A stretch of DNA of 64,000 nucleotides from the IMG/VR virus record IMGVR_UViG_3300050821_002957, positions 310,001 through 374,000 of that record. The stretch is one strand, 5' to 3'. Shown one piece after another: positions 1-64,000 of this stretch (positions within the stretch are counted from its first letter, which is position 1; the number at the start of each line of letters is the position of its first letter). Below the pieces are notes generated by a model that was not told the origin of the DNA, ran no database searches, and saw nothing but the letters and a program-made list of their open reading frames with translations. Both the position numbers and the translations under genes were made by a program.

Positions 1-89
1 AGGGCTGCTACACCAAGCCCTATGTGGGAAATTCCCGCAAAGGCCGCAAAGTTTTTGTAGCAGAGAACTAGATGAACATTAGGTTGCAT
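1..89 (-). CDS. 5' part of a CDS running off the window edge (MQPNVHLVLCYKNFAAFAGISHIGLGVAA...)
   Basis: Open frame from ATG at 89 to the edge; GTAAATA late-promoter-like motif upstream at 180-186 (minus). Confidence 0.45.
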   Translation of the reverse strand, partial: MQPNVHLVLCYKNFAAFAGISHIGLGVAA

Positions 90-203
90 TGGATACCGTC
101 AAAGGATGAATTTTTCTCTCTGTCAGTAGTTAGCGTAGCATCGATTTTGGATTTGACAAGTCCGCTTACCACTGGAGACTATTTACACCCATCAACAGCT
201 TGA

Positions 204-446
204 TCATCCAATGTGAGCCGATACCACATTTCCGTTGACAACTTTAAAATTTATCCGAAAAGCGTTGTGGTCATTGTTGAGTGGTTGAAGCCCTGAATGT
301 TCAACTTTTACGATGAAACCTGCCTGCTGTGCTTTGCTTTGTGCTTCGTCGATTCTCATCCCGACATATTGTGAAACGTCCATAATTTTATACCTATTGT
401 GACTGACAGGCTTTCCGCCCCGAATTTTTGGTGTTAGGAAATCCAT
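204..446 (-). CDS. Small protein resembling potato-inhibitor-I / peptidase inhibitor I78 fold
   Basis: YVGMRIDEAQ...NDHNAFRINFKVVNGNVVSAHIG resembles the D.R..R.N....G.V..A..G C-terminal pattern. Confidence 0.5.
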   Translation of the reverse strand: MDFLTPKIRGGKPVSHNRYKIMDVSQYVGMRIDEAQSKAQQAGFIVKVEHSGLQPLNNDHNAFRINFKVVNGNVVSAHIG

Positions 447-748
447 TATTCCTCGTCGTTAATATCTAGCCAATCGGGAGCTTCCCAGGTTCGGTGAATA
501 ACTCTGACGTAGATTACACCTTCTTCTTCGTCAAGATTCCATTCAAGATCATCGCCAACTTCTATGTTCAATTCACGAACTAATCCATCTGGCAGTGTCA
601 TCATTCCGTTCGGTTGTATGACACAGGCATATGACCTATTACCAAATCCAGAGTTCACCCAGACACCTAAAATGGGTGGTTCATCATTATCTTCAGTCGG
701 CTCTTCGTCAAAGTCTTCCGGTTCTAGCTCTGCGTAATCTTCAGCCAT
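446..748 (-). CDS. AbrB/MazE-type DNA-binding domain protein with acidic N-terminus
   Basis: IQPNGMMTLPDGLVRELNIEVGDDLEW swapped-hairpin signature. Confidence 0.7.
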   Translation of the reverse strand: MAEDYAELEPEDFDEEPTEDNDEPPILGVWVNSGFGNRSYACVIQPNGMMTLPDGLVRELNIEVGDDLEWNLDEEEGVIYVRVIHRTWEAPDWLDINDEE

Positions 749-1872
749 TTTCTTCCTACCCGAATCACTGACATTTCTGGCAACGGTTCTTTGAGTCTTG
801 GATCGATAACTACACTACCATTTACATTTACGGCTCCGCTCTTCACCAGACGACTGCCCTCTGAGACCGAAGATGCCAAACCCATCAGCACCAAGACTCG
901 ATCCAGGCGTGTATTGACCGAATGAAAAACCGGAATTCTTACAACTGGAATATCGACCGGCGCTTCACGATCTGAAAATCTCTTTGTCCATTCAATTTCA
1001 GCGGTGTCTGCTTTTGGTTCGTCATGTAACCAATGAACAATTCGCCATGCCAAATATTTCTTAGATTGAAATGGTTGAGGATGCCAGCCACATTTATTTG
1101 GAAACAGAACCTCTTGCCATTGGCGCATTACATCATCAGCAATCGACATAACTTTGCTGAACATTTCAAATGGTTCATCCAGCAAACCAATGTGATTACC
1201 GAACGACTTGGACATCTTTCGACCGTCCGTACCAAACAACAAAGGAACCGTCGCAATAACCTGAGGTTTCTCACCACGATCATGCATGTACATCCGGCCC
1301 ATCAGCATGTTGTAAAATTGATCGTTGCCGCCAAGTTCAATATCTACACCTTCTCTGAAAGAGTCATATGCCTGAAGCATGGGGTATAACATCTCATGCA
1401 TAAAGACCGGAGTGTTTGTTACCTTGCGTTCTTTAAAATCGTCACGGCCACCGATTTGACTGAGGGTGAAATGGGACATGAGACGAATTACATCTTGCAT
1501 CTTCATCTCGTCAAACCATTCGGCATTCTTTTTGACGACGGTTTTGGTTCGATCCAAAATTTTGAAAGCCTGTGTCATATAGCTCCAGGCGTTCGTATTG
1601 ATTTCATCGTCAGAAAGCGCAGGCCGAAGCTGATTGCGCCCGGTCGGATCACCAATCGATGCTGTGGTGTTGCCGACGATCATCACAATGGTGTGCCCAG
1701 CATCCTGAAATTCACGCATCTTTTTCAACAGCACAGCATGACCAAGATGTAGGTCTGGTGCTGTGGGATCGAATCCGGCTTTCACACGTAACGGATGACC
1801 TGACGCAATAAGAGCATCAAACTCCTTTTCGTCGAGGAGTTGCGTAAACCCGGATTTGAGTGATTGTTGCAC
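724..1872 (-). CDS. tyrS: Tyrosyl-tRNA synthetase
   Basis: GFDPTAPDLHLGH (HIGH), YPMLQAYD, GGNDQ, KMSKS, C-terminal S4 domain. Confidence 0.96.
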   Translation of the reverse strand: MQQSLKSGFTQLLDEKEFDALIASGHPLRVKAGFDPTAPDLHLGHAVLLKKMREFQDAGHTIVMIVGNTTASIGDPTGRNQLRPALSDDEINTNAWSYMTQAFKILDRTKTVVKKNAEWFDEMKMQDVIRLMSHFTLSQIGGRDDFKERKVTNTPVFMHEMLYPMLQAYDSFREGVDIELGGNDQFYNMLMGRMYMHDRGEKPQVIATVPLLFGTDGRKMSKSFGNHIGLLDEPFEMFSKVMSIADDVMRQWQEVLFPNKCGWHPQPFQSKKYLAWRIVHWLHDEPKADTAEIEWTKRFSDREAPVDIPVVRIPVFHSVNTRLDRVLVLMGLASSVSEGSRLVKSGAVNVNGSVVIDPRLKEPLPEMSVIRVGRKWLKITQS

Positions 1873-1895
1873 CCAACTAGTTTAGCATATGAAAA

Positions 1896-2213
1896 TTAAT
1901 CGTCAACCACTTTACCGCCTCGGATCACTTGTGCATTGAACGTGACTTTGGCAGTTCCGGCGAAAGGACTCATTGGTTGCGGTCGGCCTTCAGAATCGGT
2001 AAAGACGGGAAGCTGCCGTACAACTTTTTCGGGGATATCAAGTGTCGTAAAAAGTTCGTCAAAAATTTTCTGGATGCCTTTGTTCAACTCTTCTCTGCTG
2101 GCACCGAAAATTTCTTTCTGAAATTTTCCTGGTAGGGCAACATTGGCGACGAATTCCTGGACACCATCTTTGATTCCATAGTCACTAAAACGAACAAGTA
2201 TCACTTCTCTCAT
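1896..2213 (-). CDS. Hypothetical protein
   Basis: Start moved to ATG 2213, 5 nt after the late-type CTAAATG motif and downstream of a terminator. Confidence 0.6.
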   Translation of the reverse strand: MREVILVRFSDYGIKDGVQEFVANVALPGKFQKEIFGASREELNKGIQKIFDELFTTLDIPEKVVRQLPVFTDSEGRPQPMSPFAGTAKVTFNAQVIRGGKVVDD

Positions 2214-2230
2214 AACTGCATTTAGACAAT

Positions 2231-2265
2231 AAAAAAAGGAGCAGATCCTAAGACCCACTCCCTTT
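2231..2265 (-). terminator. Rho-independent terminator after the C1 peptidase
   Basis: Minus strand GGAGTGGGTC-TTAG-GATCTGCTCC-TTTTTT. Confidence 0.8.
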
Positions 2266-2293
2266 CTAGACATAAGACTGAACAAAAACTATT

Positions 2294-3088
2294 TTAGGCG
2301 ACCTGAGTGATCTGCCAGAAATCGTCTGCAAGATTTCCATCAAGCAAGTACTCGAACGGCATGTAGAAGTAACCCTTTGCGCCCCAGAAAGGACCCCAGG
2401 AATTACGGACGATGAAAGTACGAGGCGGTGCGCCATTGACTGTCGTGTTGGTTGCATTGTAGCCGACAACCAATACAGCATGTCCACCCAATAGATTTTC
2501 AGAAGCAGCAGGCATCGGAACAATTCCGGTTGCTGCTACTTGTGCGCTTTCAAAAGAATCATAGACGCTGAATCCGATCACGAACGGGAAACCCGATGCG
2601 AGGCAGGACTGCATTGCGTTCAATTCTTGTGGAACACTTGCGTATTGAATGGCCTTGCTCTTCAAAGCAGTCGTATAGCAAGAGGCCGGTGGCTTCTCAG
2701 TGAACTTTGAAGTGTTATAAGGCCATGTTGCTTCCGGTGGGACTCCCCAGGTTGCTACGGCTTTGATGCCATCGCTAAGAGTTGCGCCGGAATCCGAAGA
2801 TACAGTGCCTTCTTCGACACGCTCATTGTAATAAATGAACAGGCGAGATGGCATGAAAATCGGAAGTTTCAATTTAATCTGATCGTATTCAATTGCGCCT
2901 GCGATAGCATTTGCAGTGCATGATCCGAGTTGCTGCTGGTTGTAACAGGCAGGACATCCTGAACGCATGTCTACGAAAGTAGCGATCTTTTCAGGTGCAA
3001 TCCGTGCTGCGAAGATTCTTTTGCGATGGTCAGGAAGAGACGGCTTCCAGCCATATTTCTTGCCGAGTGGAGAGAGTTTGTTGCTCAT
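2294..3088 (-). CDS. Papain-family (C1) cysteine peptidase
   Basis: QQQLGSCTANA (catalytic Cys), GGHAVLVVGY (His), IVRNSWG (Asn); start ATG 3088 lies 5 nt after CTAAATA. Confidence 0.92.
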   Translation of the reverse strand: MSNKLSPLGKKYGWKPSLPDHRKRIFAARIAPEKIATFVDMRSGCPACYNQQQLGSCTANAIAGAIEYDQIKLKLPIFMPSRLFIYYNERVEEGTVSSDSGATLSDGIKAVATWGVPPEATWPYNTSKFTEKPPASCYTTALKSKAIQYASVPQELNAMQSCLASGFPFVIGFSVYDSFESAQVAATGIVPMPAASENLLGGHAVLVVGYNATNTTVNGAPPRTFIVRNSWGPFWGAKGYFYMPFEYLLDGNLADDFWQITQVA

Positions 3089-3124
3089 GCTGCTATTTAG
3101 CAGCATAGAAATCGTTGTCAACTA

Positions 3125-3505
3125 TCAACAACAACCCACCCCACGATGATCATAACAATAGTCTTCCGGTTTTGGATTTAAAATATCATCCAAAACTGCC
3201 CAGGCCATCGCCACTCGGAACCAACAATGTTCGGCACCGATAATTTCCATGCTCTCAAATAGCGGCGGCGAGTCCAGACGAAAAGTAATCGCCACTCGGA
3301 CAGGAACAAAGAAACGTCTTTTGTCAACCCCAAGTTCCGTTGCCAAATCCATCAAAGTTTTCTTGATGGTCTCGGTCGTGAAATCATCTTTGATGGATAA
3401 GAGCGCATTTTTGGTTCGCTCCAACACCAAAACAGATTCTTGGATTGTTCCTTTTTTGGCCGGGATCAACAACAACGGATCGTATTCTTTCAGACCGGCG
3501 CTCAT
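3125..3505 (-). CDS. Stand-alone glutamyl-tRNA synthetase-type anticodon-binding domain
   Basis: LATELGVDKRRFFVPVRVAITFRLDSPPLFESMEIIG matches the GluRS C-terminal P.R.A.TG...SP.L.....LG helical domain; no catalytic domain. Confidence 0.75.
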   Translation of the reverse strand: MSAGLKEYDPLLLIPAKKGTIQESVLVLERTKNALLSIKDDFTTETIKKTLMDLATELGVDKRRFFVPVRVAITFRLDSPPLFESMEIIGAEHCWFRVAMAWAVLDDILNPKPEDYCYDHRGVGCC

Positions 3506-4083
3506 AATACCAGCTTTCGTTCGATTTCTGCCGCCATACGAAGATCAGTAATTCGCACAATCGGCAACACCCAATTCTGTGTTTCAAGTTTGTACTTGTT
3601 CCGGCGAGCTTCTTCCCACTTGCTCAAATCGGTCACGTTGTCAATCCGGTCACAACCTTTGATGCGGCGAGGACGAGCATCGGCGTGTGTCAACGTCATA
3701 TAATATTCATCGTCGGGCCGTTTTGCACGAGCTACCAATTCGCCTGTAATTGGATTGAACGACGGCAATTCTTTGGACAATACGATAATATCTTCGTACA
3801 TTTCTTGCCCGAACAGATTCACTATTACCGAAGTTGGAACATAACAATCTTCGACGATATCATGCCCAAGTCCCAACGCTACATGCATAGCGTCGGCGTA
3901 ACCATAAGTCATCGCAACGTCGAATGCAACACGGCGAACGTGCTCAAAATACCGTTCACCAGTCAGACGGCGGCTCTGCTTACGATGCGCTTCCTTGACC
4001 AACCAATACATGCGCTGGACATACGACAGTTCATCAGCATTCAAATACTCAGCCATCGTATTGAAAAATTCTTTACGGTTCAT
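3502..4083 (-). CDS. HD-domain (p)ppGpp hydrolase-like protein (small alarmone hydrolase, Mesh1/SpoT-HD)
   Basis: AHRKQSRRLTGERYFEH, GHDIVED, IKGCDRIDN. Confidence 0.88.
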   Translation of the reverse strand: MNRKEFFNTMAEYLNADELSYVQRMYWLVKEAHRKQSRRLTGERYFEHVRRVAFDVAMTYGYADAMHVALGLGHDIVEDCYVPTSVIVNLFGQEMYEDIIVLSKELPSFNPITGELVARAKRPDDEYYMTLTHADARPRRIKGCDRIDNVTDLSKWEEARRNKYKLETQNWVLPIVRITDLRMAAEIERKLVL

Positions 4084-4090
4084 GATTTTT

Positions 4091-4120
4091 ACGCTATCAC
4101 AGTAGATACATCGTTGTCAA
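4091..4120 (-). promoter_or_regulatory. Sigma70-type promoter, leaderless, with TAGATACATC box in spacer
   Basis: TTGACA-N18-TAGCGT, ATG 7 nt downstream. Confidence 0.6.
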
Positions 4121-4308
4121 TTCTGGGTAGATGTCATGGAGATTCGCTGTGGCTTGAATCGCCAACAATGACGCCATGCAAAATGAGCCATACCAGCATG
4201 ACCACACCGAGCACATTTCGTTCTCCAATGCTTTCCTGAGACCCCACGAATAACCCACCAGAGATCGTGATACCAGCGATGTACCGAAACTTTATGTGGT
4301 TCGCTCAT
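4117..4308 (-). CDS. Hypothetical small protein (CxxC)
   Basis: ORF in co-oriented gene run. Confidence 0.5.
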   Translation of the reverse strand: MSEPHKVSVHRWYHDLWWVIRGVSGKHWRTKCARCGHAGMAHFAWRHCWRFKPQRISMTSTQN

Positions 4309-4392
4309 TGTAATCCTAAAGCCTTTCTCATTGCGAATTGTGTTTGCAAGACGCCAGCCTCTTCGCCAACCTCTAATGCATTGGTGAGTAAA

Positions 4393-4725
4393 TCAATGAG
4401 CGTATTTCTGTTGATACATCCACTCAACCAAATCTTGTCGTTGAGTGATTTCTGGATACATCCACTCAACCAAAGCAAGAGCCGATGCTACAGTTCTAAG
4501 CTCGACATCAGTCATCAACAGGCGATACCCATTCAACCGTTTCCCACTTTCAAGATCCATCACCAGATATTGCATTTTGGATGCTAACGATATACCCGGC
4601 TCTTCCCGGTCCAGATTTTCTATCCACGGTTTATCGTCTTTAGTCGTGTTGAAAATGATGTCACCTGCCAACCGAAGAATATCAGCCATCTGGTTTTTCA
4701 CATGTGCCGAAACTGCATGTAACAT
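4393..4725 (-). CDS. Hypothetical protein
   Basis: ATG 4725 directly follows the stop of an upstream small ORF. Confidence 0.55.
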   Translation of the reverse strand: MLHAVSAHVKNQMADILRLAGDIIFNTTKDDKPWIENLDREEPGISLASKMQYLVMDLESGKRLNGYRLLMTDVELRTVASALALVEWMYPEITQRQDLVEWMYQQKYAH

Positions 4726-4726
4726 C

Positions 4727-4891
4727 CTAATTTTCCTCGTTATTAAAAATTTGAATTGCCGTAGCGTACTTACGGAACGACAATGAACCACAAGACGAAA
4801 ATCGCATCGAGACGGTAGCAATCTGTTCAGGACCCTCTTCGAGGAAATTATCCAGATCGGACATTGACGTAAAATCGATCATGAAAGTCAT
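4727..4891 (-). CDS. Hypothetical 54-aa protein (MTFMIDFTSMSDLDNFLEEG...)
   Basis: Read by hand; ATGA overlap with upstream stop; below ORF-track cutoff. Confidence 0.5.
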   Translation of the reverse strand: MTFMIDFTSMSDLDNFLEEGPEQIATVSMRFSSCGSLSFRKYATAIQIFNNEEN

Positions 4892-5111
4892 CCCTTGATC
4901 CATTTCTTCAGCAACGAATCCGGCAGCGGTTTTTCACCACGAAGCTGCTGTAAATACTGGACGAACACTCCGTCAACCGCCTTGGCATTATTCACATCAG
5001 GAATCTTCAATTCCTTTTTTGCATGAAGGCGAGAAAATGATAAATCCCCTGAAGTTGACCAAACTCACCGTTCGTCATTTCAATGGTCTTCAAAGTCTTG
5101 GTCCGTGGCAT
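4888..5111 (-). pseudogene. Small gene broken by a 1-nt frameshift at an A6 run (or sequencing error)
   Basis: MPRTKTLK...FMQK then KELKIPDVNN...KWIKG* in the -1 frame; both ends overlap neighbouring stop/start codons. Confidence 0.5.
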
Positions 5112-5377
5112 CACGCCTCTGCTTTCAGGGCCTTCTCTAAGCGTTCAATCACCGCTTCCTCTTTAGAGGCATGTTTTCCGATGAGCGCACCATGTTTGAT
5201 GCCGAGCAGACAGGTTTCGACGATGCTGACATGCCGACGCTTGGCCGATTGGGAAGACGATTTCTTGCTGAGAACTTCGACGGCATTCGCAGCATGAATA
5301 TCAGCAAGATAAACGGCGAGATTTTTCCAATTGTCCAATTCGATCTTCAGATCTAGAATCTCGTTCTCAGTCATCAT
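5111..5377 (-). CDS. Hypothetical protein
   Basis: ORF in co-oriented gene run. Confidence 0.6.
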   Translation of the reverse strand: MMTENEILDLKIELDNWKNLAVYLADIHAANAVEVLSKKSSSQSAKRRHVSIVETCLLGIKHGALIGKHASKEEAVIERLEKALKAEA

Positions 5378-5379
5378 GA

Positions 5380-5679
5380 TTATGCTCCGATCTCGATGGT
5401 GGGCATTTCCATTCCGGCAGCAAAGCCATGCCGAGTATAAAATGACTTGATAGGGATCATTGCCGTTTTAAAGGACTTTTCAGTACCGTCACCGTTCTGA
5501 ATGAAATGCATCAGCTTTTTCGCAGATCGAATGGGAGCATTCCAATACGCCCAACCATCACTGCAAAGATTGACTTGATCACGAAAATCGGAGAGGAATT
5601 TAGCCGCTTGATAAGTGGGTGTGTCTGGACGATATTTACGAACAGCACTATCGATTTCGTTTTCATTCATGTAGTTCAT
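5380..5679 (-). CDS. Hypothetical protein (early)
   Basis: Directly behind a strong sigma70-type promoter. Confidence 0.7.
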   Translation of the reverse strand: MNYMNENEIDSAVRKYRPDTPTYQAAKFLSDFRDQVNLCSDGWAYWNAPIRSAKKLMHFIQNGDGTEKSFKTAMIPIKSFYTRHGFAAGMEMPTIEIGA

Positions 5680-5685
5680 AAGAAG

Positions 5686-5729
5686 ATTCTATCAAATGGA
5701 TGGTGTCATGTCAAGAGAAGATGTATCTT
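5686..5729 (-). promoter_or_regulatory. Sigma70-type leaderless promoter with upstream AAGATGTATCTT box
   Basis: TTGACA-N17-TAGAAT, ATG 6 nt downstream. Confidence 0.75.
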
Positions 5730-5880
5730 TTTTTAGAAACGCCAAAAATGAACTGGAATTGGCGTTTCGGCAATGAAAGTTTCGACTGCATTTTTAACAG
5801 CAAGAAGTGTTTCTTGGTCATGTGGCTCTGGAGAAAGCCAGTATTCACGAATGATTTCACGTATCAGGTTTCATAGTACC

Positions 5881-5921
5881 ATATTACCAGAACCTAAATT
5901 CATTGTCAATAGATGTAACTA
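5881..5921 (-). promoter_or_regulatory. Sigma70-type leaderless promoter with TAGATGTAACTA box
   Basis: TTGACA-N17-TAATAT, ATG (5874) 6 nt downstream. Confidence 0.65.
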
Positions 5922-6227
5922 ATTTCTATGTTCGTCGAAAAACAATTTTTGACTGATTATTGGCATAAGCTTTTCAAGGGCAACAGGAGAAATTCTATCA
6001 ATGAGATCATATTCTGTGCCGACGAGAGCGCCAAATTCGACTTCATAACTCTCGTAACCGCTTAAGTATCTAATGTATACGTAATCCACCTTCGGTGACT
6101 TCGTAACTCGAAAACGAACACCATCACCCATTGAAACAGGTGTCTGAGCACCCCACATTTTAAAAATTGTATTATTACGGGGATTCGTGATGAAATCTTC
6201 AATTGAACTAGTAAACTTTGTCTTCAT
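5919..6227 (-). CDS. Hypothetical protein
   Basis: ATG 6227 preceded by AAGGA; upstream part of the track ORF looks non-coding and structured. Confidence 0.65.
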   Translation of the reverse strand: MKTKFTSSIEDFITNPRNNTIFKMWGAQTPVSMGDGVRFRVTKSPKVDYVYIRYLSGYESYEVEFGALVGTEYDLIDRISPVALEKLMPIISQKLFFDEHRN

Positions 6228-6360
6228 GCCGTCCTTGGTTAGCTGATCCGATGGTCCCCGGAGGGCCTGGATACACACCTTGGAAGGCGGAAAACAATTG
6301 GCGATATGAGGGGTCTGGGATTCGTCCGAAGACGTTTTGGAGGGTGACCGCCTCAAGAAT
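6228..6360 (-). ncRNA. Candidate structured RNA or long 5' leader
   Basis: GC-rich; GAGGCGG/CCGCCUU closing stem, CGUC-UUCG-GACG hairpin, C-rich CCCUCC loops. Confidence 0.35.
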
Positions 6361-6436
6361 ACTCTCTTAGTGTACTACAGAAACTTAAAGATTTTCTTTC
6401 GCTTCACTTGATATTGTAGCGATTTTCTCAGCGATG

Positions 6437-6916
6437 TCAAGCAACCCTGTAATCCGTGGTATTTGCACCTTTTCCACCGGAACCATTACAAGGTTTGCAA
6501 AGTGGCTGAATGTTGCTGATAAACCCGGTCCCACCTTTGATGATAGGAATAACGTGGTCGGCCTCAAGAGCCTCATCTAGCTCTGATTCATGTCGTCCAC
6601 AACATAAACATCGATGGTCGTATTGAATTTTAAGTTCTCGCCATTCCTTTGCTGTGAAGCTGCCGCCATTTTGTTCTTCACGCAACCTCCGCTTATTTCG
6701 CTCTGCTACGAGTGCTGCATGAATAACGTGTTTATTCTTAGGATCATCCCAATAACGTTTTTGTGATTGCCGGATTTTGATCCGATTGTTCGTATAATAT
6801 TTTCTCGAAAATTTCTTTCCATTCAACTGGAAGTACTCTTTATAGCAGGTCACACAATTTCCGCTGACCGGCCAATTTTCGTGGTCCGGGTTTTCTTTTG
6901 AAAGATTTAGCACCAC
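6437..6916 (-). mobile_element. HNH homing-endonuclease-like gene
   Basis: RCLCCG...LEADHVIPIIKGG...NIQPLCKPCN. Confidence 0.85.
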
Positions 6917-6917
6917 T

Positions 6918-6924
6918 CTAAATA
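6918..6924 (+). promoter_or_regulatory. Late (gp55-type) promoter
   Basis: CTAAATA, similar to T4 TATAAATA, upstream of a structural gene. Confidence 0.7.
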
Positions 6925-6946
6925 CTTTCTCAGGTGACCAACACAG

Positions 6947-7516
6947 ATGCCATTCAATCCCGTAATCGGAGCATACCAGAACCAGCCGACCGATATCAAC
7001 TTTTTAAACACGCACCGCTTTCGTGTGATTCTGCGGCGCTGTCCTAATGTCGTCTATTGGGTTCAGGAATGCAACCTGCCTGCTATGGGAATGGGCAACG
7101 CCGTACAGCCGACACCGTTCGTCGATGTGCCACGTCCCGGCGACAAGATTCGGTACGAAGATTTTACGATGTCGTTTCCAGTCGATCAGGACATGATGAA
7201 CTATCGAGAAATCGGAGATTGGATGGTCGGCCTTGGATTCCCTCAAGAGTTTGGACAGTATGCAGACCTCAAATCTTCTTATGATGGCATCTATTCGGAT
7301 ATCTGGCTCTTGATTTTAGATTCGGACAACAATGTGGCGCATACCGTCAAATTTATTGGTGCTTTCCCTACCTATCTTTCGCAAATTCAGTTTACGACGA
7401 CGGTCTCCGATACGATCATTCCAATGGTCTCGGCAACATTCAAATATGCGTACTGGTCGCTGGACGATGTGAACGCTGGATCTTCGACCGTGACGCTTGG
7501 TGATTTCGTCCAGTAG
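6947..7516 (+). CDS. Tail tube terminator / tail completion protein (T4 gp3-like)
   Basis: NFL...FR....P.V.YW.Q..NLP...G...QPTPF.D.P.PGD.I.Y..F...F.VD..M.NY.EI..WM.GLGFP; located before uvsY-uvsW as in T4-like phages. Confidence 0.85.
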   Translation: MPFNPVIGAYQNQPTDINFLNTHRFRVILRRCPNVVYWVQECNLPAMGMGNAVQPTPFVDVPRPGDKIRYEDFTMSFPVDQDMMNYREIGDWMVGLGFPQEFGQYADLKSSYDGIYSDIWLLILDSDNNVAHTVKFIGAFPTYLSQIQFTTTVSDTIIPMVSATFKYAYWSLDDVNAGSSTVTLGDFVQ

Positions 7517-7551
7517 CCATTTGCGAGATTTTGTGGTAGACTTTTAGGCGT

Positions 7552-8046
7552 ATGAGATCGTTCAAAGAAATGTGCGCTGAAATCATAGCTGAAGCCGTAG
7601 AACCTCTGACCGAAGCGTCTGTCGAAAAAACCGTCACCATCTTACGTGGAATCTCAGGTGCAGGCAAGAGCACGTACACGGCGAAGCATTTTCCTGATGC
7701 TGTCATATGCAGTGCTGATCATTATTTTGGTCATGGTGCCGACTACAAGTTCGACGGTAGCAAACTCGGCAAAGCGCACGATCAATGTTTCCAGTTGTTC
7801 ATGACGGCCTGCAACTCCGGGAAACCGAGCATTGTCGTCGATAATACGAACACCACTTTGCGAGAGTTTTTACGTTACGTCGAATTTGCAAAGAGCCGTG
7901 GATACAAAGTCGATGTCGTTCGTTTGGTGGTTGATCCTAAGATTGCCGCCAAGCGCAATGTTCATGGCGTTCCGGCTGAAAAGGTCCAACAAATGCAGAA
8001 TCGTTTCCAGGATTATCGTGGTGAGACCGTAGTCCACAACAACTAA
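7552..8046 (+). CDS. P-loop kinase (AAA_33 / N4BP2-like polynucleotide kinase domain)
   Basis: ILRGISGAGKST, SADHYF, VVDNTNT, RNVHGVP. Confidence 0.85.
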   Translation: MRSFKEMCAEIIAEAVEPLTEASVEKTVTILRGISGAGKSTYTAKHFPDAVICSADHYFGHGADYKFDGSKLGKAHDQCFQLFMTACNSGKPSIVVDNTNTTLREFLRYVEFAKSRGYKVDVVRLVVDPKIAAKRNVHGVPAEKVQQMQNRFQDYRGETVVHNN

Positions 8047-8179
8047 ACGAACAGGCTATCATTCAACTGGTCGGAATGGAAAGTAAGTTAGCGGCAGGCC
8101 CCGTCAGAAATACCAGTGCGAAGCGTTGCGAAACCTGTTCTCTACTAGACAAAATCTGATTCCATGATGTAATGGGATC

Positions 8180-8692
8180 ATGCACATTGACGATCTCATG
8201 GCGATGATTGACGCTGATGTCGGTGTTCCATTGCGCCGTGATCATGTCGAATGGGAATCCAGTAGGACCCAGGCGTTACATCAAAAGTATCGCAAGATTC
8301 TCTATTACGAAAAAGTCGAACTGGATCGAATGAAAGCGGCGATTGATCCGCTACGTAAACTCAAGCGTGACTATTACAGCGGCAAGAGTGAAAAGCCCTC
8401 GCCTCTGAAGCCTGACACCAAACTCAAAATCACTACAGAAGAGACGACGGCATCCAAGCGTGTCATCAAAGACGAACTAAGTTTCTGGGTAGACTGTGAT
8501 CCAGATGTCATCGCCGCCCGAGACCTCGTTTCTCAGCAGGCGGAAAAAGTAGAGCTTATCAAAGACACTCTTGACGACATCAGAAAGAGATCCTTCAGTT
8601 TAAGTACAATTTTGAATTCGCAACGGTTTAAACATGGTCTGGAAAATTTGGGCCAAGTGATTGACATGAGCGATCCTGATTACGAAAGATGA
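8180..8692 (+). CDS. uvsY: Recombination mediator UvsY
   Basis: Helical protein with LHQKY, YYSGK, D.D, I.KRSF; synteny with uvsW. Confidence 0.75.
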   Translation: MHIDDLMAMIDADVGVPLRRDHVEWESSRTQALHQKYRKILYYEKVELDRMKAAIDPLRKLKRDYYSGKSEKPSPLKPDTKLKITTEETTASKRVIKDELSFWVDCDPDVIAARDLVSQQAEKVELIKDTLDDIRKRSFSLSTILNSQRFKHGLENLGQVIDMSDPDYER

Positions 8693-9177
8693 CTAGCCCT
8701 ATGATTGATGTCGAAGAAATATTTGCCGTCTGTGCTCAAGAGTTCCCAGATGTCGAAAAGCGAGTCTTCAGCGAGCCTGATTTTTTAAAGAATGACGGCA
8801 AATACAATTCTAAAAATGAATGGGAAAGATTATGGGAAACACATCATCATCGTGATGCCGTGGTAGAGCATAAAGAAACGGCAGATAAAATTGTGGAGAT
8901 CAGCACCCATGATATTTTCTTTCGTTCTAACATAGGCAAAGGTTCCAAAGGAGAACAAAAGCGAGCTATTGAACCGTGGAAGTATGCGTACAGCTACAAG
9001 TCCACATCAAGTAACAAAAAGTATCGGTGTGTCGGCGGTCCTCTCGATGGGAAATATTCGACCATTGGAGCCGACAAAAATTACGTCAGCTATAACTGTT
9101 CCGCCAATTCTCGTTATGGCAAAAAGAAGTATCCAACCGGAATGCTGATTCATACGAGTTTATTAGGAGTCAAATGA
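8689..9177 (+). CDS. Hypothetical protein
   Basis: Coupled ORF; N-terminus (MIDVEEIFAVCAQE) resembles that of 9359..9565. Confidence 0.6.
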   Translation: MTSPMIDVEEIFAVCAQEFPDVEKRVFSEPDFLKNDGKYNSKNEWERLWETHHHRDAVVEHKETADKIVEISTHDIFFRSNIGKGSKGEQKRAIEPWKYAYSYKSTSSNKKYRCVGGPLDGKYSTIGADKNYVSYNCSANSRYGKKKYPTGMLIHTSLLGVK

Positions 9178-9362
9178 AAATACCTGTCAAATTGAATAAA
9201 GAAAAGCAAGCTAAGTTCGACATATTGGTGGCGCAACTGATTGAAGAAGGATTTGATGTTGCTCTGAACAATCAACAACAAACTGTCACATTTTATCTAA
9301 ATCATACTGACTCGATGTATTCTCTCAATCTACACGCCGATGGAACCTGGACATTAGAATGA
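9174..9362 (+). CDS. Hypothetical protein
   Basis: ATGA-coupled ORF. Confidence 0.6.
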   Translation: MKIPVKLNKEKQAKFDILVAQLIEEGFDVALNNQQQTVTFYLNHTDSMYSLNLHADGTWTLE

Positions 9363-9565
9363 TCGATCCAGAAGATGTATTTCGAGTTTGCGCTGAAGAG
9401 AGAATCATTCCAACTCTCAATCGTGAACCTGTGTATTTCATTACCGAAGAACTGTTCAAGCATCGAATGGAGTGTGCCAGCTATGGAACAGATCGCATAC
9501 CAGAAGTGACGGATGACGACGTAGAAAAGATGGTGAAACAGTTAATCAAGAAAGGCCAAAAATAG
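9359..9565 (+). CDS. Hypothetical protein
   Basis: ATGA-coupled ORF. Confidence 0.6.
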   Translation: MIDPEDVFRVCAEERIIPTLNREPVYFITEELFKHRMECASYGTDRIPEVTDDDVEKMVKQLIKKGQK

Positions 9566-9583
9566 TGCCTCTACATAGTATTA

Positions 9584-11260
9584 GTGTCAGATATTCTTCA
9601 CATCTCGAAGGCCAACGAGACCTATATTCGTCTCAAAGCCGACCGTCATATTTTGATGGAGCTTTGGGATCATTTTTCCTATCCACATCCTAATGCTGCA
9701 TTCATTCCTGCGTTCAGAGAAAAGCGCTGGGATGGCAAAGTTCGTCTCCTCGATTTACGATCTGGCAAGCTCCCTCTCGGTCTTCATCTCCTAGTCAAAG
9801 AATACTGCGATCAGATGGGATACGAAGTTTCCTATGAGGACCCTATTGACGTAGAAAATCCCTTCTCTGTCGAAGAGTTCCGGCGCATGATCGAAGCTCT
9901 CAAGCCTTCTACCGAAATCGAAGGCGTCCGGGAGATGATCGTTCCACATGATTTCCAGGAACGTGGCATCATTCATGCGATCCAAGCCAATCGATCCCTT
10001 CTCTTGAGCGCAACCGCCAGCGGCAAGTCTTTCATGATTTACGTTCTGCTGCGCTATTACCTCGCCAGGACCAAAGGAAAAATTTTGATCATTGTTCCGA
10101 CCACTGCTTTGGTAAGTCAACTTTACGATGATTTTATCGACTATGCCCATTACGTAGATTTCAATGTCGAAGCCAACTGTCACAAGGTCTACGATGGCGG
10201 CGAGAAGCGTACAGACAAACGTGTGACGATTTCTACGTGGCAGGCGTTAGCAGTGAAGGAGCGCCTCCCTAAAGAGATCCTGGACGAACTGAAGGCTGAA
10301 AAGACACCGGCACAGGTCAAGGCCATCGTCAAGAAGTGGAACAAGCAAGCTCCGTACATTTTGGAAGAAGAGTTCTTTCACGAGTTCAAAGTGGTCTTCG
10401 GCGACGAATGCCACAAATTTTCTTCGCAAGATCCAGGTGGCGGCGGTGAGCTAGAAGAAATCATGTCGAAACTGATCAATGCCCGTTATCGGATCGGGAC
10501 GACAGGAACACTCAGGGACGCCAAAATTCATCACATGGTTCTCGAAGGTATTTTCGGCAAGGTCTACAAGGTTGTCACCACCAGAGAATTGATCGACCAG
10601 AAGAAGGCCGCAGAGCTTTACATCAAGTGTCTACAATTTCAGTATTCAGATGCAGAGCGGAAGATGATGAAGAAAAAATCCTATCCCGAAGAGATGGAAT
10701 TTCTTCAGTCACATCAACATCGTAATCGGTTCGTCAGAGATCTCGCTTTGTCGCTGGACGGGAATACATTGGTCCTGTTTGAAAAGATCGACAAACACGG
10801 CAAAATTTTGTTCGACATGATCAAGGACAACATTGCGCCGGGAAGAAAACTGTTTTTTGTCTATGGAAAAACGCCGACCGAAGATCGCAATCAGGTTCGG
10901 AAAATCACAGAAGGGGAAAAGGACGCCATTATCGTTGCCTCTTATGGAACGTTTGCCGAAGGCGTAAATATTCGCAACATTAATAGCATCATTTTTGCTT
11001 CACCGACCAAGGCAAAAGTCCGGGTACTCCAGTCGATTGGTCGTGGCTTACGCCTGTCCCGGAGGAAGACGATGGTGACCCTGTACGATTTGGCCGACGA
11101 TCTGTCTATTTGGAACAAAAGTGGAACGATGGTTCATGATAACTATTCGCTCCAGCACTTTACGGAAAGGATCAATTTTTACAACACCGAGCAGTTCGAT
11201 TACAAGCTGTACAAATGTTGGTTGGAGCCGAATGAAGTTCAAGGACTATCAGGAACATAA
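9584..11260 (+). CDS. uvsW: UvsW SF2 DNA/RNA helicase
   Basis: WDGKVRL, SATASGKS, GDECH, GTTGT, LQSIGRGLR, LYDLADDL. Confidence 0.95.
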   Translation: MSDILHISKANETYIRLKADRHILMELWDHFSYPHPNAAFIPAFREKRWDGKVRLLDLRSGKLPLGLHLLVKEYCDQMGYEVSYEDPIDVENPFSVEEFRRMIEALKPSTEIEGVREMIVPHDFQERGIIHAIQANRSLLLSATASGKSFMIYVLLRYYLARTKGKILIIVPTTALVSQLYDDFIDYAHYVDFNVEANCHKVYDGGEKRTDKRVTISTWQALAVKERLPKEILDELKAEKTPAQVKAIVKKWNKQAPYILEEEFFHEFKVVFGDECHKFSSQDPGGGGELEEIMSKLINARYRIGTTGTLRDAKIHHMVLEGIFGKVYKVVTTRELIDQKKAAELYIKCLQFQYSDAERKMMKKKSYPEEMEFLQSHQHRNRFVRDLALSLDGNTLVLFEKIDKHGKILFDMIKDNIAPGRKLFFVYGKTPTEDRNQVRKITEGEKDAIIVASYGTFAEGVNIRNINSIIFASPTKAKVRVLQSIGRGLRLSRRKTMVTLYDLADDLSIWNKSGTMVHDNYSLQHFTERINFYNTEQFDYKLYKCWLEPNEVQGLSGT

Positions 11261-11699
11261 AGAGGAAATCTCAATCCGATTGATAAAGTTGGTAAGCGGC
11301 GAAAGCATCATCTGTCGAGCGCCGGAATGTGAAGGATCGCTGCTGACGATTTTCTGTCCAATGCAGGTGACCGAGATCAGTACGACGGACCTTTCGACCA
11401 ATGAAAGCATCTATCTGATGACGCCCTGGATTCCGTTCGCTGTCGATCAGACATTGCAACTAAATAAAACCACCATCATGCTGCTTACGGAAGTGCATGA
11501 AGATATGGCGCAAGCGTACCTGGAGCGGGTCGATGTATTTGTGAATGGAGGAGAAGAAGAAACAGAAGAACCGCAGAGAGTGCTAAAAGAACGTCGGCTT
11601 TGCAAACATCAGCGATCTACCAGTATGGATGCGGATGAAGAAACGGAGCCGCCAACGAACCAAAAAGCACGATCCCGAAGAAAATCAAAATCAACTTGA
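11232..11699 (+). CDS. Sm-like conserved T4-like phage protein
   Basis: IKLVSGESII...PM....PWIPF pattern of the gene between uvsW and gp55 in T4-like phages; GGAG before ATG 11232. Confidence 0.65.
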   Translation: MKFKDYQEHKEEISIRLIKLVSGESIICRAPECEGSLLTIFCPMQVTEISTTDLSTNESIYLMTPWIPFAVDQTLQLNKTTIMLLTEVHEDMAQAYLERVDVFVNGGEEETEEPQRVLKERRLCKHQRSTSMDADEETEPPTNQKARSRRKSKST

Positions 11700-11817
11700 T
11701 GATCAGGATCGCCACAAGGACTTTGACCATAAACCAGACGAATTTGGTGATGCCAACTGCGCCTTTGGCGGCAAGATAGATCACCGCAATTAGTATCAAA
11801 AGAAAGAAAAAAGGCAT
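11617..11817 (-). CDS. Small membrane protein
   Basis: Two hydrophobic segments; own divergent promoter TTGACA-N17-TACTGT. Confidence 0.6.
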   Translation of the reverse strand: MPFFFLLILIAVIYLAAKGAVGITKFVWFMVKVLVAILIIKLILIFFGIVLFGSLAAPFLHPHPYW

Positions 11818-11825
11818 ACGAGCAC

Positions 11826-11883
11826 ACAGTACCATGTTTAGATGTAGATGTCAAGTTGACAGATCCAGAAAGCATGGTGAAAT
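11826..11883. promoter_or_regulatory. Back-to-back divergent sigma70-type promoters
   Basis: TGTCAAGTTGACA (11849-11861) supplies both -35 boxes; -10 TGAAAT (+) and TACTGT (-). Confidence 0.6.
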
Positions 11884-11959
11884 AGACACATGACGGCACA
11901 GCACCAGTTTCAGCAAAAGCGTGGTTCCAGGCCGTTAAATTTGGAGAACCACAGAAAGG

Positions 11960-12628
11960 ATGACAGATACCAAAGAACTAGAAATTACGCCACCCAAAAA
12001 GGCTACGACTCACTACGTTGACAACAAGAAATTATTTGCTGCACTAGTCGAATGGCAGAAGGATTTAAAGCGAGCGCACCGGAAGAAAGAACCGAAGCCG
12101 CAACTTCCCGAATACGTCGCCGAGTGCATGATGAAGATGGCGAATCGACTTTCTCAGAAGGCCGGATTCGTGAACTATACGTATCGAGAAGACATGGTAG
12201 GCGATGCCCTCGAATCATGTCTACGTTATATTCACAATTTCAATCCTGCAAAAAGTAACAACGCCTTTGCTTACATTACGCAAATTATTCATAATGCATT
12301 TATTAGGAGAATCCAGAAAGAACAGAAGCAGCTTTACGTCAAAATGCGTATTGTAGACGATGCTGACTTCGTAGGTTCGTATGAAAGGCAGGAAGGAGAC
12401 TCGACACAGTACAACAACTCTTATGTGACTTATCTACAGGAAAATAAGGGCGACGTGATTTCCAAATTTGAAAGTTGGAAAGAGTCGAAGAAGACCAAGG
12501 CAAATGCAAAGAAGAAAGAGGCAAAGCTGCTGGCTGGATTGTTTGTCGAAGAAGAGCCAGATGCAGCGGTTGTCGTGACAGTTACACCGAAAAAGAAAAA
12601 AGCGAAGGTAGCAAAGGCAAAGAAATGA
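11960..12628 (+). CDS. gp55: Late-transcription sigma factor gp55
   Basis: HYVDNKKL, FVNYTYREDMVGDALESCLRYIHNFNP.KS.NAFAYITQI..NAFIRRIQKEQKQ. Confidence 0.96.
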   Translation: MTDTKELEITPPKKATTHYVDNKKLFAALVEWQKDLKRAHRKKEPKPQLPEYVAECMMKMANRLSQKAGFVNYTYREDMVGDALESCLRYIHNFNPAKSNNAFAYITQIIHNAFIRRIQKEQKQLYVKMRIVDDADFVGSYERQEGDSTQYNNSYVTYLQENKGDVISKFESWKESKKTKANAKKKEAKLLAGLFVEEEPDAAVVVTVTPKKKKAKVAKAKK

Positions 12629-12900
12629 TCACAATTGATTACATCATCAGCGATATTGAAAGGCAGGACGGAAAGGTTTTGTTGTGGTTGACACGTCCGT
12701 TCGGGCCGATCCCAGAAGAACAAGCGGGAGATCTGAAGGAAGGCGACGAGATGACCATTAACATTGCATTCCCCGGCGACATTCCACCAGATGCACCCAC
12801 TGACGAAAACCAATTGAATTTGTTCGACGGGCATGAAGTTGTAAGCGACAATGGTGAGACTGTCCTAAGGGAAGAATGCGAACATGGAATTTACTCCTGA
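12625..12900 (+). CDS. Hypothetical acidic protein
   Basis: ATGA-coupled to gp55. Confidence 0.6.
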   Translation: MITIDYIISDIERQDGKVLLWLTRPFGPIPEEQAGDLKEGDEMTINIAFPGDIPPDAPTDENQLNLFDGHEVVSDNGETVLREECEHGIYS

Positions 12901-13474
12901 GTTTATTGCAGCAGCGAAGAAGGCGGCAAAAGAGACTGCCGACAGTTTCACTCTTCTTAATGCACCAAAGGCCGATCCGTTGGCTTTATTTCCTTCTGAA
13001 AACGAAGTATCTGAAGAAGAAGAAAAAGTACTGGCAATCATCAAAGAGATAGAACAAGTACCGAGTGCTTACGACAGGATAAATCATCGGCGACTAATCA
13101 ACTCGATCACAGAGTTTGTTCGACACGCTTTAATAGAGTCATTGTTTGAATATCCAGAAGATATTCCGCCGTTTGTAACTCGTATGATCGGTCTTTATCT
13201 TGATCATCTTCAAGAAAAGGAATCAATAGAAAGCTATTCGGTAGTCTGTGACACACGAAACAACACCGATGGAGTATATGACACGACCGAATTGGTGGTC
13301 GATGTCTACATTACGCCGACCAAGGCGATGGAATACATTCAACTCAATTTTGTTCTGACCGAAAAGGGTGTTGGATTTGATGAAGTCACCGGATCGTTTG
13401 ACAGCGAATCTGATGGTTCTGAATATGACAACGGTCTAGATTGGCCGAATGATTTTTGTCCCGAATACGAATGA
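12884..13474 (+). CDS. Stand-alone tail sheath (gp18) C-terminal domain protein
   Basis: SAYDRINHRRL...LFE...YSVVCDTRNNT...LVVDVYITPTKAMEYIQLNFVLTEKGVGFDEV matches the gp18 C-terminus. Confidence 0.8.
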   Translation: MEFTPEFIAAAKKAAKETADSFTLLNAPKADPLALFPSENEVSEEEEKVLAIIKEIEQVPSAYDRINHRRLINSITEFVRHALIESLFEYPEDIPPFVTRMIGLYLDHLQEKESIESYSVVCDTRNNTDGVYDTTELVVDVYITPTKAMEYIQLNFVLTEKGVGFDEVTGSFDSESDGSEYDNGLDWPNDFCPEYE

Positions 13475-13809
13475 CTTCCGATAACGACCAATACGAAGTA
13501 ACAGCAGTCAGTGATCATAGACGATGCTTCTCGAAGTTCATCTTTGACATGACGAACGTCGAAGGCTCTCCCGGCATCGGCTGCACCTGCAAGACAGACA
13601 CAATAGAGACACGAATTGTCGGTACACAGTCATATCGTAACTGGCAATTCCCAAAGGGCCGCAACCCGTTCAAGGTTGGTCAGATTGTCACACTTGAAAA
13701 TTTGAAGACTGGTCGAACCACCGGAGCCATTCAAGAAGCTGAGGCGAAGTTAGCAGAACGCCGCAAGAAAATACAACAGGATAAGGAAGCTGAGAAAGGG
13801 AAGTCATGA
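13471..13809 (+). CDS. Hypothetical protein
   Basis: ATGA-coupled ORF. Confidence 0.55.
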   Translation: MTSDNDQYEVTAVSDHRRCFSKFIFDMTNVEGSPGIGCTCKTDTIETRIVGTQSYRNWQFPKGRNPFKVGQIVTLENLKTGRTTGAIQEAEAKLAERRKKIQQDKEAEKGKS

Positions 13810-14144
13810 CAAGAGAACTGAGAAGGAAGTTGATAAAGGCAGCACATGAGAAGTATGTGGCAGCACGCTCTGAGTTATACAGAAAATGTCATGAAGAACT
13901 GATGGCAATTAAGGACGAAATTTACGCTCCGCTTGACCTTATAGAAATCGATGATAAGCTGGTTTTGAGCAGGAAGCCCACCCGATGGCGTAGTAACGGT
14001 AATGATGACATCTGCAACATAGGAGAACTATGTCTACGTCATCATCAAGAGCCGAAGAACTGCGAGAGGCTTACGAATTACTCTCTCAACACGCCCGATT
14101 TAGCAAGAAATTCTTCACTGATCAATACACAAAATTTGGCATGA
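13806..14144 (+). CDS. Hypothetical protein; 3' end possibly frameshifted (alternative stop near 14021)
   Basis: Coupled start; overlaps the SD-led ORF at 14030. Confidence 0.45.
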   Translation: MTRELRRKLIKAAHEKYVAARSELYRKCHEELMAIKDEIYAPLDLIEIDDKLVLSRKPTRWRSNGNDDICNIGELCLRHHQEPKNCERLTNYSLNTPDLARNSSLINTQNLA

Positions 14145-14182
14145 GAGGCATCAGACAGTTGATTGCTTTACTTGTGTTATGA
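14030..14182 (+). CDS. Hypothetical 50-aa protein (MSTSSSRAEELREAYELL...)
   Basis: AGGAG upstream; stop overlaps next ATG (ATGA). Confidence 0.55.
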   Translation: MSTSSSRAEELREAYELLSQHARFSKKFFTDQYTKFGMRGIRQLIALLVL

Positions 14183-14793
14183 ATTACCACATGAACAGAG
14201 TGAAGGCTGTTGAAAAAGGAGAGCACTGTTACGAGGGCAACCCTTGTAAATACGGACACACACTCAAAAGTATTGGGAAGCGGGATCGTTGTATCCCATG
14301 CAGGCAAAAGGATGAAAAACAACGAAACTCCACTGAGAAAGCTCGTAAACGAAGAAGTGAGGCCCAACGTCGATTCCGACGAACTGAACACGGCCAAGTC
14401 TATTTCAAAATCCTAGAGAAATCATTAGAACGTCGTGAAAGAAAACGGGCAAGAGAACAAACCGCCGACAGTAGAGAGAAGAAACGCCATTATCACAGAA
14501 AAGCAAAATACGGTATTGATCGACAAAATTTTGAGATGTGGTTAGCAATTCAAGAACATGTATGTCCAATTTGTCGGGAACCCTTGTATGAGGGTGTAAC
14601 CGGAAGTGAGCAGTTGTGTGTAGATCATGATCACAATTGTTGTCCAGGAAATCATACTTGTGGAAAATGTGTTCGTGGATTTTTGCATCGACGCTGTAAT
14701 ACTCTTTTGGGATTGACAGAAAAATATCCAGGAACATGGAGTGAAAACACTAGGCGATATTTGACTAGCAAAGGGATGGGTAGAATTATATGA
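14179..14793 (+). mobile_element. Endonuclease VII-like homing endonuclease
   Basis: KYGI...Q...CPIC...LCVDHDH.CC....CGKCVRGFLH..CN..LG. Confidence 0.85.
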
Positions 14794-15452
14794 CCTATCG
14801 TTGTTATCTCATCACGAATACAGTGAATCGCAAGCAATACGTCGGGTACACCAAGTATTCACTCATCACTCGTCTAACGGCACACTTTTCTAAAGCTAAG
14901 ACTGGTAGCCCCTCGACACTTCATGCAGCGATGCGGAAGTATGGCCGGGAGTCATTCAAGATTGAATTACTGTCCTTATCTAGAAGTCTTGATAGAGTAA
15001 GGTTCCGTGAACGGGGTTGGATCAAGACTTATAATACTTTCGACCAAGGATATAACATGTCCATTGGTGGAGAAACGTCGGCTCCTTCCACTAAAGTCTA
15101 TTCTGAAGTGCGTCGTCAAAAAATAGCTGCTAGAACGAAAGCATATTGGGCATCAGAAGAAGGTCAAGCAAAACGAAGGCGTCTCCAAATACGAAATAGA
15201 CGTATTCAATCTAATCGGATGAAGGTTCGTTGGGCAAATCCTACTGAAGCTCAACTGAAGGCACGTCGTCCAGGCCGACCCAAAGGTTCAAAAAACATCT
15301 GGCCGCTTCCATTTAAGTGCAAGCCAGTACAACACAACGATAAAATTTACAACAGCGCCAAAGAAGCCGCCGTAGAGTTTGGAGTAGTCGTTAGGACAAT
15401 CCATGCTTGGTGTGCGGCCCATAAGAATGGCTGGAGACATCCTTGGAAATAG
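14790..15452 (+). mobile_element. GIY-YIG homing endonuclease
   Basis: CYLITNTVNRKQYVGYT...R...H, AMRKYG, E..WI, GYN; C-terminal NUMOD1/HTH-like segment. Confidence 0.88.
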
Positions 15453-16537
15453 CATTGATCGGAGACACACACGCAGGGCATAAGAACGATAGCCTTCTGT
15501 TTCAGGACTACTTCAAGCGCTTTTACGATCAGGTGTTTTTTCCTGAATTGGAAAAGCGTAGTATCTCAACCATTATCCATGTGGGGGACGTATTTGACCG
15601 CCGTAAGTATGTCAATTTTCATATTCTTCAGCGAACGAGAGTTGATTTCTTGGAAAAATTGGCCGACTACGATACCCATTTCCTTTGTGGGAATCATGAC
15701 GTTTATTTTAGGGACTCCAATGAGACAAATGCCTTAAGAGAGCTTGTCTATGGACGCTATTCTAAGATTCACATCTACGAAGAGCCACAGGAGCTTGTCA
15801 TTGATGGTCTAAAAATCCTGCTTATGCCGTGGCTCAATCCTACGAACATGGACACTGGTCTCAGCATGATCGAACGTAGCACTGCATCGGTTTTGATGGG
15901 TCATTTAGAAATTGCTGGGTTCAAATTTGATCAGACTCAGGTGTGTGAGCATGGAATGGACAAGAACATTTTCGGCAAATTCAAGAAGGTGTTTTCCGGT
16001 CACTTCCATCATGCCTCAGAAGAAGGTCCGATCCGTTATCTTGGTGCGCCCTACGAATACACCTTTGCAGATCTGAACGATCCCAAAGGCTTCTACATCT
16101 TTGACACCGATACTTTAGAGCTTGAGTTCATTCAGAATCCAGAGCGAATGTTCTATCGAGTGATCTATGACGACCGGGAAGAAGATGCCGCCGAGAAGTT
16201 GCTGGGAATGGACTTCAGTGAGTTTGAAGGCAAGATGGTTCGGATCATTGTGCCATACAAGAACAATCCGGTCCTGTACGAGCAGTGGATCGACAAGCTG
16301 ATTCAGAACAATCCATCTGAGTGGTCCATCAAGGAACAACTGTCTCTTGAAGTGGATGGCGAAATCGAAGAGATGATGTTCGAGGAATTCAAGGTTGAAG
16401 GTGGTCAGGTCGTTCATGGCGGCACCGCTGAGATCCTGGACAAGTACATTGATGCTCTAGAAACCGATGTGAATAAAGACCGGCTTAAGGGTGTGCTGAG
16501 AGAATTGTTGGTCGAGGCTACGGCGTCTGTAAGTTGA
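15443..16537 (+). CDS. gp47: Recombination nuclease gp47 (Mre11/SbcD-like)
   Basis: GDTH, GDVFDRRK, GNHD, GHLE, SGHFH; TTG start with GGAG upstream. Confidence 0.93.
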   Translation: MEIALIGDTHAGHKNDSLLFQDYFKRFYDQVFFPELEKRSISTIIHVGDVFDRRKYVNFHILQRTRVDFLEKLADYDTHFLCGNHDVYFRDSNETNALRELVYGRYSKIHIYEEPQELVIDGLKILLMPWLNPTNMDTGLSMIERSTASVLMGHLEIAGFKFDQTQVCEHGMDKNIFGKFKKVFSGHFHHASEEGPIRYLGAPYEYTFADLNDPKGFYIFDTDTLELEFIQNPERMFYRVIYDDREEDAAEKLLGMDFSEFEGKMVRIIVPYKNNPVLYEQWIDKLIQNNPSEWSIKEQLSLEVDGEIEEMMFEEFKVEGGQVVHGGTAEILDKYIDALETDVNKDRLKGVLRELLVEATASVS

Positions 16538-16561
16538 CAAAAACCTGCTCCGTGGTGTAAT
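16534..16561 (+). promoter_or_regulatory. Sigma70-type promoter, 16-nt spacer, leaderless
   Basis: TTGACA-N16-TGTAAT with extended TG; ATG 6 nt downstream. Confidence 0.7.
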
Positions 16562-16567
16562 AGGTCT

Positions 16568-16825
16568 ATGAGTAAGATGCCTGACGTGCTCCGGGAATTT
16601 TTGTGGTCTTTGACAGAAGCCGAAGCGAACGAAATTCTGGACTGGATGGCAGCTACTCCACAGGTTGCACGAGGCAGTCAAATCACGGATATTGTGTACC
16701 GAGAGCCGATCAAGCAGGTTACGCAAGTGAATTATCCATATGTGCCTGTCGCCGACCCATACTACAGTCATGAGTGTGTTCAGTGTTGGTTGCCGAAGTA
16801 CTTGTGCATGTGTCCAGGAAAATAA
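16568..16825 (+). CDS. Hypothetical protein
   Basis: Behind promoter; C-terminal Cys cluster. Confidence 0.6.
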   Translation: MSKMPDVLREFLWSLTEAEANEILDWMAATPQVARGSQITDIVYREPIKQVTQVNYPYVPVADPYYSHECVQCWLPKYLCMCPGK

Positions 16826-16826
16826 T

Positions 16827-17267
16827 ATGAGTCATCAAACATACGTCGCCGGGTTCCTCTTCGACAGCACCTATGAGCACGTCGCCCTGATCAAAAAAGA
16901 GAAACCAGCATGGCAGAAGGGAAAGTTGAATGGTATCGGCGGAAAGATTGAGCCGGGTGAAACTTCTATTGATGCCATGCGCCGAGAGTTCAGGGAAGAG
17001 ACCGGAGTTGACATTCAAGAATGGAACCAATACATTCAACTTTCGGGTGATGAATTTGCTGTCGAATTCTTTTACGCCATCGGTGATCCTTTCCTAGTCC
17101 AGACGACTACGGAAGAAGTGGTGAACGTCTATGCCACCGGCTACTTGCCTCAGCTTGATACTATTCCAAATTTGCAGTGGCTCATCCCAATGGCAATGAC
17201 GATGGAATTTGAATCGGCTGGAAAGTTTTTGATGAAAGAGATCCCAAAAGTCCAGGTAGGAAATTAA
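16827..17267 (+). CDS. NUDIX hydrolase
   Basis: GGKIEPGETSIDAMRREFREETGV Nudix box. Confidence 0.9.
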   Translation: MSHQTYVAGFLFDSTYEHVALIKKEKPAWQKGKLNGIGGKIEPGETSIDAMRREFREETGVDIQEWNQYIQLSGDEFAVEFFYAIGDPFLVQTTTEEVVNVYATGYLPQLDTIPNLQWLIPMAMTMEFESAGKFLMKEIPKVQVGN

Positions 17268-17268
17268 T

Positions 17269-17430
17269 ATGGAATGTAAACACACCGACGAACACATTTG
17301 CGACTGTCCGTGTCATGCGACGACTGAGACCGGCGAACCAGCCGTCCTCCACATGATCCCTTGCTGTGACATCTGTAGCGTCTGCAAGCGGTACATCGAC
17401 CAGTACAAGAGCGTATCCATCAACGCATGA
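17269..17430 (+). CDS. Small Cys/His-rich protein
   Basis: MECKHTDEHICDCPCH...CCDICSVC; ATGA-coupled. Confidence 0.5.
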   Translation: MECKHTDEHICDCPCHATTETGEPAVLHMIPCCDICSVCKRYIDQYKSVSINA

Positions 17431-17633
17431 GAACATTCCGAGTGCGGGGAGATCGCAAAGACTGTACGTATGATTTATGGAAGCACCTGCCTATTAACGA
17501 TGGTGACACATTACAATTTGATGATGGTGACTCTCAATTTATAGCTGGCTATGGCTGGAAGTTCACACCAATAAATCGTAATTTTGTAGTTTCGGTTCCG
17601 TTTCACATCATCCAACAACTTCAACAACAATGA
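17427..17633 (+). CDS. Hypothetical protein
   Basis: Coupled ORF. Confidence 0.5.
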   Translation: MRTFRVRGDRKDCTYDLWKHLPINDGDTLQFDDGDSQFIAGYGWKFTPINRNFVVSVPFHIIQQLQQQ

Positions 17634-18067
17634 CAATGCGCCGATGCCCTGCATGTAAACAGGATAAAGAAGATACGTTGGATAACTTTTATAAGAGAAC
17701 TGGAACGAGTAGAGTACATACCTACTGTAAACCATGTTATGCAGCGAGAGGAGTGGCTTATAGAAAGACAGTCAAAGACACCCCGGAGTTTAAATCGAAA
17801 CGCAGATTTGAGCAAAGAAAACGTAGGATGGGAATCGATAAAGATACTTTTTGGAAGATGTTTGAATTTCAATCGGGTATTTGTCCTATATGTAAATTAT
17901 CGTTAGAAGAAGGTACAGGAAAGGTTCATGTAGATCATGATCACAAGACTGGGAAAATACGAGATTTATTGTGTCGCCGATGCAATATCATGATAGGGTT
18001 GGCACAAGACAATCGTGAAATTCTAGCGGCAGCGATTCGATATTTGGAGAAACATGATTGTATTTAA
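17630..18067 (+). mobile_element. Endonuclease VII-like homing endonuclease
   Basis: N-terminal CPAC/CKPC; Q.GICPIC...HVDHDHKTGKIRDLLC..CN..IG. Confidence 0.85.
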
Positions 18068-19985
18068 AGAACTGTCTTGGCGAAATTTTTTGAGCACTGG
18101 TAATGTGCCAACAGTAATCCGGCTCAATACATCACCAACCACACTTATTCTTGGATATAACGGTTCTGGCAAATCAACTTTTCTTGATGCAATTTGTTAC
18201 GCACTGTTCAAGAAGCCATTCCGCAAGATCAAGAAAGATCAGATCGTCAACACTATCAACGGCAGTGATTGTGAAGTCAGGATTGATTTCTCTATTGGCA
18301 CCCATGACTATACTGTGCGCCGGGGAATCAAGCCTGACTTCTTTGAGATCATCATGCCGGATGGAGAACCACGTAAGAAGGCCGCAGGAGCCAAGGACGA
18401 TCAGGCATTCTTGGAAGAAGACATTCTGAAGGTCAACTACGAATCGTTTACTCAGGTCGTCATTCTCGGTAATGCTGCCTACACGCCTTTCATGCAGTTG
18501 AAGGCAGCACAACGGAGAGAATTCATCGAGCACATTCTAGACATCGGTGTCTTCAGTAGCATGAACGAAATTCTGAAGAAGAAGCAGACCACGGTCACAA
18601 CTTCTTTGGCAACGCTCAACAAAGACATTGATCTTCAAAAAGAAAAGCTCACTCTGGTCAAGGGCTTCATCGACAAGTTGGAAGCAGATCGAAAGAAGGC
18701 CAATAAAAATATCATCGCTCAGATGGCCGAACAGAATGCCATCATCGACGAATTGGAGCCGGTCGCTGATAATCTACAAAAAGAAATCACGGCGTTGCAT
18801 GAACAGTTGCAATCGAAGACAAAGGAATTGAACGCTGCTTCGGTGAAAGAAATTGATGCACTTACCGATCAGATGGAAGATAGTCTGGATGCGCTTCGGG
18901 AAAAGATCGTCGATACGTCTGCCATTGAGAACCGGCTTCGTACTATGTCTCCACTGCGTACCGGCATTCTGAACAACATCAAGAATACCAAGGCGTCTAT
19001 TTTATTTTACGAAGACAATGACTCCTGCAAGACCTGTAAGCAAGGTATTGAACAACAGTTTCGGTCGAACATCATTGAGCAAAAGCAAAAACAGATTGAA
19101 GAGTACGAAGTCGGTCTCGCCAAGTTGGACAAAGAAGTAGAAAAGCAACAAGCACGTCTTACCGAACTGAACGAAAGCAATCGTAAGTTAGAAGAGCAAA
19201 TTAGTAAGGCTCAATCGGCACATCAAGTCACTGTCCGTAAGATGATGCATGAGAATACGGCGAACATTGCGGAGATGACGGCAGAGTTACAGGCTGATCT
19301 CAAATTTCTCAATGCCAAACATAGCACACACTCTGCAACCCTTAGTGGCGCACGTCAACTCGTAAAGAAGATGGAGGCCGACAAGAAGGCAGCGGAGTCA
19401 TCCAAGAACATCGACGAACAGTACAAGAAACGTGACGAAATTGTAGAAAAGGCCGATAAGCTAGAATCGACCAAGGCAGATGCAATCGAGACCCGGCATT
19501 TTTATGAGATCGCCGCCGTCCTGTTGAAAGATTCCGGCATCAAGGCAGCGATCATCAAGCAGTATTTGCCGATGATCAATAAGCTGGTCAATAAGTATCT
19601 GGTCGAGCTTGACTTTTATTTGCTGTTTGCCCTGGACGAAAATTTCGACGAGACATTCAAGAGTCGGCATCGGGACACGCTTCAGTATTATTCATTTTCT
19701 GAAGGTGAGAAACTCCGTATCGACTTAGCGTTGCTGTTTTGTTGGAGAGACATTGCCAGGATGAAAAATTCCTGTGCTTGTAATTTGCTAATTTTAGACG
19801 AAGTAATAGACGGTTCAATGGATCACAATGGAACCGATTTTTTCATCAAATTGATCAATGAGCTTGGAACTGGTTCTAATGTATTCGTGATTTCGCACAA
19901 ACAAGACTCGTCGCTAGATAAGTTTAAAGATGTTTTGCGTTTTGAAAAGGTGAAAAATTTCAGTCAGTTGGCGGTGAATCTATGA
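18054..19985 (+). CDS. gp46: Recombination ATPase gp46 (Rad50/SbcC-like)
   Basis: NFLSTGN, GYNGSGKST, CKTC zinc hook in coiled coil, FSEGEK, LILDE, ISH. Confidence 0.95.
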   Translation: MIVFKELSWRNFLSTGNVPTVIRLNTSPTTLILGYNGSGKSTFLDAICYALFKKPFRKIKKDQIVNTINGSDCEVRIDFSIGTHDYTVRRGIKPDFFEIIMPDGEPRKKAAGAKDDQAFLEEDILKVNYESFTQVVILGNAAYTPFMQLKAAQRREFIEHILDIGVFSSMNEILKKKQTTVTTSLATLNKDIDLQKEKLTLVKGFIDKLEADRKKANKNIIAQMAEQNAIIDELEPVADNLQKEITALHEQLQSKTKELNAASVKEIDALTDQMEDSLDALREKIVDTSAIENRLRTMSPLRTGILNNIKNTKASILFYEDNDSCKTCKQGIEQQFRSNIIEQKQKQIEEYEVGLAKLDKEVEKQQARLTELNESNRKLEEQISKAQSAHQVTVRKMMHENTANIAEMTAELQADLKFLNAKHSTHSATLSGARQLVKKMEADKKAAESSKNIDEQYKKRDEIVEKADKLESTKADAIETRHFYEIAAVLLKDSGIKAAIIKQYLPMINKLVNKYLVELDFYLLFALDENFDETFKSRHRDTLQYYSFSEGEKLRIDLALLFCWRDIARMKNSCACNLLILDEVIDGSMDHNGTDFFIKLINELGTGSNVFVISHKQDSSLDKFKDVLRFEKVKNFSQLAVNL

Positions 19986-20185
19986 AAATGAAAGAATGTC
20001 CGACATGTGAAGGTGAGAAGACAGAGCCTTGTGAATTGTGTGATGGCAGCGGAACCTGTCAGCACTGTAATGATGGTCAGTGTCCCGATTGCTACGGCGA
20101 CGGATACCAAGACTGTTTTGAATGTGACGGGGAAGGTCAGGTCGAAGATGACGATGCACCAGAGGAAGACGAAGAAAGTGAATGA
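19982..20185 (+). CDS. DnaJ-type CxxCxGxG zinc-finger protein
   Basis: Repeated CxxCxGxG. Confidence 0.7.
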   Translation: MKMKECPTCEGEKTEPCELCDGSGTCQHCNDGQCPDCYGDGYQDCFECDGEGQVEDDDAPEEDEESE

Positions 20186-20456
20186 ATGCCTTGATTTTCG
20201 AGATAAGCCACTGAAGAAAGGCGATTGGGTGATTCGGGCCGTCAGCTATGGGTCAACCAGCGCATGGCTTGTCTATTCTCGTCTTGAAGAAGATCCTCAA
20301 CCAAATCCGAAAAAGGGTGGCTGGGCCTTTTGGATCAGGACTTATAGGCACGGTATTTTTGGTGGACGAGGTAAGGCAGAAAATCATACCACCATGATTC
20401 GTATTGAAGAATCTGAAGTTCCAAAAGAAATTTTAGAAGCGGCATCGAAGTTATAA
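20178..20456 (+). CDS. Hypothetical protein
   Basis: GTG start overlapping upstream gene. Confidence 0.55.
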   Translation: MNECLDFRDKPLKKGDWVIRAVSYGSTSAWLVYSRLEEDPQPNPKKGGWAFWIRTYRHGIFGGRGKAENHTTMIRIEESEVPKEILEAASKL

Positions 20457-20464
20457 GTACGGAT

Positions 20465-21802
20465 ATGACCCTACAAGAGAAAATTGAAACCAGGACTGCT
20501 CGGATCGGAATCATTGGTCTTGGGTATGTCGGCTTGCCTCTCGCCGTCGAATTTGGAAAGGCCGGATTTCATGTACATGGATTTGATCTTGACGAGGAAA
20601 AGGTTACCAACATCAAGACTGGATTTAATTATATTCCTGATGTCGATCCAGACGAACTTCGTAAGCTGTGTGATGCACATTTTGAAAACGTCAATCAAAG
20701 ACCACAACTGGGCGGAAGTTTGACGGCATCTTCAGTCTTTACTCCTTTAGCTGACATGGACGCAGTGATTATTTGTGTTCCTACTCCGCTCAAAAAGACA
20801 AAAGATCCCGATATTCAATACATTGTTGCGGCCTGTGAATCGATTGCACGACATCTTCATTCGCCGATGCTGATTTCTCTTGAATCCTCGACCTATCCTG
20901 GGACCACGGATGAATTGATGTTGCCGATGTTCCAACGAGAAGGATTTGAAGTCGGCAAGGATTTCTTCTTGTGCTTCTCGCCGGAAAGAGTCGATCCGGG
21001 CAACAAAGATTTTCATACCAAAAACATTCCCAAGGTCATCGGCGGTATCACTCCAGAATGCACTAGACTGGGCCAACTGTTGTATGAAACTGCCATTCAG
21101 ACGATCATTCCGGTCCAAGGCACACGCACGGCAGAGATGGTGAAGCTGCTTGAGAACACATTCCGCATGGTCAATATCGGATTGGTCAACGAACTGGCGA
21201 TCATGTGCGACAAGATGAACATCAACATCTGGGAAGTGATCGATGCCGCAAAGACCAAGCCATTCGGGTTCATGCCTTTCTATCCAGGTCCAGGTCTTGG
21301 TGGTCATTGTATTCCTATTGATCCGTTTTATTTTTCCTGGAAGGCCAAGCAATATGGATGTGAACCACGCTTCATTGAGACAGCAGGCTACGCCAACGCT
21401 CAGATGCCTCACTATGTCGTCCAGAAGGTCCAGGACGCATTGAACAAAGAGAAGAAGGCTATCAATGGGTCCAAGATTCTGATCCTAGGAATGGCGTACA
21501 AACGTGACATTGACGACGTGCGTGAATCCCCGGCGCTTGACGTTGCTCATTTACTATTGGACAAGGGCGCAGAGCTTCAATATTTCGACATGTACATTCC
21601 TAAAGCTAGGGTGAATGGATATCATCTGGAAAGCCTTAGAGTTGATCAAATTGACGATGCCGTAGATAACGCAGATTGCATCGTCATTACCACCGATCAC
21701 AGCTACATGGATTACAAAGATGTGGTCGAGCACTGCAAACTGATTGTCGATACCAGGAACGCTTTGAAAGGATTGAATGATCCTAAAATTGTTCGGATAT
21801 GA
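20465..21802 (+). CDS. Nucleotide-sugar (UDP-GlcNAc-type) 6-dehydrogenase
   Basis: GLGYVGLP, CVPTP, FSPER, KLLENTFR.VN, GPGLGGHCIPIDP, D.RESPA. Confidence 0.93.
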   Translation: MTLQEKIETRTARIGIIGLGYVGLPLAVEFGKAGFHVHGFDLDEEKVTNIKTGFNYIPDVDPDELRKLCDAHFENVNQRPQLGGSLTASSVFTPLADMDAVIICVPTPLKKTKDPDIQYIVAACESIARHLHSPMLISLESSTYPGTTDELMLPMFQREGFEVGKDFFLCFSPERVDPGNKDFHTKNIPKVIGGITPECTRLGQLLYETAIQTIIPVQGTRTAEMVKLLENTFRMVNIGLVNELAIMCDKMNINIWEVIDAAKTKPFGFMPFYPGPGLGGHCIPIDPFYFSWKAKQYGCEPRFIETAGYANAQMPHYVVQKVQDALNKEKKAINGSKILILGMAYKRDIDDVRESPALDVAHLLLDKGAELQYFDMYIPKARVNGYHLESLRVDQIDDAVDNADCIVITTDHSYMDYKDVVEHCKLIVDTRNALKGLNDPKIVRI

Positions 21803-21883
21803 AAAAAAGAGAAGATTTTTGGATCAATGCCGTAGAATTGTTAGAAACTTGACAGATCCCAAAATCGTGCGAATCTAGTTGTC

Positions 21884-22129
21884 ATGGAAAAGGTGAAGAT
21901 TTTTAGTCATTGTGATTTTCTGGAAAAACAGGTCAATGATTGGATTGCTGCAACAAAACCTAAAATTACGAGGGTCTTGCAGACACAAGCAGGAGACTAT
22001 GGTACTTACGTCATTCTGACCATCTTTTACGAGGACACGGTGGATACGATGCAGGATGAGCTTTACCGCTCCGACATAAGAAGAGCATATATTCCACCCA
22101 GCATTATGGATTTGGAAGTAAATGTGTGA
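21884..22129 (+). CDS. Hypothetical protein
   Basis: Behind TTGACA-N16-GAATCT promoter at 21849-21876. Confidence 0.6.
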   Translation: MEKVKIFSHCDFLEKQVNDWIAATKPKITRVLQTQAGDYGTYVILTIFYEDTVDTMQDELYRSDIRRAYIPPSIMDLEVNV

Positions 22130-22509
22130 TAGAACTTTCTGAAGCTCATTTTGTCGAAGTGCTTGAGGCGCTCCATCGTGATCAGACCGGCCTTGCTGAT
22201 GCTTTGCTGGCCGTCAGGAAACTTGCACTGTCCCGATCATGGATTGTAGAAGGCCGTGGTAGCTACGAATGGGATGATGATCGCTACCAAGAGGAATTTG
22301 GAGCCTTTCTTACAGAAATAGTTGAGGAAATTGACAAGGCTCTCCATAAAAGCAGTCGAGCGCATCAAATTTGCTGTGGAACTTATCGGCATCTAGCAAT
22401 TCATGATAAAGGTCCGGTCCAGATGAGATTAAATTTTGGGATGGCAGCGTATGAAGATTATGCGGACTTCGTAGAGCATGTCATCAAGGTGTCCTCACTT
22501 GAAGTTTGA
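22126..22509 (+). CDS. Hypothetical protein
   Basis: Coupled ORF. Confidence 0.6.
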   Translation: MIELSEAHFVEVLEALHRDQTGLADALLAVRKLALSRSWIVEGRGSYEWDDDRYQEEFGAFLTEIVEEIDKALHKSSRAHQICCGTYRHLAIHDKGPVQMRLNFGMAAYEDYADFVEHVIKVSSLEV

Positions 22510-22675
22510 ATATAAAACAGTTCCGTCTAATTGGATGTATCGAGAGCAGTGGCTTGACCTTTTAAACAAGGAAGGTCAAGATGGATGGGAAATTGTAGAA
22601 ACTCGCCAAGGTCCATCTGGGTTTTTGACTTTCAAGAGGCAGATCGACGAAGGAATATGGGATACCACAAAGTAG
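22478..22675 (+). CDS. DUF4177-like small protein
   Basis: FEYKTV...LNKEGQDGWEIV...FKR. Confidence 0.65.
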   Translation: MSSRCPHLKFEYKTVPSNWMYREQWLDLLNKEGQDGWEIVETRQGPSGFLTFKRQIDEGIWDTTK

Positions 22676-22896
22676 AGATTAAAAGAGGCGTTCTTGGAGA
22701 GATCAGTAAAATCCAGGAAGAGCTTGACGAACTACAAGACGCTGAAGGGCAGCATGTTCGTCTTTTGATGTTGTGTGAACTGGCGGATTTGGTAGGAGCC
22801 ATTGACCACTATCTCAGAGTAAATTTTCCAGATTGGGGCATTAACGATTTGCATCATATGGCATTGCTTACACAAGAGCACAAAGAGGGGAGATGA
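22657..22896 (+). CDS. MazG-like all-alpha NTP pyrophosphohydrolase-fold protein
   Basis: KIQEELDEL...ELADL (EExxE...ExxD). Confidence 0.65.
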   Translation: MGYHKVEIKRGVLGEISKIQEELDELQDAEGQHVRLLMLCELADLVGAIDHYLRVNFPDWGINDLHHMALLTQEHKEGR

Positions 22897-23255
22897 GTAG
22901 AACAATTAACGATCACGTAGTACAGGGCGATACTGCTCGACAATTAATCATTGAAGTCTTGGATGAACCCGGACAAGGCGGCGCAAATCATTTGTACGCT
23001 ATTAGGAATGGCCTAGATTTTTTGTGCAGCGTCAGATTTCAAAATGGTCCGATTAAGGAATTTGGTGTGAATGGCATCACTCAAGAAGCGTTGTTGGCAA
23101 TCGTCATCGACCGGCTGCGTTGTTTTCAGGCAGGACCGTTCGCCGGGGAACACAATGCCATTGCTCTTGAAAAGTGTGAAGATGCCCTGAATCACTTACA
23201 GGCACGAACCAGAGATCGTATTGCTCGTGGTGTCGAAGGAACAAGCACAAAATGA
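22893..23255 (+). CDS. Acb2/Tad1-like hairpin domain protein (putative nucleotide-signal sponge)
   Basis: FQNGPIKEFGVNGITQEALLAIVIDRL..FQAGPF...NAIALEKCEDAL..L..RT.DR..RGVEG. Confidence 0.55.
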   Translation: MSRTINDHVVQGDTARQLIIEVLDEPGQGGANHLYAIRNGLDFLCSVRFQNGPIKEFGVNGITQEALLAIVIDRLRCFQAGPFAGEHNAIALEKCEDALNHLQARTRDRIARGVEGTSTK

Positions 23256-23989
23256 TGAAACACTGCATGATCGATTATGGCTTGGTAGGACAGGCTCAGA
23301 CGTTCTATAAGGCGTTGGGATACATTAACCTCGACTTACCTTGGTTGGTCAGTCCGCAGGCGATTGTAGCCACACTACCGGCTGGCAAGAAGATATTTCA
23401 AAGCAATTTCGGATGTCTGGTTGGTTCCGGCGAGCAGAGCTTTATTCAGATGATGATGGATGGTACTTTGAAACCCGGAAAGTATCAGACTACGACGCCT
23501 TGTTTCCGTGATGAAGAACCTATTTCCGAATTTTCACGGTTGAATTTTTTGAAGACAGAATTGATTTGGTACATGCCGGATGTCGAATTGAAAGTAGCAT
23601 ACGATAAAGTTTTGAACGATGCTCTTTCGTGCTTTTTTGAAATTTCTCATGCTGACACATTGGATGCGGTTCAAACATCTGAAGGATTTGACATTTGCTG
23701 CAACGGAATCGAGCTAGGAAGCTACGGCGTGCGGAAAATGGGCGAACATACCTGGGTCTTTGGGACCGGCCTTGCAGAGCCACGATTCTCCATGACTGTA
23801 AATCGTCGTCTCACTCCCGAAATCTTGGAAAAGCAGCGTGCAGATGAATTGGAACAAGAACGTCTAGAGCATGAAGCAATGCATCTTGCTGGTCATGCAC
23901 ATTCTCACGATCCAAACGGGATTTTGTTGGATCACAATCATGAACCGATCAGCGAGCAGGAAGAGACTTCCGTCGCACAAGAATCTTAA
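23252..23989 (+). CDS. Class II aminoacyl-tRNA synthetase-like catalytic-domain-only protein with His-rich tail
   Basis: Motif 2-like PCFRDE...FLKTEL, GIELGSYG, motif 3-like GTGLAEPR; no anticodon domain. Confidence 0.75.
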   Translation: MMKHCMIDYGLVGQAQTFYKALGYINLDLPWLVSPQAIVATLPAGKKIFQSNFGCLVGSGEQSFIQMMMDGTLKPGKYQTTTPCFRDEEPISEFSRLNFLKTELIWYMPDVELKVAYDKVLNDALSCFFEISHADTLDAVQTSEGFDICCNGIELGSYGVRKMGEHTWVFGTGLAEPRFSMTVNRRLTPEILEKQRADELEQERLEHEAMHLAGHAHSHDPNGILLDHNHEPISEQEETSVAQES

Positions 23990-24308
23990 TAGGGATTCCG
24001 TGTTCGTACATCACTTTTCCTTCATAATCTTTCCGGCGTAAGGCTTCATTTCCAGGATGATTTTCTGAAGTCAGTTCTACCCATTCACTACGACTGCCGA
24101 CACCTTTGTTCGCCGGGTCGGAAAGATTCTCTGCGTTATTGAGCCAGCGTTTGTTCATGACGACTTGTTTCATCCTCTTCGCCGTAGACCAATGCTGTAT
24201 CGTGGGTTTGAAGGAAACTGTACGTTCGGCGGTGGCAGTTTCTTCATCGTCTCCAGGGATGTTGAATGCGCCCAAGCCATCACCCAGCCACCAATGTAGC
24301 CCATACAT
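23949..24308 (-). CDS. Hypothetical protein
   Basis: ORF in minus-strand run; start uncertain. Confidence 0.5.
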   Translation of the reverse strand: MYGLHWWLGDGLGAFNIPGDDEETATAERTVSFKPTIQHWSTAKRMKQVVMNKRWLNNAENLSDPANKGVGSRSEWVELTSENHPGNEALRRKDYEGKVMYEHGIPIKILVRRKSLPAR

Positions 24309-24327
24309 ACTGAAGTTGGAATGCCCA

Positions 24328-24978
24328 TTAGAATTCGATTTCCTTTGCTGGTTTGTATTTGAGTAGGGCGGCGAGTTCGACCATTAATTCATTGAAGTCG
24401 GACGGTTTTTCTTCCATCTTGTATCGCTTTGCAATTGGTTGGATTCGACGATCTTCATCGCTTCGAGCTTCATCTTTATACCAATACGTCTTGGCTTCAC
24501 GGTCGATATCGTAGCAGCCTCGTTTTTCGTAGTGGGCACAAATGTCAGCGTGCATTTCCTTTAAGGCGTTGAGCGTCTTGATTCGAGCCACTCGTTGTTT
24601 TTCAGGGCGCTCGATTTCATCACGCATGTTATGATCGGTCTCACGTTGAAGTTGTTTGAGCCGCTCTGATGCCATCTCCCAGTTCATATAGATCATGCGT
24701 TGAATCCACCACTTATTTTCAAGTAGGACTTTGAGCCGGGTTTCTTCTTCTGCTGGTGTGTGCGTCGGAGTGATCCATTTTTTGGTGACTGGATCACGTC
24801 GTCCTTCTGTCCACTTCTTCTTGCCGTAAGGATGGTAAGGAGATTCTTCAATATCACGAGGAATCGGTTCAAAATTCAGCACGTTGGATTCCTGGCGTGA
24901 ATTATCTACCAGCCGCACGAGGACACATGCATCATTGTCTTCATCGACACCAAAGCGCCGGATGGCTTCTTCCTGCAT
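24328..24978 (-). CDS. Hypothetical protein
   Basis: Coding-like ORF; frame stays open upstream to about 25013. Confidence 0.65.
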   Translation of the reverse strand: MQEEAIRRFGVDEDNDACVLVRLVDNSRQESNVLNFEPIPRDIEESPYHPYGKKKWTEGRRDPVTKKWITPTHTPAEEETRLKVLLENKWWIQRMIYMNWEMASERLKQLQRETDHNMRDEIERPEKQRVARIKTLNALKEMHADICAHYEKRGCYDIDREAKTYWYKDEARSDEDRRIQPIAKRYKMEEKPSDFNELMVELAALLKYKPAKEIEF

Positions 24979-25009
24979 CTCGTCGTAAAATTTTTGCAGT
25001 TTTTTTGGA

Positions 25010-25645
25010 TCAGGGCATCGTCGTCAGCAACGTGCGAAGGCCATCGGTATTGAAAGACTGAAGCGTACCAACAGCAGTTTCTTCAAGGAAAATATCCGAC
25101 AATGCTGGAACGATCATCGTCTTTCCGTTGACCTTGATTCTTGCTGGTCTCATGTAAAATTCGATGACATCAGATGGTGAATAGGGAGCTTTGTACTGAA
25201 ATGGCAGCGTGCGTTTTACTGGGAGACCGCCGACTGTGCAGACGTAATCTGACACTTTAAATCTCGTCGATTCGTATCCCAAGATCATATTGCACATTCC
25301 TGGTGCGACTCCACAATCGACGGCAACGATCACACCGTTTTCTTTTGCCAGAGCGTCCAGTGTAAAGGGATCTTCTTCAAAAAATGAAATGTCCACACAA
25401 TGCTTTTTGGCACGGATGATCGTCTGGAGGGCCGAATATCCAAGGAATCCTGGTAGTGCATTGACCACGAGATCAGCGTCTTGAATGTGTTCGGTGAAAT
25501 CTTGTGAAAGATCGACGACGAAACTGGGAACGCCTAAATGCAGTTCCCGAGAATCCAAGACCTTTACATCTGCAATTGATTGTTGAATATCAGAGGCGAT
25601 GGTCCGACCGACAAGACCGCCTCCGAGAACGGTGATTTTCTTCAT
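25010..25645 (-). pseudogene. Truncated saccharopine/lysine dehydrogenase-family protein (Rossmann plus partial C domain)
   Basis: VLGGGLVG, VNALPGFLG, VDISF, DCGVAPG, FNTDGLRTL, then stop at 211 aa. Confidence 0.75.
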
Positions 25646-25653
25646 AAATGCAT

Positions 25654-25815
25654 TTAGCGCTTTCGTTTTGGACGATGATCTTTTGGCTCAGAAAAGCCTT
25701 TGCACTTGCGTTGACAGCCGGTGCAGGCAGGAGTATGCTCTCGACGTTTACATCCGCATCGACCGCACTTGTCTCCAGCGTCGTAGCCTTCTTCTTGTGG
25801 TTCTTCAGCAGTCAT
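25654..25815 (-). CDS. Small Cys-rich basic protein
   Basis: MTAEEPQEEGYDAGDKCGRCGCKRREH...CTGC..KC; coupled. Confidence 0.5.
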   Translation of the reverse strand: MTAEEPQEEGYDAGDKCGRCGCKRREHTPACTGCQRKCKGFSEPKDHRPKRKR

Positions 25816-26078
25816 CGTTCGACCTCTTCTTTGATGAGGTACTTATCACCAACTTTGGAAAGGAATTTTTGGTACAAATCCATTTGGACCATCGAGAAAT
25901 ATTCGGTTCCGTTGGATGCCCCGACATTTCCTGCGTGATGCCGCCAGAGAAGGTCGTTGCAATAGGTGAAATGGAACCAGTCCTTGAATTCTTGTGGAAG
26001 GTCTGGAGGTAGATTGAATTTAAAAGTGGCGTGTTTACCACCATTCAGCGAAAGTTCAAACGTCCCTTTGATTGTCAT
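25812..26078 (-). CDS. Hypothetical protein
   Basis: Coupled ORF. Confidence 0.55.
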   Translation of the reverse strand: MTIKGTFELSLNGGKHATFKFNLPPDLPQEFKDWFHFTYCNDLLWRHHAGNVGASNGTEYFSMVQMDLYQKFLSKVGDKYLIKEEVER

Positions 26079-26486
26079 GATTTTAGTTCCCTTTCGGCGA
26101 TCAGATAAATTTCTTCTTCGATTGGCATGATGTCAGTCAGTTGATCATCACCCTCGACCAGGAGTGCAAATTTTCGTTCCGGCATCAGTTTTCGGATTTT
26201 ACAAAGGGCATTGATTGCGGTATGAACATTATCGAAAATCGCACCAAAACGCATGTAATGATGATCTTCATTCTGAAGAGTTACAAGATGCCAATTCAAA
26301 TTTCCCCTCCAACATCCGGCTGAAGAGCACACGGATCTGCGGGTAGTATAACTCAACTTGATAGGCAAATGCAAATGCGGCTAGTCGGCAAGCCTCACGA
26401 CTGTCGTAATCCCATTCTAAAAAAGTACGAGCGAAAGAGATTCCGTTTGTGACTACGTAACCGTTGCTGTAAGGAATGATGGTCAT
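26075..26486 (-). pseudogene. Probable single gene split by a 1-nt frameshift near 26300
   Basis: Two overlapping ORFs join as RMLEG-NLNWHLV if one base of GGGGAAA is removed; both outer ends are ATGA-coupled. Confidence 0.45.
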
Positions 26487-27067
26487 CTGCTCGGTGCTTT
26501 TTTCTTGGCTGGTTTCTTGATCGGGAATACGTCGTCTTCTTCATTTTCTGCGTTAGCTAATTGTGTGAAATAATCGTCCTCGTCATCATCCTTGATTGCA
26601 GGTTTCTTCTTTTTATTGCGATACTTTGGATTAGGTTTTCCTTCAGCGTCCAGTTTGTGATCTTCGATAACGTCGCCACATAGATTGCAACCCGGTCCAT
26701 ACGAAGGTTCATATTGATGATCTGGATTATTGAGCCAATCATCAATTTCTACAGGATCTTCAACCACCCATTTTGGTATCGGATATTTATCGCCGTCTTC
26801 AGGCCGACGTTCACGCACCCATCCATTCAAGTAGACCTGTTTTTCCGGGTTCATTTTGTAGCTGCCAAGTTCTGAAGCGCCACAGAGATCACAATAATTT
26901 GGAGAGACCTGCTGACCGCCTTCGTATTCGGCATCATCTGGATTGTACATGCCTCCGCAAAATGGGCAAAGAAATGGACATTCGCTGCTGACGACGTTGA
27001 AGAGATGGTCCAAGAAATCTGGATCGCCCGGTGTAGGGAGCCGGAAACCTCTTTCGTATTTTGCCAT
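26483..27067 (-). CDS. Hypothetical zinc-finger protein
   Basis: CPFC, CDLC, CNLC; behind divergent leaderless promoter. Confidence 0.65.
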   Translation of the reverse strand: MAKYERGFRLPTPGDPDFLDHLFNVVSSECPFLCPFCGGMYNPDDAEYEGGQQVSPNYCDLCGASELGSYKMNPEKQVYLNGWVRERRPEDGDKYPIPKWVVEDPVEIDDWLNNPDHQYEPSYGPGCNLCGDVIEDHKLDAEGKPNPKYRNKKKKPAIKDDDEDDYFTQLANAENEEDDVFPIKKPAKKKAPSR

Positions 27068-27073
27068 CGATCC

Positions 27074-27116
27074 AGTCTAGCACATGATTGACGCCCGGTC
27101 ATTTCGATGTTATGAT
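27074..27116. promoter_or_regulatory. Overlapping divergent leaderless promoters
   Basis: + TTGACG-N17-TATGAT (ATG 7 nt later); minus TG-N-TAGACT 6 nt before ATG 27067. Confidence 0.6.
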
Positions 27117-27123
27117 CTGAAAG

Positions 27124-29562
27124 ATGACGCCATCTGCCACACCGAAAGTCAATATTGAGGCTAAAAACCAATTGGCTCGCCTCTTGGCGTCTGAAAATAT
27201 TTGGATTCAACATCGCAAGGTCCCTACCGCCAGCTTTGATCTTGTCAACCGAGTGCTTACATTTCCAATTTGGAAGGCGATGAGCGATTCGTTGTACACG
27301 CTTTTGGCAGGACATGAAGTCGGTCATGCATTGTGGTCTGAAAAATCGAACGTCCTGGACATCGGAAAACGAATCGATCCACAAAATCCATATCTTGCCG
27401 CCATGTATTGGAACATCGTCGAAGATGCTCGTATTGAACGCATGATCAAGGAGTTGTATCCAGGATTGGTCCGCACTTTCGTCGAAGCGTACAAAGAATT
27501 GTTCGACAAAAATTTCTTCGGCACTGCTGGTCGCCGCCTCGATTCCTTTTCATTTGCGGATCGGATCAATCTTCATTTCAAAGTTGGCAATCATCTTGTT
27601 CTGGTCTTCGATCAACAAGAAGAAGTTTTCCTCGACAAAATTTCAAAAACGATCACGGCGGATGATGTCGTCGAAGTAGCAAAAGAACTTTACCAGTTCG
27701 CCAAGAATCAACAACTCCAGCCGCCGCCAATGAGCGATCTCGAAAAGATGATCGAGAAAATGAAGCAGCAGGCGCAGAAGCAACAAGGCCAGGGCGAAAG
27801 CGACGATAACGATAATGAAGACGAAGACGACGATGGATTTGGTCAGCAGCAGAACGTTCCGATTTTTAGTGAAGATGGCGAGGGCGAATCGAAGGACGAT
27901 CTTAACGTAGAGCCGTTTGATAAGGCGAAAAAAGACAAAAACGGAAAAGGCAAGGGTCAGAAACCTATCAAAGATCAAAACGCCGACAAAGAAAAAGGTG
28001 AAGGCGACAAAGATGGCGAAGGTAACGGAGACGACGATCAGAAAGATTCAGGAAAAGATGCGGATAAGGGTACTCCTGGAAAAGCAAAAGGACAGAAATC
28101 GTCTGGCTTGGGAGAAGACGGCGAAGGACAACAAGGCAAACTAGACAAAGGCAAAGCTGGTCAAGGCAAGAAACCAGGAACCGGCAAAGAAGCTCTAAAG
28201 CCGGTTGATCCAGGTCCACCACCGGAGCCGACCACTCAACGTGCCTTCGATGAAAAGTTGCTAGAATACAACGACAAAAATGCATTACCAGTTGAATACG
28301 TAACCGTCCCTAAACCAAATTTGAAAAACATTTTGGTCGATTTTGAAAAGGTTCACGCCGGTATTCGCAGTCACAATTGGACAATTTCCAGTCGTAATTA
28401 TTGGGATTCATCACCTGCTGCCATAAGTAACGAAGAGCATTTTGCCAAGGCCGAAAAAGCGTTCAGTGAATTCCGTGATTTGAACAAGCCGAAGATCGAT
28501 TATGTCTTCCAGCAATTTGAAATGAAGAAACAGGCCGACCGCTACAAGCGCACTCGACAACACAAGACGGGTTCAGTCGATCCGTTGCGTCTTTGGGCGT
28601 TCCGAACTGAAGAGGATCTTTTCAAATCCATCGCTGTCGTCACAGATGCCAAGAATCACGGTCTGATTTTCGTTGTTGATTGGTCGGCTTCCATGAGAAG
28701 TTCGATGGCTGGAACCATTGAACAAATGATCATGCTGTGTCTGTTCTGTCGGAAGGCAAACATCCCATTCGAGGTCTATGCTCTGACCACAGGAAGCAGA
28801 GGAGCATTCAGTCGAGAGCCGGGAAACTTGGTCTATGCTGACAATTTCAGAATGCGTTGTTACCTGTCATCCCGAATGACCACAGGACAATTTCATGCTG
28901 CCTGTATCAATCTGTTTGCCTTGATGCCAAATGGATCTTTCTCTGGTGGACCGACCGCCGACAATCTGATTGGCTGTACACCGTTGGACGAAGCCATCAT
29001 TACGACAATTGAAATCATGAAAGAGTTCCGTAATCGAACCCAAGCTCAGATCGTCAATGCGATTTTCATGACAGATGGTGATGCCAATACGGTCAGTGGA
29101 TACCTGAATGCTCAAGGCAGAAACTTACCAATGGATCATCAGACACGGTATCTGATCGACGACCGTCAGACGCACAAGGTCTATGATTTCGTCCAGCATG
29201 AAATGACACCGACGATGCTCAAGATTCTTCGGGATCGTCAGAACATCAATGTGGTTGGATTTTACATTGGTGGATCGTGGGAAGGATTTTTTCATGATCT
29301 TGACGATAAGGGACGTAAAGAAGTCGCCAAGAAATTCAAAGATGACGGATTCGTAATCGCTACGGCATGGGGATACAATGAACTGTACATTACTCATGCT
29401 GGGGAACAATGGAAAGTAAGAGAAAAGAAGCTCCGTCCACAAAAGATTCAGAAGGGCACCGACAAGTACGAAGAAGCCCTGAGCAAGAATTTTATCGATC
29501 AACAGAAATCGATAGTCAAGCAGCGTGTGATGTTGGATCGGTTTGTGAAGATGATCGCTTGA
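27124..29562 (+). CDS. CobT-like protein: HEXXH metallopeptidase-like N-terminus, low-complexity linker, vWA domain
   Basis: LARLLASEN, GHEVGH, NIVEDARIE, DWSASM, TPLDEA, FMTDGDA. Confidence 0.85.
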   Translation: MTPSATPKVNIEAKNQLARLLASENIWIQHRKVPTASFDLVNRVLTFPIWKAMSDSLYTLLAGHEVGHALWSEKSNVLDIGKRIDPQNPYLAAMYWNIVEDARIERMIKELYPGLVRTFVEAYKELFDKNFFGTAGRRLDSFSFADRINLHFKVGNHLVLVFDQQEEVFLDKISKTITADDVVEVAKELYQFAKNQQLQPPPMSDLEKMIEKMKQQAQKQQGQGESDDNDNEDEDDDGFGQQQNVPIFSEDGEGESKDDLNVEPFDKAKKDKNGKGKGQKPIKDQNADKEKGEGDKDGEGNGDDDQKDSGKDADKGTPGKAKGQKSSGLGEDGEGQQGKLDKGKAGQGKKPGTGKEALKPVDPGPPPEPTTQRAFDEKLLEYNDKNALPVEYVTVPKPNLKNILVDFEKVHAGIRSHNWTISSRNYWDSSPAAISNEEHFAKAEKAFSEFRDLNKPKIDYVFQQFEMKKQADRYKRTRQHKTGSVDPLRLWAFRTEEDLFKSIAVVTDAKNHGLIFVVDWSASMRSSMAGTIEQMIMLCLFCRKANIPFEVYALTTGSRGAFSREPGNLVYADNFRMRCYLSSRMTTGQFHAACINLFALMPNGSFSGGPTADNLIGCTPLDEAIITTIEIMKEFRNRTQAQIVNAIFMTDGDANTVSGYLNAQGRNLPMDHQTRYLIDDRQTHKVYDFVQHEMTPTMLKILRDRQNINVVGFYIGGSWEGFFHDLDDKGRKEVAKKFKDDGFVIATAWGYNELYITHAGEQWKVREKKLRPQKIQKGTDKYEEALSKNFIDQQKSIVKQRVMLDRFVKMIA

Positions 29563-29592
29563 TTAGATGCAACATTGGTGGTACGATGAGTT

Positions 29593-30810
29593 GTGCCACA
29601 ATTTAATCGAGAACAACTCGTTTTTGTGAAAGCCTTTTATGCGGCTCATGGTAATGCAGAGACCGTCACACGAAAACAGATTCAAGATTTGGTTGCAGCA
29701 GGAGCGCCTGATCCTTTGTGGCTCTGGCGAGGAAAAGAATATCGTGTGGGCGGTGGCGTCTACCGGATACCAGGGGAGATATTAGACTACGTGAAGGCAC
29801 AAAAAGCAATGGCGGCAACAAACCTCGTGACGATGGATGGTGTCGAAGATCTCGGTACAACAAACATTAACACTGACGACATCAAAATTGACAGCAACTA
29901 TGCGGCGTTCATTCCGTGGGAAGATCCGTTGTACGTTCCGTTCGGCAACTATTTTGATGTCGAAACGATTACCGAGAGTGGCGACTTCTTTCCTTACTGG
30001 ATTTATGGTCACTCTGGCAACGGCAAAACTCTTTCCATTGAGCAGTCCCACGCACGCCTGAAAAAGAAGCTGGTCAACGTTCCGATCACTCGTGAGGCCG
30101 ACGAGGATTCGTTGCTTGGTGGTTTACGCATCGTAGACGGCAGCACTGTGCCCTTCTGGGGTCCAGTTACCCTGGCTGCTCTGATCGGCTGTACTGTGCT
30201 CCTGGATGAAACTGATCTTGGTGACGAAAAGCTGATGTGTTTGCAGACGCCGCTTCAGAATCGTCCCTTCCTCATCAAGAGACTGGGAAAGGTCATTGTG
30301 CCTAAACCAGGGTTCAACATTTGCGCTACGGCCAATACAAAGGGTCAGGGCAGCAATGACGGCAAATACATCGGTACGAACATCATGAATGAAGCGATGC
30401 TTGACCGATACATTACGGTGTTTGAGCAGGACTACCCTGGTGCAGACGTAGAAAAGCAGATCATGTACAAGCTGCTGGACTCTTACAAAATGCGGTCGGG
30501 AAAAGAAGAACAGTTTGTAGATCGACTGTTGAAGTGGGCCGAAAAAGTTCGTGTAGCTAGAAAAGAAGAAGCTGTCGATGAAGTGATTACGACTCGGCGA
30601 CTAGTCCACATTGTTCGCAGCTACAAGATGTTCGGTAAAGATCGTAAGAAGGCCATTGAACGTTGCATTGCTCGCTTTAATGTGACTACCAAAGCTGCTT
30701 TTATGGATTACTACAAGGCTATCGACGAAAATTTGGATACCAAGGAAAAAGAAGAGCAGCGAATTGCCGCAGCATTGCAGACCGGCGAGGACCCTGAAAC
30801 GAGCTTCTAA
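29593..30810 (+). CDS. CobS/MoxR-like AAA+ ATPase
   Basis: GHSGNGKT, LLDETD, ATANTKGQG, NEAMLDR, ITTRRLVHI. Confidence 0.9.
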   Translation: MPQFNREQLVFVKAFYAAHGNAETVTRKQIQDLVAAGAPDPLWLWRGKEYRVGGGVYRIPGEILDYVKAQKAMAATNLVTMDGVEDLGTTNINTDDIKIDSNYAAFIPWEDPLYVPFGNYFDVETITESGDFFPYWIYGHSGNGKTLSIEQSHARLKKKLVNVPITREADEDSLLGGLRIVDGSTVPFWGPVTLAALIGCTVLLDETDLGDEKLMCLQTPLQNRPFLIKRLGKVIVPKPGFNICATANTKGQGSNDGKYIGTNIMNEAMLDRYITVFEQDYPGADVEKQIMYKLLDSYKMRSGKEEQFVDRLLKWAEKVRVARKEEAVDEVITTRRLVHIVRSYKMFGKDRKKAIERCIARFNVTTKAAFMDYYKAIDENLDTKEKEEQRIAAALQTGEDPETSF

Positions 30811-31101
30811 ATGAAGTGGGAACAAATCAAGCCGAAGAATAAGCACGTCCGATTAGGGGTAACTCTCCTGTTAGGACTACTGTATTATTCAGGATTCATG
30901 GGTGTCTTAGTGTGGGTCGATCCTACCAAGACACCCCAATGGATTCTCAACATAGTAGGTTTCGGTCTGTTCATTTCTATGATCCCATTTTTTTGCTTTT
31001 TGGATTGGTTCAACGATTTTGTAGCATTCAAGGATGCCTGTCCTAACGGCAAAGTTCCCGAGACATTCCGGGAATGGCTCTTTCCACCCCGCAAAAGTTG
31101 A
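30811..31101 (+). CDS. Small membrane protein
   Basis: Two hydrophobic helices. Confidence 0.6.
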   Translation: MKWEQIKPKNKHVRLGVTLLLGLLYYSGFMGVLVWVDPTKTPQWILNIVGFGLFISMIPFFCFLDWFNDFVAFKDACPNGKVPETFREWLFPPRKS

Positions 31102-31173
31102 CAGATTTCAGTTCAGCGGTAAGCTAGTCATGTACCCCGCAAGACCCAGAAAGGTCGTGCTACATGAACTAGA

Positions 31174-31614
31174 ATGAGCGAACCAAGAAACCAACTTTCA
31201 GCTACAGAACAACCTGATCCAATATTCAATGATCGCCCTGCGGTGTGGGAATTGATCATTGCCGATGTCGATCACAATAGATTTGAAGAACGTCCTGAAA
31301 ACGCTAATCTCTTTGGCACCCCTGACAACTTAAATATCAGCGGACAAAAAGTCAAGGCCATCCGTGAAGGTCTTCTCAAAGACATGAGAGATCGTGATGC
31401 CTGGGGCCGGGAGAAATACAAAGTTCCTCTCCAGCCATTTAATGGTAGAGATGCCCTTGTCGATCTCTATCAAGAATTTCTAGATGCAACTGCATACACG
31501 ATGCAGTATCGCCTGGAAAATCCACAGGACCCCACCTTTGAAGAAATTTACAAGTCACTCTTGTCTCAATTGAACTTTATTAAGGGACAGTTGTTTGGTC
31601 GTGACGGACGATGA
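31174..31614 (+). CDS. Hypothetical protein, all-alpha NTP-pyrophosphatase-like
   Basis: R...G.EKY..PL...NGRDAL.D.YQE.LD...Y. Confidence 0.55.
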   Translation: MSEPRNQLSATEQPDPIFNDRPAVWELIIADVDHNRFEERPENANLFGTPDNLNISGQKVKAIREGLLKDMRDRDAWGREKYKVPLQPFNGRDALVDLYQEFLDATAYTMQYRLENPQDPTFEEIYKSLLSQLNFIKGQLFGRDGR

Positions 31615-32031
31615 TTTTAAATATTCAATCGCCTTTTCGAGTAATCCATGATCGTCTTGAAAGAATCCGAGTGCCTTATTACAGGCTTTGCAGAGTAGCC
31701 CACGAACAACGCCAGTTCGATGGTCATGATCCACATCAAGAGACGTTTCATTTAAACAAATCTTACATTGGTTGTTTTGAGCCTTTAAGAGCACAAGGTA
31801 ATCTTCGTAGGAAAATTCGACAATGCCATGACGTTGCCACACTCGCTCTCGATATCTTTTGGGATTGTTGGTTCGTTGTTTCTTACTTTCGATTGAAACA
31901 TATTCTTTGTTGGCTTCGTACCACTGTTTCAAATATTGTGCTCGTTTTTCTTTACTCTGTTTTGTCTGTCGCCAAAGCCGCAAGTAATCAGGATGGCTAC
32001 GTGGCGGCATATCAAAATACTTTTTGTTCAT
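31555..32031 (-). mobile_element. Endonuclease VII-like homing endonuclease (antisense insertion before gp45)
   Basis: QNNQCKIC...LDVDHDHRTGVVRGLLCKACNKALG. Confidence 0.85.
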
Positions 32032-32055
32032 ACTCTATATAGGATTCAAAATATC

Positions 32056-32754
32056 ATGCAGATTTCTAATGAAACTTTGGTTATACTAAAAAATTTCGCT
32101 TCCATCGAAAAGAAAATGGAATTCAATCCTGGGCATACGCTCCGCACTCGTACTGGCTCAGTGTTCGTCGAAGCTAAAGTAGCCGAAGAGTTTCCTGATC
32201 CTAAGTCAGTCAATCGCTCTGAATTTGGCGTCTATGACATCAGCAATTTGCTCAATGTTCTCTCTCTGTTCGATGAGCCAGACATTGAATTTGGTGAGAC
32301 AAGTTTGATCATTACTTCGGCGAACGGCACGCATGAAGGGCGCTATGGCTACGCAGGACAAGGATCTCTCGGCCTACTCAAGTTTCCAAAGAAGATGCAT
32401 CCCTTACCGGAGGAAGTGATTGAGTTCACTCTGCCTGAAGAACAGTTGGTAAAACTTCAGAAGGCTGTCTCGTACATGGAGAAGCCGGAAATGAAAGTTA
32501 CGTCAGACGGAAAGGTTGTCAAAATTGGCACCGGCAACCACAAGAACGAAAACAGCAATTCATTTTCGATGGTGTTCGATGCAGAGCCGAACAAATTGAA
32601 ATGCAACATGTGGGTCGCCAAGGAACACCTGATCATGATGAAAGGATCATATAAAGGCTGGATTACGCCGACTTACATCATGCTCAAGAACACCAGTGGC
32701 TATGACTTGACTTACTACGTAGGAGTCGAACCGAACAGCACCTTTGGAAAATAA
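32056..32754 (+). CDS. gp45: Sliding clamp gp45
   Basis: MQISNETLVILKNFASI, FGVYDISNLLNVLSLF. Confidence 0.9.
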   Translation: MQISNETLVILKNFASIEKKMEFNPGHTLRTRTGSVFVEAKVAEEFPDPKSVNRSEFGVYDISNLLNVLSLFDEPDIEFGETSLIITSANGTHEGRYGYAGQGSLGLLKFPKKMHPLPEEVIEFTLPEEQLVKLQKAVSYMEKPEMKVTSDGKVVKIGTGNHKNENSNSFSMVFDAEPNKLKCNMWVAKEHLIMMKGSYKGWITPTYIMLKNTSGYDLTYYVGVEPNSTFGK

Positions 32755-32949
32755 ATGACACCAGAATTATTGGCGAACAAATCTGTACTGTACCTATTTC
32801 ATGGTATCTGTCTTGCAATGTTGCTGGGTGGAACGTACATGTTGGTCCATAGTGGTAATTGGGCAATCTGCGGTGGCGTCTGGTTGTTGATCATTGGAAA
32901 TAACATGTCCAACTGGCTGCGTAATGTCGAAGAAGACGAAGAAAGATGA
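32755..32949 (+). CDS. Small membrane protein
   Basis: Hydrophobic ORF between gp45 and gp44. Confidence 0.55.
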   Translation: MTPELLANKSVLYLFHGICLAMLLGGTYMLVHSGNWAICGGVWLLIIGNNMSNWLRNVEEDEER

Positions 32950-32973
32950 GTGCAATGAGGATTGGGACGATTA

Positions 32974-33948
32974 ATGGCTGAACACGTAATTTGGGTAGAG
33001 AAGTACCGCCCACATAAAATCTCGGATTGTGTCCTCCCGGAAAACATCAAGGAAACCTTTGCACAAATAGTTAAGCAAGGTCTCATTCCAAATTTGATCC
33101 TGACCGGCAAGGCAGGCGGCGGCAAGACCACAGCAGCTAGGGCTATTTGCGACGAGCTTAATGTCGAAAGCATCTTGATCAATGCATCCGAGAACGGTAA
33201 CATCGACACTCTTCGCAATGAGATTCGAGAGTTTGCATCGACCGAAAGTTTTTTACGAGATTTGGACGCTGATGACAATAGTAGTGTAAAGCGCAAAGTA
33301 GTCATCCTCGACGAAGCAGACCATCTCAATCCTAACTCGACACAACCGGCACTTCGTAGCTTTATTGAAGAGTTTGCCTCGAATGTCAGTTTCATTTTCA
33401 CTTGCAATTCGTTGGGTAAGATCATTCAGCCGTTGCATTCAAGAACATCGGTCATCGAATACAATATTCCGAATGGTGAAAAGGCTACATTGCAGGGTCA
33501 GTTTTACAAGCGTCTGAAATTTATTCTGGATACCGAGAATGTTGAATTTGATCCGAATGTCGTCAAGGCGCTTGTGGTCAAGTTCTGGCCTGATTTCCGG
33601 CGCACCATTAATGAACTACAGCGCTACTCTTTGTCTGGGAAGATTGACGAAGGGATTTTGGCTCAAGTTCGTGATGTTCCTTTGTCGGAATTGATCAAGG
33701 CGCTTAAGGATAAAGATTTTCAGTCGATGCGGAAGTGGTGTGCAGTCCATCACGATTCAGATTCAGTAAAGATCATTAGGAAATTGTACGAAGTGCTGTA
33801 CGAGGTCTTCAACAAAAATTCGATACCAGATGTAGTAATTCTGATGGGTAGGTATCAGTATCAGGCTGCTTTTGTGAACGACCATGAATTGCATCTCGTG
33901 GCCTTTCTTACAGAGTTAATGTACGGAGATGCAATCCAGGAAGCATAG
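32974..33948 (+). CDS. gp44: Clamp loader large subunit gp44
   Basis: WVEKYRP, GKAGGGKTT, ILDEAD, PLHSR, PDFRRTINELQRY. Confidence 0.95.
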   Translation: MAEHVIWVEKYRPHKISDCVLPENIKETFAQIVKQGLIPNLILTGKAGGGKTTAARAICDELNVESILINASENGNIDTLRNEIREFASTESFLRDLDADDNSSVKRKVVILDEADHLNPNSTQPALRSFIEEFASNVSFIFTCNSLGKIIQPLHSRTSVIEYNIPNGEKATLQGQFYKRLKFILDTENVEFDPNVVKALVVKFWPDFRRTINELQRYSLSGKIDEGILAQVRDVPLSELIKALKDKDFQSMRKWCAVHHDSDSVKIIRKLYEVLYEVFNKNSIPDVVILMGRYQYQAAFVNDHELHLVAFLTELMYGDAIQEA

Positions 33949-33950
33949 CA

Positions 33951-34307
33951 ATGGAATTCAGACAAGGTGATCGTGTAGAAATTTTGAAGGGCAAAAGGCA
34001 GGGCCAAATTGCCAAGGTGACTGAGGTTCAGGGTACAGAGAGAGTTCTTGTCGAATTTGAAGGTGGAAAATATGAAGTCTCTTACCTGAAAGAAGATGTC
34101 GTTCTAAGAACCAAGGCATCAAAGATTAATCCGCTGGTAGAAGATGGAACGGTCGGCTGCACTCCATTTCAGGTAACCGGCGACAAAAAGCTCCGGTTGG
34201 TTGCACATCTCGTCAAACAAGGAAAATTGTGTCCGAGTTGGCCTTATTCTTGTTCCGGCGAATGTGAATCATCAAAGGAAGAAAAAGCAAGAGGACAAGC
34301 AAAATGA
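33951..34307 (+). CDS. KOW-motif protein
   Basis: FRQGDRVEILKGKRQGQIAKV. Confidence 0.6.
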   Translation: MEFRQGDRVEILKGKRQGQIAKVTEVQGTERVLVEFEGGKYEVSYLKEDVVLRTKASKINPLVEDGTVGCTPFQVTGDKKLRLVAHLVKQGKLCPSWPYSCSGECESSKEEKARGQAK

Positions 34308-34510
34308 AAAAGTGGGATGTAAAGATGATCAGCGTTGGTGCTAACACTGATGTCGAAGCAGAATTGAAAGCAGAGGGACAGAATGGCTGGAGGTTCGCAC
34401 ACGCACTCCAGACACCATTCGGAGTCAAGTTCGTTCTAGAGCGCCAGTTAGACGAAGAAGTCGAAGTCGTTTCAAAAGACGATGAACTGGCAAAGAAGTT
34501 TGGGATCTAA
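34304..34510 (+). CDS. DUF4177-like small protein
   Basis: LKAEGQNGWRF...LER. Confidence 0.55.
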   Translation: MKKWDVKMISVGANTDVEAELKAEGQNGWRFAHALQTPFGVKFVLERQLDEEVEVVSKDDELAKKFGI

Positions 34511-34511
34511 T

Positions 34512-34826
34512 ATGTACACAGAAAAAATGGTAAGGACTAACGAATGGTCAAATACTGATCGTATTCCTCGGGAAGATGTCTACAAGGTCATCGACGGGGA
34601 ACGAGAGTATCAAGAGAACCTTCCCGGCAACCGTAGCGAGAATCCAAAGCGTATTCGTGCGGTCAGCGAGTACCTGACGATGCTTGATCACTACGTGCGT
34701 CATGCTCAAGACTCCTGGACCACACGAGCCGGAATCGAAGATCCTCTGAATGACATGAGAAAGATTGCGGCGCTGGCTATTCGTTGCATGGAAGAGTGGG
34801 GCGCAATTCCAAGAGAGTTCAAATGA
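34512..34826 (+). CDS. Hypothetical protein (paralog A)
   Basis: REDVYKVIDGER.YQ...RKIAALAIRCME..GA.PR. Confidence 0.7.
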   Translation: MYTEKMVRTNEWSNTDRIPREDVYKVIDGEREYQENLPGNRSENPKRIRAVSEYLTMLDHYVRHAQDSWTTRAGIEDPLNDMRKIAALAIRCMEEWGAIPREFK

Positions 34827-35122
34827 CCAGGGAAGATGTCTACAAATTGATCGATGGTGAGCGGATCTATCTGGATTCTCTTACACTCGCCTGCGAAGAA
34901 GCCTCAAGTGATCCAATGTCGCTACTTGTGGGTCATCAGTACAGCATTGCTGAAGAAGCCATGATGATTCAATATTTCTCTTCGCTCATACCGGCAATTT
35001 TCTATAAGACTGCTGGTTATGATGAAACTTTGGCTCTCATTCGGCAAGTGGCTGCTCTTTGTGTCCGTTGCATGGAAACCCACGGCGCACCAGCACGTCA
35101 AAACAAGACTATTGAGGACTAA
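34823..35122 (+). CDS. Hypothetical protein (paralog B)
   Basis: REDVYKLIDGER.YL...RQVAALCVRCMETHGAPAR. Confidence 0.7.
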   Translation: MTREDVYKLIDGERIYLDSLTLACEEASSDPMSLLVGHQYSIAEEAMMIQYFSSLIPAIFYKTAGYDETLALIRQVAALCVRCMETHGAPARQNKTIED

Positions 35123-35529
35123 TGGCAGCATCCAAACTCGGCGACTACCTCACGAGCATCAACAGGTCGAAAGTCAATGTAATGCGGGACCCGAATGCAG
35201 AGCCTCAGGTAATTACAGGATATCCCGCATTCATGATCCGGCGTCTGATGAGTTATCACATGGACACCGTTTTGTTGGCGAATGAGATGAATTTGTTACC
35301 TCATCTTGACAACCAAATGCAATATGAATTTTTGCTTCATTCGGTTCCAAAGAAGAATCGATACGCCACTACTCACAAAGTTCAAAACCCAGATTCGGTC
35401 GAACTTATAAAAGAATACTACAAGTACTCTGATGAGAAAGCACTTGAGGTCGTTGGTCTACATACTCCTGATGACTTTGCTCGAATGAAGGAGCATCTGT
35501 CTGAAGGTGGACTCGTCCGTGAAAAATAA
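35122..35529 (+). CDS. gp62: Clamp loader small subunit gp62
   Basis: YLTSIN, YPAFMIRRLMSY..DTVLLANEMN, QYEFL, IKEYYKYS.EKA. Confidence 0.9.
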   Translation: MAASKLGDYLTSINRSKVNVMRDPNAEPQVITGYPAFMIRRLMSYHMDTVLLANEMNLLPHLDNQMQYEFLLHSVPKKNRYATTHKVQNPDSVELIKEYYKYSDEKALEVVGLHTPDDFARMKEHLSEGGLVREK

Positions 35530-36010
35530 TCACCTTGAGGATTTGGTAGAAATCGTCCTCACGAAACCTGACAATTTTTTGATCCTGAAAGAGACGTTGA
35601 CCAGAATTGGTGTCTCAAACAAAGAAGGCAACAAGTTATATCAGACGTGCCACATTCTTTGTAAGAAAAAGAAATATTTTATCGTCCACTTCAAAGAGCT
35701 TTTCATGCTCGATGGGCGTCCTTCCAATTTGACAGTGACCGATGTGGCTCGCCGGAACAGCATTATTAATTATCTCCAGGATCGCAAATTTTTTACGTTG
35801 GCCGATCCTGAAGTAAAGGTGATGGAGCCGTCACTTCCCAGGAATGAATCGAGCGACGATTTTACGATCATCCCGCACAATGAAAAGAAAAAATGGGAAT
35901 TGATTCCGAAGTACACCATCGGCAATCCGGCGAACAAACGCAAACCATCGGCCCGTCGAAAACCAAATGCTGCTGTTGCTACGGCGAACACTTCTGAAGT
36001 TTCTAGTTGA
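35507..36010 (+). CDS. regA: Translational repressor RegA
   Basis: PDNFLILKETLTRIGV, LYQTCHIL, YFIVHFKELFMLDG, W.L.PKYTIG. Confidence 0.93.
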   Translation: MDSSVKNNHLEDLVEIVLTKPDNFLILKETLTRIGVSNKEGNKLYQTCHILCKKKKYFIVHFKELFMLDGRPSNLTVTDVARRNSIINYLQDRKFFTLADPEVKVMEPSLPRNESSDDFTIIPHNEKKKWELIPKYTIGNPANKRKPSARRKPNAAVATANTSEVSS

Positions 36011-36057
36011 CAGAAGTCAAGAGAAATGTTACCTTAGTCCTTAGGAGAACTCTTCTT

Positions 36058-36453
36058 ATGAGACTCACATATCGTGGTAAGGTATACAGGATCGGCTTCA
36101 AGCACGGCCAGGAAACAAACGAAATTCCAGGTCACGGTCCAACCGCTCAGGACTTCACAATTGCAACTATTCGCACTGGTGAGCGTGAGACGGACACAAA
36201 GGCAACAGCAGACGACAGCAACATTCTCGCAACGGCAAAGGTTCATAGGTTCCATCGTGACGAGCATTCGCATGAGGCAGCACGCAAGGCAGCACTCAAG
36301 GCTGCGCTGAAGTCGGTCAAGACGACTCACAACTTCCGTGAGGCAATCTGGAAGACCTATCATAGCCGTCCCGGTGGCATTTCTGCTTCACAGGTCGGCG
36401 GCGGTGGTGGTGGCGGCATTCCGACCACTGTTACGGCCAACGCAGTCAGCTAA
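36058..36453 (+). CDS. Hypothetical basic protein
   Basis: Own promoter (TTGACA 36007), AGGAG SD and terminator. Confidence 0.7.
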   Translation: MRLTYRGKVYRIGFKHGQETNEIPGHGPTAQDFTIATIRTGERETDTKATADDSNILATAKVHRFHRDEHSHEAARKAALKAALKSVKTTHNFREAIWKTYHSRPGGISASQVGGGGGGGIPTTVTANAVS

Positions 36454-36475
36454 ATCATTGACCGTCAAGCATATA

Positions 36476-36505
36476 AGGGCCAGGGAGAAATCCTTGGCCT
36501 TTTTC
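36476..36505 (+). terminator. Rho-independent terminator
   Basis: GGCCAGGG-AGAAAT-CCTTGGCC-TTTTT. Confidence 0.8.
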
Positions 36506-36515
36506 ATTTCTGCCC

Positions 36516-36545
36516 TTGACATTAGATGTATCTAAATGCTAAGAT
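36516..36545 (+). promoter_or_regulatory. Sigma70-type leaderless promoter with perfect TAGATGTATCTA box in spacer
   Basis: TTGACA-N18-TAAGAT, ATG 6 nt downstream. Confidence 0.75.
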
Positions 36546-36551
36546 TGGTTT

Positions 36552-37514
36552 ATGGAAAACGTACTTGAACAGAACATCTTCGAGGCAGAAACGTTTGAAT
36601 TTAAGCCTCTAAAGCGTACCGACATCCATCGTCCTTCGGCGATCAATCCTAGCGAATATCAATTTGTCGCTTACGAATTTCTTCCTGGTGGAGCATGGCA
36701 GTATCTTGCCGTTCAGCGAGAGATCATTCGTAACCATATGGCCCGGACGGGCGGCAACTATAGCGGACATGATCACGGCGGTAACTGCATGGTCTGCGGT
36801 AATGTTCTTGCCATCTACACCGTTCTTTTCTATCACGAAAAATCCAACACCTACGTTCGCATGGGTGATATTTGCGCTCGGAAGGTTGAAATGGCCTTCG
36901 ACAATTCGGCGTTCAACCGCTTTAAGGACACCGTGAATGGCTGGCGCAGAGCCGTGGCTGGAAAGAACAAAGCAATGAACACGCTCATGGAGAAGGGCTA
37001 TGGTGATGCCTGGGATCTCTTTGAGACTCGTGAGAAAAATTGGAAGGATTACAAATACGAAGAGAACACCATCTGCGATATCGTCGGCAAGCTGGTCAGA
37101 TACGGGAACATTTCAGACAAGCAGATGAACTTCATCGGTCGTCTTTTAACTCAGATCGATGGTCGTGTCGTCATCGCCAAGAAACGTGCCGAAGAAAAGG
37201 CGTTGGCGGCTCCGGTTCCGACTGGCCGTTTCGTCATCGAAGGAAAGATCGTCTCTCGCCAGTACAAGAGCGACATCATGTACCCGGCTTTCAAGATTAC
37301 CGTGAAGCATGTTTCTGGCTGGTGTGTCTATGGCACGCTCCCGGCATCGCTCGAAGATGCTAAGGTTGGCGATTTTGTTACGTTCTCTGCCACCGTAGAA
37401 GTTTCTGACGGTGATCAAAAATTCGGTTTCTTCAGCCGTCCAGCGTGCGGTAAGATCCTCCCTGGACCCAGCGTAGATGACATTCTGACCGTGGCGTCGC
37501 AAGAGGTAGCGTAA
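36552..37514 (+). CDS. Hypothetical protein (CxxC zinc ribbon, C-terminal OB-like region)
   Basis: CMVCG...GDICA; IEGKIVS...VYGTLP...GDFVTFSATV...FGFFSRP. Confidence 0.7.
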   Translation: MENVLEQNIFEAETFEFKPLKRTDIHRPSAINPSEYQFVAYEFLPGGAWQYLAVQREIIRNHMARTGGNYSGHDHGGNCMVCGNVLAIYTVLFYHEKSNTYVRMGDICARKVEMAFDNSAFNRFKDTVNGWRRAVAGKNKAMNTLMEKGYGDAWDLFETREKNWKDYKYEENTICDIVGKLVRYGNISDKQMNFIGRLLTQIDGRVVIAKKRAEEKALAAPVPTGRFVIEGKIVSRQYKSDIMYPAFKITVKHVSGWCVYGTLPASLEDAKVGDFVTFSATVEVSDGDQKFGFFSRPACGKILPGPSVDDILTVASQEVA

Positions 37515-37531
37515 TACCTCTTGCGTTTTTT
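37499..37531 (+). terminator. Rho-independent terminator overlapping the next promoter
   Basis: GCAAGAGGTA-GCGTAA-TACCTCTTGC-GTTTTTT; TTGCGT-N18-TACAGT promoter overlaps it. Confidence 0.8.
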
Positions 37532-37557
37532 GAGAACACCATGATACAGTAGACATC

Positions 37558-38553
37558 ATGACGCTTCCGACATCGAAAACAGAATTTGCAGTCGTCTATT
37601 TCCCTTTTCAATGTAGTAACCTTCTTGCTTGTCACTCAAGCATCTTAAAGGACGCAGCACAAACTCACAACAGAATTGTCATTGCACTTCCTGTTCGCCG
37701 GATCTCACCATCAAAAGATTCTCCGTTGGATTTTGTGACTCGCCAACAGATGATCCAACAACAATTTCAGAATGCTATTATTGTCCCGGTGGTAGATACC
37801 AAATATCCCCAGAACAAAGTTAAGGCGCTTGAAACTGCGGTCGCTGCTCCATTTTCAGAAATGCGTGGGAAGTGCGATTTGTACACCGATGTCAATTTTG
37901 CAAACCTGTATCGGGCGCATGGTGGGAAATGGCAATGTGCGGATCTGGCTCAGGATGTTTTCGTACAGGAAGCGGCGAATCGAAAACGAGTTCAATTCAA
38001 TATCGGAATGGCACAGGATTTCAAATTGGCCGATGTTCAGCACGCCTACCGGATCGGCCTCATTAAAGGTCTGAACGACCAATTTCCAATCTCATGGACC
38101 ACCGTCGATATTTGCATCAAGCGAGTGATCAACGGTAAAACTTTTATTCTACTCGGTAAGAAACCAGGAGAGAATGGTTGGCGCTTTCCTGGTGGATTTA
38201 AAGATCGTGGCGACATGAGCTTCGAGATTGCTGTTATTCGTGAAGCCAGTGAAGAAATTCTTAAACCCGGCGTCAATCCAGTCAATACATTGATGTTCCC
38301 GGAATACATAGGCAGCAAGAACGTTGATGACTGGCGCTACAAAGGTGAGATCGACGGCATCAACACGCTGTTCTATCAGGTCACGTTTATTGGCGAAGAC
38401 GACGACATCAAAGCTGGGGACGATCTTGCAGAAGCCGAGTGGTTTGAGTTGACCAGAATTGATCCTCCTATTCTCGAAGGCGAACATTTGAATCTGTACA
38501 ACATGCTTCTAGTGCATGAAGGAATGACACATGAAAAATCCACTGGCAAATAA
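37558..38553 (+). CDS. NadM-Nudix-like protein (degenerate NMN adenylyltransferase fold plus ADP-ribose pyrophosphatase-type Nudix)
   Basis: FQ...H, SPLDFVTRQQMI; TVDI, WRFPGGF, REASEE, AGDDLAEAEWF. Confidence 0.8.
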   Translation: MTLPTSKTEFAVVYFPFQCSNLLACHSSILKDAAQTHNRIVIALPVRRISPSKDSPLDFVTRQQMIQQQFQNAIIVPVVDTKYPQNKVKALETAVAAPFSEMRGKCDLYTDVNFANLYRAHGGKWQCADLAQDVFVQEAANRKRVQFNIGMAQDFKLADVQHAYRIGLIKGLNDQFPISWTTVDICIKRVINGKTFILLGKKPGENGWRFPGGFKDRGDMSFEIAVIREASEEILKPGVNPVNTLMFPEYIGSKNVDDWRYKGEIDGINTLFYQVTFIGEDDDIKAGDDLAEAEWFELTRIDPPILEGEHLNLYNMLLVHEGMTHEKSTGK

Positions 38554-38923
38554 AGCCGACTGGACCCTTGTCGGTCACTTCGGAGTTGACGCTGGTCTCT
38601 GTTGGATTGGAGATCCATGTTACGTCCTTCATACTTCCGAAATGAAAGACGGAAAAGACGTACCAACACCATTACCAGAGACACTCGGAAAAGACTGGAG
38701 TGCATTCTGCAATCTACTCGATGGTTCTTATCCGACGTTGAAGAGCTTCAACTACGAGGCAGGCCATGAAGGTCTTGGGGTCTGTGTATCGACCGGCTTT
38801 GGTGACGGCACCTATCCAGTGTACGCTCTCATTCAAGAAGAGGGCACCTGGGGCAAACGAGTAGCAGCGATCTTTATTGATTTTTTTGGATTGCTGGAAG
38901 ATGGCGCTGAAGACGAAGATTGA
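38531..38923 (+). CDS. DUF4241-like protein
   Basis: GVDAG...DPCY...STGFGDGTYPVY. Confidence 0.6.
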   Translation: MKNPLANKADWTLVGHFGVDAGLCWIGDPCYVLHTSEMKDGKDVPTPLPETLGKDWSAFCNLLDGSYPTLKSFNYEAGHEGLGVCVSTGFGDGTYPVYALIQEEGTWGKRVAAIFIDFFGLLEDGAEDED

Positions 38924-38924
38924 C

Positions 38925-38954
38925 TTGACAATAGACACATCTTCCTGATAGGAT
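38925..38954 (+). promoter_or_regulatory. Sigma70-type promoter of the NAD genes with TAGACACATCTT box
   Basis: TTGACA-N18-TAGGAT, ATG 8 nt downstream. Confidence 0.7.
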
Positions 38955-38962
38955 CTAACTAA

Positions 38963-40186
38963 ATGAATCTACAAAATCCCAAATTGGTTGACAAAATCCA
39001 CAAGACACCAACGAAAGTAGTTCTTTTCGTAACAGGTGGTGGTCTGGAAATTTTCCAAACCTTGACTCATCGTGGCGGCGGCTCGGCTACGCTCCTGTCC
39101 GGGCTGATTCCGTATGACACTCAAGAGACCATCGAATTGCTTGGTGGAGTCCCAGAAAAACTGGTCAGTGAGAAAACTACACGAGAGATGGCAATGGTGG
39201 CCTTCCAGCGTGCTCTGAAGCTCTCAAAAGGCGAATACCCAGTCATAGGCGTGGCGGCGTCGGCAGTGCTTCAGAAGACGCCGTATGAGCGTGAAGGTCG
39301 AAAGCATTTTGTCTATGCTGCACTCCAGACCGACACTAAGACGGTTTCCTGTGTTCTGGACCTACATGATGGTATTGCAGAACCAAAAGACACCGGACCA
39401 ATTCCACCGGATCATGGTGTAGGATTGCGAATCATGGAAGAAATGATCACAGCCAATTTGATTCTGAATTTGATTGCCGAAGGTTGTGGACTGGAAGAAC
39501 GAATTACTCTTGGTTATGGTGTCGAAGACGATCTGACCCGGCGTGAATCGACCTTGACCGGAATTTCGATCAACAAAATCATGAGTGGTCATCCAGTTTC
39601 GTTCGACTTGGGCAAAGACACCAAAAAAATTGAAACCGCCACATTCAGTTCGACTAGTTACCGAAACATTTTCCCAGGTCGATTCAATCCGATCCATGCT
39701 GATCATTGGGAGATGTGCGCTCTCGCCTGCGAACAATTTGGTTTCGTCGAATTTGAAATCTCCATTGGCAATGTCGAAAAACCCACATTGGATTTGATTT
39801 CTCTCGAAGAGACGCTGAAGCAATTCTGCCAAGAAAGAACGCCACCATTGCCAGTTTACTTCAGAGTGTGGGTGACCAATGCTCCCACTTTTGTCCAGAA
39901 AGCCGACATGTTTCCGGGCGCAACGTTCATTGTTGGCTATGACACAGCAAAACGTATTTGCGACCCAAAGTATGCCGGAAACATCGAAGAAGTAATGGAA
40001 GTGTTCAAAAAAAATGACGTTGATTTCCTGGTGTTCGGACGTGAACTGAATGGAGTCTATAAAGCTGATGTTAGTGAATTTCCGACTTCGTTTCGACAGA
40101 TTGTTGTTACGAATACTGAGCCACGTCAGTACTCAAATATCTCTTCTTCAGAGATCCGTCGCCGCACGTCAGAAGGGCATGAATGA
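38963..40186 (+). CDS. CinA/PncC-like domain fused to a NadD-type (NMN/NaMN) adenylyltransferase domain
   Basis: N: VTGGG...GGSATLL...PY...VSEKTTREMA; C: FPGRFNPIHADH, F.VGYDTA.R, ISSSEIR. Confidence 0.78.
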   Translation: MNLQNPKLVDKIHKTPTKVVLFVTGGGLEIFQTLTHRGGGSATLLSGLIPYDTQETIELLGGVPEKLVSEKTTREMAMVAFQRALKLSKGEYPVIGVAASAVLQKTPYEREGRKHFVYAALQTDTKTVSCVLDLHDGIAEPKDTGPIPPDHGVGLRIMEEMITANLILNLIAEGCGLEERITLGYGVEDDLTRRESTLTGISINKIMSGHPVSFDLGKDTKKIETATFSSTSYRNIFPGRFNPIHADHWEMCALACEQFGFVEFEISIGNVEKPTLDLISLEETLKQFCQERTPPLPVYFRVWVTNAPTFVQKADMFPGATFIVGYDTAKRICDPKYAGNIEEVMEVFKKNDVDFLVFGRELNGVYKADVSEFPTSFRQIVVTNTEPRQYSNISSSEIRRRTSEGHE

Positions 40187-40352
40187 GCTAAAGGCTTTGA
40201 TGTACGTCTACCGAAAGGAATGGAAAGCCTGTCGGTTAAAAGTTAAGGCAACAAATCGGCAAATGGTTTTGCTGAAGCATAAGTTGAGAAAAGAAATGTT
40301 CAGACAGAAAAGAATTCAGAATAGAATGGAGAGAAGACAAAATGCCAGCTAA
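40179..40352 (+). CDS. Small basic protein
   Basis: Overlaps both neighbours. Confidence 0.5.
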   Translation: MNELKALMYVYRKEWKACRLKVKATNRQMVLLKHKLRKEMFRQKRIQNRMERRQNAS

Positions 40353-41877
40353 CACAGCATGGAGAATGCAAAACGGACTTGATGGCTTCAAGTATCCTCG
40401 TGGTTCGAGTGAGCGCATGATGCCGAAGCGCACGGACGGCTACAAACCTTCGCACTGGATGTTCGAGGAAGACGGCGTGACCGAGTGTTATGACTACCTC
40501 ACCAGCCGTGGCGGTATGTTTCAAGACCTGACGATGTTTGGAGCACAGTCCATCGTCATGAAGTACTTCTTGGGATGTGTCGTAACCCCGGAACAAGTTC
40601 GACGTGCTCGCAAATTTTATAAGAGTTATTACGGCATGGACGGCGTGTTCAACTACGAAGCGTGGATGGACATTGCGACTCGTCTCGAAGGTCGCTTGCC
40701 TCTAGAATTCTGGGCGCTGCCTGAAGGCATGAGCGGCATTCCAGTTCAGACGCCGATGATGGCCTACGTCAACACCGATCCGAAGCACGCCCATCTGTCT
40801 GGCTACGTCGAGCCGCTGACGTTCAAGGTGTGGAATACAATCACCGTGGCGTCGTTGTCACAGCACATCAAGAAAATCATCTATCAGTTCCTCGTCGAGA
40901 CCGGCACGCCCGAAGACATCATTTGGAAGCTGCATGACTTCGGTTACCGTGGTGTTTCGAGCGAAGAGTCCGCTGAATTTGCTGGGGCCGCACACCTTCT
41001 GAATTTCTGGGGCAGCGACACCATTCCGGCTATCGATCACATCAACGAATTTTACTCGGATGGTGTGTTCGACGAAGATGGTGACCCTACCTACATGCCT
41101 GCCTTCAGCGTCCGTGCCACAGAGCACAGCATCATGACGCAGAATGGCCGCAATGGTGAGTCGGCCATCGTTAAGCGTATCCTTCAAAAGTGCCCGAATG
41201 GGATCATCGCAATGGTCGGCGATAGCTACAACATCTTCGACTTCTCCAGCAAGATCATCGGAACTGAATTCCACACCGAAGTGATCGAGCGTGAAGGTAT
41301 TGTTGTGATTCGCCCGGACAGCGGTGAACCGATTCCGACGATGATGAAAGTGATGTGGGAACTCGGCGAAAAATTCGGCAAGACGGTCAATGACAAGGGC
41401 TACTACAATCTCGGCACAGGCAAGGGTCTGGGCAAGATCAAGGTGCTTCAGGGCGACAAGAACGACTACGATGCTGTCTATAACATGCTCCGTGCCTTCA
41501 AGGGCGCTCAGTGGTCGGCGGATAACATTGCAGCCTTCGGCATGGGTGGCGCACTGTTGCAGGCCAGCACTCGTGATACTCAGAAGATGGCCGTCAAGCT
41601 CTCTTCGCAGACTCGTAATGGCGTCTGGGAAGATATCTTCAAAGATCCGATCACCGATCCTGGCAAGGGTTCCAAGTATGGTCGCTTCGCTGTGACATAC
41701 GAAGAGAATGCTGGTGTACGTCGTATGGTGACCAGTCGTCTGACTCAGAATGGTTCGATTCCGAATGGCAATCTGATGCGGATGATTTCTCGCAACGGTT
41801 ACCTCGCCGTCCATGACAAATTTGAAACGGCTCGTGCTCGTGCGGATGAGTGGATGCCGAAATCCAAAGCAGCTTAA
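40342..41877 (+). CDS. nadV: Nicotinamide phosphoribosyltransferase (NAMPT/NadV family)
   Basis: TDGYKPSH, LHDFGYRGVSS, AAHLLNF.GSDT, ATEHS, VIRPDSG, LQGD, FGMGGALLQ, KDPITDPGK.SK.GR. Confidence 0.93.
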   Translation: MPANTAWRMQNGLDGFKYPRGSSERMMPKRTDGYKPSHWMFEEDGVTECYDYLTSRGGMFQDLTMFGAQSIVMKYFLGCVVTPEQVRRARKFYKSYYGMDGVFNYEAWMDIATRLEGRLPLEFWALPEGMSGIPVQTPMMAYVNTDPKHAHLSGYVEPLTFKVWNTITVASLSQHIKKIIYQFLVETGTPEDIIWKLHDFGYRGVSSEESAEFAGAAHLLNFWGSDTIPAIDHINEFYSDGVFDEDGDPTYMPAFSVRATEHSIMTQNGRNGESAIVKRILQKCPNGIIAMVGDSYNIFDFSSKIIGTEFHTEVIEREGIVVIRPDSGEPIPTMMKVMWELGEKFGKTVNDKGYYNLGTGKGLGKIKVLQGDKNDYDAVYNMLRAFKGAQWSADNIAAFGMGGALLQASTRDTQKMAVKLSSQTRNGVWEDIFKDPITDPGKGSKYGRFAVTYEENAGVRRMVTSRLTQNGSIPNGNLMRMISRNGYLAVHDKFETARARADEWMPKSKAA

Positions 41878-41886
41878 GGAAAACCA

Positions 41887-43086
41887 ATGAGCCATTTTAC
41901 TGTAATGGTTGCGGGAGAAGATGTCGATGTCCTTCTCGCACCCTACCATGAATTTGAATGTACTGGGGAAGATAATCAGTACGTCCAAGACATCGACCAG
42001 ACCGAAGAAGCTCGACAAGAATACGCCGACCACAAAGAAACGGTTGTTCGTCATCTGGCTTCTGGTAAGTTGGTCAAGAAGTTTACGAAAGAAGGCGAAT
42101 ACAAAAAGATGTTCGTCCGTGAACCTACACCAGAAGAATTGGCTCAAATTGGACGCTTTGGTGGCAGCGGCTCCTTGAGCAATGGCCTCAGTTATTATTC
42201 AAAAGATTGGGGTGATGGGTTAGGTTATCGTGCAAAGATCATCATCGTTCCCGAAGGCTACGAAGAAGTCGAAGTGCCTTGTTCTGAAGTGATGACGTTC
42301 GCCGAATTTATCGAGTATTGGTACGGGCGCAAGACGGTGCCTGAAGGCCGGGAACCAAATTTGAAGCGGCAACACAAGTACGGCTATGCGGTCGTAAATG
42401 AAGATGGTGAGGTCATTAAAGTCATTGACCGCACCAATCCCAACAAGAAGTGGGACGGCTATCAAATCGGTGGACGCTGGAACGGTTTCTTCAAGCTGAA
42501 GGAAAACAAAATTGGCATCATCGGTGAACCCGGCTTGCAGTCAATCAGCGAAAACTATAAACCACCTGCTTCAAATCGAGCCGACATCGCACGTAAAGGT
42601 GACATTGATTTCGACGGAATGAAATTTGAATCAGCGACACGAGCAGCACAGAAGTACGATCTGTTTACGTCGATCACCAAAGCTCTTCCGTTGGCGCTTA
42701 CATGGCCCTTGATGTTGGAAAAACACAAGACCGGCGTCGATGCCAAGGGTGAACCTACATACAACTACAGTGTGGCCCGAGACGAATACGGTGCCCAACC
42801 GATGGTTCAGGCGCTTCGTAATCACAAAGACGACGATGTTCGCTGGTGGGATTTGGAAGATTTCATGATGACTCGTCAAGAGTACATCGACCTCAGCGCA
42901 AAACAATCTATCATGACTTACGCCCTTGTCATCGGTGACCAGTGGATTGCTCGTGGACGCATGGGTTGGTTCGGCGTCTCCCTCGACGAGAAAGACGAAT
43001 ACAAAGTTTGGGTAGATCGCTTTCACGAAGCTCTAAACGCATTGCCCGACGATACGCTGTTGACAATTGTGGATTGTCACATATGA
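41887..43086 (+). CDS. Conserved phage hypothetical protein (paralog 1)
   Basis: MSHFTVMV...LAPY...NPNKKWDGYQIGGRW...G.MGWFG...VDCHI. Confidence 0.8.
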   Translation: MSHFTVMVAGEDVDVLLAPYHEFECTGEDNQYVQDIDQTEEARQEYADHKETVVRHLASGKLVKKFTKEGEYKKMFVREPTPEELAQIGRFGGSGSLSNGLSYYSKDWGDGLGYRAKIIIVPEGYEEVEVPCSEVMTFAEFIEYWYGRKTVPEGREPNLKRQHKYGYAVVNEDGEVIKVIDRTNPNKKWDGYQIGGRWNGFFKLKENKIGIIGEPGLQSISENYKPPASNRADIARKGDIDFDGMKFESATRAAQKYDLFTSITKALPLALTWPLMLEKHKTGVDAKGEPTYNYSVARDEYGAQPMVQALRNHKDDDVRWWDLEDFMMTRQEYIDLSAKQSIMTYALVIGDQWIARGRMGWFGVSLDEKDEYKVWVDRFHEALNALPDDTLLTIVDCHI

Positions 43087-43268
43087 GTACAGAAGAAAAC
43101 TCATCGTTGTTGGATTCTGTTGTCAACGAAACGGAGCATCCGACGTACAAACACTCAGAGCCTCCACAGACGACCAACTTATGTCGATGGGAACCATGTA
43201 CATTCATTTTGTTTGGTCTGAACGGTGAAACTCACGAAGAATACCATAAGCGGAAAGGATGTGCCTGA
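43083..43268 (+). CDS. Hypothetical protein
   Basis: Coupled ORF. Confidence 0.5.
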   Translation: MSTEENSSLLDSVVNETEHPTYKHSEPPQTTNLCRWEPCTFILFGLNGETHEEYHKRKGCA

Positions 43269-43564
43269 TGACTCGCAGCAAGTACGTACACAGTGCCGAT
43301 GAATTGCCTCCCGGCGAACATTGGGCTATTATCGAAGGATCATCGTTCACGATCCCTGGTGACGAACGCTCCCGAACGCATCCCGGCCACGGTTATCCCG
43401 AGAGCACGGAACGGTACATCACTTATGAAGCCTTTACCGACAAAACGGAATTTGAGACAGAATTGAAGGCTCGTCTCCGTAGCAAAGGTCAATACAGAAC
43501 AGTCCGGGGAATTCACGTTCAAGTCTACGAAGCAACAACCGAAATTCATCTCAAGGAAAAGTGA
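43259..43564 (+). CDS. Hypothetical protein
   Basis: IPGDERSRTHPGHGYP motif; coupled. Confidence 0.6.
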   Translation: MCLMTRSKYVHSADELPPGEHWAIIEGSSFTIPGDERSRTHPGHGYPESTERYITYEAFTDKTEFETELKARLRSKGQYRTVRGIHVQVYEATTEIHLKEK

Positions 43565-43791
43565 TGCCATTACGACTTCTAATCATCGATGCCAAATGTT
43601 CGGACATGTGCAGCTACGCATTGTCTGTCAACGGTAACGTATTGAAAAATGGAGAGGGTTATGTGCCTTCTCTGATGCCCAACAAAGGCGGCGATTATGT
43701 CAATCTTGCTATTGACATTGACAGTGGGAAGATTTTAAACTGGAAGGTGCCAACAGAGGCAGAACTAGAAAAATTCATCGACGAGATCTAA
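43561..43791 (+). CDS. Hypothetical protein
   Basis: GYVP..MP...GDY..L.IDIDSGKILNWK. Confidence 0.6.
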   Translation: MMPLRLLIIDAKCSDMCSYALSVNGNVLKNGEGYVPSLMPNKGGDYVNLAIDIDSGKILNWKVPTEAELEKFIDEI

Positions 43792-43792
43792 C

Positions 43793-44794
43793 ATGCCTAA
43801 CGGACTACAGATTTTTGGTGGGCGTGCAAACCCCAAATTGACGAATGACATCTGCATTGCGATGGAGCACAAGAACGGTCAGCGAGAGATCAAACAATTT
43901 GCAGATGGAGAAATCTGGATGCAATACACGGACAACATTCGTGGTTCTGATGTCTTCATTGTCCAGCCGACCTGTGCTCCGGTGAACGACAATTTGATGG
44001 AATTGATGCTGATGATCAATGCTGCAAAGTTGGCATCAGCGAAGCGAGTCCAGGTGGTGCTGCCATACTTCGGTTATGCCCGTCAGGATCGCAAGGATCG
44101 CCCCAGAACGCCACTGTCGGCCAAAGTGGTGGCATCCATGCTTGGTTCGCAACGCATCAAGCGTGTACTAACGATGGATTTGCATAGCGCACCAATCCAA
44201 GGATTCTTTGACATTCCTGTTGATCACTTGTATGCTCTACCAGTCTTCATCGACTACATCAAACAAAATTTTGAACTGAGTAATTTGACCATCGTCTCAC
44301 CGGATGCTGGTGGTACGACGAGAGCACGGATGTTGGCAATGAAGCTCGGCCTGCCGCTGGCGATCTTGGATAAGTTTCGTGAAGCTGCCAATGTTGCCGA
44401 AGTTATGAACATCATTGGCGATGTCAAAGGTCGAAATTGTCTCATGATTGATGACATGATCGACACGGCAGGCACGTTGGTCAAGGGTGCAAAAGCTCTA
44501 ATGAATATGGGTGGCGCTCGCAGTGTCGATGCAATAGCAACTCATGGTATCCTTTCCTACGACAAAAAAGAAGACATCTCTGCCCTCGACAAAATTGAAA
44601 ATTCGGTCATCCGAACTGTCACGGTGACGGACACAATTCCACAAGAAGAAAACCTGGGTCGCATCTTACGCAACAATCAGGGTGACGCAATTAGAACCAC
44701 GAAGAAGCTGAAGGTTCTCTCAGTTGCTCCGTTGTTCGCCAAGGCAATCCAAGCTGTCCATAATAACGATTCGGTGAGTGGCCTTTTCGTATGA
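43793..44794 (+). CDS. prs: Ribose-phosphate pyrophosphokinase (PRPP synthetase)
   Basis: FADGE, PYFGYARQDRK, MDLH, VSPDAGG, DDMIDTAGTL. Confidence 0.95.
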   Translation: MPNGLQIFGGRANPKLTNDICIAMEHKNGQREIKQFADGEIWMQYTDNIRGSDVFIVQPTCAPVNDNLMELMLMINAAKLASAKRVQVVLPYFGYARQDRKDRPRTPLSAKVVASMLGSQRIKRVLTMDLHSAPIQGFFDIPVDHLYALPVFIDYIKQNFELSNLTIVSPDAGGTTRARMLAMKLGLPLAILDKFREAANVAEVMNIIGDVKGRNCLMIDDMIDTAGTLVKGAKALMNMGGARSVDAIATHGILSYDKKEDISALDKIENSVIRTVTVTDTIPQEENLGRILRNNQGDAIRTTKKLKVLSVAPLFAKAIQAVHNNDSVSGLFV

Positions 44795-44919
44795 TGATTC
44801 ATGTTCCTGATGAATTGCTTCGAGAGTTGGGATTGGACCCAGAATGTTGGGATGAATGCCAGGAAGAAGTAGTTTCAATTTTAGAAGATGTAGCCGAAGA
44901 AGAATCTGAAGACTTTTAA
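44791..44919 (+). CDS. Small highly acidic protein (42 aa)
   Basis: ATGA-coupled to prs; MMIHVPDELLRELGLDPECWDECQEE... Confidence 0.5.
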   Translation: MMIHVPDELLRELGLDPECWDECQEEVVSILEDVAEEESEDF

Positions 44920-44922
44920 TTT

Positions 44923-45627
44923 ATGAGCCATTTTACCGTACTCGTTATTACTCCCAACGGTACGGAGCAGGAAGCCGAAGCTCTGCTTGCTCCATACTGT
45001 GAACACACCGAAGTAGAACCTTACCAGACTCAGTGTTGGTGTGTCGGCATCAATGCTAGGAAATCAGTTCGAGAAGCTGTCACCCTCGAAATGCCCATTG
45101 AAAAGGCCAGAGATGAATTCTTGGCCCGAGAAGATGTCTGCAATCTGATCGAAGAATCCAAAAAGGCCGGAAATTATGGATTTTCTGAAGAAGTAGATAG
45201 GTTATGGGACGAGCGATTTGACAAACCTTTTGAACTTCGAGAAAAGGAATTGCTTGCTGCTCGGCCTGATCGTGATGCAGCAGATCCGACTTGCGATGAA
45301 TGCAAAGGCACCGGCATCGAGACGACAACGTACAATCCTCGGTCAAAATGGGATTGGTACGAACTTGGTGGTCGTTGGTGGGACCTGCTTGCGGTTTTTC
45401 AAGGTGAACCTGTTTCCAAATTTCTAGAAGCCAAAGGTGAAGACGATCAACCGTTCCGCACCTTTGCGATCATTACTCCTGACGGACAGTGGCTCGAAGC
45501 TGGTAAATTGCTTTGTTTCGCTGTTGTCGCCGAAGAAAAAGATCCTAGAGAATGGGAAGCCTGCTATAACGAAACACTAGACAAATATCGAGACCATAGG
45601 GCATTGTTTTACGATTGCCATATTTGA
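44923..45627 (+). CDS. Conserved phage hypothetical protein (paralog 2)
   Basis: MSHFTVLV...LAPY...YNPRSKWDWYELGGRW...YDCHI. Confidence 0.8.
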   Translation: MSHFTVLVITPNGTEQEAEALLAPYCEHTEVEPYQTQCWCVGINARKSVREAVTLEMPIEKARDEFLAREDVCNLIEESKKAGNYGFSEEVDRLWDERFDKPFELREKELLAARPDRDAADPTCDECKGTGIETTTYNPRSKWDWYELGGRWWDLLAVFQGEPVSKFLEAKGEDDQPFRTFAIITPDGQWLEAGKLLCFAVVAEEKDPREWEACYNETLDKYRDHRALFYDCHI

Positions 45628-45648
45628 ACACTGTGCTATGATACTCGT

Positions 45649-46719
45649 ATGTCCGTCGAAAACGACAAAACGGGTCTTCTGGATCGGGATTCATTTCGTA
45701 ATGGGGTGTTTCTGCGTGACGGGTACAAGTGTGTAATCTGTGGTGCCTCTGGCGTGCGTTTAGACGCTCACCACATCATCGAAAGACGCCTATGGGATGA
45801 TGGTGGCTATTATCTGGACAATGGCGCTACGCTCTGCGATGAGGGTCTTGCTCATCACATGCGTGCGGAGGAAACAGTTCTTACTTGTGACCAGATCCGC
45901 ACTGCCGCAAACATCAAACGAGTAATCATTCCTGACCATCTGTACAACGACTATAATTACGATAAATGGGGCAATATTCTCAACCCGGACGGCAGTCGCA
46001 CCAAAGGCGAACTGTTCAACGACGAATCGGTCCAGAAGGTTCTAAAAGCTGGCGGCGTCCTTGATCAATTTCGAGCATATGTTAAATATCCTCGGACATA
46101 TCATCTTCCTTGGTCACCCGGTCTGACTGACGATGATCGAATGTTGCCCTCGACCAAAATATTTGAAGGTCGTGAAGTTGTCGTTACTGAGAAGATGGAC
46201 GGCGAGAATACGACGCTCTATCGTGACTACATGCACGCTCGGTCTCTTGAAGAAGAGCATCATGAAAGTCGGGGATGGGTGAAAAAACTTCATGCCGAAA
46301 TCTGTTGGAACATTCCTGAGGGCTGGCGCATCTGTGGTGAAAATTTGTATGCGCTTCATTCTGTAGGATATCAAAACCTTCTTTCTTATTTCTTAGTTTT
46401 TTCAATTTGGGATCAAAATAACATCTGCCAGTCGTGGGATGATACAGTAGAGTATGCAGCAGTGCTCGGCCTGCAAATGGTTCCGGTGATCTATCGAGGA
46501 ATTTGGGATGAACGTCTGGTAAAGTCTTTTTCGGATAGCATTGATACTAAAAAGCAGGAAGGTTATACCGTTCGTGTGACTGATGCCTTTGCTTATGGTT
46601 CTTTCCGAAAATCGATTGCAAAATGGGTCCGCAAAGGTCACGTCCAGACGACGCATAATTGGAAAATGAGATCGGTAGTAAAAAATGGGCTAAGTCATGA
46701 AACCAAAGTTGCAACCTAA
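45649..46719 (+). CDS. HNH domain fused to an ATP-dependent RNA ligase domain
   Basis: RDGYKCVICG...DAHHI...NGATLC; KYPRTYHLPWS, TEKMDGEN, CGENL, EGY, AKWVR. Confidence 0.85.
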   Translation: MSVENDKTGLLDRDSFRNGVFLRDGYKCVICGASGVRLDAHHIIERRLWDDGGYYLDNGATLCDEGLAHHMRAEETVLTCDQIRTAANIKRVIIPDHLYNDYNYDKWGNILNPDGSRTKGELFNDESVQKVLKAGGVLDQFRAYVKYPRTYHLPWSPGLTDDDRMLPSTKIFEGREVVVTEKMDGENTTLYRDYMHARSLEEEHHESRGWVKKLHAEICWNIPEGWRICGENLYALHSVGYQNLLSYFLVFSIWDQNNICQSWDDTVEYAAVLGLQMVPVIYRGIWDERLVKSFSDSIDTKKQEGYTVRVTDAFAYGSFRKSIAKWVRKGHVQTTHNWKMRSVVKNGLSHETKVAT

Positions 46720-47047
46720 AGGCACACCTGCTTTGAACGTAATCATGACTGAACATGCCGTCTTGCGAATGCGTGAACGGATGCCAGATGATTTTACTTT
46801 CCCAACCATTGGATCTTACGTGCGCCTGCTGACGATGCAGGACACCTATCACGATCTAAATCTAGAACTGTTACGTCTAAAAGGCGGCATTGTAATCGGA
46901 AAGTGGAATGGGTCGCATTTGGCTGTTGTCACTATGTTTTCAGAAAAAACATTTCATCGTTTTCAGAAGAGACAAAAATCCAGGTTTCAACCGCTTAACA
47001 CGACCTGTTACCTGCTCAATAACATCATTTTTCCAAAGGCAGCGTAG
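46697..47047 (+). CDS. Hypothetical protein
   Basis: TEHAVLRMRER...VVT. Confidence 0.55.
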   Translation: MKPKLQPKGTPALNVIMTEHAVLRMRERMPDDFTFPTIGSYVRLLTMQDTYHDLNLELLRLKGGIVIGKWNGSHLAVVTMFSEKTFHRFQKRQKSRFQPLNTTCYLLNNIIFPKAA

Positions 47048-47062
47048 CGATACATAGTTCAT

Positions 47063-47347
47063 GTGTCAGAACAGAAAAGTGGAATCGAGGTCAAGGTCAT
47101 TGATTGGGGCAACGATCAACGTGAAGTCGCCATTCATTTCCTGGACCTAAATCAGATGCTCACCCTGAACCCGGCAGGCGCTCGAACATTTGCATTTCGT
47201 CTGATGGAGTGCGCCGATTTTCTTGAACCACCATTCGCTGACGACTCTCAAAAATTGCTAGAAGATCCCAACGACAACTCAGAATCCGAACGTTTCTTTG
47301 GTCCCTATGAAGATGATGAGGAGGACGAAGCCGACGAAGGATATTGA
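47063..47347 (+). CDS. Hypothetical acidic protein
   Basis: GTG 6 nt after ATACATA late-like motif. Confidence 0.55.
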   Translation: MSEQKSGIEVKVIDWGNDQREVAIHFLDLNQMLTLNPAGARTFAFRLMECADFLEPPFADDSQKLLEDPNDNSESERFFGPYEDDEEDEADEGY

Positions 47348-47384
47348 CACATCTATTGACATTGAAAAATAGATGTAGTAAAGT
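47344..47384 (+). promoter_or_regulatory. Leaderless sigma70-type promoter with two TAGAT-N2-ATCTA-like boxes
   Basis: TTGACA-N17-TAAAGT; boxes at 47344 and 47370. Confidence 0.65.
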
Positions 47385-47390
47385 TGAGCT

Positions 47391-47594
47391 ATGATTCCTG
47401 TTATGGAGATGCAAAAGACCGTATCGATTACGGCGGAAGAAAAATGGAAGCAAGGCGGAATGGATCAGCAGATTCGTCTTGAAATGTTGGCGGTCATCGG
47501 TCAACCTCGTTGCTATGCCAGCGAGTCCTGGAAGAAGTTACCCCACGTCCTGAAACTCAATCTCAGTGCCCGAAAATGGACCCAAAAAAGTTGA
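47391..47594 (+). CDS. Hypothetical protein
   Basis: Directly behind promoter. Confidence 0.6.
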   Translation: MIPVMEMQKTVSITAEEKWKQGGMDQQIRLEMLAVIGQPRCYASESWKKLPHVLKLNLSARKWTQKS

Positions 47595-47640
47595 TGTAGC
47601 TACTTGACATTGGCGTCGTTCCAATGTTAAGATACATCTA
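47591..47640 (+). promoter_or_regulatory. Leaderless sigma70-type promoter with two boxes
   Basis: TTGACA-N18-TAAGAT; TTGATGTAGCTA upstream, AAGATACATCTA over the start site. Confidence 0.7.
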
Positions 47641-47972
47641 TGAGATACGAAATCTGGACCAACGAGACGAACGATCCGGCCAGGGAATATTTTGGGTTTG
47701 ACGGGTATCGTCCCGGCGCTCACATGAAGCTGGCTTATTCCAATCTGATCGCTTCCAATCCTGATGCTCACGATGCTGCACTTGAGCGCCTTTTCGAGAA
47801 GTTTAACATCGACCAACCGGCTGATTATAAAGCACATTCTCTTAGTGTCGGTGATGTGGTTGTGCTTATCGATTCCGGTGTCCGTACTGCATACGCCTGT
47901 GAATCGTGCGGTTGGAAGGCACTTTTGGTTTTCGATCCGACCTTGAAGAATCCGGCCTGGGGGACACGATGA
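47640..47972 (+). CDS. YodL-like domain protein
   Basis: LERLFEKFNIDQPADYKAHSLSVGDVVVL...AY.C...GW. Confidence 0.75.
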   Translation: MRYEIWTNETNDPAREYFGFDGYRPGAHMKLAYSNLIASNPDAHDAALERLFEKFNIDQPADYKAHSLSVGDVVVLIDSGVRTAYACESCGWKALLVFDPTLKNPAWGTR

Positions 47973-48235
47973 GAATCAAGATCGAGTACCGTGACAGTAC
48001 AAACGTTGCGGCAGCGCTGGTGAAGGCTGGCATGAAAGCAGCAGCAAAGGGATACGATGAGTTTCGATTTGGCAAAACTCCCGATGTACTGATTTTCTCG
48101 GTCAAGAAACGTTGCCCTCGCTGCGGCGGAAACAAGTACATTCTCGGCGTTGTCGGACCCGGCACAGGACCTCAGAATCGTGACATCGGCAGCATTCCTT
48201 GTCCTGAGTGTAACAAGAAAGCGAAGAGCAAATGA
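47969..48235 (+). CDS. Hypothetical zinc-finger protein
   Basis: CPRCGG...CPEC. Confidence 0.55.
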   Translation: MRIKIEYRDSTNVAAALVKAGMKAAAKGYDEFRFGKTPDVLIFSVKKRCPRCGGNKYILGVVGPGTGPQNRDIGSIPCPECNKKAKSK

Positions 48236-48486
48236 CCCCGGATCGTCTGGTTAGTTCTCTTTCAAAAGCCTTGGATGTCGTCAATGTCCAGGTCATCAAT
48301 CACATTCATAACCGGCACACTCGGGTCAAGATTTGCGCCCGTCGCACCCAGAAATTTGGTAATATTACATTGTCGGCGTCTCCCAGCGACTTCAATGTTC
48401 AACGTCAACGAGAACGTCAGATCCGAAAGGAACTTCAGCGACTCGGCGTCGAAAATTACGACAAGTTTTGCTGGCGCACCGTATGA
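48232..48486 (+). CDS. Hypothetical protein
   Basis: Coupled ORF. Confidence 0.55.
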   Translation: MTPDRLVSSLSKALDVVNVQVINHIHNRHTRVKICARRTQKFGNITLSASPSDFNVQRQRERQIRKELQRLGVENYDKFCWRTV

Positions 48487-48641
48487 TTGTGATTTTCTTG
48501 CTCTGGATTTTTGGGATTTATCTTTCGGTTGGTATTTCCATAGCACTTCCTGCCTGGGATGACATCAAGAGATTGGCAGGGGGACCGCTGGTATTTGCAA
48601 TGGTTGTCTTTCTGTGGCCGTTACAATTTTCGGTAGAGTGA
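48483..48641 (+). CDS. Small membrane protein
   Basis: Hand-read hydrophobic 52-aa ORF, ATGA-coupled. Confidence 0.5.
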   Translation: MIVIFLLWIFGIYLSVGISIALPAWDDIKRLAGGPLVFAMVVFLWPLQFSVE

Positions 48642-48644
48642 CCT

Positions 48645-48794
48645 ATGAAATGGATCATGTTATTTTTGAACGGTATGATCGTTTTAGGAATTGTTTTTTC
48701 TATGTTACTCTATGGCTTCTTGATTTACGACGAACTGAAATGGGAAGCCGCTGACCAACAGTGGAAACACGCATTACAACAGGAGATTCAGTGA
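48645..48794 (+). CDS. Small membrane protein
   Basis: Hand-read 49-aa ORF; stop overlaps the nadK GTG. Confidence 0.5.
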   Translation: MKWIMLFLNGMIVLGIVFSMLLYGFLIYDELKWEAADQQWKHALQQEIQ

Positions 48795-49582
48795 AATTTT
48801 TCATCTTCTCGAACTTACTCGGCATTGCTCGTGATCCAGTCTATCAGGAGATCGTTAAATTCCTGAAAGAGATCGGTGCAGAACAGACTTTCAATTACGA
48901 AGAAGCCGTTATCAGTATTGTTCTCGGAGGCGACGGCACAGTTCTCGGAGCCGCACGAGCCGGAATTAAAAGTCCGATGCTGATTGTCAACACCGGCCAT
49001 ATGGGTTTTCTCACTTCGACCAAAGAACTTTTCAAAGAGAAAATTCAGGCGGCATACGACGGCAAGTTCACAACGACAGAACGACACATGCTCGACGTAA
49101 TGCAAGAGTCGAACATGGATGAGCCACTCAACGCTTTGAATGATGTCGTCATCAAGTCTAGCGCCCATTCCAAACTCATTCGCCTGGGCGTCTACGTCGT
49201 CAATAGCGAAGGCGTCGAGGATTTGGTGTCTGAGTACCGGGCAGATGGTCTGATCGTCGCTACGCCCACAGGATCGACGGCGTACAACATCTCAGCAGGT
49301 GGCCCGATCATTCACCCAAGTTGCCAGTCGTTCGTAGTGACACCGATTTGTCCGCAGGGATTAACGTACCGGCCCATCGTTCTGCCTTCGTATCTGAGTC
49401 TTCGTGTGAAACCGATGGAGCTTGGCTTATTCATGACCATTGACGGCCAGATCGAGCGAGCGTTGGACATGACGGCGATCTCAGTGAAGTACAATTCGGC
49501 CAAAATTGCGACAGTCGATCCCGATGGTTCTTATTTTCAGGTCTTGCGTGAAAAGATGGCTTGGGGTAAAATGCCAATATGA
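48791..49582 (+). CDS. nadK: NAD kinase
   Basis: LGGDGT, VNTGHMGFL, ALND, ADGLIVATPTGSTAYNISAGGPI; AGGAG before GTG 48791. Confidence 0.93.
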   Translation: MKFFIFSNLLGIARDPVYQEIVKFLKEIGAEQTFNYEEAVISIVLGGDGTVLGAARAGIKSPMLIVNTGHMGFLTSTKELFKEKIQAAYDGKFTTTERHMLDVMQESNMDEPLNALNDVVIKSSAHSKLIRLGVYVVNSEGVEDLVSEYRADGLIVATPTGSTAYNISAGGPIIHPSCQSFVVTPICPQGLTYRPIVLPSYLSLRVKPMELGLFMTIDGQIERALDMTAISVKYNSAKIATVDPDGSYFQVLREKMAWGKMPI

Positions 49583-49660
49583 TATATTCCAGATCGGTGT
49601 ACATCACTGGCATCCGAGTCATTGCAACGAACCTTGTCGGCAACTGTAGTGACTACCAAA

Positions 49661-50521
49661 TTATTTATTGTGCTCAGAAGGCAAAGATTCTCTCAGAGCC
49701 GGATCGAATGACCAAGGGACTTCGAGAATTGGACAATCTACCAACGCCATCTCTTCAATTCCATCTTGTTTGAGATCGTGCCAGCGAATCAATTCCAAAT
49801 TTCCTTGATCATTCTCTACGACTGCGGTCAGTGATTCGACCCAATCTCCACAGTTGGCATAGATCAGACCATTTTCTGCGATATAAATTTTGGGTGTATG
49901 AATGTGGCCGCAGATGACTCCACAGCTACCTTCGTTTCCAGCGTGCATCAAGACTGCCTTTTCAAAATCTTGAACAAATGAGACTGCCTTCTTTGCTTTC
50001 GATTTGAGATAACCAGCCAACGACCAATATTCATGATAGCCAAGTCTTGTTCGGATGAAATGCAAAATTCCGTTCGACTTTAACAATAAGTCGTAAAGAT
50101 GATGACCAAGAACTGCCAGCCATTTCATGTTGCCGACCACTACATCATATTGGTCGCCATGCAAGATTGAAAATTGCAGTCCTGAAGAAGTCACATGCTT
50201 CGTCGTATCTACAAATTCAATGTTTGATCCGAGGCCAAATGGAATGAAGTTACGAATTTGATCGTCGTGGTTGCCAGGAAGATAAACGATCTTGGTTCCA
50301 CTTTTGACCATCTTCAACAGGCGGCGCAGAACTTCGCTCGACGCTAGGTCCCACTGAATGCCCTTTTTCATTTCCCAAAAATCGATGATATCGCCTACGA
50401 GGTACAATGTCTCACATTCAATCGATTTCAAAAAAGAAAGGACCGACTTAGCCTGTGCTCCCCCAAAACCAAGATGAAGATCCGAGATGAAGACCGCCCT
50501 ATAGTGAGTTCGTTTTTTCAT
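49661..50521 (-). CDS. Calcineurin-like metallophosphoesterase, UDP-2,3-diacylglucosamine hydrolase-like (LpxH2-type)
   Basis: ISDLHLG, GDIID, PGNHD, HGDQYD, CGHIH, NCGDWVES. Confidence 0.85.
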   Translation of the reverse strand: MKKRTHYRAVFISDLHLGFGGAQAKSVLSFLKSIECETLYLVGDIIDFWEMKKGIQWDLASSEVLRRLLKMVKSGTKIVYLPGNHDDQIRNFIPFGLGSNIEFVDTTKHVTSSGLQFSILHGDQYDVVVGNMKWLAVLGHHLYDLLLKSNGILHFIRTRLGYHEYWSLAGYLKSKAKKAVSFVQDFEKAVLMHAGNEGSCGVICGHIHTPKIYIAENGLIYANCGDWVESLTAVVENDQGNLELIRWHDLKQDGIEEMALVDCPILEVPWSFDPALRESLPSEHNK

Positions 50522-50958
50522 TGGACGAATCTCCGTATCAAGGCATCAGATTCTCGTAACAACTCTAGCAATCCAGGATGAAATTGGTGTGGTTTTTCCA
50601 TTGCAATCTGAATAACTATGCTGTACGGCAACCAAGCAATGAAGCTAGTCTCAAATAGATATTCTGGCTCTGCCTTGAATTCAAACTCCTCAGGAACGAT
50701 TCCGATGAAACTGTGATATTGGAAACCCTTTCTGCTGCTTATGTGCGCTTGGTGAAGTTCAATGGGGCCGTAGTAGCCAACCTCCTCACCCATCTCTCGG
50801 AGAGCGCTAGAGGCCACGGAAGAGCCATCCTCGACCATTCCACCGACGATGCCCCAGACATCGCCTTGACGGATGCCGGGTGCTCTCCAGGAAAGACATA
50901 AATTTTTGGTGTTTGCGGCAATTGGAAGAATTCCGCTTGCCAGAGAAAATTTTTTCAT
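50518..50958 (-). CDS. NUDIX hydrolase
   Basis: GGMVEDGSSVASSALREMGEEVG. Confidence 0.8.
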   Translation of the reverse strand: MKKFSLASGILPIAANTKNLCLSWRAPGIRQGDVWGIVGGMVEDGSSVASSALREMGEEVGYYGPIELHQAHISSRKGFQYHSFIGIVPEEFEFKAEPEYLFETSFIAWLPYSIVIQIAMEKPHQFHPGLLELLRESDALIRRFVQ

Positions 50959-51482
50959 CTTCCGAACCGTTTGAACATCTCTTTGTCAATGGTAGGAAGA
51001 TCAAATAAATCTGTCGGTTCCTTTGCTGCTCTGAATTGAGGACGATTGAAATGTCCCATGTGAAGACCAACTTTGGCACACTCTTCGGCGAACAATTGAT
51101 AGCCGTTTTGGTTGGTAGGACGTTCTTTAAAATTGGGTGAATAATTCAGCTTGCGATTGCCATCTACCCAGACGACCGTAGCTGCCTCACCCCAGTTGTG
51201 CCAGGAGCAACCAGGAAGATCGTCGGTCATGAGATTTGTTTCTTTAGGTTTCCCTTTTGCCATGCAGTCGGCTAAGTACGGCGCACCAGCATGTGTCAGT
51301 GCCATGACTTTCAATTCTGCATCTGTTGCACTGCGGCCTTGTCTCCACATGGCTGCTTGTTCGAGGGGAGAGACAAGTGTAACGAGAGGTTCAAGCAAGA
51401 AACGATGCTTTTTCGTCGCTTCAATTGCTTCAATCAGTTTCTTGCGAAACTCCGGGATCAGTAAGGATAATTCGGTCGCCAT
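50955..51482 (-). CDS. M15-family peptidase-like protein with degenerate active site
   Basis: EQAAMWRQGR, T...PG.SWHNWGEAA; start 5 nt after CTAAATA. Confidence 0.7.
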   Translation of the reverse strand: MATELSLLIPEFRKKLIEAIEATKKHRFLLEPLVTLVSPLEQAAMWRQGRSATDAELKVMALTHAGAPYLADCMAKGKPKETNLMTDDLPGCSWHNWGEAATVVWVDGNRKLNYSPNFKERPTNQNGYQLFAEECAKVGLHMGHFNRPQFRAAKEPTDLFDLPTIDKEMFKRFGR

Positions 51483-51602
51483 AAATGTATTTAGTGACCG
51501 CCTTGGAGATTCGGTTTATAGATGGAAAAATCAGCCATGTCATCCAACCGACATATCCACCGATAATCAAAATCGCAACAAAAGTTCCGCAGAATTGTGC
51601 AA

Positions 51603-52115
51603 TCATTGTTGAGCCATCCATGAATAGAGATTTGAAAGGTCGAAATTGTTCAATTCGTCTAGTGTCTCTGGAATCGTAGTGTGATGAATTGCTATTCCAC
51701 CGGCCTCACGCCATTCGGCAACGTTACGAGGATGGTCGTCGATTAATAAATTCACAACTCCATCAATCACAGCAAAATCTTTCTTCTCACTACGACACAC
51801 GATGTGAATGTACTCATCTGCAATTCCTAATTCCTGAAAGCACCATATTCGTTTCTCTTCCGGGCAAGAAGGTGCATCATCTGGGTGTGGGGATGCTGAA
51901 AGAATGTATGGATTGTATATTTTGATTCGTTCCCACAGTTGCATAGCACCCGGCATCCATTCTAAATTTATCCAAAATCCAGTGATTGCCTGAATTAGTG
52001 CCCATTTTTCTTTGTCGGTTCCGAGACATGGATCGTTGAATTCTCGGCCAAGTGCCCTGCGTGCGCCGCCAAGAAAATTGACAAGAACTTGGTCCATGTC
52101 ACAGTAGACTTTCAT
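51603..52115 (-). CDS. HAD-family 5'(3')-deoxyribonucleotidase-like protein
   Basis: CDMDQVL, EKRIW, LIDD...N..EW..AGG..I. Confidence 0.85.
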   Translation of the reverse strand: MKVYCDMDQVLVNFLGGARRALGREFNDPCLGTDKEKWALIQAITGFWINLEWMPGAMQLWERIKIYNPYILSASPHPDDAPSCPEEKRIWCFQELGIADEYIHIVCRSEKKDFAVIDGVVNLLIDDHPRNVAEWREAGGIAIHHTTIPETLDELNNFDLSNLYSWMAQQ

Positions 52116-52121
52116 TGCTTC

Positions 52122-52180
52122 ATCCTACCATGTCTTTAGAATCTGTCTACTGTTGACGAAATTTCAAAGGGTGCTAAATT
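52122..52180. promoter_or_regulatory. Divergent 16-nt-spacer promoters for the HAD gene and gp43
   Basis: minus TAGACA-N16-TAGGAT; plus TTGACG-N16-TAAATT. Confidence 0.6.
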
Positions 52181-52207
52181 TGTTTTGCCACAGCAATTTC
52201 GTGGTCG

Positions 52208-55102
52208 ATGAAAAACCCTATGAACAAGTATTATACGAACGTCTACAGGACTGGCAACCGACTTTTTGTCAGAGAAATTAGAGACGGAAAAAGACGCAAT
52301 TTTAAGACAGAATACAAACCTACTTTGTACGTCCCGACCAAGGGAAAAGCTGCTCTTCATTCACCAGACGGTACTCCTGTCGAACCTCTCAATCCAGGTA
52401 CGATGGGCGACTGTTACCAGTTCCTCCAGAAATATAAAGATGTAGGTAATTTCCAAATCTTCGGAAATACAGCCTACGAATACACCTTCATTAACGAAGA
52501 ATATCCCGGCCTACTCAATTACAAAATAAGTGAGATGGTCATATGCAACCTTGACATCGAAGTCGCAAAGACAGCCGATGGATACTCTGAAGCTCGGGAC
52601 GCCGCCAACGAAGTCACTGCCATCACCATGAAAAGTTCTGGCGACGGCATCTATCACGTCTTTGCCTGCCAACCTTTCGATGACAAGCAATACAATTTTG
52701 AACATCAGGATACCATCATCGCCTATCACCAGTGCGAAGACGAAATGGATCTGTTTTACAAATTCCTCGATCTGTGGGAAAGAATCGAACCGGACATTGT
52801 GACCGGCTGGAACATCAGGCTGTACGATATTCCTTATCTCGTCAATCGAATCTCCCGCATCATGTCAACCGATGACGCAAATCGTCTGTCTCCGTGGGGC
52901 ATGATCAAAGAAAACACAGTCAACATTTTTGGCAACCCCGAAGTGGTCTATGATGTCGCTGGTCTGAGCATCCTTGACTACTTGCTCATTTACCGAAAGA
53001 ATGTTCTGGAGCCTCGTGAATCTTACCGGCTCGATTACATCGCAGAAGTTGAACTTGGTGAACGTAAAGTAGACTACGGCGAGTACAACGATCTCCAAGA
53101 TTTGTACGAGCGAAACTTCAAGAAATTCATCGAATATAACATTCATGATGTCCGCTTGGTTGACCGGATCGAGATAAAACGTAAGTTGATAGAACTACAG
53201 GTCGTAGTGGCTTATCATGCCAAAATTAACTTCGTCGATGTCCTCTCCCAAGTCCGCATGTGGGACACCAATATTTGCAACCACCTTCTGAAGGAAAGAA
53301 TTGTCGTTCCGCAGAGGACAGACACCGCAAAAGACACTCAATTCGCAGGCGCATTTGTCATGCAGCCAATTCCTGGCATGTATCACTGGATCGCTTCGTT
53401 CGACGTTCAATCTCTGTATCCGATGATCATGCGTACCCTTAACATGGGTATGGAAACAAAGCTCTCGTACAAAGACCTGACGCCGATGATGAAACAGTAT
53501 CAAAAGTACATCGGCGAAAATTTGATGCAGACACTCACCGATGGAAGCCGGGTAGTAAATCCTGATGCAATCATCGACGGCATGACTGAAGAGTTGATGG
53601 AACACTTGCGGGAGCAGGATGTCTCGGTCGGCGCAAATGGTGTCTTCTATCGTCGTGATCCAAAGTCATTCTATTCGGTAATGATCGAAGAGTTGTTTGA
53701 CAACCGGCTGGAATATAAAAAGAAGTTGAAGGCTGCAAAACTTGAACTTTCAACTTGCACTGATTCCACCAGAAAAGCAGAGCTTGAAGACATCGCTTCC
53801 ATTTACGATCTCAAGCAGCACGCTACAAAGATCATGCTCAACAGTTTGTACGGCGCTATGGGCAACCAATACTTCCGCTTTTTCGACGTAGCCAATGCCG
53901 AAGCGGTAACGACGACAGGACAGTTCATCATTCAGTACATCGCTCGTGGTATCAACGCCTACCTGAACAAGATGATGAAGACTGAGAACAAACAATTCAT
54001 TGTCTATAGTGACACGGACTCCATCTATGTCACATTAGAAACCGTCGTCAACAAGCATCATCCTCATGGTACGACGATGGAAAAGGTTGGCTTCGTAGAT
54101 CGTATTTGTAAGGATGCAATCCAGCCGCAAATCAATCGTCTGTTCCGATATCTGACTGAACGATATTTGAACGGTGTCGGCGAATACTTGCTGATGAACC
54201 GTGAAGTCATCGGTGACAAAGGTATCTGGACGGCCAAGAAACGTTACCTTATCAATGTGCGGGACAAGGAAGGCATTCGTAAAGAAAAGGCCGAACTCAA
54301 GTACATGGGTGTAGAGATCGCCAAGTCATCGGTTCCTAAGTTCTGCCGGGATGCAATGAAAGAAGCTGTAACTATTGTGATGGAACAAGACCAGGAAACT
54401 CTGTTCAAGTTCGTTGCCGACACCGAAGCAAAATTCAAGGCACAGCCAATTGAAAATGTGAGCTTTCCCCGCAGCGTGAATGGCCTTGCTAAGTACGGTC
54501 ATCACGAGACGATCTATATCAAGGGTACGCCGTTCCATACCAAGGGTGCTCTGATGTACAATCACATGCTCGATCTCAAGGGAATGTCAAATAAGTATCC
54601 CAAGATCAAAGATGGCGAAAAGATGAAGTTCTTCTATCTGAAAGAACCCAATCCACTCGGTGTCAATGCAATGGCTTTCCTTACGAAATTTCCGGTAGAG
54701 TTTAACATGGCGGAATTTATTGATTGGGATACACAGTGGGAAAAAAGTTTCATCGAGCCTCTCAAATTGATTCTCAATGCAATCAAATGGGACACTCAAC
54801 GACGGGCCAATCTGGATGCTCTGTTTATTTGGGATGACGACGAAGAAGAGACCAACGACGAAAAAGCTGATCGGGCACAGTACGAAGAAACATGCCGTGA
54901 CGAATCTGACGAAGAAAGTGAGTCGGATTTTGACCAGAAAATTGAACTTGCCGAACTGGAACTCGCTTTGTACGATATGGAACGAGTTAAGTCAAAAGCT
55001 GGTGATATTGAAGATCCAAAATTCGATCAACAACTGGCCGATCTAAAGACCCAGGTGCAGATACTTAAGCACCGATTGACAGATTCCGGTTCCGTGGTGT
55101 AA
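52208..55102 (+). CDS. gp43: Family B DNA polymerase gp43 with acidic C-terminal extension
   Basis: LDIEV, GWNIRLYD, YNIHDV, SFDVQSLYP, KIMLNSLYG, YSDTDS, AKKRY. Confidence 0.97.
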   Translation: MKNPMNKYYTNVYRTGNRLFVREIRDGKRRNFKTEYKPTLYVPTKGKAALHSPDGTPVEPLNPGTMGDCYQFLQKYKDVGNFQIFGNTAYEYTFINEEYPGLLNYKISEMVICNLDIEVAKTADGYSEARDAANEVTAITMKSSGDGIYHVFACQPFDDKQYNFEHQDTIIAYHQCEDEMDLFYKFLDLWERIEPDIVTGWNIRLYDIPYLVNRISRIMSTDDANRLSPWGMIKENTVNIFGNPEVVYDVAGLSILDYLLIYRKNVLEPRESYRLDYIAEVELGERKVDYGEYNDLQDLYERNFKKFIEYNIHDVRLVDRIEIKRKLIELQVVVAYHAKINFVDVLSQVRMWDTNICNHLLKERIVVPQRTDTAKDTQFAGAFVMQPIPGMYHWIASFDVQSLYPMIMRTLNMGMETKLSYKDLTPMMKQYQKYIGENLMQTLTDGSRVVNPDAIIDGMTEELMEHLREQDVSVGANGVFYRRDPKSFYSVMIEELFDNRLEYKKKLKAAKLELSTCTDSTRKAELEDIASIYDLKQHATKIMLNSLYGAMGNQYFRFFDVANAEAVTTTGQFIIQYIARGINAYLNKMMKTENKQFIVYSDTDSIYVTLETVVNKHHPHGTTMEKVGFVDRICKDAIQPQINRLFRYLTERYLNGVGEYLLMNREVIGDKGIWTAKKRYLINVRDKEGIRKEKAELKYMGVEIAKSSVPKFCRDAMKEAVTIVMEQDQETLFKFVADTEAKFKAQPIENVSFPRSVNGLAKYGHHETIYIKGTPFHTKGALMYNHMLDLKGMSNKYPKIKDGEKMKFFYLKEPNPLGVNAMAFLTKFPVEFNMAEFIDWDTQWEKSFIEPLKLILNAIKWDTQRRANLDALFIWDDDEEETNDEKADRAQYEETCRDESDEESESDFDQKIELAELELALYDMERVKSKAGDIEDPKFDQQLADLKTQVQILKHRLTDSGSVV

Positions 55103-55103
55103 T
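55076..55103 (+). promoter_or_regulatory. 16-nt-spacer promoter for uvsX
   Basis: TTGACA-N16-TGTAAT; shares CCGTGGTGTAAT with the promoter at 16534. Confidence 0.7.
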
Positions 55104-55139
55104 GATTTACGACGCCCGTTTCAGGGCAGGAAATAACTA

Positions 55140-56417
55140 ATGGCAAAGAAAGATAAGAAAGGAGCAAAAAAATCAGAAGGTAGTTTTTTTGACGACTTAC
55201 TCAAGAAAGTAGGACTGGATATTCCGGTCGCTACAGAAGTCAATGACATTCACAAAACGACCTTTTTCAGCACTGGATCGTTGATGTTGAATGCACTGGT
55301 CTCAAGCTCGATGAATGGTGGTCTGGCAGGCAATAAGATCACCGCTCTGGCAGGCGAGGAAGCAACCGGAAAGACATTCATCGCCTTGCAGTGCATCAAA
55401 CACTTCTTGGACGAACAACCCACCGGCCACGTTTTCATTTTCGATTCAGAAGATGATCCGTCGAAGACTGAAGCTGTGATGAAAAAGCGTGGCATCGATA
55501 CAAGCCGTGTCCACGTAAAGTTCGTCAAGACTATTCAGGAATTCCGTCAACTGATGATCAACATCATTGATGGTTACCTGGAACAGCCGGTCGAAAAGCG
55601 CCAGCCGATGTTCATGGTGCTGGATTCGCTTGGAAACCTTTCGACCCTCAAGGAACTTCATGATACAGCGAAGGGTGCCTTGAACAAGAAGGGCGAAGAT
55701 GTCAGGGATATGACTCGTACATCTTTGATTCGTGGTTTGTTCCGTGTGTTGACGATCAAGTTGGGCGAGGCGAATGTTCCGTTGCTCATCACCAATCACA
55801 CCTATCAGACGATGAATCCGTATGGCGCTGCAACTACGATGAGTGGCGGCGGCGGTCTTCGGTACGCAGCTTCGACGATCATTTATTTGACCAAGAAGAA
55901 ATTGCGTGATGCAGACAAGGACGTGATTGGATCGATTCTGACGGCAACCCTCGACAAGAGCCGTTTCACTCCTCCAGGATTGAAAGCAGACCTACTCCTG
56001 ACGCACGCAGCCGGTCTAGACAAATATTGGGGCCTGTTTGAATTTGGCCTTGAGACCGGAATCCTCATTAAGGGAACAGGTGTCGCAGAGAAAAACGACA
56101 AGTCTGGCAAAAAGAATGGAATCAAGGCGAATAGCTACAAGTTCCCTGATGGTCAGATTGCCGACCGAAAGGAAATCGAAGCGAACCCATCCATGTACTT
56201 CGACACCGACATTAACTTTGCGGCGTTTGAAGAGCAGTGTGCCAAGACGTTCCAATTCGGTGAAGGTCAGGATCGTCCGATTAGTGATGAAGACGAGGCA
56301 GACGGTGAGATCGATATCGATGCAGCCGTCGCAGCAATGCAGGAAGCCTTTGAAGCAGTGGACGAAGCTGGCGATGCCGAAGTCGAAGAGCAGCCAAAAA
56401 AGAAAGGAAAGAAATAG
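55140..56417 (+). CDS. uvsX: RecA-like recombinase UvsX
   Basis: AGEEATGKT, FDSE, LDSLGNL, DMTR, TNHTY, MSGGGG. Confidence 0.95.
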   Translation: MAKKDKKGAKKSEGSFFDDLLKKVGLDIPVATEVNDIHKTTFFSTGSLMLNALVSSSMNGGLAGNKITALAGEEATGKTFIALQCIKHFLDEQPTGHVFIFDSEDDPSKTEAVMKKRGIDTSRVHVKFVKTIQEFRQLMINIIDGYLEQPVEKRQPMFMVLDSLGNLSTLKELHDTAKGALNKKGEDVRDMTRTSLIRGLFRVLTIKLGEANVPLLITNHTYQTMNPYGAATTMSGGGGLRYAASTIIYLTKKKLRDADKDVIGSILTATLDKSRFTPPGLKADLLLTHAAGLDKYWGLFEFGLETGILIKGTGVAEKNDKSGKKNGIKANSYKFPDGQIADRKEIEANPSMYFDTDINFAAFEEQCAKTFQFGEGQDRPISDEDEADGEIDIDAAVAAMQEAFEAVDEAGDAEVEEQPKKKGKK

Positions 56418-56465
56418 TTGATGTAAGTCGGGAGGTTCTTTTAGGAGCCTCCCTCAAGAGAAAGA

Positions 56466-57149
56466 ATGGAACAAGCAAAATTAACGAATGACCAGTCTAT
56501 TGAAATTGGACAGACCGATGAAGCACAGCAGATACGAACACTCAGAGCTAACGGTTTTGTGATTGAATCCGCAACCAAATCGGAAGATATAAACGAGAAG
56601 ATCGACTGTTTTTTGGTTTTGAAAAATGGCACACGAGAGGCCATTCAAATCAAGGGCAGAGATAGGAATCCAGACAAGGCAAACATTTATGTCGATCTCC
56701 TATCCGATGTCTACGAACCTTATTGTGGTTTGGGACATCCTGATACCAAAATAGGCCGTGATGAATTCAGTGCTTACAAATGGTACACCTGCCGCATCAA
56801 GGAAGAAATGGTCTTAGTAAGCGGCGCTGCTCACAAAGATATCATTAAAACTGTCTTGGCTGAATGGGAAGAATCAGAAAACCGTAAGCAGATTGACAGA
56901 CGATTGAGTGAATGGGTCACAACACTTCATCGAGTTGGAAACAAGGTTGATTGGGAACCAAATTTTGAATTGTTCAGAGAATTCCGGCAGTGGACTTTTG
57001 AAAGTGAGTCTTATCCGGGAGTGCAAATCAAATGTACCCAAGATAAGCGTCGAACCGGCTGGCAGAAAAACAGGCCGAAGTTATTAGTCTTCGTTCCAAT
57101 TTCTTCGTTCCAGCCAAAACATGTCAGAAGGTTCAAACTAAATGGATAG
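56466..57149 (+). CDS. Putative PD-(D/E)XK nuclease (possible free-standing endonuclease)
   Basis: EDINEKIDCF...IQIKGR; inserted between uvsX and gp41. Confidence 0.5.
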   Translation: MEQAKLTNDQSIEIGQTDEAQQIRTLRANGFVIESATKSEDINEKIDCFLVLKNGTREAIQIKGRDRNPDKANIYVDLLSDVYEPYCGLGHPDTKIGRDEFSAYKWYTCRIKEEMVLVSGAAHKDIIKTVLAEWEESENRKQIDRRLSEWVTTLHRVGNKVDWEPNFELFREFRQWTFESESYPGVQIKCTQDKRRTGWQKNRPKLLVFVPISSFQPKHVRRFKLNG

Positions 57150-58749
57150 AATCGAATCAGTCATCCTCCGCTCACTCATCTACGACGATTTGTATGTGCG
57201 CCGGGTACTTCCTTTCTTGGAAGACGAATATTTTCTCGACAAGACTGAACGACTTATTTTTTCCAAGCTCAAAAATTACATCGATACGTACAACGTTCCA
57301 CCGACTAAGGAATCGTTGATCATCGACCTGAACACATCCGGCGCTGAGACCGACACCATCGAAGAAGTTGATAGTTATCTCAGTATTCTTGATGCCGAAA
57401 AAGAAGAGAAGCCTCATGTAGACTGGTTGGTCGAGCGTACCGAATCCTGGTGCCAAGAAAAGGCCATTCACAATGCTGTTCTCGAAGTTATCAACATTCT
57501 AGATGGCAAGAACAAACACGTAGACAGAGGCATGATCCCGAAGTTACTCCAGGATGCTCTTGCCAAATCATTTGATCCTCATGTAGGCCATGATTGGTAC
57601 GAAGACGCTGGCGCTCGACATGACTTTTACAAGAAGGTCGATAGTCGCATACCATTCCATCTTGATTATTTCAACATGATCACTAAGAATGGAATTCCGA
57701 ATAAGACATTGAACATTTGTCTCGCCGGAACCAACGTCGGCAAGTCGCTGTTCATGTGCGATCTGTCGGCTAATTATTTGATGAAGGGCAAGAACGTCCT
57801 TTACATCACATTGGAAATGGCGGAAGAGCGTGTCGCAGAGCGTATCGATGCCAATTTACTGGACATTCCGGTCGATGAATTAAGTTTCATCAGCAAGGAA
57901 TCGTTTCATAAAAAGATCGAACGCATTAACAGTCAGACCAAAGGCCATCTGATCATCAAGGAATATCCGACAGCCCAGGCGCACGTAGGTCACTTCCGGC
58001 ATTTGTTGAATGAGCTTTGGCTGAAGAAGTCTTTCAAGCCAGATGCCATCATGATCGATTATCTGAACATCTGTGCATCAAGCAGAGTCAAGGCCAGCAG
58101 CGGCATGTACGAAATGGTCAAAGGGATCGCAGAAGAATTGCGTGGTCTCGCTGTCGAATTCAATGTCCCGATCTGGAGTGCAACACAGATGAACCGTGCT
58201 GGCTTCAACAATCAGGACCCAGACTTGACCAACACGTCTGAATCGTTTGGTCTCCCGGCAACGGCTGACTTCATGTTTGCTTTGGTTAACAGTGACGAAC
58301 TTAAGAACATGAATCAGTTGCTCGTGAAAATTTTGAAGAATCGTTACGGCGATGTCAACTTCAGAAACAAAGAAACCGGCAAGATTATGAATAAGTTTGT
58401 CGTCGGCGTAGACAAGAGCAAACAGAAACTCTATAATGTCAGCGATGCGGCGCAGGATTTATCTGATGACGATCCGACTGGTGGTGCTCCGAAACCGAAA
58501 ATGCCGCCGAGAAAAGAACTGGACATCGGTGTAGATGAAAGTGATGCTCCGTGGACGGTCGTAGATGAAGGTGTGACCGAACCGACGTTTGACATCGATC
58601 TACCAGCGAACGACAGAAAGTTCCGAGAGTCTGAAGAGGATGCAGAGCGTCGTAGAAACGCAACGATAGCTCCTGCTGCGCCGTACAGCCCAAAGACGGC
58701 CACTCCTAGTGCCTTCGCTGCCGGAAAGAAACATAACATCAAACTATGA
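57142..58749 (+). CDS. gp41: Replicative DNA helicase gp41
   Basis: LAGTNVGKS, TLEMAEE, IKEYPT, IDYLNIC, SATQ, SESFGLPATAD, KNRY. Confidence 0.96.
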   Translation: MDRIESVILRSLIYDDLYVRRVLPFLEDEYFLDKTERLIFSKLKNYIDTYNVPPTKESLIIDLNTSGAETDTIEEVDSYLSILDAEKEEKPHVDWLVERTESWCQEKAIHNAVLEVINILDGKNKHVDRGMIPKLLQDALAKSFDPHVGHDWYEDAGARHDFYKKVDSRIPFHLDYFNMITKNGIPNKTLNICLAGTNVGKSLFMCDLSANYLMKGKNVLYITLEMAEERVAERIDANLLDIPVDELSFISKESFHKKIERINSQTKGHLIIKEYPTAQAHVGHFRHLLNELWLKKSFKPDAIMIDYLNICASSRVKASSGMYEMVKGIAEELRGLAVEFNVPIWSATQMNRAGFNNQDPDLTNTSESFGLPATADFMFALVNSDELKNMNQLLVKILKNRYGDVNFRNKETGKIMNKFVVGVDKSKQKLYNVSDAAQDLSDDDPTGGAPKPKMPPRKELDIGVDESDAPWTVVDEGVTEPTFDIDLPANDRKFRESEEDAERRRNATIAPAAPYSPKTATPSAFAAGKKHNIKL

Positions 58750-59078
58750 AGTATCAATTTCAAGCACCATGTACGACTAAGTATCGTGATCCGAAGGGAA
58801 ACGAACATCCTCTTCGGTTTGGCATCGGGGACATCATTGATGTGGTTCCCCGATCCTCCGAAGATTTCAAGAATCATCCTATGACAGATGACTTGTCTTT
58901 TTATTTGGAAAGCAAAAGGGAAATTCCTTTGGTCGGTGGTGCAGTGATCATAGAATTTTGTGAGCCGTCATGTTTCAAGCATTTTCATGATTTGGAGACA
59001 CTGCGTGACGACCAAATTCTAATCGACGCTCAAAGACAAGAAATTTACGAAAAATACTACAGGAAATTGGGAAAATAA
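58746..59078 (+). CDS. Hypothetical protein
   Basis: Coupled ORF. Confidence 0.55.
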   Translation: MKYQFQAPCTTKYRDPKGNEHPLRFGIGDIIDVVPRSSEDFKNHPMTDDLSFYLESKREIPLVGGAVIIEFCEPSCFKHFHDLETLRDDQILIDAQRQEIYEKYYRKLGK

Positions 59079-59644
59079 TGTTCATCACCGACTACATCAA
59101 AATTTACGAGAGTGCAATTCCACCGGACATCGCTGATGAGCTTGTTCGTCGTTTTGAAGCGTCTCCAGACAAGAAGATTGAGTTAGACCAACAAGAAGGC
59201 AACGAGAAGCCGGTGCGTTCCTATTTGGAATTGTCAATTACCAAAGATCACAAGGACTTTCTGGACATTCAGGCTGTCTTGATGAAGCTGACCGAACTGG
59301 CGGCATTGAAGTATCAGTCTGAAATTCCGACTCGAACTTTTCCGAAAGAAATTGGTTGTGAGACATTTCGTGTCCAGAAGTTTCGTAATGAGACCGATGA
59401 TCGATTTCAATATCATGTCGATGTTTCTAACTACGCCAGCGCTCGACGATTCCTTGGTCTGTGCTGGTTCCTGAACGATGTCGAAAAGGGTGCCGAAGTT
59501 TATTTTCCTCATCCCAACATTAGAGTCCAACCAAAGAAGGGCAGACTGGTGGTCTATCCGGCAATGTGGATGTACCCTCATGCGGTCGAGCCTTGTCTGA
59601 CCGGCGATAGCTACGTCATCACGACCTTCTTACATTACATCTAG
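59078..59644 (+). CDS. 2OG-Fe(II) oxygenase superfamily protein
   Basis: YHVD, FLNDVEKG, PKKGRLVVYP..W.YPH. Confidence 0.85.
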   Translation: MFITDYIKIYESAIPPDIADELVRRFEASPDKKIELDQQEGNEKPVRSYLELSITKDHKDFLDIQAVLMKLTELAALKYQSEIPTRTFPKEIGCETFRVQKFRNETDDRFQYHVDVSNYASARRFLGLCWFLNDVEKGAEVYFPHPNIRVQPKKGRLVVYPAMWMYPHAVEPCLTGDSYVITTFLHYI

Positions 59645-59653
59645 TCCATTCCA

Positions 59654-59660
59654 CTAAATA
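59654..59660 (+). promoter_or_regulatory. Late promoter
   Basis: CTAAATA. Confidence 0.7.
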
Positions 59661-59675
59661 GAAACAGACTCGTAA

Positions 59676-60587
59676 ATGAAGACCTTTGCCCAATTCATGA
59701 CTGAAGATACGTCCAGCGGTTTCTACGCTTTTCGTAATCTTAACGCCCAAAGTGCAGAATTCCTCTATGGATGGATGCAGGAACATGGCATTCCTAATCC
59801 AATTCCAATGGATAAGCTGCATGTTACGGTAGTCTGTTCTGAAAACGATGTCCTGGGTTATACACCCGATCCGATGCCACTGCAAATTAGTCCAGCAACT
59901 TTTAAACTCGATATGATGAACGAAGCTCTGGTCATTAAATTCAAAAGTGATGCTCTGGAAGAGCAATGGCAACGAGCAATGAACATGGGTGCAAAGAGTC
60001 GATATCCAAAACTCACTCCCCACATCAGTCTTTCGTACAATGTTCCTCTCGATTACGACTATCATGATCTAAAGCCACCACCATCATTTTTGGTCTTTAA
60101 TGAAGAGCAGATGCGACCTTTAATCGATGGCTGGGCGGCGGCAAACAATCTTCGTGAATATACAGGTGACATTATTTCAGACAGGCCGGGGATCTACGTT
60201 CCACAAAACAATCTGAACATTCCCCGAGAAGAGATGCCACAAATCGCCGATCACCACAAAATGGGCTTCGTCGATTGGCTAGAAGAGCAAGGAATTACAG
60301 TACAATTTTTAGATATTCCTGTGGCACTTCTTCGGTCGGTCCAGAATACTATCGACATGAAAAAGGTTCAGCATCTTGCAGATAAGATGCCAGATGCCGC
60401 CATGCGAAAGGCGGTTATTGTCTCCAAAGATCTCTATATTTTAGATGGTCATCATCGTTGGCTTGCAATTTTGAATCGTGATCCTCATCAGACAATTGAA
60501 GCATATCGTGTAAATCTCCCAATCAAGGATCTACTCGCCATCGCTGGCAATTATCACCAAACCTCCTACAAACTCACAGCGGCTTAA
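59676..60587 (+). CDS. acb1: Acb1 (T4 gp57B-like 2H phosphodiesterase) fused to a ParB/Srx-like domain
   Basis: IPNPIPMDKLHVTV...GAKSRY...TPHISLSYN...PL..GW; C-terminal PREEMPQI...SKD.YILDGHHRW. Confidence 0.85.
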   Translation: MKTFAQFMTEDTSSGFYAFRNLNAQSAEFLYGWMQEHGIPNPIPMDKLHVTVVCSENDVLGYTPDPMPLQISPATFKLDMMNEALVIKFKSDALEEQWQRAMNMGAKSRYPKLTPHISLSYNVPLDYDYHDLKPPPSFLVFNEEQMRPLIDGWAAANNLREYTGDIISDRPGIYVPQNNLNIPREEMPQIADHHKMGFVDWLEEQGITVQFLDIPVALLRSVQNTIDMKKVQHLADKMPDAAMRKAVIVSKDLYILDGHHRWLAILNRDPHQTIEAYRVNLPIKDLLAIAGNYHQTSYKLTAA

Positions 60588-60612
60588 CAACATACGGTAT
60601 TTCTGGCGAAGT

Positions 60613-60619
60613 CTAAATA
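60613..60619 (+). promoter_or_regulatory. Late promoter
   Basis: CTAAATA. Confidence 0.7.
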
Positions 60620-60636
60620 CTTGCTCAGAGAACCAT

Positions 60637-60891
60637 ATGATCAATTCACTGCCGCTATCGCTGCTTCAAGCTGCTCAAACCCTCGTCGAAACACAAGATG
60701 TTCTTGAGTCTTGCAAAGACTGCGGAGCGGTTTTAGGATCTTGCATTCATACCGATAACTTGAAAGAGGATAACCTTACAGCACTGGACGTGCCGGATGA
60801 GGACGCACCGACTGATCAATTGTCAGGTGAGAAGGAAGAAATCGTCATCAACCCCGAGTACAAAACCTTCACGCCACGGCGTCCTTACTAA
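60637..60891 (+). CDS. Hypothetical late (probable head-associated) protein
   Basis: Late promoter; several L-x-E prohead-protease-like sites. Confidence 0.55.
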   Translation: MINSLPLSLLQAAQTLVETQDVLESCKDCGAVLGSCIHTDNLKEDNLTALDVPDEDAPTDQLSGEKEEIVINPEYKTFTPRRPY

Positions 60892-60916
60892 TTTGAAATA
60901 GGGAGAACACAAAAAC

Positions 60917-63900
60917 ATGTCACTTTGGAATAATCAAACCCCTCCGGTTCTGTACCCGGATGCTGTAGCAACGAACGCAGGTTGGGCACATCCCGTAACT
61001 GGTGAATTGCTCGTCTGTGTCACAGGTCTGTCCACATATAAGAATGAAGGCGCAGGCACACAGCTTGTCAATGCTCGAATCTTGGGCGCAAAAGCTCAGG
61101 GCGCAGATCCTATCGTCCACAAGAAAATCTTTGCTGCTGGCGACGTAATTGTTGTCGAAGCAATTTTCTTGGAGCCTGTCACAAAGACTGGCGGCACACC
61201 GACGATGGCAATCAACATCAACGGTAACTCTCGGACCTTTACCCAATTCACTGATCCGACCAATTTTGATGCAAAAACCAAGGACAAAGTAACTGGTTTC
61301 ACGATCAGTGCTGGTGGTTCTGGATACTTGGTCGGTGATAAATTGACCTTCACTGGCGGTGGTGGTTCGAGCGCAGAAGCAGTTGTAGCAACAGTTTCAA
61401 GCGGCGCAATCACAGGCATCACATTGCTTGCTGGTGGTTCTGGATACACTTCGGCTCCGACAGTCGGCGGCGGAACTGGAACGGGAGCAACTATCGTAGC
61501 AAAACTCGGTTCACTTGCAAACGGCCCTGGAACGAATCGTTGGCTCTTCGGATATACAGTTGCATCTAACGAAACCGCAACCTCGGCACAGATTATTTTC
61601 CCATCTAGCATCACTGGTGTCTTCGATACCACTGAGGATGCTCTTGGAGCTTCGGCAGCAGGCACAGCCGTTATTGGAACTGGAGTAACTTCCGTAACAG
61701 TAAGCGCTGGTGGTTCTGGTTATACATCGGCACCGAAAGTTAGCTTTACTGGCGGCACTCCAACGACACCAGCAACAGCAGTAGCAGTTCTTGATCAAAG
61801 TGTTGGTTCTATCGCAGTTACCGCAGGTGGTTCTGGATACACCAGCGCACCCACGGTTACCTTTACAGGTGGCGGTGGATCTAGCTCAGTCGCAACAGCA
61901 GTTCTTGCATCGAGTGGTTCAATCAAATCGATCACGATCACAAACGGTGGTACAGGCGGAACAAACGGCACTGGTGTAGCAGTTTCGATCACTGGTGGCG
62001 GCGGCACTGGAGCAACAGCAACAGCAACAATCGCAGGCGGTGTTGTCACAGTGATCACCATAACTGCTGGTGGTTCTGGATACACTTCGGCACCTACTGT
62101 CTCGGTAACGGGTCAGGCTGGCTCGCCGGTTTATGCTCCAGTCATTGGCAAGGTAGTCGCATCAGTCACAGTTGGCACCCCAGGAAGCGGATACACTTCG
62201 GCTCCGACCATTGGTTTCACTGGTGGTTCTGGAAGCGGCGCAACAGCAACGGCTACAATGGCAACATTGACTGATGTACTTGCTGTAACTGTCACGAACC
62301 CTGGTGTAGGCTATACGGGCACACCAACCGTTTCGTTCACTCCTCAGGGCGGTGGCGCAGCAGCAACAATCTCGGTACTTGGTGGAACTGAAGGTTCTGG
62401 CAATGTAACCGGCGTAACCATCACAAATGGTGGAACACTTTATACTACAGCCCCTTCAGTCACTACGACAAGCGGTGGTTCTGGTGTCACCTTCACAGCA
62501 GTTTTGACGGGTGGTGTTGTAACCAGCGTAACTTTCAGTGGAACTGGTACTGGATACACAAACGGTGACGCTTTGATCTTCACTGGTGGTTTGGCAGGTA
62601 GTGGCGCAACGGCAACGGCAACGACCGCAGGCGCAGTTGAATCGGTCACTATCACAAACGGTGGCTCTGGATACTGGAATGTTCCTACAGTCGCCTTCAG
62701 TGGTGGCTCTGGAACTGGTGCAGCAGGCACCGCAGTAGTCAGCCACGGCAAAGTAACAAGTGTGACGATGACCAACCCAGGAACAGGTTATACTGGTGCT
62801 CCTACGGTTGCATTCACAGAGCCATCATCGGCAGTGACCAATCCAACTTTCAACGGAACACCTTCCGCAGCCGGATACACTGTAAATGGTGTCGCACCGA
62901 CAATCACAGCAGCAGCAATCTCTGGTTACCAAACCGGAACAACCTTCGTTACAAACAACATTGTGACCTTGACTCTTACGACAAGCGTCCCGGTTTACGT
63001 AACTGGTTCTCCGTACATCACGCTTGAAATCAATAGCAACCCAGAAACGGCTTCGTATGTAAATGGCAGCGGTACAACTACTTTGATCTTCCAGTACGAA
63101 GTTCAAGCAAGTGACTTCTGCACGGCAACGGAATTTACCATCACTTCCCCAGTTGTTCTCAACAGTGGAACGATGACAGACTTCCAGGGCAATGCTTTGG
63201 TCTTGACCTTTACGGCACCTACTGTCACGGCAGTTGTTGTCAACAGTCCGCTGGTTCCTAGCTTCACAGCAGCAGCGGTAACTGGTGGTCCTGCATACAC
63301 GACATCCGGCACGGTGACGATCACTTTGACGGCGAATGTCAACGCAACAGTAGTAACGACAAACGGTACGCCTTATATCGAATTGTACATCGGAAGCAGT
63401 GTCCAGCACGCTACCTATGCTTCTGGTACAGGCACAACGAGCTTGGTCTTCACTTATACAGTGGGTTCGGGCGACGTAGCTACACCAAGAGCATTCTCGA
63501 TTGGTTCACAAATCTTCTTGGCAGGCGGCACGATTCAAAATGCTTCGGCAGTCAACTTCCCAGCATTCTTTACGGCACCTGACACTTCGGAAGATACGGT
63601 CAATTCTGGTTCGATTGCAGCATGGGCAAGCTCGGCTATGAGTGGTTTCAACTCTGGCACTGCTTACATCACTGGAAACAACATCACATTGACGCTTACA
63701 GCAAGCGAAAATGCAACCGTCAGCACAGCAAACGGTACGCCTTATATCGAATTGTACATCGGAAACGCAACACGTTTTGCAATCTACACTTCAGGTTCGG
63801 GAACAACAGCCTTGGTATTCAAGTACACGGCTCTTTCGACCGACTCGGCAGTAGCAAAGACCTTCTCTACCGGAGACCAGATCCTATTCAATGGCGGCTC

Positions 63901-63976
63901 TATCGTAGACGGTTCTTCAAATCACTTCCCTGAGGACTTCATCGTCCCAGCAACATCAACCATCACTGTCAACTAA
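60917..63976 (+). CDS. Large Gly/Thr/Ser-rich virion decoration or fibre protein with tandem repeats and Ig-like modules
   Basis: MSLW...GW...E.LV N-terminus; about 11 xGSGYTSAPTVxF-like units; C-terminal GTPYI.L...A.Y..GSGT..L.F.Y modules. Confidence 0.8.
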   Translation: MSLWNNQTPPVLYPDAVATNAGWAHPVTGELLVCVTGLSTYKNEGAGTQLVNARILGAKAQGADPIVHKKIFAAGDVIVVEAIFLEPVTKTGGTPTMAININGNSRTFTQFTDPTNFDAKTKDKVTGFTISAGGSGYLVGDKLTFTGGGGSSAEAVVATVSSGAITGITLLAGGSGYTSAPTVGGGTGTGATIVAKLGSLANGPGTNRWLFGYTVASNETATSAQIIFPSSITGVFDTTEDALGASAAGTAVIGTGVTSVTVSAGGSGYTSAPKVSFTGGTPTTPATAVAVLDQSVGSIAVTAGGSGYTSAPTVTFTGGGGSSSVATAVLASSGSIKSITITNGGTGGTNGTGVAVSITGGGGTGATATATIAGGVVTVITITAGGSGYTSAPTVSVTGQAGSPVYAPVIGKVVASVTVGTPGSGYTSAPTIGFTGGSGSGATATATMATLTDVLAVTVTNPGVGYTGTPTVSFTPQGGGAAATISVLGGTEGSGNVTGVTITNGGTLYTTAPSVTTTSGGSGVTFTAVLTGGVVTSVTFSGTGTGYTNGDALIFTGGLAGSGATATATTAGAVESVTITNGGSGYWNVPTVAFSGGSGTGAAGTAVVSHGKVTSVTMTNPGTGYTGAPTVAFTEPSSAVTNPTFNGTPSAAGYTVNGVAPTITAAAISGYQTGTTFVTNNIVTLTLTTSVPVYVTGSPYITLEINSNPETASYVNGSGTTTLIFQYEVQASDFCTATEFTITSPVVLNSGTMTDFQGNALVLTFTAPTVTAVVVNSPLVPSFTAAAVTGGPAYTTSGTVTITLTANVNATVVTTNGTPYIELYIGSSVQHATYASGTGTTSLVFTYTVGSGDVATPRAFSIGSQIFLAGGTIQNASAVNFPAFFTAPDTSEDTVNSGSIAAWASSAMSGFNSGTAYITGNNITLTLTASENATVSTANGTPYIELYIGNATRFAIYTSGSGTTALVFKYTALSTDSAVAKTFSTGDQILFNGGSIVDGSSNHFPEDFIVPATSTITVN
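61300..62820 (+). repeat. Degenerate coding repeats (GGTTCTGGATACACTTCGGC-like) within the virion gene
   Basis: Recurrent GGSGYTSAPT-encoding units. Confidence 0.7.
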
Positions 63977-64000
63977 CGAACACAGTGATAAGCAAGACAT

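Follow-up and report, generated by a model that had tools for sequence, protein, structure and literature searches.

A stand-alone, fast-evolving tail sheath domain IV gene lies behind the late sigma factor gene gp55 in a giant T4-like soil phage

A giant T4-like phage from soil metagenomes carries, directly behind its late sigma factor gene, a small and rapidly evolving gene, here called B, that retains only the inner, tube-proximal "handshake" domain of the tail sheath. In related phages, this gene is paired with a similar mini-copy of the most conserved piece of the capsid protein, which suggests mimicry of late proteins, a function inferred here from sequence and context alone. The gene resides in a 64,000-nucleotide stretch of DNA (the window; positions 310,001 to 374,000 of the 405,631-bp IMG/VR virus record IMGVR_UViG_3300050821_002957), which contains T4-type replication and recombination genes in the usual order, namely uvsY, uvsW, gp55, gp47, gp46, and DNA polymerase. 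A sequence-only reading had described about 110 residues of the gp18 C-terminal, tube-proximal domain with acidic flanks, standing alone in the gp55 operon, far from the tail module and downstream of a non-late promoter, and our analysis confirmed this observation in every point. Its functional interpretation, namely that the protein is a decoy for host sensors of tail proteins, a sheath-assembly modulator, or a poison for competing contractile tails, was only partly supported, since its structural reading is right, whereas the evidence presented below shifts the odds among the three proposed functions without proving any of them.

To establish the identity of B (protein P0001; 196 residues, translated without any alternative genetic code), we compared it with curated families, solved structures, and the sheath protein of its own genome. 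B matches Pfam PF17482 (Phage_sheath_1C) at E 6e-9 with 36.3 bits against a gathering cutoff of 26.9, over residues 60-159 and profile positions 3-104 of 104, and it matches PHROG 23 (tail sheath) at 3.9e-18. A phmmer search against PDB aligned residues 54-170 with T4 gp18 residues 539-656 of 659 (E 1.3e-17), a similarity far beyond chance. Consistent with this, an AlphaFold2 model built on a 30-row alignment showed pLDDT values of 86-97 over residues 60-160, where it predicts two helices, three strands, and one short helix, and a Foldseek search with this model returned the T4 sheath (9mkb, 3e-6) and the KP1 sheath, followed by pyocin, PVC, and AFP sheaths and, more weakly, by the T4 sheath initiator gp25 (5iw9, E about 1e-2, TM 0.34/0.48). 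Both flanks are acidic and modeled with low confidence, with net charges of -7 for residues 1-57, -9 for residues 172-196, and -26 for the whole protein (pI 4.2). The real sheath gene of this genome encodes 794 residues and lies next to the tube gene at 32369-34753 (-) of the record, about 290 kb away from B (at 322884), to which it is 39% identical over the shared domain. Further, B contains neither the Pfam Phage_sheath_1 region nor gp18 domains I-III, and this copy has no significant match to the sheath N-terminal arm (p=0.99), whereas the C-terminal arm is present; B is therefore a member of the sheath C-domain family by sequence and predicted fold, but it is not a sheath protein.

B lies in a tightly overlapping run of reading frames, gp55-A-B-C-D, in which gp55 and A overlap by ATGA, A and B by 17 nt, and B/C and C/D by ATGA, which indicates one transcript and coupled translation. 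The features of this region, in window coordinates, are as follows.

11856..11883 (+): promoter-like site upstream of gp55, comprising TTGACA (11856-11861), a 16-nt spacer, and TGn + TGAAAT (11875-11883), a variant of the genome's TTGACA-type (early/middle-like) class, as judged against the GTTGACAG(AT) class and the early class of about 22 copies
11960..12628 (+): gp55, late-transcription sigma factor (Pfam Sigma70_r2, 1.2e-6; PHROG 234 late sigma factor, 1.1e-53), 82-92% identical across the clade
12625..12900 (+): ORF A, 91 aa, a conserved small protein with no assigned function, whose start overlaps the gp55 stop (ATGA)
12884..13474 (+): ORF B, 196 aa, stand-alone sheath domain-IV protein ("mini-sheath")
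12884..13054 (+): B residues 1-57, a leader with a conserved N-terminal start and a proline-containing motif (ADPLALFP type) followed by an acidic run, predicted helical at low confidence (pLDDT 52-74)
13055..13396 (+): B residues 58-171, the sheath C-terminal domain (two helices and three strands) plus the C-terminal arm, equivalent to T4 gp18 residues about 541-657
13397..13471 (+): B residues 172-196, an acidic, aromatic-containing tail that extends beyond the point where gp18 ends (own gp18 ends at the position equivalent to B residue 173)
13471..13809 (+): ORF C, about 112 aa from the ATG at 13471 (ATGA overlap with the B stop), a conserved small protein with a CxC motif and no assigned function
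13806..14144 (+): ORF D, 112 aa, ATGA overlap with C
14179..15452 (+): two homing-endonuclease-type genes (Endonuclease VII/HNH, 14179-14793, PF02945 3.5e-10; GIY-YIG, 14790-15452, PF01541 1.6e-8) that fill the rest of the gp55-gp47 slot
15443..16537 (+): gp47, Mre11-like recombination nuclease subunit (Pfam Metallophos, 1.4e-8), the downstream border of the variable slot

To assess the likely timing of expression, we examined promoter motifs across the genome. The T4 late promoter sequence TATAAATA is absent from the window and not enriched in the genome, and we therefore replaced it with motifs obtained from a de novo count of intergenic words, which yielded two classes. The first, CTAAATA, has 79 sites, of which 51 lie within 150 nt upstream of a gene start, including gp18, gp19, and most of the structural region, and we take it as the late promoter; the second, of about 22 copies, is a long TTGACA-type class with an extended -10, which looks early. 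No CTAAATA lies on the + strand between window positions 6918 and 59654, and none on either strand between 6918 and 51494, whereas the TTGACA / TGnTGAAAT site sits in front of gp55. The non-late promoter is thus supported, although by consensus matching only and not by transcript mapping. The one RNA-library run held a single 230-nt contig over the 5' end of gp55, outside B, and contigs of this kind cannot show transcription.

Next, we asked whether B is a real gene. A word-index search restricted to proteins of similar length found one relative, and its repetition with a two-sequence profile found several more, whereas a scan of IMG/VR with B itself was swamped by full-length gp18, the one short frame there (contig L016; L numbers denote contigs and P numbers proteins) being a frameshifted full gp18. 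B is very rare: an exhaustive profile search of 1.84 billion representative proteins found only a handful of clusters, with five full-length family members scoring 208-228 bits, then a gap down to ordinary sheath proteins that scored at most 173 bits and matched only in the C-domain, and a few further short proteins. Every member whose neighborhood could be read lies directly downstream of gp55 and upstream of gp47. In a tree of the C-domain, 8 B proteins are separated from 32 gp18 domains by one branch (support 93/88), and own gp18 groups with the other gp18s and not with B, which argues for one old origin and led us to reject independent capture or gene conversion from the phage's own gp18. 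The B end branches measure 0.07-3.5 substitutions per column (six of the eight above 0.7), against a whole-tree median of 0.2 and gp18 branches of at most 0.7.

B is by far the fastest-changing gene of its neighborhood, changing 2-14 times faster than its neighbors. It is 32-46% identical between lineages in which gp55 is 82-92%, gp47 67-76%, and ORFs A and C 44-75% identical, whereas C-terminal parts of true gp18 from unrelated metagenomic phages are still 61-72% identical. Its dN is 0.36-0.57, against 0.04-0.27 for its neighbors. Synonymous sites are saturated in every available pair (dS above 1 or undefined), so that only dN and a rough upper bound could be given, and the one finite estimate gives a ratio of about 0.12. 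Together with frames that are intact in about ten diverged uncultured lineages, with no breaks except in one decayed copy, this shows purifying selection, though weaker than on the neighbors. Lack of purifying selection or of a structural match to the sheath C-domain had been named beforehand as grounds for rejecting the reading, and neither was found.

We then examined which sheath residues were kept and which were lost. Among the positions that are nearly invariant in gp18, 24 are kept in at least 6 of 7 B proteins, and almost all of these lie in the three strands, the short motif before them, and the final strand, which is the C-terminal arm and whose F and E are invariant in all B proteins and in gp18. 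Many helix and loop positions are lost, including six conserved basic residues (own gp18 K697, K704, R728, R734, K765, and R768) that are mostly lost and that, by our reading and by analogy with pyocin and T4 structures, may face the tube. The core domain of B has a net charge of -10, against -1 for the same part of own gp18. Three relatives (P0002, P0003, and P0138) carry a clear copy of the sheath N-terminal arm between the leader and the C-domain (shuffle p<0.0005, 0.004, and 0.0005, respectively), and two others (P0004 and P0022) keep a further gp18 motif upstream of the domain. The extra leader is present in most lineages and the acidic tail in some, with similar tails occurring in P0002-P0004 but absent in P0017, P0022, and the L096 copy. 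In T4, gp18 domain IV consists of the first about 24 residues plus residues 510-659, lies on the inside of the sheath, and keeps the connectivity between subunits in both states, and a gp18 lacking residues 511-659 does not polymerize (PMC3004832); in a related phage, the C-domain of a lower-ring subunit is the platform on which the N- and C-terminal strands of two upper-ring subunits dock (PMC10457771). B is thus best described as an internally deleted gp18 that retains only domain IV.

To determine how widely the gene is distributed, we scanned IMG/VR with gp55 and mapped the neighboring genes. In distant T4-like contigs (gp55 at most 50% identical), gp47 follows gp55 within 100-300 nt, whereas in the close clade (gp55 at least 70% identical) the slot varies. 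It contains (i) A-B-C in this window, L003, L084, and L087, with L090 (cut after B) and P0003 and P0138 (judged from small ORFs of matching size that flank B) looking the same; (ii) a capsid mini-protein plus B; (iii) ORF C alone in L100; (iv) other small ORFs with no B in L094/L097, L095, and L098; or (v) truncated copies of both genes in L099. Homing-endonuclease genes (HNH and GIY-YIG) and inteins crowd the region. B is therefore a conserved but optional gene that is not needed to build a tail.

In L088/L089, L091-93, L096, L133/L134, and the P0179 contigs, the gene between gp55 and B encodes a 122-147-aa protein that hits Pfam Gp23. Its residues 75-115 equal T4 gp23 92-132 (E 2e-11), a segment in the first quarter of gp23 that we take to be the Gol region, which is the most conserved part of gp23, binds EF-Tu, and triggers the Lit abortive-infection protease (PMC3014915). 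Between two lineages, the 40-codon core differs at 29 of 120 nucleotides but at only 2 amino acids, whereas the flanks are only about 50-60% identical between those two lineages, yet carry motifs of their own that are conserved across the family. One further relative, P0031, which also lies directly after gp55, appears to join a piece resembling the C-terminus of gp23 to the sheath domain (score 62, above all 1000 shuffles, whose maximum was 55), an observation that is suggestive but not proven. Two or three different architectures in the same slot therefore combine B with conserved pieces of the major capsid protein.

The common denominator of the slot is conserved segments of the two most abundant late proteins, which would be made as small soluble proteins together with the factor that switches late genes on; it is not sheath assembly as such. 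This pattern, the optional presence, the fast evolution, the acidification, and the loss of lattice or tube-type residues lead us to propose tentatively (probability about 0.3) that B acts as a molecular mimic, made with gp55 before the real sheath and capsid proteins appear and kept soluble by its strong acidity, its loss of conserved basic residues, and, in this copy, its extra tails. In this view, B would offer the conserved sheath epitope to a partner that would otherwise meet gp18, most likely a host surveillance or abortive-infection factor, and bind it without consequence as a decoy or competitive inhibitor, whereas the companion mini-protein of the sister lineages would do the same for the capsid protein. 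The domain identity, the predicted fold, the operon context, the conservation, the optional presence, the fast evolution, and the pairing with gp23 pieces rest directly on our analyses, whereas early or middle expression, solubility, mimicry, binding of any partner, and the host target are inferences. The Gol region is the one phage segment long known to be sensed by an abortive-infection system, Lit (PMC3014915), which favors such mimicry. However, a free Gol peptide activates Lit rather than blocking it (PMC3014915), so the capsid mini-protein is not obviously a decoy; no defense system is known to sense a tail sheath, which a 2026 survey lists only as a possible future target and which in one study did not trigger Septu; and B, at 39% identity to its own gp18, is a poor mimic at the sequence level. 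In a still bolder and rather doubtful reading, a clade of soil T4-like phages would place a module of mini late proteins, comprising the handshake-only sheath domain plus either a Gol-region mini-protein or a capsid-sheath fusion, directly behind the late sigma factor gene as pre-emptive mimics of the most conserved epitopes of the two most abundant late proteins, which would blunt host sensors for capsid and sheath, or occupy EF-Tu in place of gp23, just before those proteins are made, which would be the first counter-defense built from fragments of a phage's own structural genes.

The main rival, nearly as likely as the mimic, is that B binds gp18 itself and acts as a cap, brake, or chaperone, using its retained β-sheet platform and C-terminal arm to take up the N- and C-terminal arms of free gp18 or to fill the open platform of the last sheath ring, and thereby holding back premature, baseplate-independent polymerization or setting sheath termination, with its production alongside gp55 ensuring its presence before gp18. 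Domain IV is what links sheath subunits, full-length sheath proteins self-assemble into polysheaths when expressed alone (PMC3004832, PMC6357053), and the predicted fold also resembles gp25. The retained handshake residues fit this reading equally well. It accounts less well for the optional distribution, as B has been lost or has decayed in close relatives that must still build tails, and it does not by itself explain the pairing or fusion with gp23 pieces, unless those are capsid-assembly brakes; moreover, no cultured T4-like phage has or needs such a factor, judging from the inspected matches described below. A structure prediction of B with the last 198 residues of own gp18, run without controls, gave an ipSAE of 0.00, which bears on neither reading.

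The remaining explanations appear less likely. A poison subunit that enters or caps the lattices of co-infecting T4-like phages, satellites, or host tailocins would fit the fast evolution and patchy presence of a conflict gene, and the handshake is shared by all contractile systems (PMC10457771), with pyocin, PVC, and AFP sheaths among our fold hits. However, the Gol core of the companion differs at only 2 of 40 residues from the gp23 of this window's genome, a different phage of the clade, so that self-poisoning would be hard to avoid if each phage's own gp23 is as conserved; B is also as distant from its own gp18 as from any other, which leaves no visible self/non-self logic, and is far from T6SS and tailocin sheaths in sequence. 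Equally unlikely, B (with A and C, or with the gp23 mini-protein) could bind gp55 or the clamp/RNA polymerase and couple late transcription or translation to the state of assembly, in the manner of FlgM with sigma-28, or the Gol mini-protein could tune EF-Tu. The invariant position directly after gp55, the overlapping frames that imply co-translation, the binding of EF-Tu by Gol (PMC3014915), and the apparent resemblance of the acidic, aromatic tails to partner-binding tails are compatible with this, but we found no sequence or fold link to any anti-sigma or clamp-binding family, and phages with near-identical gp55 manage without B. A minor virion component, such as an adaptor ring at the baseplate or neck end of the sheath, is likewise possible but unlikely: several contractile systems use sheath paralogs in special rings, and some relatives of B keep all three handshake elements, yet B lies outside the structural module without a late motif, is optional, has lost basic residues while gaining strong acidity, and evolves far faster than structural neighbors would. 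A functionless leftover of recombination, for which the crowding of homing endonucleases and the truncated copies in L099 might argue, is largely excluded by intact frames in about ten lineages separated by saturated synonymous change, by position-specific retention, and by conserved start-stop overlaps.

Comparison with known systems indicates what is new. Relative to T4 gp18, B shares the sheath domain, the predicted fold, the C-terminal arm, and, in three relatives, the N-terminal arm, but is 196 residues long rather than the 794 of the genome's own gp18, has an extra leader and an acidic tail, and evolves several-fold faster. T4 gp25/TssE is likewise a small stand-alone protein with the handshake-domain fold that accepts sheath arms, but B has no sequence relationship to it and no GPW_gp25 hit in Pfam or PHROG, is a recent-type paralog of gp18 itself, lies outside the baseplate module, and is optional, whereas gp25 is essential. 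The sheath paralogs of extracellular contractile injection systems (Afp2-4 and Pvc2-4) are extra sheath-family genes with specialized roles and a shared fold, but they are full-size proteins encoded inside the structural operon. The Gol segment exists in T4 only inside gp23, whereas here it forms a separate gene with its own conserved flanks. In a tblastn search of 50,697 cultured-phage records, with matches in 2184 records, each of the 60 inspected hits lay inside a full-length sheath gene, leaving aside three records with a second match. While the domain itself is familiar and sheath proteins are known as full-size building blocks, a conserved gene that keeps only the strand-exchange domain, is not late-driven, and sits with the late sigma factor has not, as far as these searches show, been described. 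Its repeated pairing with a stand-alone copy of the Gol segment, the classic trigger of an abortive-infection system, turns the vague idea that phages mimic their own conserved late proteins into a concrete gene pair; if B instead caps gp18, it would be the first dedicated regulator of sheath polymerization in a phage and a handy tool for controlling the assembly of sheath nanotubes.

We also asked whether the neighboring ORFs A and C are fragments of structural genes. Neither has a paralog in the genome by tblastn or HMM searches, a Pfam or PHROG hit, or a match among the cultured-phage records, and their Atlas models show only low-confidence small β folds, that of ORF A being TOBE/OB-like; ORF A is also not related to the N-terminal part of the Gol mini-protein. 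ORF D has no hit and was not seen in relatives. A search for further relatives through ORF C found none in IMG/VR, and a single metagenome scan returned only the same phage (L085) and L084. ORF A orthologs are 44-75% identical in L084, L003, L087, and L090, whereas ORF C is 63-71% identical in L084, L003, and L087 and is also present in L100, where B is absent.

In relatives (L088, L096, L133 and L134, contigs lying outside the window), a conserved gene encoding 122-147 aa was found directly after gp55, at the following positions:
L088:1366-1767
L096:512-898
L133:4001-4369
L134:3448-3816
The core of this gene product equals T4 gp23 92-132 (the Gol region), whereas its flanks have conserved motifs of their own and an acidic tail ending in an aromatic residue; the gene is always followed by a B-type mini-sheath. 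In another relative (L132:739-1455; protein P0031), a 238-aa protein encoded directly after gp55 resembles the C-terminus of gp23 in its first half and comprises the sheath C-domain in its second half, and is thus a possible capsid-sheath fusion, although the shuffle test was passed only narrowly (score 62 against a null maximum of 55). In the cultured-phage collection, three of the 2184 phage records with matches to B contain two separate matches, which may represent split sheath genes, record-start artefacts, or second sheath-domain genes.

The genome's own gp18 (G000:C1:32369-34753, minus strand, in the virus record G000; partly in L002), which encodes the real sheath protein, is 794 aa long and has a long Gly/Thr/Ala/Val-rich middle region containing a repeated short motif (GTGY..AP.V type), which is presumably an outer decoration domain. 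In addition, an IMG/VR contig (L016:2089-3995) has a full sheath gene whose last 146 codons are in another frame, reflecting either a frameshift or a sequencing error.

Two Endonuclease VII/HNH-type genes and one GIY-YIG gene (window 14179-15452 and 17630-18067) lie within 4 kb around gp47, and the gp55-gp46 region is a hotspot for mobile endonucleases. Moreover, gp55 of three relatives (L003:3847-5781, L099:1223-3076, and L100:2414-4474) carries a roughly 420-aa insertion at the same site, after the conserved FVNY, with the look of an intein or homing element, and the uvsW gene of the contig carrying the B relative P0138 has Hint/LAGLIDADG hits. A NUDIX gene lies between gp47 and gp46, and a UDP-glucose dehydrogenase gene lies after gp46 (window 16740-17267 and 20465-21802), while relatives add a SIR2-family gene in the same interval (L003:9458-10882).

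A soil metatranscriptome library contains a 230-nt contig identical to the gp55 promoter and 5' region (window 11800-12013), which cannot be told apart from carried-over DNA. Genome-wide, the late-type motif of G000 is CTAAATA, and not the T4 TATAAATA; of its 79 sites, 51 lie within 150 nt upstream of gene starts, most of them at 10-30 nt. Within the window, this motif is found at 6918 (+), 51494 (-), 59654 (+), and 60613 (+). About 22 copies of a roughly 45-nt early-promoter-like block are also distributed across G000 (for example, at window 5913 (-) and 47351 (+), and at G000 957, 1454, 12614, 61647, and 103217), each comprising a near-palindromic upstream element, then TTGACA/T, then an extended -10, and then an ATG about 8 nt later. 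The very short gap before the start codon suggests short or leaderless transcripts.

What the first reader, a model, noticed from the sequence alone, without database searches (positions are those of the whole stretch)
37558..49582. Candidate complete NAD+/NADP+ reconstitution pathway from ADP-ribose and nicotinamide
Seen: within 12 kb on one strand are a NadM-Nudix-like gene, a CinA-NMNAT fusion, NAMPT, a canonical-looking PRPP synthetase and an NAD kinase. Established: SIR2/TIR-type defence NADases split NAD+ into ADPR and nicotinamide, and phages counter with NARP1 (Adps+Namat) or NARP2 (Nampt+Nmnat); KVP40 has NadV plus NMNAT-Nudix. Inference: here both products could be recycled in a closed loop: ADPR -> (Nudix) R5P+AMP -> (Prs) PRPP -> (NAMPT) NMN -> (NMNAT) NAD+ -> (NadK) NADP+. 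That would free the phage from host PRPP and also restore NADP+, going beyond the two-gene NARPs. Alternatively Prs/NAMPT act as a NARP1 pair running beside a NARP2 arm.
Basis: partly seen in the sequence, partly recalled or inferred. Interest (0 to 1): 0.88.

Follow-up and report, generated by a model that had tools for sequence, protein, structure and literature searches.

The report
Extended phage NAD(P) salvage gene island
A 405-kb T4-like jumbo phage carries a conserved gene island that, by homology, can rebuild NAD+ and NADP+ from nicotinamide and probably ADP-ribose; it is a larger, self-supplying version of a known phage trick against NAD-destroying bacterial defences.

Summary
All five genes sit on the + strand at the stated coordinates:
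- a NadM-Nudix homologue (37558-38553)
- a CinA-fold/NMNAT fusion (38963-40186)
- NAMPT (40342-41877)
- a class I PRPP synthetase (43793-44794)
- an NAD kinase (48761-49582)

The same collinear set recurs in four other divergent T4-like metagenomic phage contigs, always between regA and the DNA polymerase gene.

Prs keeps the C-terminal module and the scores of canonical PRPS. NAMPT lacks the Namat adenine-clamp aromatic residues.

Two refinements:
- The NadM-like N-domain of the Nudix protein has lost both NMNAT signature motifs.
- The CinA-like domain of the fusion lacks the Lys of the deamidase Ser/Lys dyad, so the fusion's C-terminal domain is the likely working NMNAT.

Prs is missing in one sister lineage. 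Prs has also joined NAMPT/Nudix clusters in other phage lineages.

The closed ADPR-to-NAD(P) loop and the counter-defence role remain inferences. NAMPT+NMNAT salvage in jumbo phages and the ADPR-to-PRPP recycling idea in bacteria are already published. This is therefore a new variant of a known kind, namely NARP2 plus Prs, Nudix and NadK.

The parts
36552..37514 (+). 320-aa protein of unknown function, conserved directly upstream of the Nudix gene in relatives. It has its own sigma-70-like promoter (36516-36545) and terminator-like hairpin (37498-37525).
   Evidence: PHROG unknown-function families only. 56% identical homologue at the same position in L005. 327-aa gene upstream of Nudix in the ENA contig. 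Promoter and terminator scan.
37558..38553 (+). NadM-Nudix homologue. The N-terminal NMNAT-like domain has lost its signature motifs. The C-terminal domain is an intact Nudix hydrolase and the predicted ADP-ribose pyrophosphatase.
   Evidence: Pfam NUDIX over residues 190-307. Foldseek top hits 2R5W/2QJT/2QJO over about 355 columns. Alignment A2: R-E-x2-E-E is invariant, while HxGH and SGT-x-R are kept only in distant members.
38531..38923 (+). DUF4241 protein (130 aa), overlapping the end of the Nudix gene by 23 nt. Role unknown.
   Evidence: PF14025 at 28.9 bits. Present at the same place in the ENA contig and in L004.
38963..40186 (+). Fusion of a CinA/PncC-fold domain (about residues 1-200, without the deamidase Lys) and a NadD-type NMN/NaMN adenylyltransferase (about 235-407, motifs intact). 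It is the predicted working NMNAT. A promoter-like site lies at 38925-38954.
40342..41877 (+). Nicotinamide phosphoribosyltransferase of the PRPP-using Nampt type, not Namat.
   Evidence: 265-279 bits to human and Xanthomonas Nampt structures against 136-160 bits to Namat structures; the reverse holds for the Adele Namat. Clamp-helix motif without aromatic residues. Tree.
41887..43086 (+). 399-aa member of a very large family of unknown function (phrog_10079). Present here only, not in the related modules, so it is probably an inserted passenger gene.
43793..44794 (+). Class I ribose-phosphate pyrophosphokinase (PRPP synthetase), not Adps. A promoter-like site lies at 43712-43741.
   Evidence: NF002320 at 409 bits against a cut-off of 297. 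End-to-end match to 3DAH, 4S2U, 1DKR and human PRPS1. 45% identity to E. coli Prs against 28% to Adps. Adps controls. Alignment A5. Tree.
44923..45627 (+). 234-aa paralogue of the 399-aa protein. Function unknown.
45649..46719 (+). RNA ligase (PF09414) with an N-terminal HNH nuclease module. It is the most conserved gene of the island (69-81% identity in relatives).
   Evidence: The ENA relative carries a LAGLIDADG domain in the same gene.
48761..49582 (+). NAD kinase (GTG start).
   Evidence: Pfam NAD_kinase and NAD_kinase_C above cut-off. The G-G-D-G, N-D/E-V-V and T-P-T-G-S-T-A motifs are invariant in A4. Present in every related module.
49661..50521 (-). Calcineurin-like metallophosphoesterase, weakly LpxH-like. 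It is a conserved neighbour of NadK in relatives.
50518..50958 (-). Small stand-alone Nudix hydrolase (146 aa), a conserved neighbour.
51603..52115 (-). NT5C-like 5'(3')-deoxyribonucleotidase, a conserved neighbour just before the DNA polymerase gene.

Best explanation
This is an extended NARP2-type NAD(P)+ salvage and reconstitution island. It sits between regA and the family-B DNA polymerase gene of a T4-like jumbo phage.

Proposed flow:
1. Nicotinamide + PRPP gives NMN (NAMPT).
2. NMN + ATP gives NAD+ (C-terminal adenylyltransferase domain of the CinA-like fusion).
3. NAD+ + ATP gives NADP+ (NadK).
4. PRPP is made on site from ribose-5-phosphate by a canonical class I Prs.
5. Ribose-5-phosphate can be drawn from ADP-ribose by the Nudix domain of the NadM-like protein.

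Both products of SIR2/TIR-type NADases could therefore be recycled without draining host PRPP.

Shown here by computation:
- the enzyme identities and folds
- intact catalytic motifs
- loss of the NMNAT motifs in the NadM-like domain
- loss of the deamidase Lys in the CinA-like domain
- conserved synteny

Inferred:
- the substrates
- closure of the loop through ADPR
- early expression
- the counter-defence role
For: Identities.

Prs is canonical:
- NF002320 scores 409 bits for the window and 428 bits for L005, matched to profile position 314/316.
- Two Adps controls score about 100 bits and end near position 260.
- The C-terminal a11-a12 segment is present in the window Prs and absent from Adps (criterion from PMC13586617).
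- K194, R196, the R-Q-D-R motif and D220/D221/D224 are invariant.

NAMPT is Nampt-like:
- Reciprocal PDB scores.
- The clamp-helix positions that are F392 and Y396 in the SPbeta-L1 Namat are both Ala here (criterion from PMC12774641).
- The tree separates the Namats at 100% support.

NMNAT: the G-x-F-x-P-x-H-x-x-H and S-S-x-x-x-R motifs are conserved (H248, S394, S395 and R399 invariant, H245 in at least 90%) across 38 family members.

Division of labour:
- Wherever the fusion is present, the adjacent NadM-type Nudix protein has lost HxGH or the whole N-domain.
- A phage without the fusion in the 21-kb stretch read (L169) keeps an intact NadM-Nudix next to NAMPT and Prs.

Linkage:
- The five-gene set is collinear in L003, L004/L012, L005 and an ENA contig.
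- L003 adds an adenylate kinase inside the island, which fits AMP recycling.
- Prs has joined NAMPT/Nudix clusters in at least three lineages: the window clade, L021/L061 and L169.

Context:
- An Acb1-domain anti-CBASS gene lies 10 kb downstream.
- Osterman et al. state that PRPP consumption is the cost of NARP2.
- Sigma-70-like promoters with a perfect -35 hexamer sit in the gaps before several island genes.
Against: - There is no biochemical evidence for any step.
- Nudix substrate specificity cannot be read from sequence. The best matches are ADPR pyrophosphatases, but at only 16-18% identity.
- Prs is absent from the otherwise complete island of L013/L014, so the loop is not obligatory for the clade.
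- The adenylyltransferase domain is structurally NadD-like. NadD enzymes usually prefer NaMN.
- NadK scores below every NCBIfam equivalog cut-off.
- The island could serve general cofactor supply rather than defence evasion, as proposed for 'NAD-jumbo phages' (PMC11662467).
- Only 64 kb of the 405-kb genome was visible, so other NAD genes such as NadE, PncA, PnuC or NadR cannot be excluded.
Confidence: 0.6

Rival explanations
1. The island is a general auxiliary metabolic island. It raises NAD(P) supply for the phage's own NAD(P)-dependent enzymes and nucleotide synthesis in slow or nutrient-limited hosts, with no specific link to NADase defences.
For: - Published view of 'NAD-jumbo phages' and freshwater 'NAD-salvage islands' (PMC11662467; PMC13573597).
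- The window encodes a UDP-glucose dehydrogenase and a saccharopine-dehydrogenase-like NADP-binding protein.
- NARP2 raises NAD+ even without a defence system.
- NadK fits a demand for NADPH in dNTP synthesis (inference).
Against: - An ADPR-type Nudix linked to Prs is hard to explain unless ADPR is abundant, and the normal source of ADPR is NAD+ cleavage (PMC2330246).
- KVP40 Nampt+Nmnat were shown to counter Thoeris and other NADase systems.
- An Acb1-domain counter-defence gene lies nearby.
- The two readings are not exclusive.
Confidence: 0.25
2. Prs and NAMPT are a NARP1 pair: Adps makes ADPR-PP and Namat joins it to nicotinamide. This pair runs beside a NARP2 arm.
For: Both NARP1 enzymes are homologues of Prs and Nampt, and generic models annotate them identically. 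NF006629 scores Namats at 460 bits and the window enzyme at 414 bits.
Against: - The window Prs keeps the C-terminal module that all Adps lack. It scores 409 against about 100 bits on NF002320 and is 45% identical to E. coli Prs against 28% to Adps.
- The window NAMPT scores 265-279 bits against Nampt structures and 136-160 against Namat structures. It has Ala at both clamp-helix aromatic positions.
- The two genes are not adjacent. They are 1.9 kb apart with three ORFs between them, and in the opposite order to NARP1.
Confidence: 0.03
3. The fusion is a true PncC-NadD enzyme. NMN is deamidated to NaMN and adenylylated to NaAD, and host or phage NadE finishes NAD+.
For: - The N-domain has the CinA/PncC fold and the C-domain a NadD fold.
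- JGI annotates relatives as NaMN adenylyltransferase / PncC.
- Phosphate-binding positions equivalent to PncC S46 and Y56 are kept (S41, Y51).
- Position 24 is Thr or Ser in 33 of 38 members.
Against: - The general-base Lys (E. coli K61, A. tumefaciens K63) is essential for activity (PMC5384747). Its counterpart here is Thr, Leu, Met or Ser in 36 of the 38 members and is never one of the six commonest residues as Lys.
- Making NMN with NAMPT only to deamidate it is wasteful.
- The neighbouring NadM domain decays exactly where the fusion is present, which suggests the fusion took over NMN adenylylation.
- No NadE was found among the ORFs scanned in the window.
Confidence: 0.12
4. The Nudix domain does not feed the pathway. 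Either it trims NAD(H)/ADPR levels as a homeostatic valve, or it destroys ADPR-derived immune signals such as Thoeris cyclic ADPR isomers or ADPR-1''-P. In that case Prs simply supplies PRPP from the host pentose-phosphate pool.
For: - Iyer et al. propose that phage Nudix domains regulate NAD+ levels and target low-molecular-weight ADPR derivatives (PMC9503650).
- A second small Nudix and an LpxH-like phosphoesterase are conserved next to NadK, which hints at broader nucleotide-diphosphate processing.
- L013/L014 keep the Nudix gene but lack Prs.
Against: - The closest structures are ADPR pyrophosphatases of NadM-Nudix enzymes and the ADPR-binding NrtR domain.
- Nudix, NAMPT and Prs co-cluster in three separate lineages.
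- Hydrolysis of ADPR yields R5P whatever the 'purpose', so the two readings overlap.
Confidence: 0.25

Closest known systems
NARP2 (Nampt + Nmnat, prototype Vibrio phage KVP40 NadV/NatV; Osterman et al., bioRxiv 10.1101/2024.02.11.579819)
   Same: - A PRPP-type Nampt (36% identical to KVP40 NadV) is encoded beside an NMN adenylyltransferase and a NadM-family Nudix domain.
- The phage is T4-like, as is KVP40.
- The expected chemistry is the same: Nam to NMN to NAD+.
   Different: - The NMNAT is a NadD-fold domain fused to a CinA-fold domain, not the NadM domain.
- The NadM domain survives only as a motif-less shell on the Nudix protein.
- A canonical Prs and an NAD kinase are part of the island.
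- GenBank phages have no close relative of the fusion. The best match is 24% identity in one megaphage.
NARP1 (Adps + Namat)
   Same: - It uses homologous folds (PRPS-like and Nampt-like).
- It recycles ADPR and nicotinamide.
- It is often flanked by an RNA ligase, a phosphoesterase and ADPR-handling genes, as in phage Adele.
   Different: - Here ADPR would be split to AMP + R5P and rebuilt through PRPP and NMN. That is four enzymes and more ATP, against direct pyrophosphorylation of ADPR.
- Both defining sequence features of NARP1 enzymes are absent.
Bacterial NrtR-controlled prs-nadV (and nadM-Nudix) operons (Rodionov et al. 2008, PMC2330246)
   Same: - A dedicated Prs paralogue is linked to NadV.
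- The explicit proposal is that ADPR, cleaved by a Nudix enzyme, supplies ribose-5-phosphate for PRPP and hence NAD.
   Different: - No NrtR regulator is present.
- The setting is a phage genome.
- NadK is added.
- The NMNAT function is split.
- Some bacterial prs-nadV pairs have since been suggested to be NARP1-like (PMC12774641). The pair here is canonical.
'NAD-jumbo phages' and jumbophage 'NAD-salvage islands' (PMC11662467; PMC13573597)
   Same: Large phages with physically clustered NAMPT and NMNAT(-Nudix) genes, interpreted as autonomous NAD+ synthesis and possible counter-defence.
   Different: Neither main text mentions PRPP synthetase or NAD kinase, and PMC11662467 does not mention Nudix or NADP either. 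The full content of the Flavobacterium-phage islands could not be checked, because the supplement is not held.
NARP3 (PnuC + NadR; PMC13464706)
   Same: Another phage route that rebuilds NAD+ to defeat Sir2-HerA.
   Different: It imports nicotinamide riboside. No PnuC or NadR homologue was seen among the window ORFs scanned.

Membership tests
NARP2 | Nampt of the PRPP-preferring kind, in the KVP40 NadV clade rather than the Namat clade | tested here: met
   - 258 bits and 36% identity to KVP40 NadV, against 113-122 bits to two Namats.
- Namats split off at 100% support.
- Reciprocal PDB scores.
- No clamp aromatic residues.
NARP2 | An Nmnat with intact nucleotidyltransferase motifs encoded with the Nampt | tested here: met
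   The fusion gene ends 156 nt upstream of NAMPT. The H-x-x-H and S-S-x-x-x-R motifs are conserved (H248, S394, S395, R399 invariant; H245 in at least 90%) in 38 members. NadD fold.
NARP2 | The Nmnat is the NadM-type domain of a bifunctional NMNAT-Nudix protein, as in KVP40 NatV | tested here: not met
   The NadM-like domain has lost HxGH and SGT-x-R. NMNAT activity is assigned to a different protein.
NARP2 | Produces NAD+ and counters NADase defences | not testable with these tools
   Needs enzyme assays and infection assays.
NARP1 (Adps) | PRPS-like enzyme lacking the C-terminal a11-a12 module and showing Adps-type divergence | tested here: not met
   The C-terminal segment is present. NF002320 scores 409 bits against about 100 for Adps. 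Tree.
NARP1 (Namat) | Selectivity-clamp helix with two aromatic residues (F392 and Y396 of the SPbeta-L1 Namat) | tested here: not met
   The window and four relatives have Ala at both positions, where the Namats compared have an aromatic at the first and Tyr, Phe or Cys at the second.
Class I PRPP synthetase | Full-length match above the curated cut-off, plus the catalytic loop Lys/Arg, the R-Q-D-R motif and the ribose-5-phosphate loop D-D-x-x-D-T | tested here: met
NadM-Nudix bifunctional NMNAT / ADPR pyrophosphatase | Two-domain fold | tested here: met
   Foldseek hits 2R5W, 2QJT and 2QJO over both domains at E 1e-16 to 1e-12. The next hits are at 6e-9.
NadM-Nudix bifunctional NMNAT / ADPR pyrophosphatase | NMNAT motifs G-R-F-Q-x-x-H-x-G-H and S-G-T-x-x-R | tested here: not met
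   Both are degenerate in the window clade but kept in distant family members.
NadM-Nudix bifunctional NMNAT / ADPR pyrophosphatase | Catalytic Nudix box R-E-x2-E-E | tested here: met
   R228, E229, E232 and E233 are invariant in 32 sequences.
NadM-Nudix bifunctional NMNAT / ADPR pyrophosphatase | ADP-ribose as the substrate | not testable with these tools
   Supported only by homology to ADPR pyrophosphatases and to the ADPR-bound NrtR domain.
CinA/PncC NMN deamidase | CinA C-terminal domain fold | tested here: met
   Foldseek hits 4CT8, 6MR3, 2A9S, 5KOL and 6L19, with target TM-score up to 0.66. Weak profile hits to 2A9S and 4CT8.
CinA/PncC NMN deamidase | Ser/Lys catalytic dyad (A. tumefaciens S31/K63, E. 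coli S29/K61) | tested here: not met
   The Lys position is Thr, Leu, Met or Ser in 36 of 38 members, with Lys not among the six commonest residues. The Ser position is Thr 24, Ser 9, Ala 3 of 38 (criterion from PMC5384747). The alignment to PncC is low-confidence outside the conserved motifs.
NAD kinase | Pfam NAD_kinase N and C domains above the gathering score, plus the G-G-D-G, N-E/D and T-P-T-G-S-T-A motifs | tested here: met
NAD kinase | NCBIfam equivalog cut-off | tested here: not met
   The best score is 168 bits against a cut-off of 309. The protein is a divergent member.

The most novel reading that the evidence does not exclude
The island is a self-sufficient fourth kind of phage NAD+ reconstitution pathway.
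- It rebuilds NAD+ from both NADase products with canonical enzymes.
- It makes its own PRPP, so it avoids the PRPP drain and toxicity reported for NARP2.
- It is the first phage route that also restores NADP+.
- Its NMNAT is a previously uncharacterised architecture, in which a catalytically disabled CinA/PncC domain captures or hands over NMN.
- The old NadM domain persists as a pseudo-enzyme on the ADPR pyrophosphatase.
Probability: 0.4. Interest if true: 0.75.

Novelty: new variant of a known kind. Interest (0 to 1): 0.6.

Why it matters
NAD+ depletion is one of the commonest bacterial anti-phage strategies. The known phage answers (NARP1, NARP2, NARP3) are two-gene systems, each with a known weakness.

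Osterman et al. single out PRPP consumption as the cost of NARP2. An island that brings its own Prs, and probably refills it from ADPR, would remove that cost. It would also work whichever way NAD+ is cut: to ADPR + Nam, or to NMN + AMP.

The NadK gene raises an untested question: is loss of NADP(H), not only NAD+, limiting for phages under NADase attack? NadK is almost absent from sequenced phages.

The island also offers two clean cases of domain decay and replacement (a dead NadM domain and a dead PncC domain). It provides a new, widespread but unstudied CinA-like/NMNAT enzyme family, which also occurs in Methanosarcinales and Planctomycetota. It is also a compact enzyme set for making NAD(P) from cheap precursors.

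Tried and rejected
- Megablast of the 12-kb region against 50,697 GenBank phage records found nothing.
- tRNA scan: none.
- Rfam at gathering scores: none, so no NAD+ riboswitch.
- NF006629 was tried as a Nampt/Namat discriminator. It scores both kinds above its cut-off, so it was dropped.
- The 399-aa and 234-aa paralogues inside the island were examined as possible pathway members. They belong to a family of at least 1,709 hypothetical proteins with no Pfam domain, and they are absent from related islands. They are treated as passengers.
- Cellular loci of the fusion family were searched for an ancestral operon. None of 49 loci had NAMPT, Prs, Nudix or NadK nearby.
- The KVP40 paper (PMC5388814) is not held, and the jumbophage supplement is not held. 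The KVP40 Nudix substrates, and the extra genes that PMC13573597 places in the Flavobacterium-phage islands besides NAMPT and NMNAT-Nudix, therefore could not be checked.
- The 'proline downstream of the Nudix box' rule for ADPRases was considered. I recalled it only from memory and the spacing did not fit cleanly, so it was not used.
- Single-sequence PDB searches of the two fusion proteins gave only marginal hits. Structure prediction was needed.

Full report
**Setting**

The window is bases 300,001-364,000 of IMGVR_UViG_3300050821_002957, a 405,631-bp viral contig. It is a T4-like jumbo phage. Pfam finds:
- UvsW, UvsY, and gp46/gp47-like nuclease subunits
- the gp44/gp62 clamp loader and RegA
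- a family-B DNA polymerase, UvsX and a DnaB-type helicase
- a gp55-like sigma factor

No tRNA genes and no Rfam families were found. Megablast against GenBank phages gave no match. In T4 the gene order is 45-44-62-regA-43 (from my own knowledge). Here about 16 kb of extra genes lie between regA (35507-36010) and the polymerase gene (52208-55102). The finding is the core of that insertion.

**Observation**

All five ORFs are on the + strand at the coordinates given.
- 37558-38553 has a C-terminal NUDIX domain and weak hits to bifunctional NMNAT/Nudix models.
- 38963-40186 has a C-terminal cytidylyltransferase-like/NadD domain.
- 40342-41877 is NAMPT (NAMPT_N + NAPRTase; NF006629 at 414 bits, cut-off 405; phrog_448).
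- 43793-44794 is a ribose-phosphate pyrophosphokinase (three Pfam domains; NF002320 at 409 bits, cut-off 297).
- 48761-49582 is an NAD kinase, with both Pfam domains above threshold.

The two weakly annotated proteins were modelled with family alignments, giving pLDDT 90.6 and 92.8.
- The 407-aa protein has a CinA/PncC fold (4CT8, 6MR3, 2A9S, 5KOL) followed by a NadD-type adenylyltransferase fold (3DV2, 9FYB, 2H2A).
- The 331-aa protein matches the full-length NadM-Nudix enzymes of Francisella and Synechocystis at E 1e-16 to 1e-12. The next hits are at 6e-9.

**More than chance**

Contigs carrying relatives of the fusion protein were looked up. They show the same order in four further distinct phage contigs: Nudix, fusion, NAMPT, Prs, RNA ligase, NadK, then a small Nudix, a metallophosphoesterase, an NT5C-like nucleotidase and the polymerase gene.
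- These contigs are an ENA contig, L003, L004 (= IMG/VR L012) and L005.
- Protein identities to the window range from 38% to 73%.
- One sister lineage (L013/L014) has everything except Prs.
- More distant phages (L021/L022, L061/L062) carry fusion-Nudix-NAMPT-Prs without NadK in range.
- Many carry only fusion + NAMPT.
- L169, a 322-kb contig, carries an intact NadM-Nudix, NAMPT and Prs, with no fusion in the 21-kb stretch read.

Prs has thus been recruited to NAMPT/Nudix clusters in at least three lineages. The fusion family is also common in cellular genomes of Methanosarcinales and Planctomycetota (448 matches). In those genomes, none of 49 loci has NAMPT, Prs, Nudix or NadK within 8 kb. 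The cluster was therefore built in phages, not copied from a cellular operon.

**Prs or Adps?**

The Adps structure paper names loss of the C-terminal a11-a12 module as a family signature of Adps (PMC13586617).
- The window Prs aligns end to end with B. pseudomallei, E. coli, B. subtilis and human PRPS structures at 260-294 bits.
- It is 45% identical to E. coli Prs and 28% identical to the Adps of phages Adele and alia.
- On NF002320 it scores 409 bits and matches to profile position 314/316. The two Adps controls score about 100 bits and stop near position 260.
- Alignment A5 shows that the Adps end about 30 residues earlier. It also shows that the catalytic-loop Lys and Arg, the R-Q-D-R motif and the D-D-x-x-D-T ribose-phosphate loop are invariant.
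- The tree splits the Adps from all island Prs plus E. coli Prs at 100/100 support.

This is a canonical class I PRPP synthetase.

**Nampt or Namat?**

The Namat paper attributes ADPR-PP preference to a selectivity clamp, whose helix contributes two aromatic residues, F392 and Y396 (PMC12774641).
- The chain of 9W5X/9W5W has Phe at 392 and Tyr at 396 in the clamp helix, the positions the paper gives for the SPbeta-L1 Namat, so I take it to be that enzyme. The Adele Namat has Tyr and Cys at the equivalent positions.
- The window enzyme and its four relatives have Ala at both positions.
- The window NAMPT scores 265-279 bits against human and Xanthomonas Nampt and 136-160 bits against the Namat structures.
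- The Adele Namat does the reverse: 344-377 against 164-174 bits.
- In the tree the Namats are a separate clade at 100% support. The window clade sits among the NMNAT-linked Nampts, which include KVP40 NadV.

**Two refinements**

First, the Nudix protein. Its family is small: 54 proteins, all metagenomic.
- In alignment A2 the distant members keep the NadM signatures, G-R-F-Q ... H-x-G-H and S-G-T-x-x-R.
- In the window's clade the first has decayed to P-F-Q with at most one His. The second has decayed to E-x-x-x-R.
- The Nudix catalytic R-E-x2-E-E is invariant.
- Wherever the fusion gene is present, the adjacent NadM-type protein lacks HxGH or lacks the N-domain altogether.
- L169, with no fusion in the region read, keeps an intact NadM-Nudix.

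I infer that the fusion took over NMN adenylylation and that the NadM domain survives as a structural shell.

Second, the CinA-like domain. PncC activity needs a Ser/Lys dyad: S31A and K63A mutants of the A. tumefaciens enzyme are dead (PMC5384747).
- When the family is aligned to E. coli PncC, the phosphate-binding Ser and Tyr are kept (S41, Y51).
- The Lys position is Thr, Leu, Met or Ser in 36 of the 38 sequences, and Lys is not among the six commonest residues there. The Ser position is mostly Thr.
- The alignment is weak outside the motifs, so this point has moderate confidence.
- It argues that the domain binds a nucleotide such as NMN rather than deamidating it.

The C-terminal domain keeps the H-x-x-H and S-S-x-x-x-R motifs in 38 sequences, with H248, S394, S395 and R399 invariant. 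Its NadD-like fold leaves its NMN-versus-NaMN preference open.

**NadK**

The G-G-D-G, N-D/E-V-V and T-P-T-G-S-T-A motifs are invariant in the five island NadKs. Phage NadK is rare.
- Only 32 of 50,697 GenBank phage records match. As far as the record names and sizes suggest, most are bacterial fragments or prophage edges.
- A pattern scan of IMG/VR found nine loci. Five belong to this clade.
- That scan depends on two exact peptide patterns, so it gives a lower bound.

**Mechanism proposed**

1. ADPR to AMP + R5P (Nudix).
2. R5P + ATP to PRPP + AMP (Prs).
3. PRPP + Nam to NMN (NAMPT).
4. NMN + ATP to NAD+ (fusion).
5. NAD+ + ATP to NADP+ (NadK).

Steps 2, 3 and 5 rest on strong homology with intact active sites. 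Step 4 rests on motif conservation and the replacement argument. Step 1, and the coupling of 1 to 2, rest on homology to ADPR pyrophosphatases and on repeated gene linkage.

L003 carries an adenylate kinase inside the island, which fits the two AMP released per turn. Sigma-70-like promoters with a perfect TTGACA hexamer sit in the gaps before the 320-aa gene, the fusion, Prs and the RNA ligase. Strong terminator-like hairpins flank the 320-aa gene. This suggests early, host-polymerase transcription but is only a consensus match.

An Acb1-domain gene lies 10 kb downstream, so the phage does carry a homologue of a known counter-defence protein.

**Comparison with the literature**

- NARP2 is Nampt + Nmnat. 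Osterman et al. note that it drains PRPP and was toxic in E. coli.
- NARP3 is PnuC + NadR.
- NARP1 can be extended by a Macro-domain phosphatase.
- Rodionov et al. (2008) described bacterial prs-nadV operons. They proposed that ADPR, cleaved by a Nudix enzyme, supplies ribose-5-phosphate for PRPP and NAD.
- 'NAD-jumbo phages' with clustered salvage genes were reported in 2024. That text never mentions PRPP, Nudix, NADP or NAD kinase.
- A 2026 paper names 'NAD-salvage islands', with NAMPT and NMNAT-Nudix, in Flavobacterium jumbophages. Their full content could not be checked.
- A search for phage + NAD kinase + nicotinamide phosphoribosyltransferase + pyrophosphokinase found no paper.

The concept and the core are therefore known. 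What appears new:
- the specific five-enzyme phage module with canonical Prs and NadK
- the new NMNAT architecture
- the two decayed domains

**Verdict**

The finding is real, conserved and correctly read in outline. It is a new variant of a known kind, namely NARP2-type salvage extended upstream to ADPR/PRPP and downstream to NADP+. The loop and the defence role are plausible, testable inferences.

Noticed in passing
window 59676-60587 (+): A 303-aa protein with an Acb1 (anti-CBASS) domain: PF23474, 78.6 bits over residues 15-155. The C-terminal half is unannotated.
   Followed up: no
window 45649-46719 (+); L003 16161-17225; L004 14930-15964; ENA contig: The PF09414 RNA ligase is the most conserved gene of the island (69-81% identity). 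It carries an HNH module here and a LAGLIDADG domain in the ENA relative. RNA ligases also sit beside the NARP1 operon of phage Adele (L006) and beside NadM-Nudix in L170. This points to a recurring link between RNA repair and NAD salvage.
   Followed up: partly
window 41887-43086 and 44923-45627 (+): Two paralogues (399 and 234 aa) that both begin M-S-H-F-T-V and end D-C-H-I. They belong to phrog_10079, a family with at least 1,709 metagenomic and some bacterial members. The family has no Pfam domain and no known function. Both are present only in this genome's version of the island.
   Followed up: partly
window 49661-52115 (-): A block conserved between NadK and the polymerase gene in all relatives: an LpxH-like metallophosphoesterase, a 146-aa Nudix, a 175-aa unknown protein and an NT5C-like deoxyribonucleotidase. 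In relatives the first two are on the + strand, so the block is inverted here. Possible extra nucleotide-diphosphate or ADPR-derivative processing.
   Followed up: partly
window 16740-17267 (+): A third Nudix protein (175 aa), just downstream of the gp47/Mre11-like phosphoesterase (15443-16537).
   Followed up: no
window 20465-21802 (+) and 25010-25645 (-): Phage-encoded NAD(P)-dependent enzymes: a full UDP-glucose/GDP-mannose 6-dehydrogenase and a saccharopine-dehydrogenase-like NADP-binding protein. They are possible consumers of the cofactors the island makes.
   Followed up: no
window 724-1872 (-), 2294-3121 (-), 3502-4083 (-): A tyrosyl-tRNA synthetase, a papain-family cysteine protease and an HD_4 (RelA/SpoT-type HD) domain protein, encoded together on the minus strand.
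   Followed up: no
L003 9079-10034 and 13270-13863: In this relative the NadM-like/Nudix gene is split into two ORFs of 174 and 175 aa. An adenylate kinase (PF00406) lies between NAMPT and Prs.
   Followed up: no
L089-L168 (genome contigs): The CinA-like/NMNAT fusion is a widespread, apparently uncharacterised cellular family in Methanosarcinales and Planctomycetota (448 matches among species representatives). It is always without NAD-salvage neighbours. H115, Q122, T127, R156, E159 and E160 are invariant or nearly so (at least 90%), which suggests a conserved site of unknown function in the N-domain.
   Followed up: partly
window 27124-30810 (+): An 812-aa protein without Pfam hits, followed by a MoxR/AAA_5 ATPase. 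The same pair (about 770 aa + AAA_5) precedes the clamp-loader genes in L005 and in the ENA contig.
   Followed up: no
window 36516, 38925, 43712, 45615, 47356, 47604 (+): Sigma-70-like promoters (-35 hexamer TTGACA at five sites, TTGCCA at 45615; 16-18-nt spacer, four of the six with an extended -10 TG) fall in the short gaps just upstream of gene starts. In total 31 sites were found against 20.1 +/- 4.3 in shuffles.
   Followed up: no

What the first reader, a model, noticed from the sequence alone, without database searches (positions are those of the whole stretch)
37558..40186. Two NMNAT-fold fusion proteins with apparently complementary domain decay
In 37558..38553 the usual GRFQ..HxGH reads FPFQCSNLLACH and no SxT motif is visible, while the Nudix REASEE is intact. 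In 38963..40186 the adenylyltransferase keeps GRFNPIH.DH (Gly to Asp variant) and ISSSEIR, while its CinA-like N-domain lacks the PncC AESCTGG (VTGGG instead). Inference: a division of labour, with the dead domains perhaps kept as NMN/NAD sensors or scaffolds.
Basis: partly seen in the sequence, partly recalled or inferred. Interest (0 to 1): 0.6.

Follow-up and report, generated by a model that had tools for sequence, protein, structure and literature searches.

The report
Phage NAD pathway with dead adenylyltransferase domain
A 405-kb T4-like phage carries an NAD+-rebuilding gene cluster in which the usual two-in-one enzyme keeps its ADP-ribose-cleaving half but has lost the catalytic motifs of its NAD-making half. 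An unstudied second enzyme next door most likely does that step, and the same swap arose at least twice in phages.

Summary

**Protein 1 (37558-38553)** has the full NadM-Nudix fold. Its Nudix metal-binding residues are invariant. Its NadM domain has lost both ATP motifs and the residues that 75 canonical phage relatives keep invariant. This holds across a monophyletic clade of 41 proteins.

**Protein 2 (38963-40186)** lies directly downstream of protein 1 in every genome examined for this clade. It is a CinA-like + NadD-like fusion with T/HxxH and SxxxxR intact.

- 79 loci, 26 large viral records and 5 GenBank phage genomes with a motif-bearing NadM-Nudix have no protein-2 homologue.
- A second, independent clade next to a protein-2-type gene also lost the motifs. 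In other such loci the neighbour is Nudix only.

**What does not hold:** protein 2's N-domain is not decaying. It belongs to an old, conserved family found in 482 bacterial species genomes (those listed mostly Planctomycetota), Methanosarcina, phages and giant-virus contigs. The whole family lacks the PncC Ser/Lys dyad but keeps the phosphate-binding Ser and Tyr.

**Best reading:** a NARP2-type cluster (Nudix, Prs, Nampt, NMNAT, NAD kinase) in which the NMNAT step has moved to a different enzyme. No activity was tested. This is a new variant of a known kind, of moderate interest.

The parts
37558..38553 (+). Protein 1: NadM-Nudix (NatV-like) protein, 331 aa, with a motif-less NadM domain and an intact Nudix domain
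   Evidence: ORF. Foldseek matches 2r5w/2qjt/2qjo over the full length. Profile against PDB E 1.8e-20.
37558..38082 (+). Degenerate NadM-type adenylyltransferase domain (residues ~1-175); the fold is kept but the catalytic motifs are lost
   Evidence: No Pfam hit. R16P, H23L, G45P, D84P, W87K, S88V, G110T, S137Q and G138E against canonical invariants. The model is confident.
37600..37635 (+). FPFQCSNLLACH, in place of [GA]RFQxxxL(H/T)x[GA]H
37966..37983 (+). QEAANR, in place of SxxxxR (only the Arg is kept)
38083..38517 (+). Nudix hydrolase domain; Nudix box at 38191-38262 with R228, E229, E232 and E233 invariant in the family
   Evidence: Pfam PF00293 E 1.4e-9. Invariant columns. Foldseek matches ADP-ribose-binding Nudix domains.
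38531..38923 (+). Small DUF4241-like gene between the two proteins, conserved in relatives
   Evidence: Pfam PF14025 and phrog_5209. Homologues in L001/L082 and L240.
38963..40186 (+). Protein 2: CinA-like N-domain + NadD-like adenylyltransferase, 407 aa; the likely NMNAT of the cluster
38963..39487 (+). CinA/PncC-fold domain without the Ser/Lys dyad. It keeps S41 and Y51 (phosphate-binding positions in PncC) and has family-specific invariants R74, G112, H115, Q122, T127, R156 and E159.
   Evidence: hhalign probability 96.5%. Foldseek matches CinA structures. Invariants. PncC residue roles from PMC5384747.
39659..40186 (+). HIGH-superfamily nucleotidyltransferase domain with GRFNPIHADH (39677-39706) and ISSSEIR (40139-40159)
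   Evidence: PF01467 and TIGR00482. Top Foldseek hits are NadD structures. H248, S394, S395 and R399 are invariant.
40342..41877 (+). Nicotinamide phosphoribosyltransferase (Nampt/NadV)
   Evidence: PRK09198 413.9 bits, above its cut-off. PF04095 + PF18127. phrog_448.
41887..43086 (+). Conserved phage protein of unknown function (phrog_10079) inside the cluster
   Evidence: Atlas structure resembles DUF4241 proteins, TM 0.66.
43793..44794 (+). Ribose-phosphate diphosphokinase (Prs, PRPP synthetase)
   Evidence: PRK01259 408.9 bits, above its cut-off of 297.
48761..49582 (+). NAD kinase, syntenic in related phages
   Evidence: PF20143/PF01513. NCBIfam NAD kinase models about 165 bits. Same position in L240 and L277.

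Best explanation
The two genes belong to a NARP2-type NAD+ salvage/reconstitution cluster of a T4-like jumbo phage.

Inferred pathway:
1. Protein 1's Nudix domain cleaves ADP-ribose to AMP and ribose-5-phosphate.
2. Prs converts ribose-5-phosphate to PRPP.
3. Nampt joins PRPP and nicotinamide to give NMN.
4. Protein 2's adenylyltransferase domain joins NMN and ATP to give NAD+.
5. NAD kinase can then make NADP+.

In this phage lineage a different adenylyltransferase (protein 2) has taken over the NMNAT step. It comes from a family that always carries a CinA-like N-domain. The ancestral NadM domain of protein 1 lost its ATP motifs and further residues that canonical relatives keep invariant, and survives as a non-catalytic module. 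It is still under constraint, most likely because the Nudix half needs it structurally. Protein 2's CinA-like domain cannot be a PncC-type NMN deamidase. The most likely role is a mononucleotide (NMN) binding module serving the fused adenylyltransferase.

Shown here: folds, motif states, synteny and phylogenetic distribution. Inferred: every enzymatic activity and the roles of both non-canonical domains.
For: Cluster content:
- Nampt, Prs, Nudix, PF01467 and NAD kinase.
- The same gene order occurs in related 146-400 kb contigs.

Protein 1:
- NadM-Nudix fold.
- T/HxxH and SxxxxR are lost, together with R16, G45, D84, W87, S88, G110 and R112. All of these are at least 89% conserved in 75 canonical relatives.
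- Nudix residues R228, E229, E232 and E233 are invariant.
- The N-domain evolves faster than the Nudix domain in this clade (mean identity 0.37 vs 0.56). In canonical relatives the two are equal (0.46 vs 0.45). New clade-specific invariants exist (P16, E138, K82, Y83).

Protein 2:
- Motifs intact and invariant across a family of 295 or more proteins.
- The NadD fold is the top structural match.
- 38 of 74 viral loci with a protein-2-type gene have Nampt within 10 kb, at a median gap of 1.3 kb.
- The only other PF01467 gene in the phage is CoaD.

Complementarity:
- 0 of 79 canonical loci have protein 2 within 10 kb.
- 0 of 26 large viral records have it anywhere; 8 of these are at least 90% complete.
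- 0 of 5 GenBank phage genomes have it.
- All six examined genomes or contigs of the degenerate clade have it directly downstream.
- The tree shows two independent losses (SH-aLRT 100 and 99).
- Other protein-2 loci have Nudix-only neighbours.

Precedent: E. coli PncC S29A and K61Q are inactive but still bind NMN at micromolar affinity (PMC8231969).
Against: - No enzymatic or binding data exist for either protein or for any member of protein 2's family.
- Protein 2's C-domain is only weakly similar in sequence to any solved adenylyltransferase (best E 3e-4; PPAT, NadD and human NMNAT score alike). Its substrate is therefore inferred from context.
- Planctomycete genomes with the family also have a canonical NadD, so the cellular role of the family is unknown.
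- The degenerate domain's new invariant residues would also fit a new ligand or activity rather than a pure scaffold.
- Only two independent loss events are resolved.
- Most canonical loci were checked only within +-10 kb.
Confidence: 0.65

Rival explanations
1. Protein 1's N-domain is not a passive remnant. It has gained a new ligand-binding or catalytic function that regulates or feeds the Nudix domain, for example by binding a phosphorylated sugar or nucleotide such as ADP-ribose, ribose-5-phosphate or PRPP.
For: - Clade-specific residues are fixed in 41 diverged sequences: P16 and E138 at 100%, K82 97%, Y83 93%, R48 90%. R62 and R142 are retained.
- The domain has been kept over long divergence, whereas other lineages simply deleted it.
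Against: - The domain evolves faster than the Nudix half.
- No known motif was recognised.
- No partner was detected with protein 2, but that job gave no verdict.
Confidence: 0.25
2. Protein 2 is not the NMNAT of the pathway. It adenylylates another substrate (NaMN, or something bound by the CinA-like domain), and the phage relies on the host's NMNAT/NadD for the last step.
For: - Sequence similarity to NadD/NMNAT is weak, and PPAT scores equally.
- Cellular members coexist with a canonical NadD.
- The family is uncharacterised. No source name goes beyond automatic 'NadD/PncC' labels.
Against: - Tight and recurrent linkage to Nampt in phages and giant-virus contigs.
- The NadM domain is lost or deleted only where protein 2 is present.
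- The phage has its own CoaD.
Confidence: 0.12
3. Protein 1 still works as an NMNAT through non-canonical residues. The cluster then has two NMNATs.
For: - The Rossmann-like fold, F17, Q18, the second His (H26, 82% in the clade) and R142 are kept.
- Some canonical relatives tolerate Thr/Ser at the first His or Gln at the second.
Against: - Arg of GRFQ is Pro in 100% of the clade, and the first His is lost.
- S137/G138 and W87/S88/D84/G110/R112 are all replaced.
- No Pfam or NCBIfam adenylyltransferase model scores on the N-domain.
Confidence: 0.06
4. Protein 2's N-domain is an active NMN deamidase, making protein 2 a bifunctional PncC/NaMNAT as some automatic annotations state.
For: - CinA/PncC fold.
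- JGI names such as 'NadD / NMN deamidase PncC' on homologues.
Against: - The nucleophile position (Ec S29) is hydrophobic (F22).
- The general base (Ec K61) aligns to a variable position (T56).
- The GxAGPxGG loop is replaced. All three hold family-wide.
- S31A and K63A abolish activity in AtCinA (PMC5384747).
- Deamidating NMN would work against a Nampt-to-NMNAT route, and no NAD synthetase was noted in the cluster.
Confidence: 0.03

Closest known systems
NARP2 (Nampt + bifunctional Nmnat/Nudix) of Vibrio phage KVP40 (NadV/NatV); Osterman et al., bioRxiv 10.1101/2024.02.11.579819
   Same: - Phage-encoded Nampt next to a NadM-Nudix-type protein.
- T4-like genomic background (RegA, clamp loader, RNA ligase).
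- Same expected overall chemistry: nicotinamide + PRPP -> NMN -> NAD+.
   Different: - The NadM half of the bifunctional protein lacks T/HxxH, SxxxxR and other residues that canonical relatives conserve.
- A separate CinA-like + NadD-like protein sits between it and Nampt.
- Prs and NAD kinase are also encoded.
- Protein 1 did not hit KVP40 by tblastn at E <= 1e-3.
Bacterial NadM-Nudix (Francisella tularensis 2QJT/2R5W; Synechocystis slr0787 2QJO)
   Same: The two-domain architecture and fold match over the full length. The Nudix REx2EE residues are conserved.
   Different: GRFQPFHxGH is replaced by FPFQCSNLLACH. The SxxxxR serine is lost. The Nudix box carries a one-residue insertion, as in other phage relatives.
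PncC / CinA C-terminal domain (NMN deamidase; E. coli YgaD, A. tumefaciens 2A9S, T. thermophilus 4CT8/4UUX)
   Same: Same fold for protein 2's N-domain. The TGG turn, Ser (Ec S46) and Tyr (Ec Y56) positions are conserved.
   Different: - No Ser/Lys dyad.
- The oxyanion-loop motif is replaced.
- The domain has its own invariants (R74, H115, Q122, T127, R156, E159).
- Most of the relatives found are fused to an adenylyltransferase; ~185-aa stand-alone look-alikes also appear in the Atlas.
NadD / NMNAT nucleotidyltransferases (PF01467; TIGR00482)
   Same: Protein 2's C-domain has the fold plus the T/HxxH and SxxxxR motifs.
   Different: Scores are far below the NadD equivalog cut-off (28 vs 112 bits). 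It is a distinct subfamily with no characterised member found.

Membership tests
NMNAT / HIGH-superfamily adenylyltransferase (protein 1, N-domain) | T/HxxH ATP-binding motif after strand 1 (definition as in PMC13191266) | tested here: not met
   The sequence is L23-A-C-H26, so the first position is Leu. The whole clade lacks His/Thr there.
NMNAT / HIGH-superfamily adenylyltransferase (protein 1, N-domain) | SxxxxR ATP-binding motif | tested here: not met
   The sequence is Q137-E-A-A-N-R142. Ser is lost clade-wide and Arg is kept.
NMNAT / HIGH-superfamily adenylyltransferase (protein 1, N-domain) | Rossmann-like nucleotidyltransferase fold | tested here: met
   The model has pLDDT 92.8. Foldseek matches 2r5w/2qjt/2qjo over both domains.
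Nudix hydrolase (protein 1, C-domain) | Nudix box with REx2EE metal-binding residues | tested here: met
   R228, E229, E232 and E233 are invariant in 30 aligned relatives. PF00293 scores 38.5 bits, above its cut-off of 21.1.
Nudix hydrolase (protein 1, C-domain) | ADP-ribose pyrophosphatase activity | not testable with these tools
   Only fold similarity to ADP-ribose-bound Nudix domains (3gz8, 2qjo) is available.
NMNAT / NadD (protein 2, C-domain) | T/HxxH and SxxxxR motifs | tested here: met
   H245-A-D-H248 and S394-S-S-E-I-R399. H248, S394, S395 and R399 are invariant in the family.
NMNAT / NadD (protein 2, C-domain) | Score above the curated family cut-off (TIGR00482 NadD equivalog) | tested here: not met
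   28.1 bits against a cut-off of 112.45. It passes only the superfamily-level PF01467 cut-off, with 26.3 against 21.
NMNAT / NadD (protein 2, C-domain) | NMN (or NaMN) + ATP -> dinucleotide activity | not testable with these tools
   Inferred from linkage to Nampt and from the loss of NadM wherever protein 2 is present.
PncC NMN deamidase (protein 2, N-domain) | CinA/PncC fold | tested here: met
   Foldseek hits 6mr3, 5kol, 4ct8 and 5kvk at E about 2e-4. hhalign probability 96.5%. The Pfam CinA score is only 14.9 bits, below its cut-off.
PncC NMN deamidase (protein 2, N-domain) | Ser/Lys catalytic dyad (At S31/K63 = Ec S29/K61; PMC5384747) | tested here: not met
   Lys aligns to the variable T56. 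The Ser position is F22, hydrophobic across the family.
PncC NMN deamidase (protein 2, N-domain) | Phosphate-binding Ser and Tyr (At S48, Y58) | tested here: met
   S41 is nearly invariant and Y51 is invariant, and both are aligned to Ec S46 and Y56.
NARP2 (phage NAD+ reconstitution pathway 2) | Phage-encoded Nampt of the PRPP-using clade together with an Nmnat | tested here: met
   Nampt scores 413.9 bits on PRK09198, and protein 2 is an Nmnat candidate. Whether this Nampt falls in the KVP40 clade rather than the Namat clade was not tested by phylogeny. Prs scores as a true Prs (409 bits), not as a divergent Adps-like protein.
NARP2 (phage NAD+ reconstitution pathway 2) | Counteracts NAD+-depleting defence systems | not testable with these tools
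   Needs infection assays.

The most novel reading that the evidence does not exclude
Protein 2 represents a third, undescribed class of viral NMNAT, beside NadM and NadR. Its obligatory CinA-like domain would be a non-catalytic NMN-capturing or allosteric module, or a new enzyme. This class would have repeatedly displaced NadM in phage NAD+ reconstitution clusters, and also occurs in giant-virus contigs. Displacement leaves behind pseudo-adenylyltransferase domains that persist as regulators or scaffolds of the ADP-ribose-cleaving Nudix domain.
Probability: 0.3. Interest if true: 0.65.

Novelty: new variant of a known kind. Interest (0 to 1): 0.5.

Why it matters
Phage NAD+ reconstitution is a recently recognised way of escaping NAD+-depleting bacterial immunity. 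Surveys of it count 'Nmnat' genes by homology, and this case bears on that in three ways.
- A NadM-Nudix homologue can be catalytically dead in its NMNAT half, so counting by homology alone can misassign the step.
- An uncharacterised CinA-like + adenylyltransferase family probably performs the step in many large phages. It also occurs next to Nampt on contigs labelled as giant-virus MAGs. That family is widespread in Planctomycetota and Methanosarcina and has no known function.
- The pair gives a natural experiment on what happens to a redundant domain: it is retained as a pseudoenzyme in one lineage, partly degraded in another and deleted in others.

Tried and rejected
- **Complex prediction of protein 1 with protein 2:** no verdict (score 0.01). 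This is not evidence either way.
- **megablast of the 8-kb region against GenBank phages:** no match.
- **Neighbourhood of the planctomycete homologues of protein 2:** Ser/Thr kinase, FHA, protease and membrane proteins. No NAD-related hint.
- **First genome-contig scan with the wide alignment:** failed for lack of a conserved stretch. It was repeated with a narrower alignment.
- **Word search with protein 2's C-domain alone:** only 9 short unnamed relatives. No link to a characterised stand-alone enzyme.
- **Possible kinship to yeast Pof1 or plant 'cytidylyltransferase family' proteins:** this is a recollection plus one weak Atlas row and was not tested.
- **Literature searches:** no paper on this fusion family or on dead NadM domains in phages.
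- **The large representative search:** not used, because the family scans and word searches had settled identity.
- **Other tools:** no reads tools were used, and no other genetic code was needed.
- **NARP1 (Adps/Namat) reading:** considered and set aside, because Prs and Nampt score above the cut-offs of the true Prs and Nampt models.
Full report
**Setting**

The window is bases 310001-374000 of a single 405,631-bp viral contig, estimated complete. T4-type genes surround the finding: clamp-loader subunit, RegA translational repressor and RNA ligase. The locus reads, all on the + strand:
- protein 1 (37558-38553)
- a small DUF4241-like gene (38531-38923)
- protein 2 (38963-40186)
- Nampt (40342-41877; PRK09198, 413.9 bits)
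- a conserved phage protein of unknown function (41887-43086)
- Prs (43793-44794; PRK01259, 408.9 bits)
- further down, an NAD kinase (48761-49582)

This is the gene content of the phage NAD+ salvage route known from Vibrio phage KVP40. That route was named NARP2 by Osterman et al. (bioRxiv 10.1101/2024.02.11.579819). Here Prs and NAD kinase are added.

**The observation**

Protein 1 has a Pfam Nudix domain, but no adenylyltransferase model scores on its N-half. Its AlphaFold model (pLDDT 92.8) still matches the bifunctional NadM-Nudix structures of Francisella and Synechocystis over both domains (Foldseek E 6e-17 and 1e-13). A profile of its family aligns to them end to end (E 1.8e-20).

Protein 2 (model pLDDT 89.7) matches NadD structures with its C-half and CinA/PncC structures with its N-half.

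**Protein 1's adenylyltransferase domain has lost its catalytic signatures, and so has its whole clade**

The word search found 54 relatives. An IMG/VR scan added 80 loci.

In an alignment of 41 clade members and 75 other phage NadM-Nudix proteins, the canonical group keeps [GA]RFQ...(H/T)x[GA]H and S-G-T/S-E-x-R. It also keeps R16, G45, N55, D84, W87, S88, D92, G110 and R112 at 89-100%.

The clade has:
- Pro at position 16 in 100% of members
- no His or Thr at position 23
- Glu at 138 in 100%
- all the other listed positions replaced

[quoted passage not shown] Protein 1 fails both. Its Nudix residues R228, E229, E232 and E233 are invariant.

Within the clade the N-domain is less conserved than the Nudix domain (mean pairwise identity 0.37 vs 0.56). 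In canonical relatives the two are equal (0.46 vs 0.45). The clade has also fixed new residues (P16, K82, Y83, E138). The domain is therefore changed but not drifting freely.

**Protein 2 keeps the signatures and belongs to a large family**

The word search gave 295 full-length relatives with the same two-domain build. They come from metagenomic and viral contigs, Methanosarcina and Pirellulales. A scan of one genome per species found 482 matches, and the 80 listed are mostly Planctomycetota.

Conservation across 26 diverse members:
- invariant: G239, P243, H248, S394, S395, R399
- nearly invariant: H245

The third motif position is G, A, N or D. This phage's Asp therefore sits at a variable site and is not a mark of decay.

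The C-domain is only weakly similar in sequence to solved enzymes (best E 3e-4; PPAT, NadD and human NMNAT score alike). It is far below the NadD equivalog cut-off. It is thus a separate subfamily whose substrate is inferred, not shown.

The only other PF01467 gene in the phage is a clear CoaD (TIGR01510, 150 bits).

**Protein 2's N-domain is a conserved CinA-like domain without the PncC dyad**

A profile-profile comparison with a PncC alignment built here gives 96.5% probability (single-sequence version). PncC catalysis needs a Ser/Lys dyad (At S31/K63). Tyr58, Ser48 and Arg145 bind the NMN phosphate (PMC5384747).

In protein 2's family:
- the Tyr (Y51) is invariant
- the Ser (S41) is nearly invariant
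- the Lys aligns to a variable position (T56)
- the nucleophile position is hydrophobic (F22)
- the GxAGPxGG loop is replaced by a family-specific stretch with invariant G112 and H115

This holds family-wide, so it is an old trait and not decay in this phage.

E. coli PncC S29A and K61Q mutants are inactive yet bind NMN at micromolar affinity (PMC8231969). This makes an NMN-binding role plausible. The family's own invariants (R74, H115, Q122, T127, R156, E159) leave room for a new activity.

The cellular role is unknown. Five planctomycete genomes with the family also have a canonical NadD, and their gene neighbourhoods were uninformative.

**The two states go together**

Canonical NadM-Nudix, no protein 2:
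- Of 80 IMG/VR loci with a protein-1 relative, 79 keep the Arg of [GA]RFQ. Most also keep (H/T/S)xxH, about 16 read HxGQ, and in five the motif scan found nothing. Most have Nampt just downstream. None has a protein-2 homologue within 10 kb.
- A search of 26 of the larger records in full found only 15-21-bit hits to the short motif region. Eight of these records are at least 90% complete.
- Five GenBank phage genomes have a motif-bearing homologue (HxxH, TxGH or HxGQ), among them Tunturiibacter phage Tunturi_5. None has a protein-2 match.

Degenerate NadM-Nudix, protein 2 present:
- The one IMG/VR member of the degenerate clade found with protein 1 has protein 2 downstream.
- So do the window, L083/L084, and three metagenomic contigs of 400, 375 and 146 kb with the same gene order.

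A maximum-likelihood tree puts the degenerate clade on one branch (SH-aLRT 100). A second motif-less group (L090, L095, L130; support 99) sits deep inside the canonical proteins. That second group also lies next to a protein-2-type gene. It has lost T/HxxH and SxxxxR but keeps D80, D84, W87, S88 and D92.

In further protein-2 loci the neighbour is a 144-189-aa Nudix protein that starts at the inter-domain linker (L096, L099, L136; L150 starts there too but is 281 aa). The NadM domain is gone there.

Twenty-four of the 38 viral loci with protein 2 and Nampt have no protein-1-like gene at all.

**Reading**

The simplest account is displacement of the NMNAT step by a non-orthologous enzyme. After displacement the old domain is either deleted or kept in a non-catalytic form.

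'Complementary decay' is not supported, because protein 2's N-domain is not decaying and protein 1 has nothing to complement it.

For protein 1's domain a scaffold role for the Nudix half seems most likely. A new ligand site is the main alternative. An NMN/NAD sensor is unlikely in this clade, because residues the canonical group conserves beyond the ATP motifs are replaced too. That these residues contact NMN is my recollection of the archaeal NMNAT structures and was not checked here.

**Limits**
- Nothing here measures activity.
- Residue mappings come from sequence and profile alignments, not from superposed coordinates.
- Only two independent loss events are resolved.
- Most canonical loci were examined within +-10 kb.
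- The complex prediction gave no verdict.
- Reviews of viral NAD+ systems list only NadM and NadR as phage NMNATs (PMC9503650). I found no paper on this fusion family. The library does not hold all journals, however.

Noticed in passing
window 41887-43086 and 38531-38923: Two DUF4241-related genes sit inside the NAD cluster. One is a 130-aa piece between proteins 1 and 2 (Pfam DUF4241, phrog_5209). The other is a 399-aa phrog_10079 protein between Nampt and Prs, whose Atlas model resembles DUF4241 proteins (TM 0.66). Homologues of the larger one also lie next to Prs in other phage NAD clusters (L027, L030, L034). Function unknown.
   Followed up: partly
window 48761-49582: An NAD kinase gene lies downstream of the cluster. 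It is syntenic in related 375-400 kb contigs (L240, L277), which suggests the phage also makes NADP+.
   Followed up: partly
L011, L012-L015, L024-L031, L034, L040; L275 (LR756504): Many otherwise canonical phage NadM-Nudix proteins read HxGQ or HxxQ, with the second His of the motif replaced by Gln. No protein-2 gene is nearby. Whether these are active NMNATs is open.
   Followed up: no
L093, L119 (also L109, L118, L124; IMG/VR contigs labelled GVMAG): Contigs labelled as giant-virus MAGs carry a protein-2-type gene, in two cases next to Nampt. A 2022 survey (PMC9503650) reported no NAD+ salvage in eukaryotic viruses.
   Followed up: no
L090, L095, L130: A second, independent group of motif-less NadM-Nudix proteins lost T/HxxH and SxxxxR. 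It keeps other residues the canonical group conserves (D80, D84, W87, S88, D92). This is a candidate non-catalytic NMN-binding domain, an intermediate stage compared with the window's clade.
   Followed up: partly
G000:C1:156805-157323 (outside the window; L241:1306-1824): The phage encodes its own phosphopantetheine adenylyltransferase (CoaD, TIGR01510, 150 bits). An ORF resembling IMP dehydrogenase/GMP reductase by eye lies just upstream (not scanned).
   Followed up: partly
window 45649-46719: An RNA ligase domain protein has a weak N-terminal HNH endonuclease match (18 bits, below cut-off).
   Followed up: no
L278:9402-10703; P0007: Some protein-2 relatives have Thr or Ser instead of the first His (GSFRPATPAH, GSFNPPSPAH). 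The Thr form is an accepted T/HxxH variant.
   Followed up: no
P0133, P0136 (C-terminal tails in alignment A1): Several members of protein 1's clade carry a Cys-rich C-terminal extension (CNVCNTLLTCDCG...CWTCN...C..CC) that the window's protein lacks. It is possibly a zinc-binding tail.
   Followed up: no
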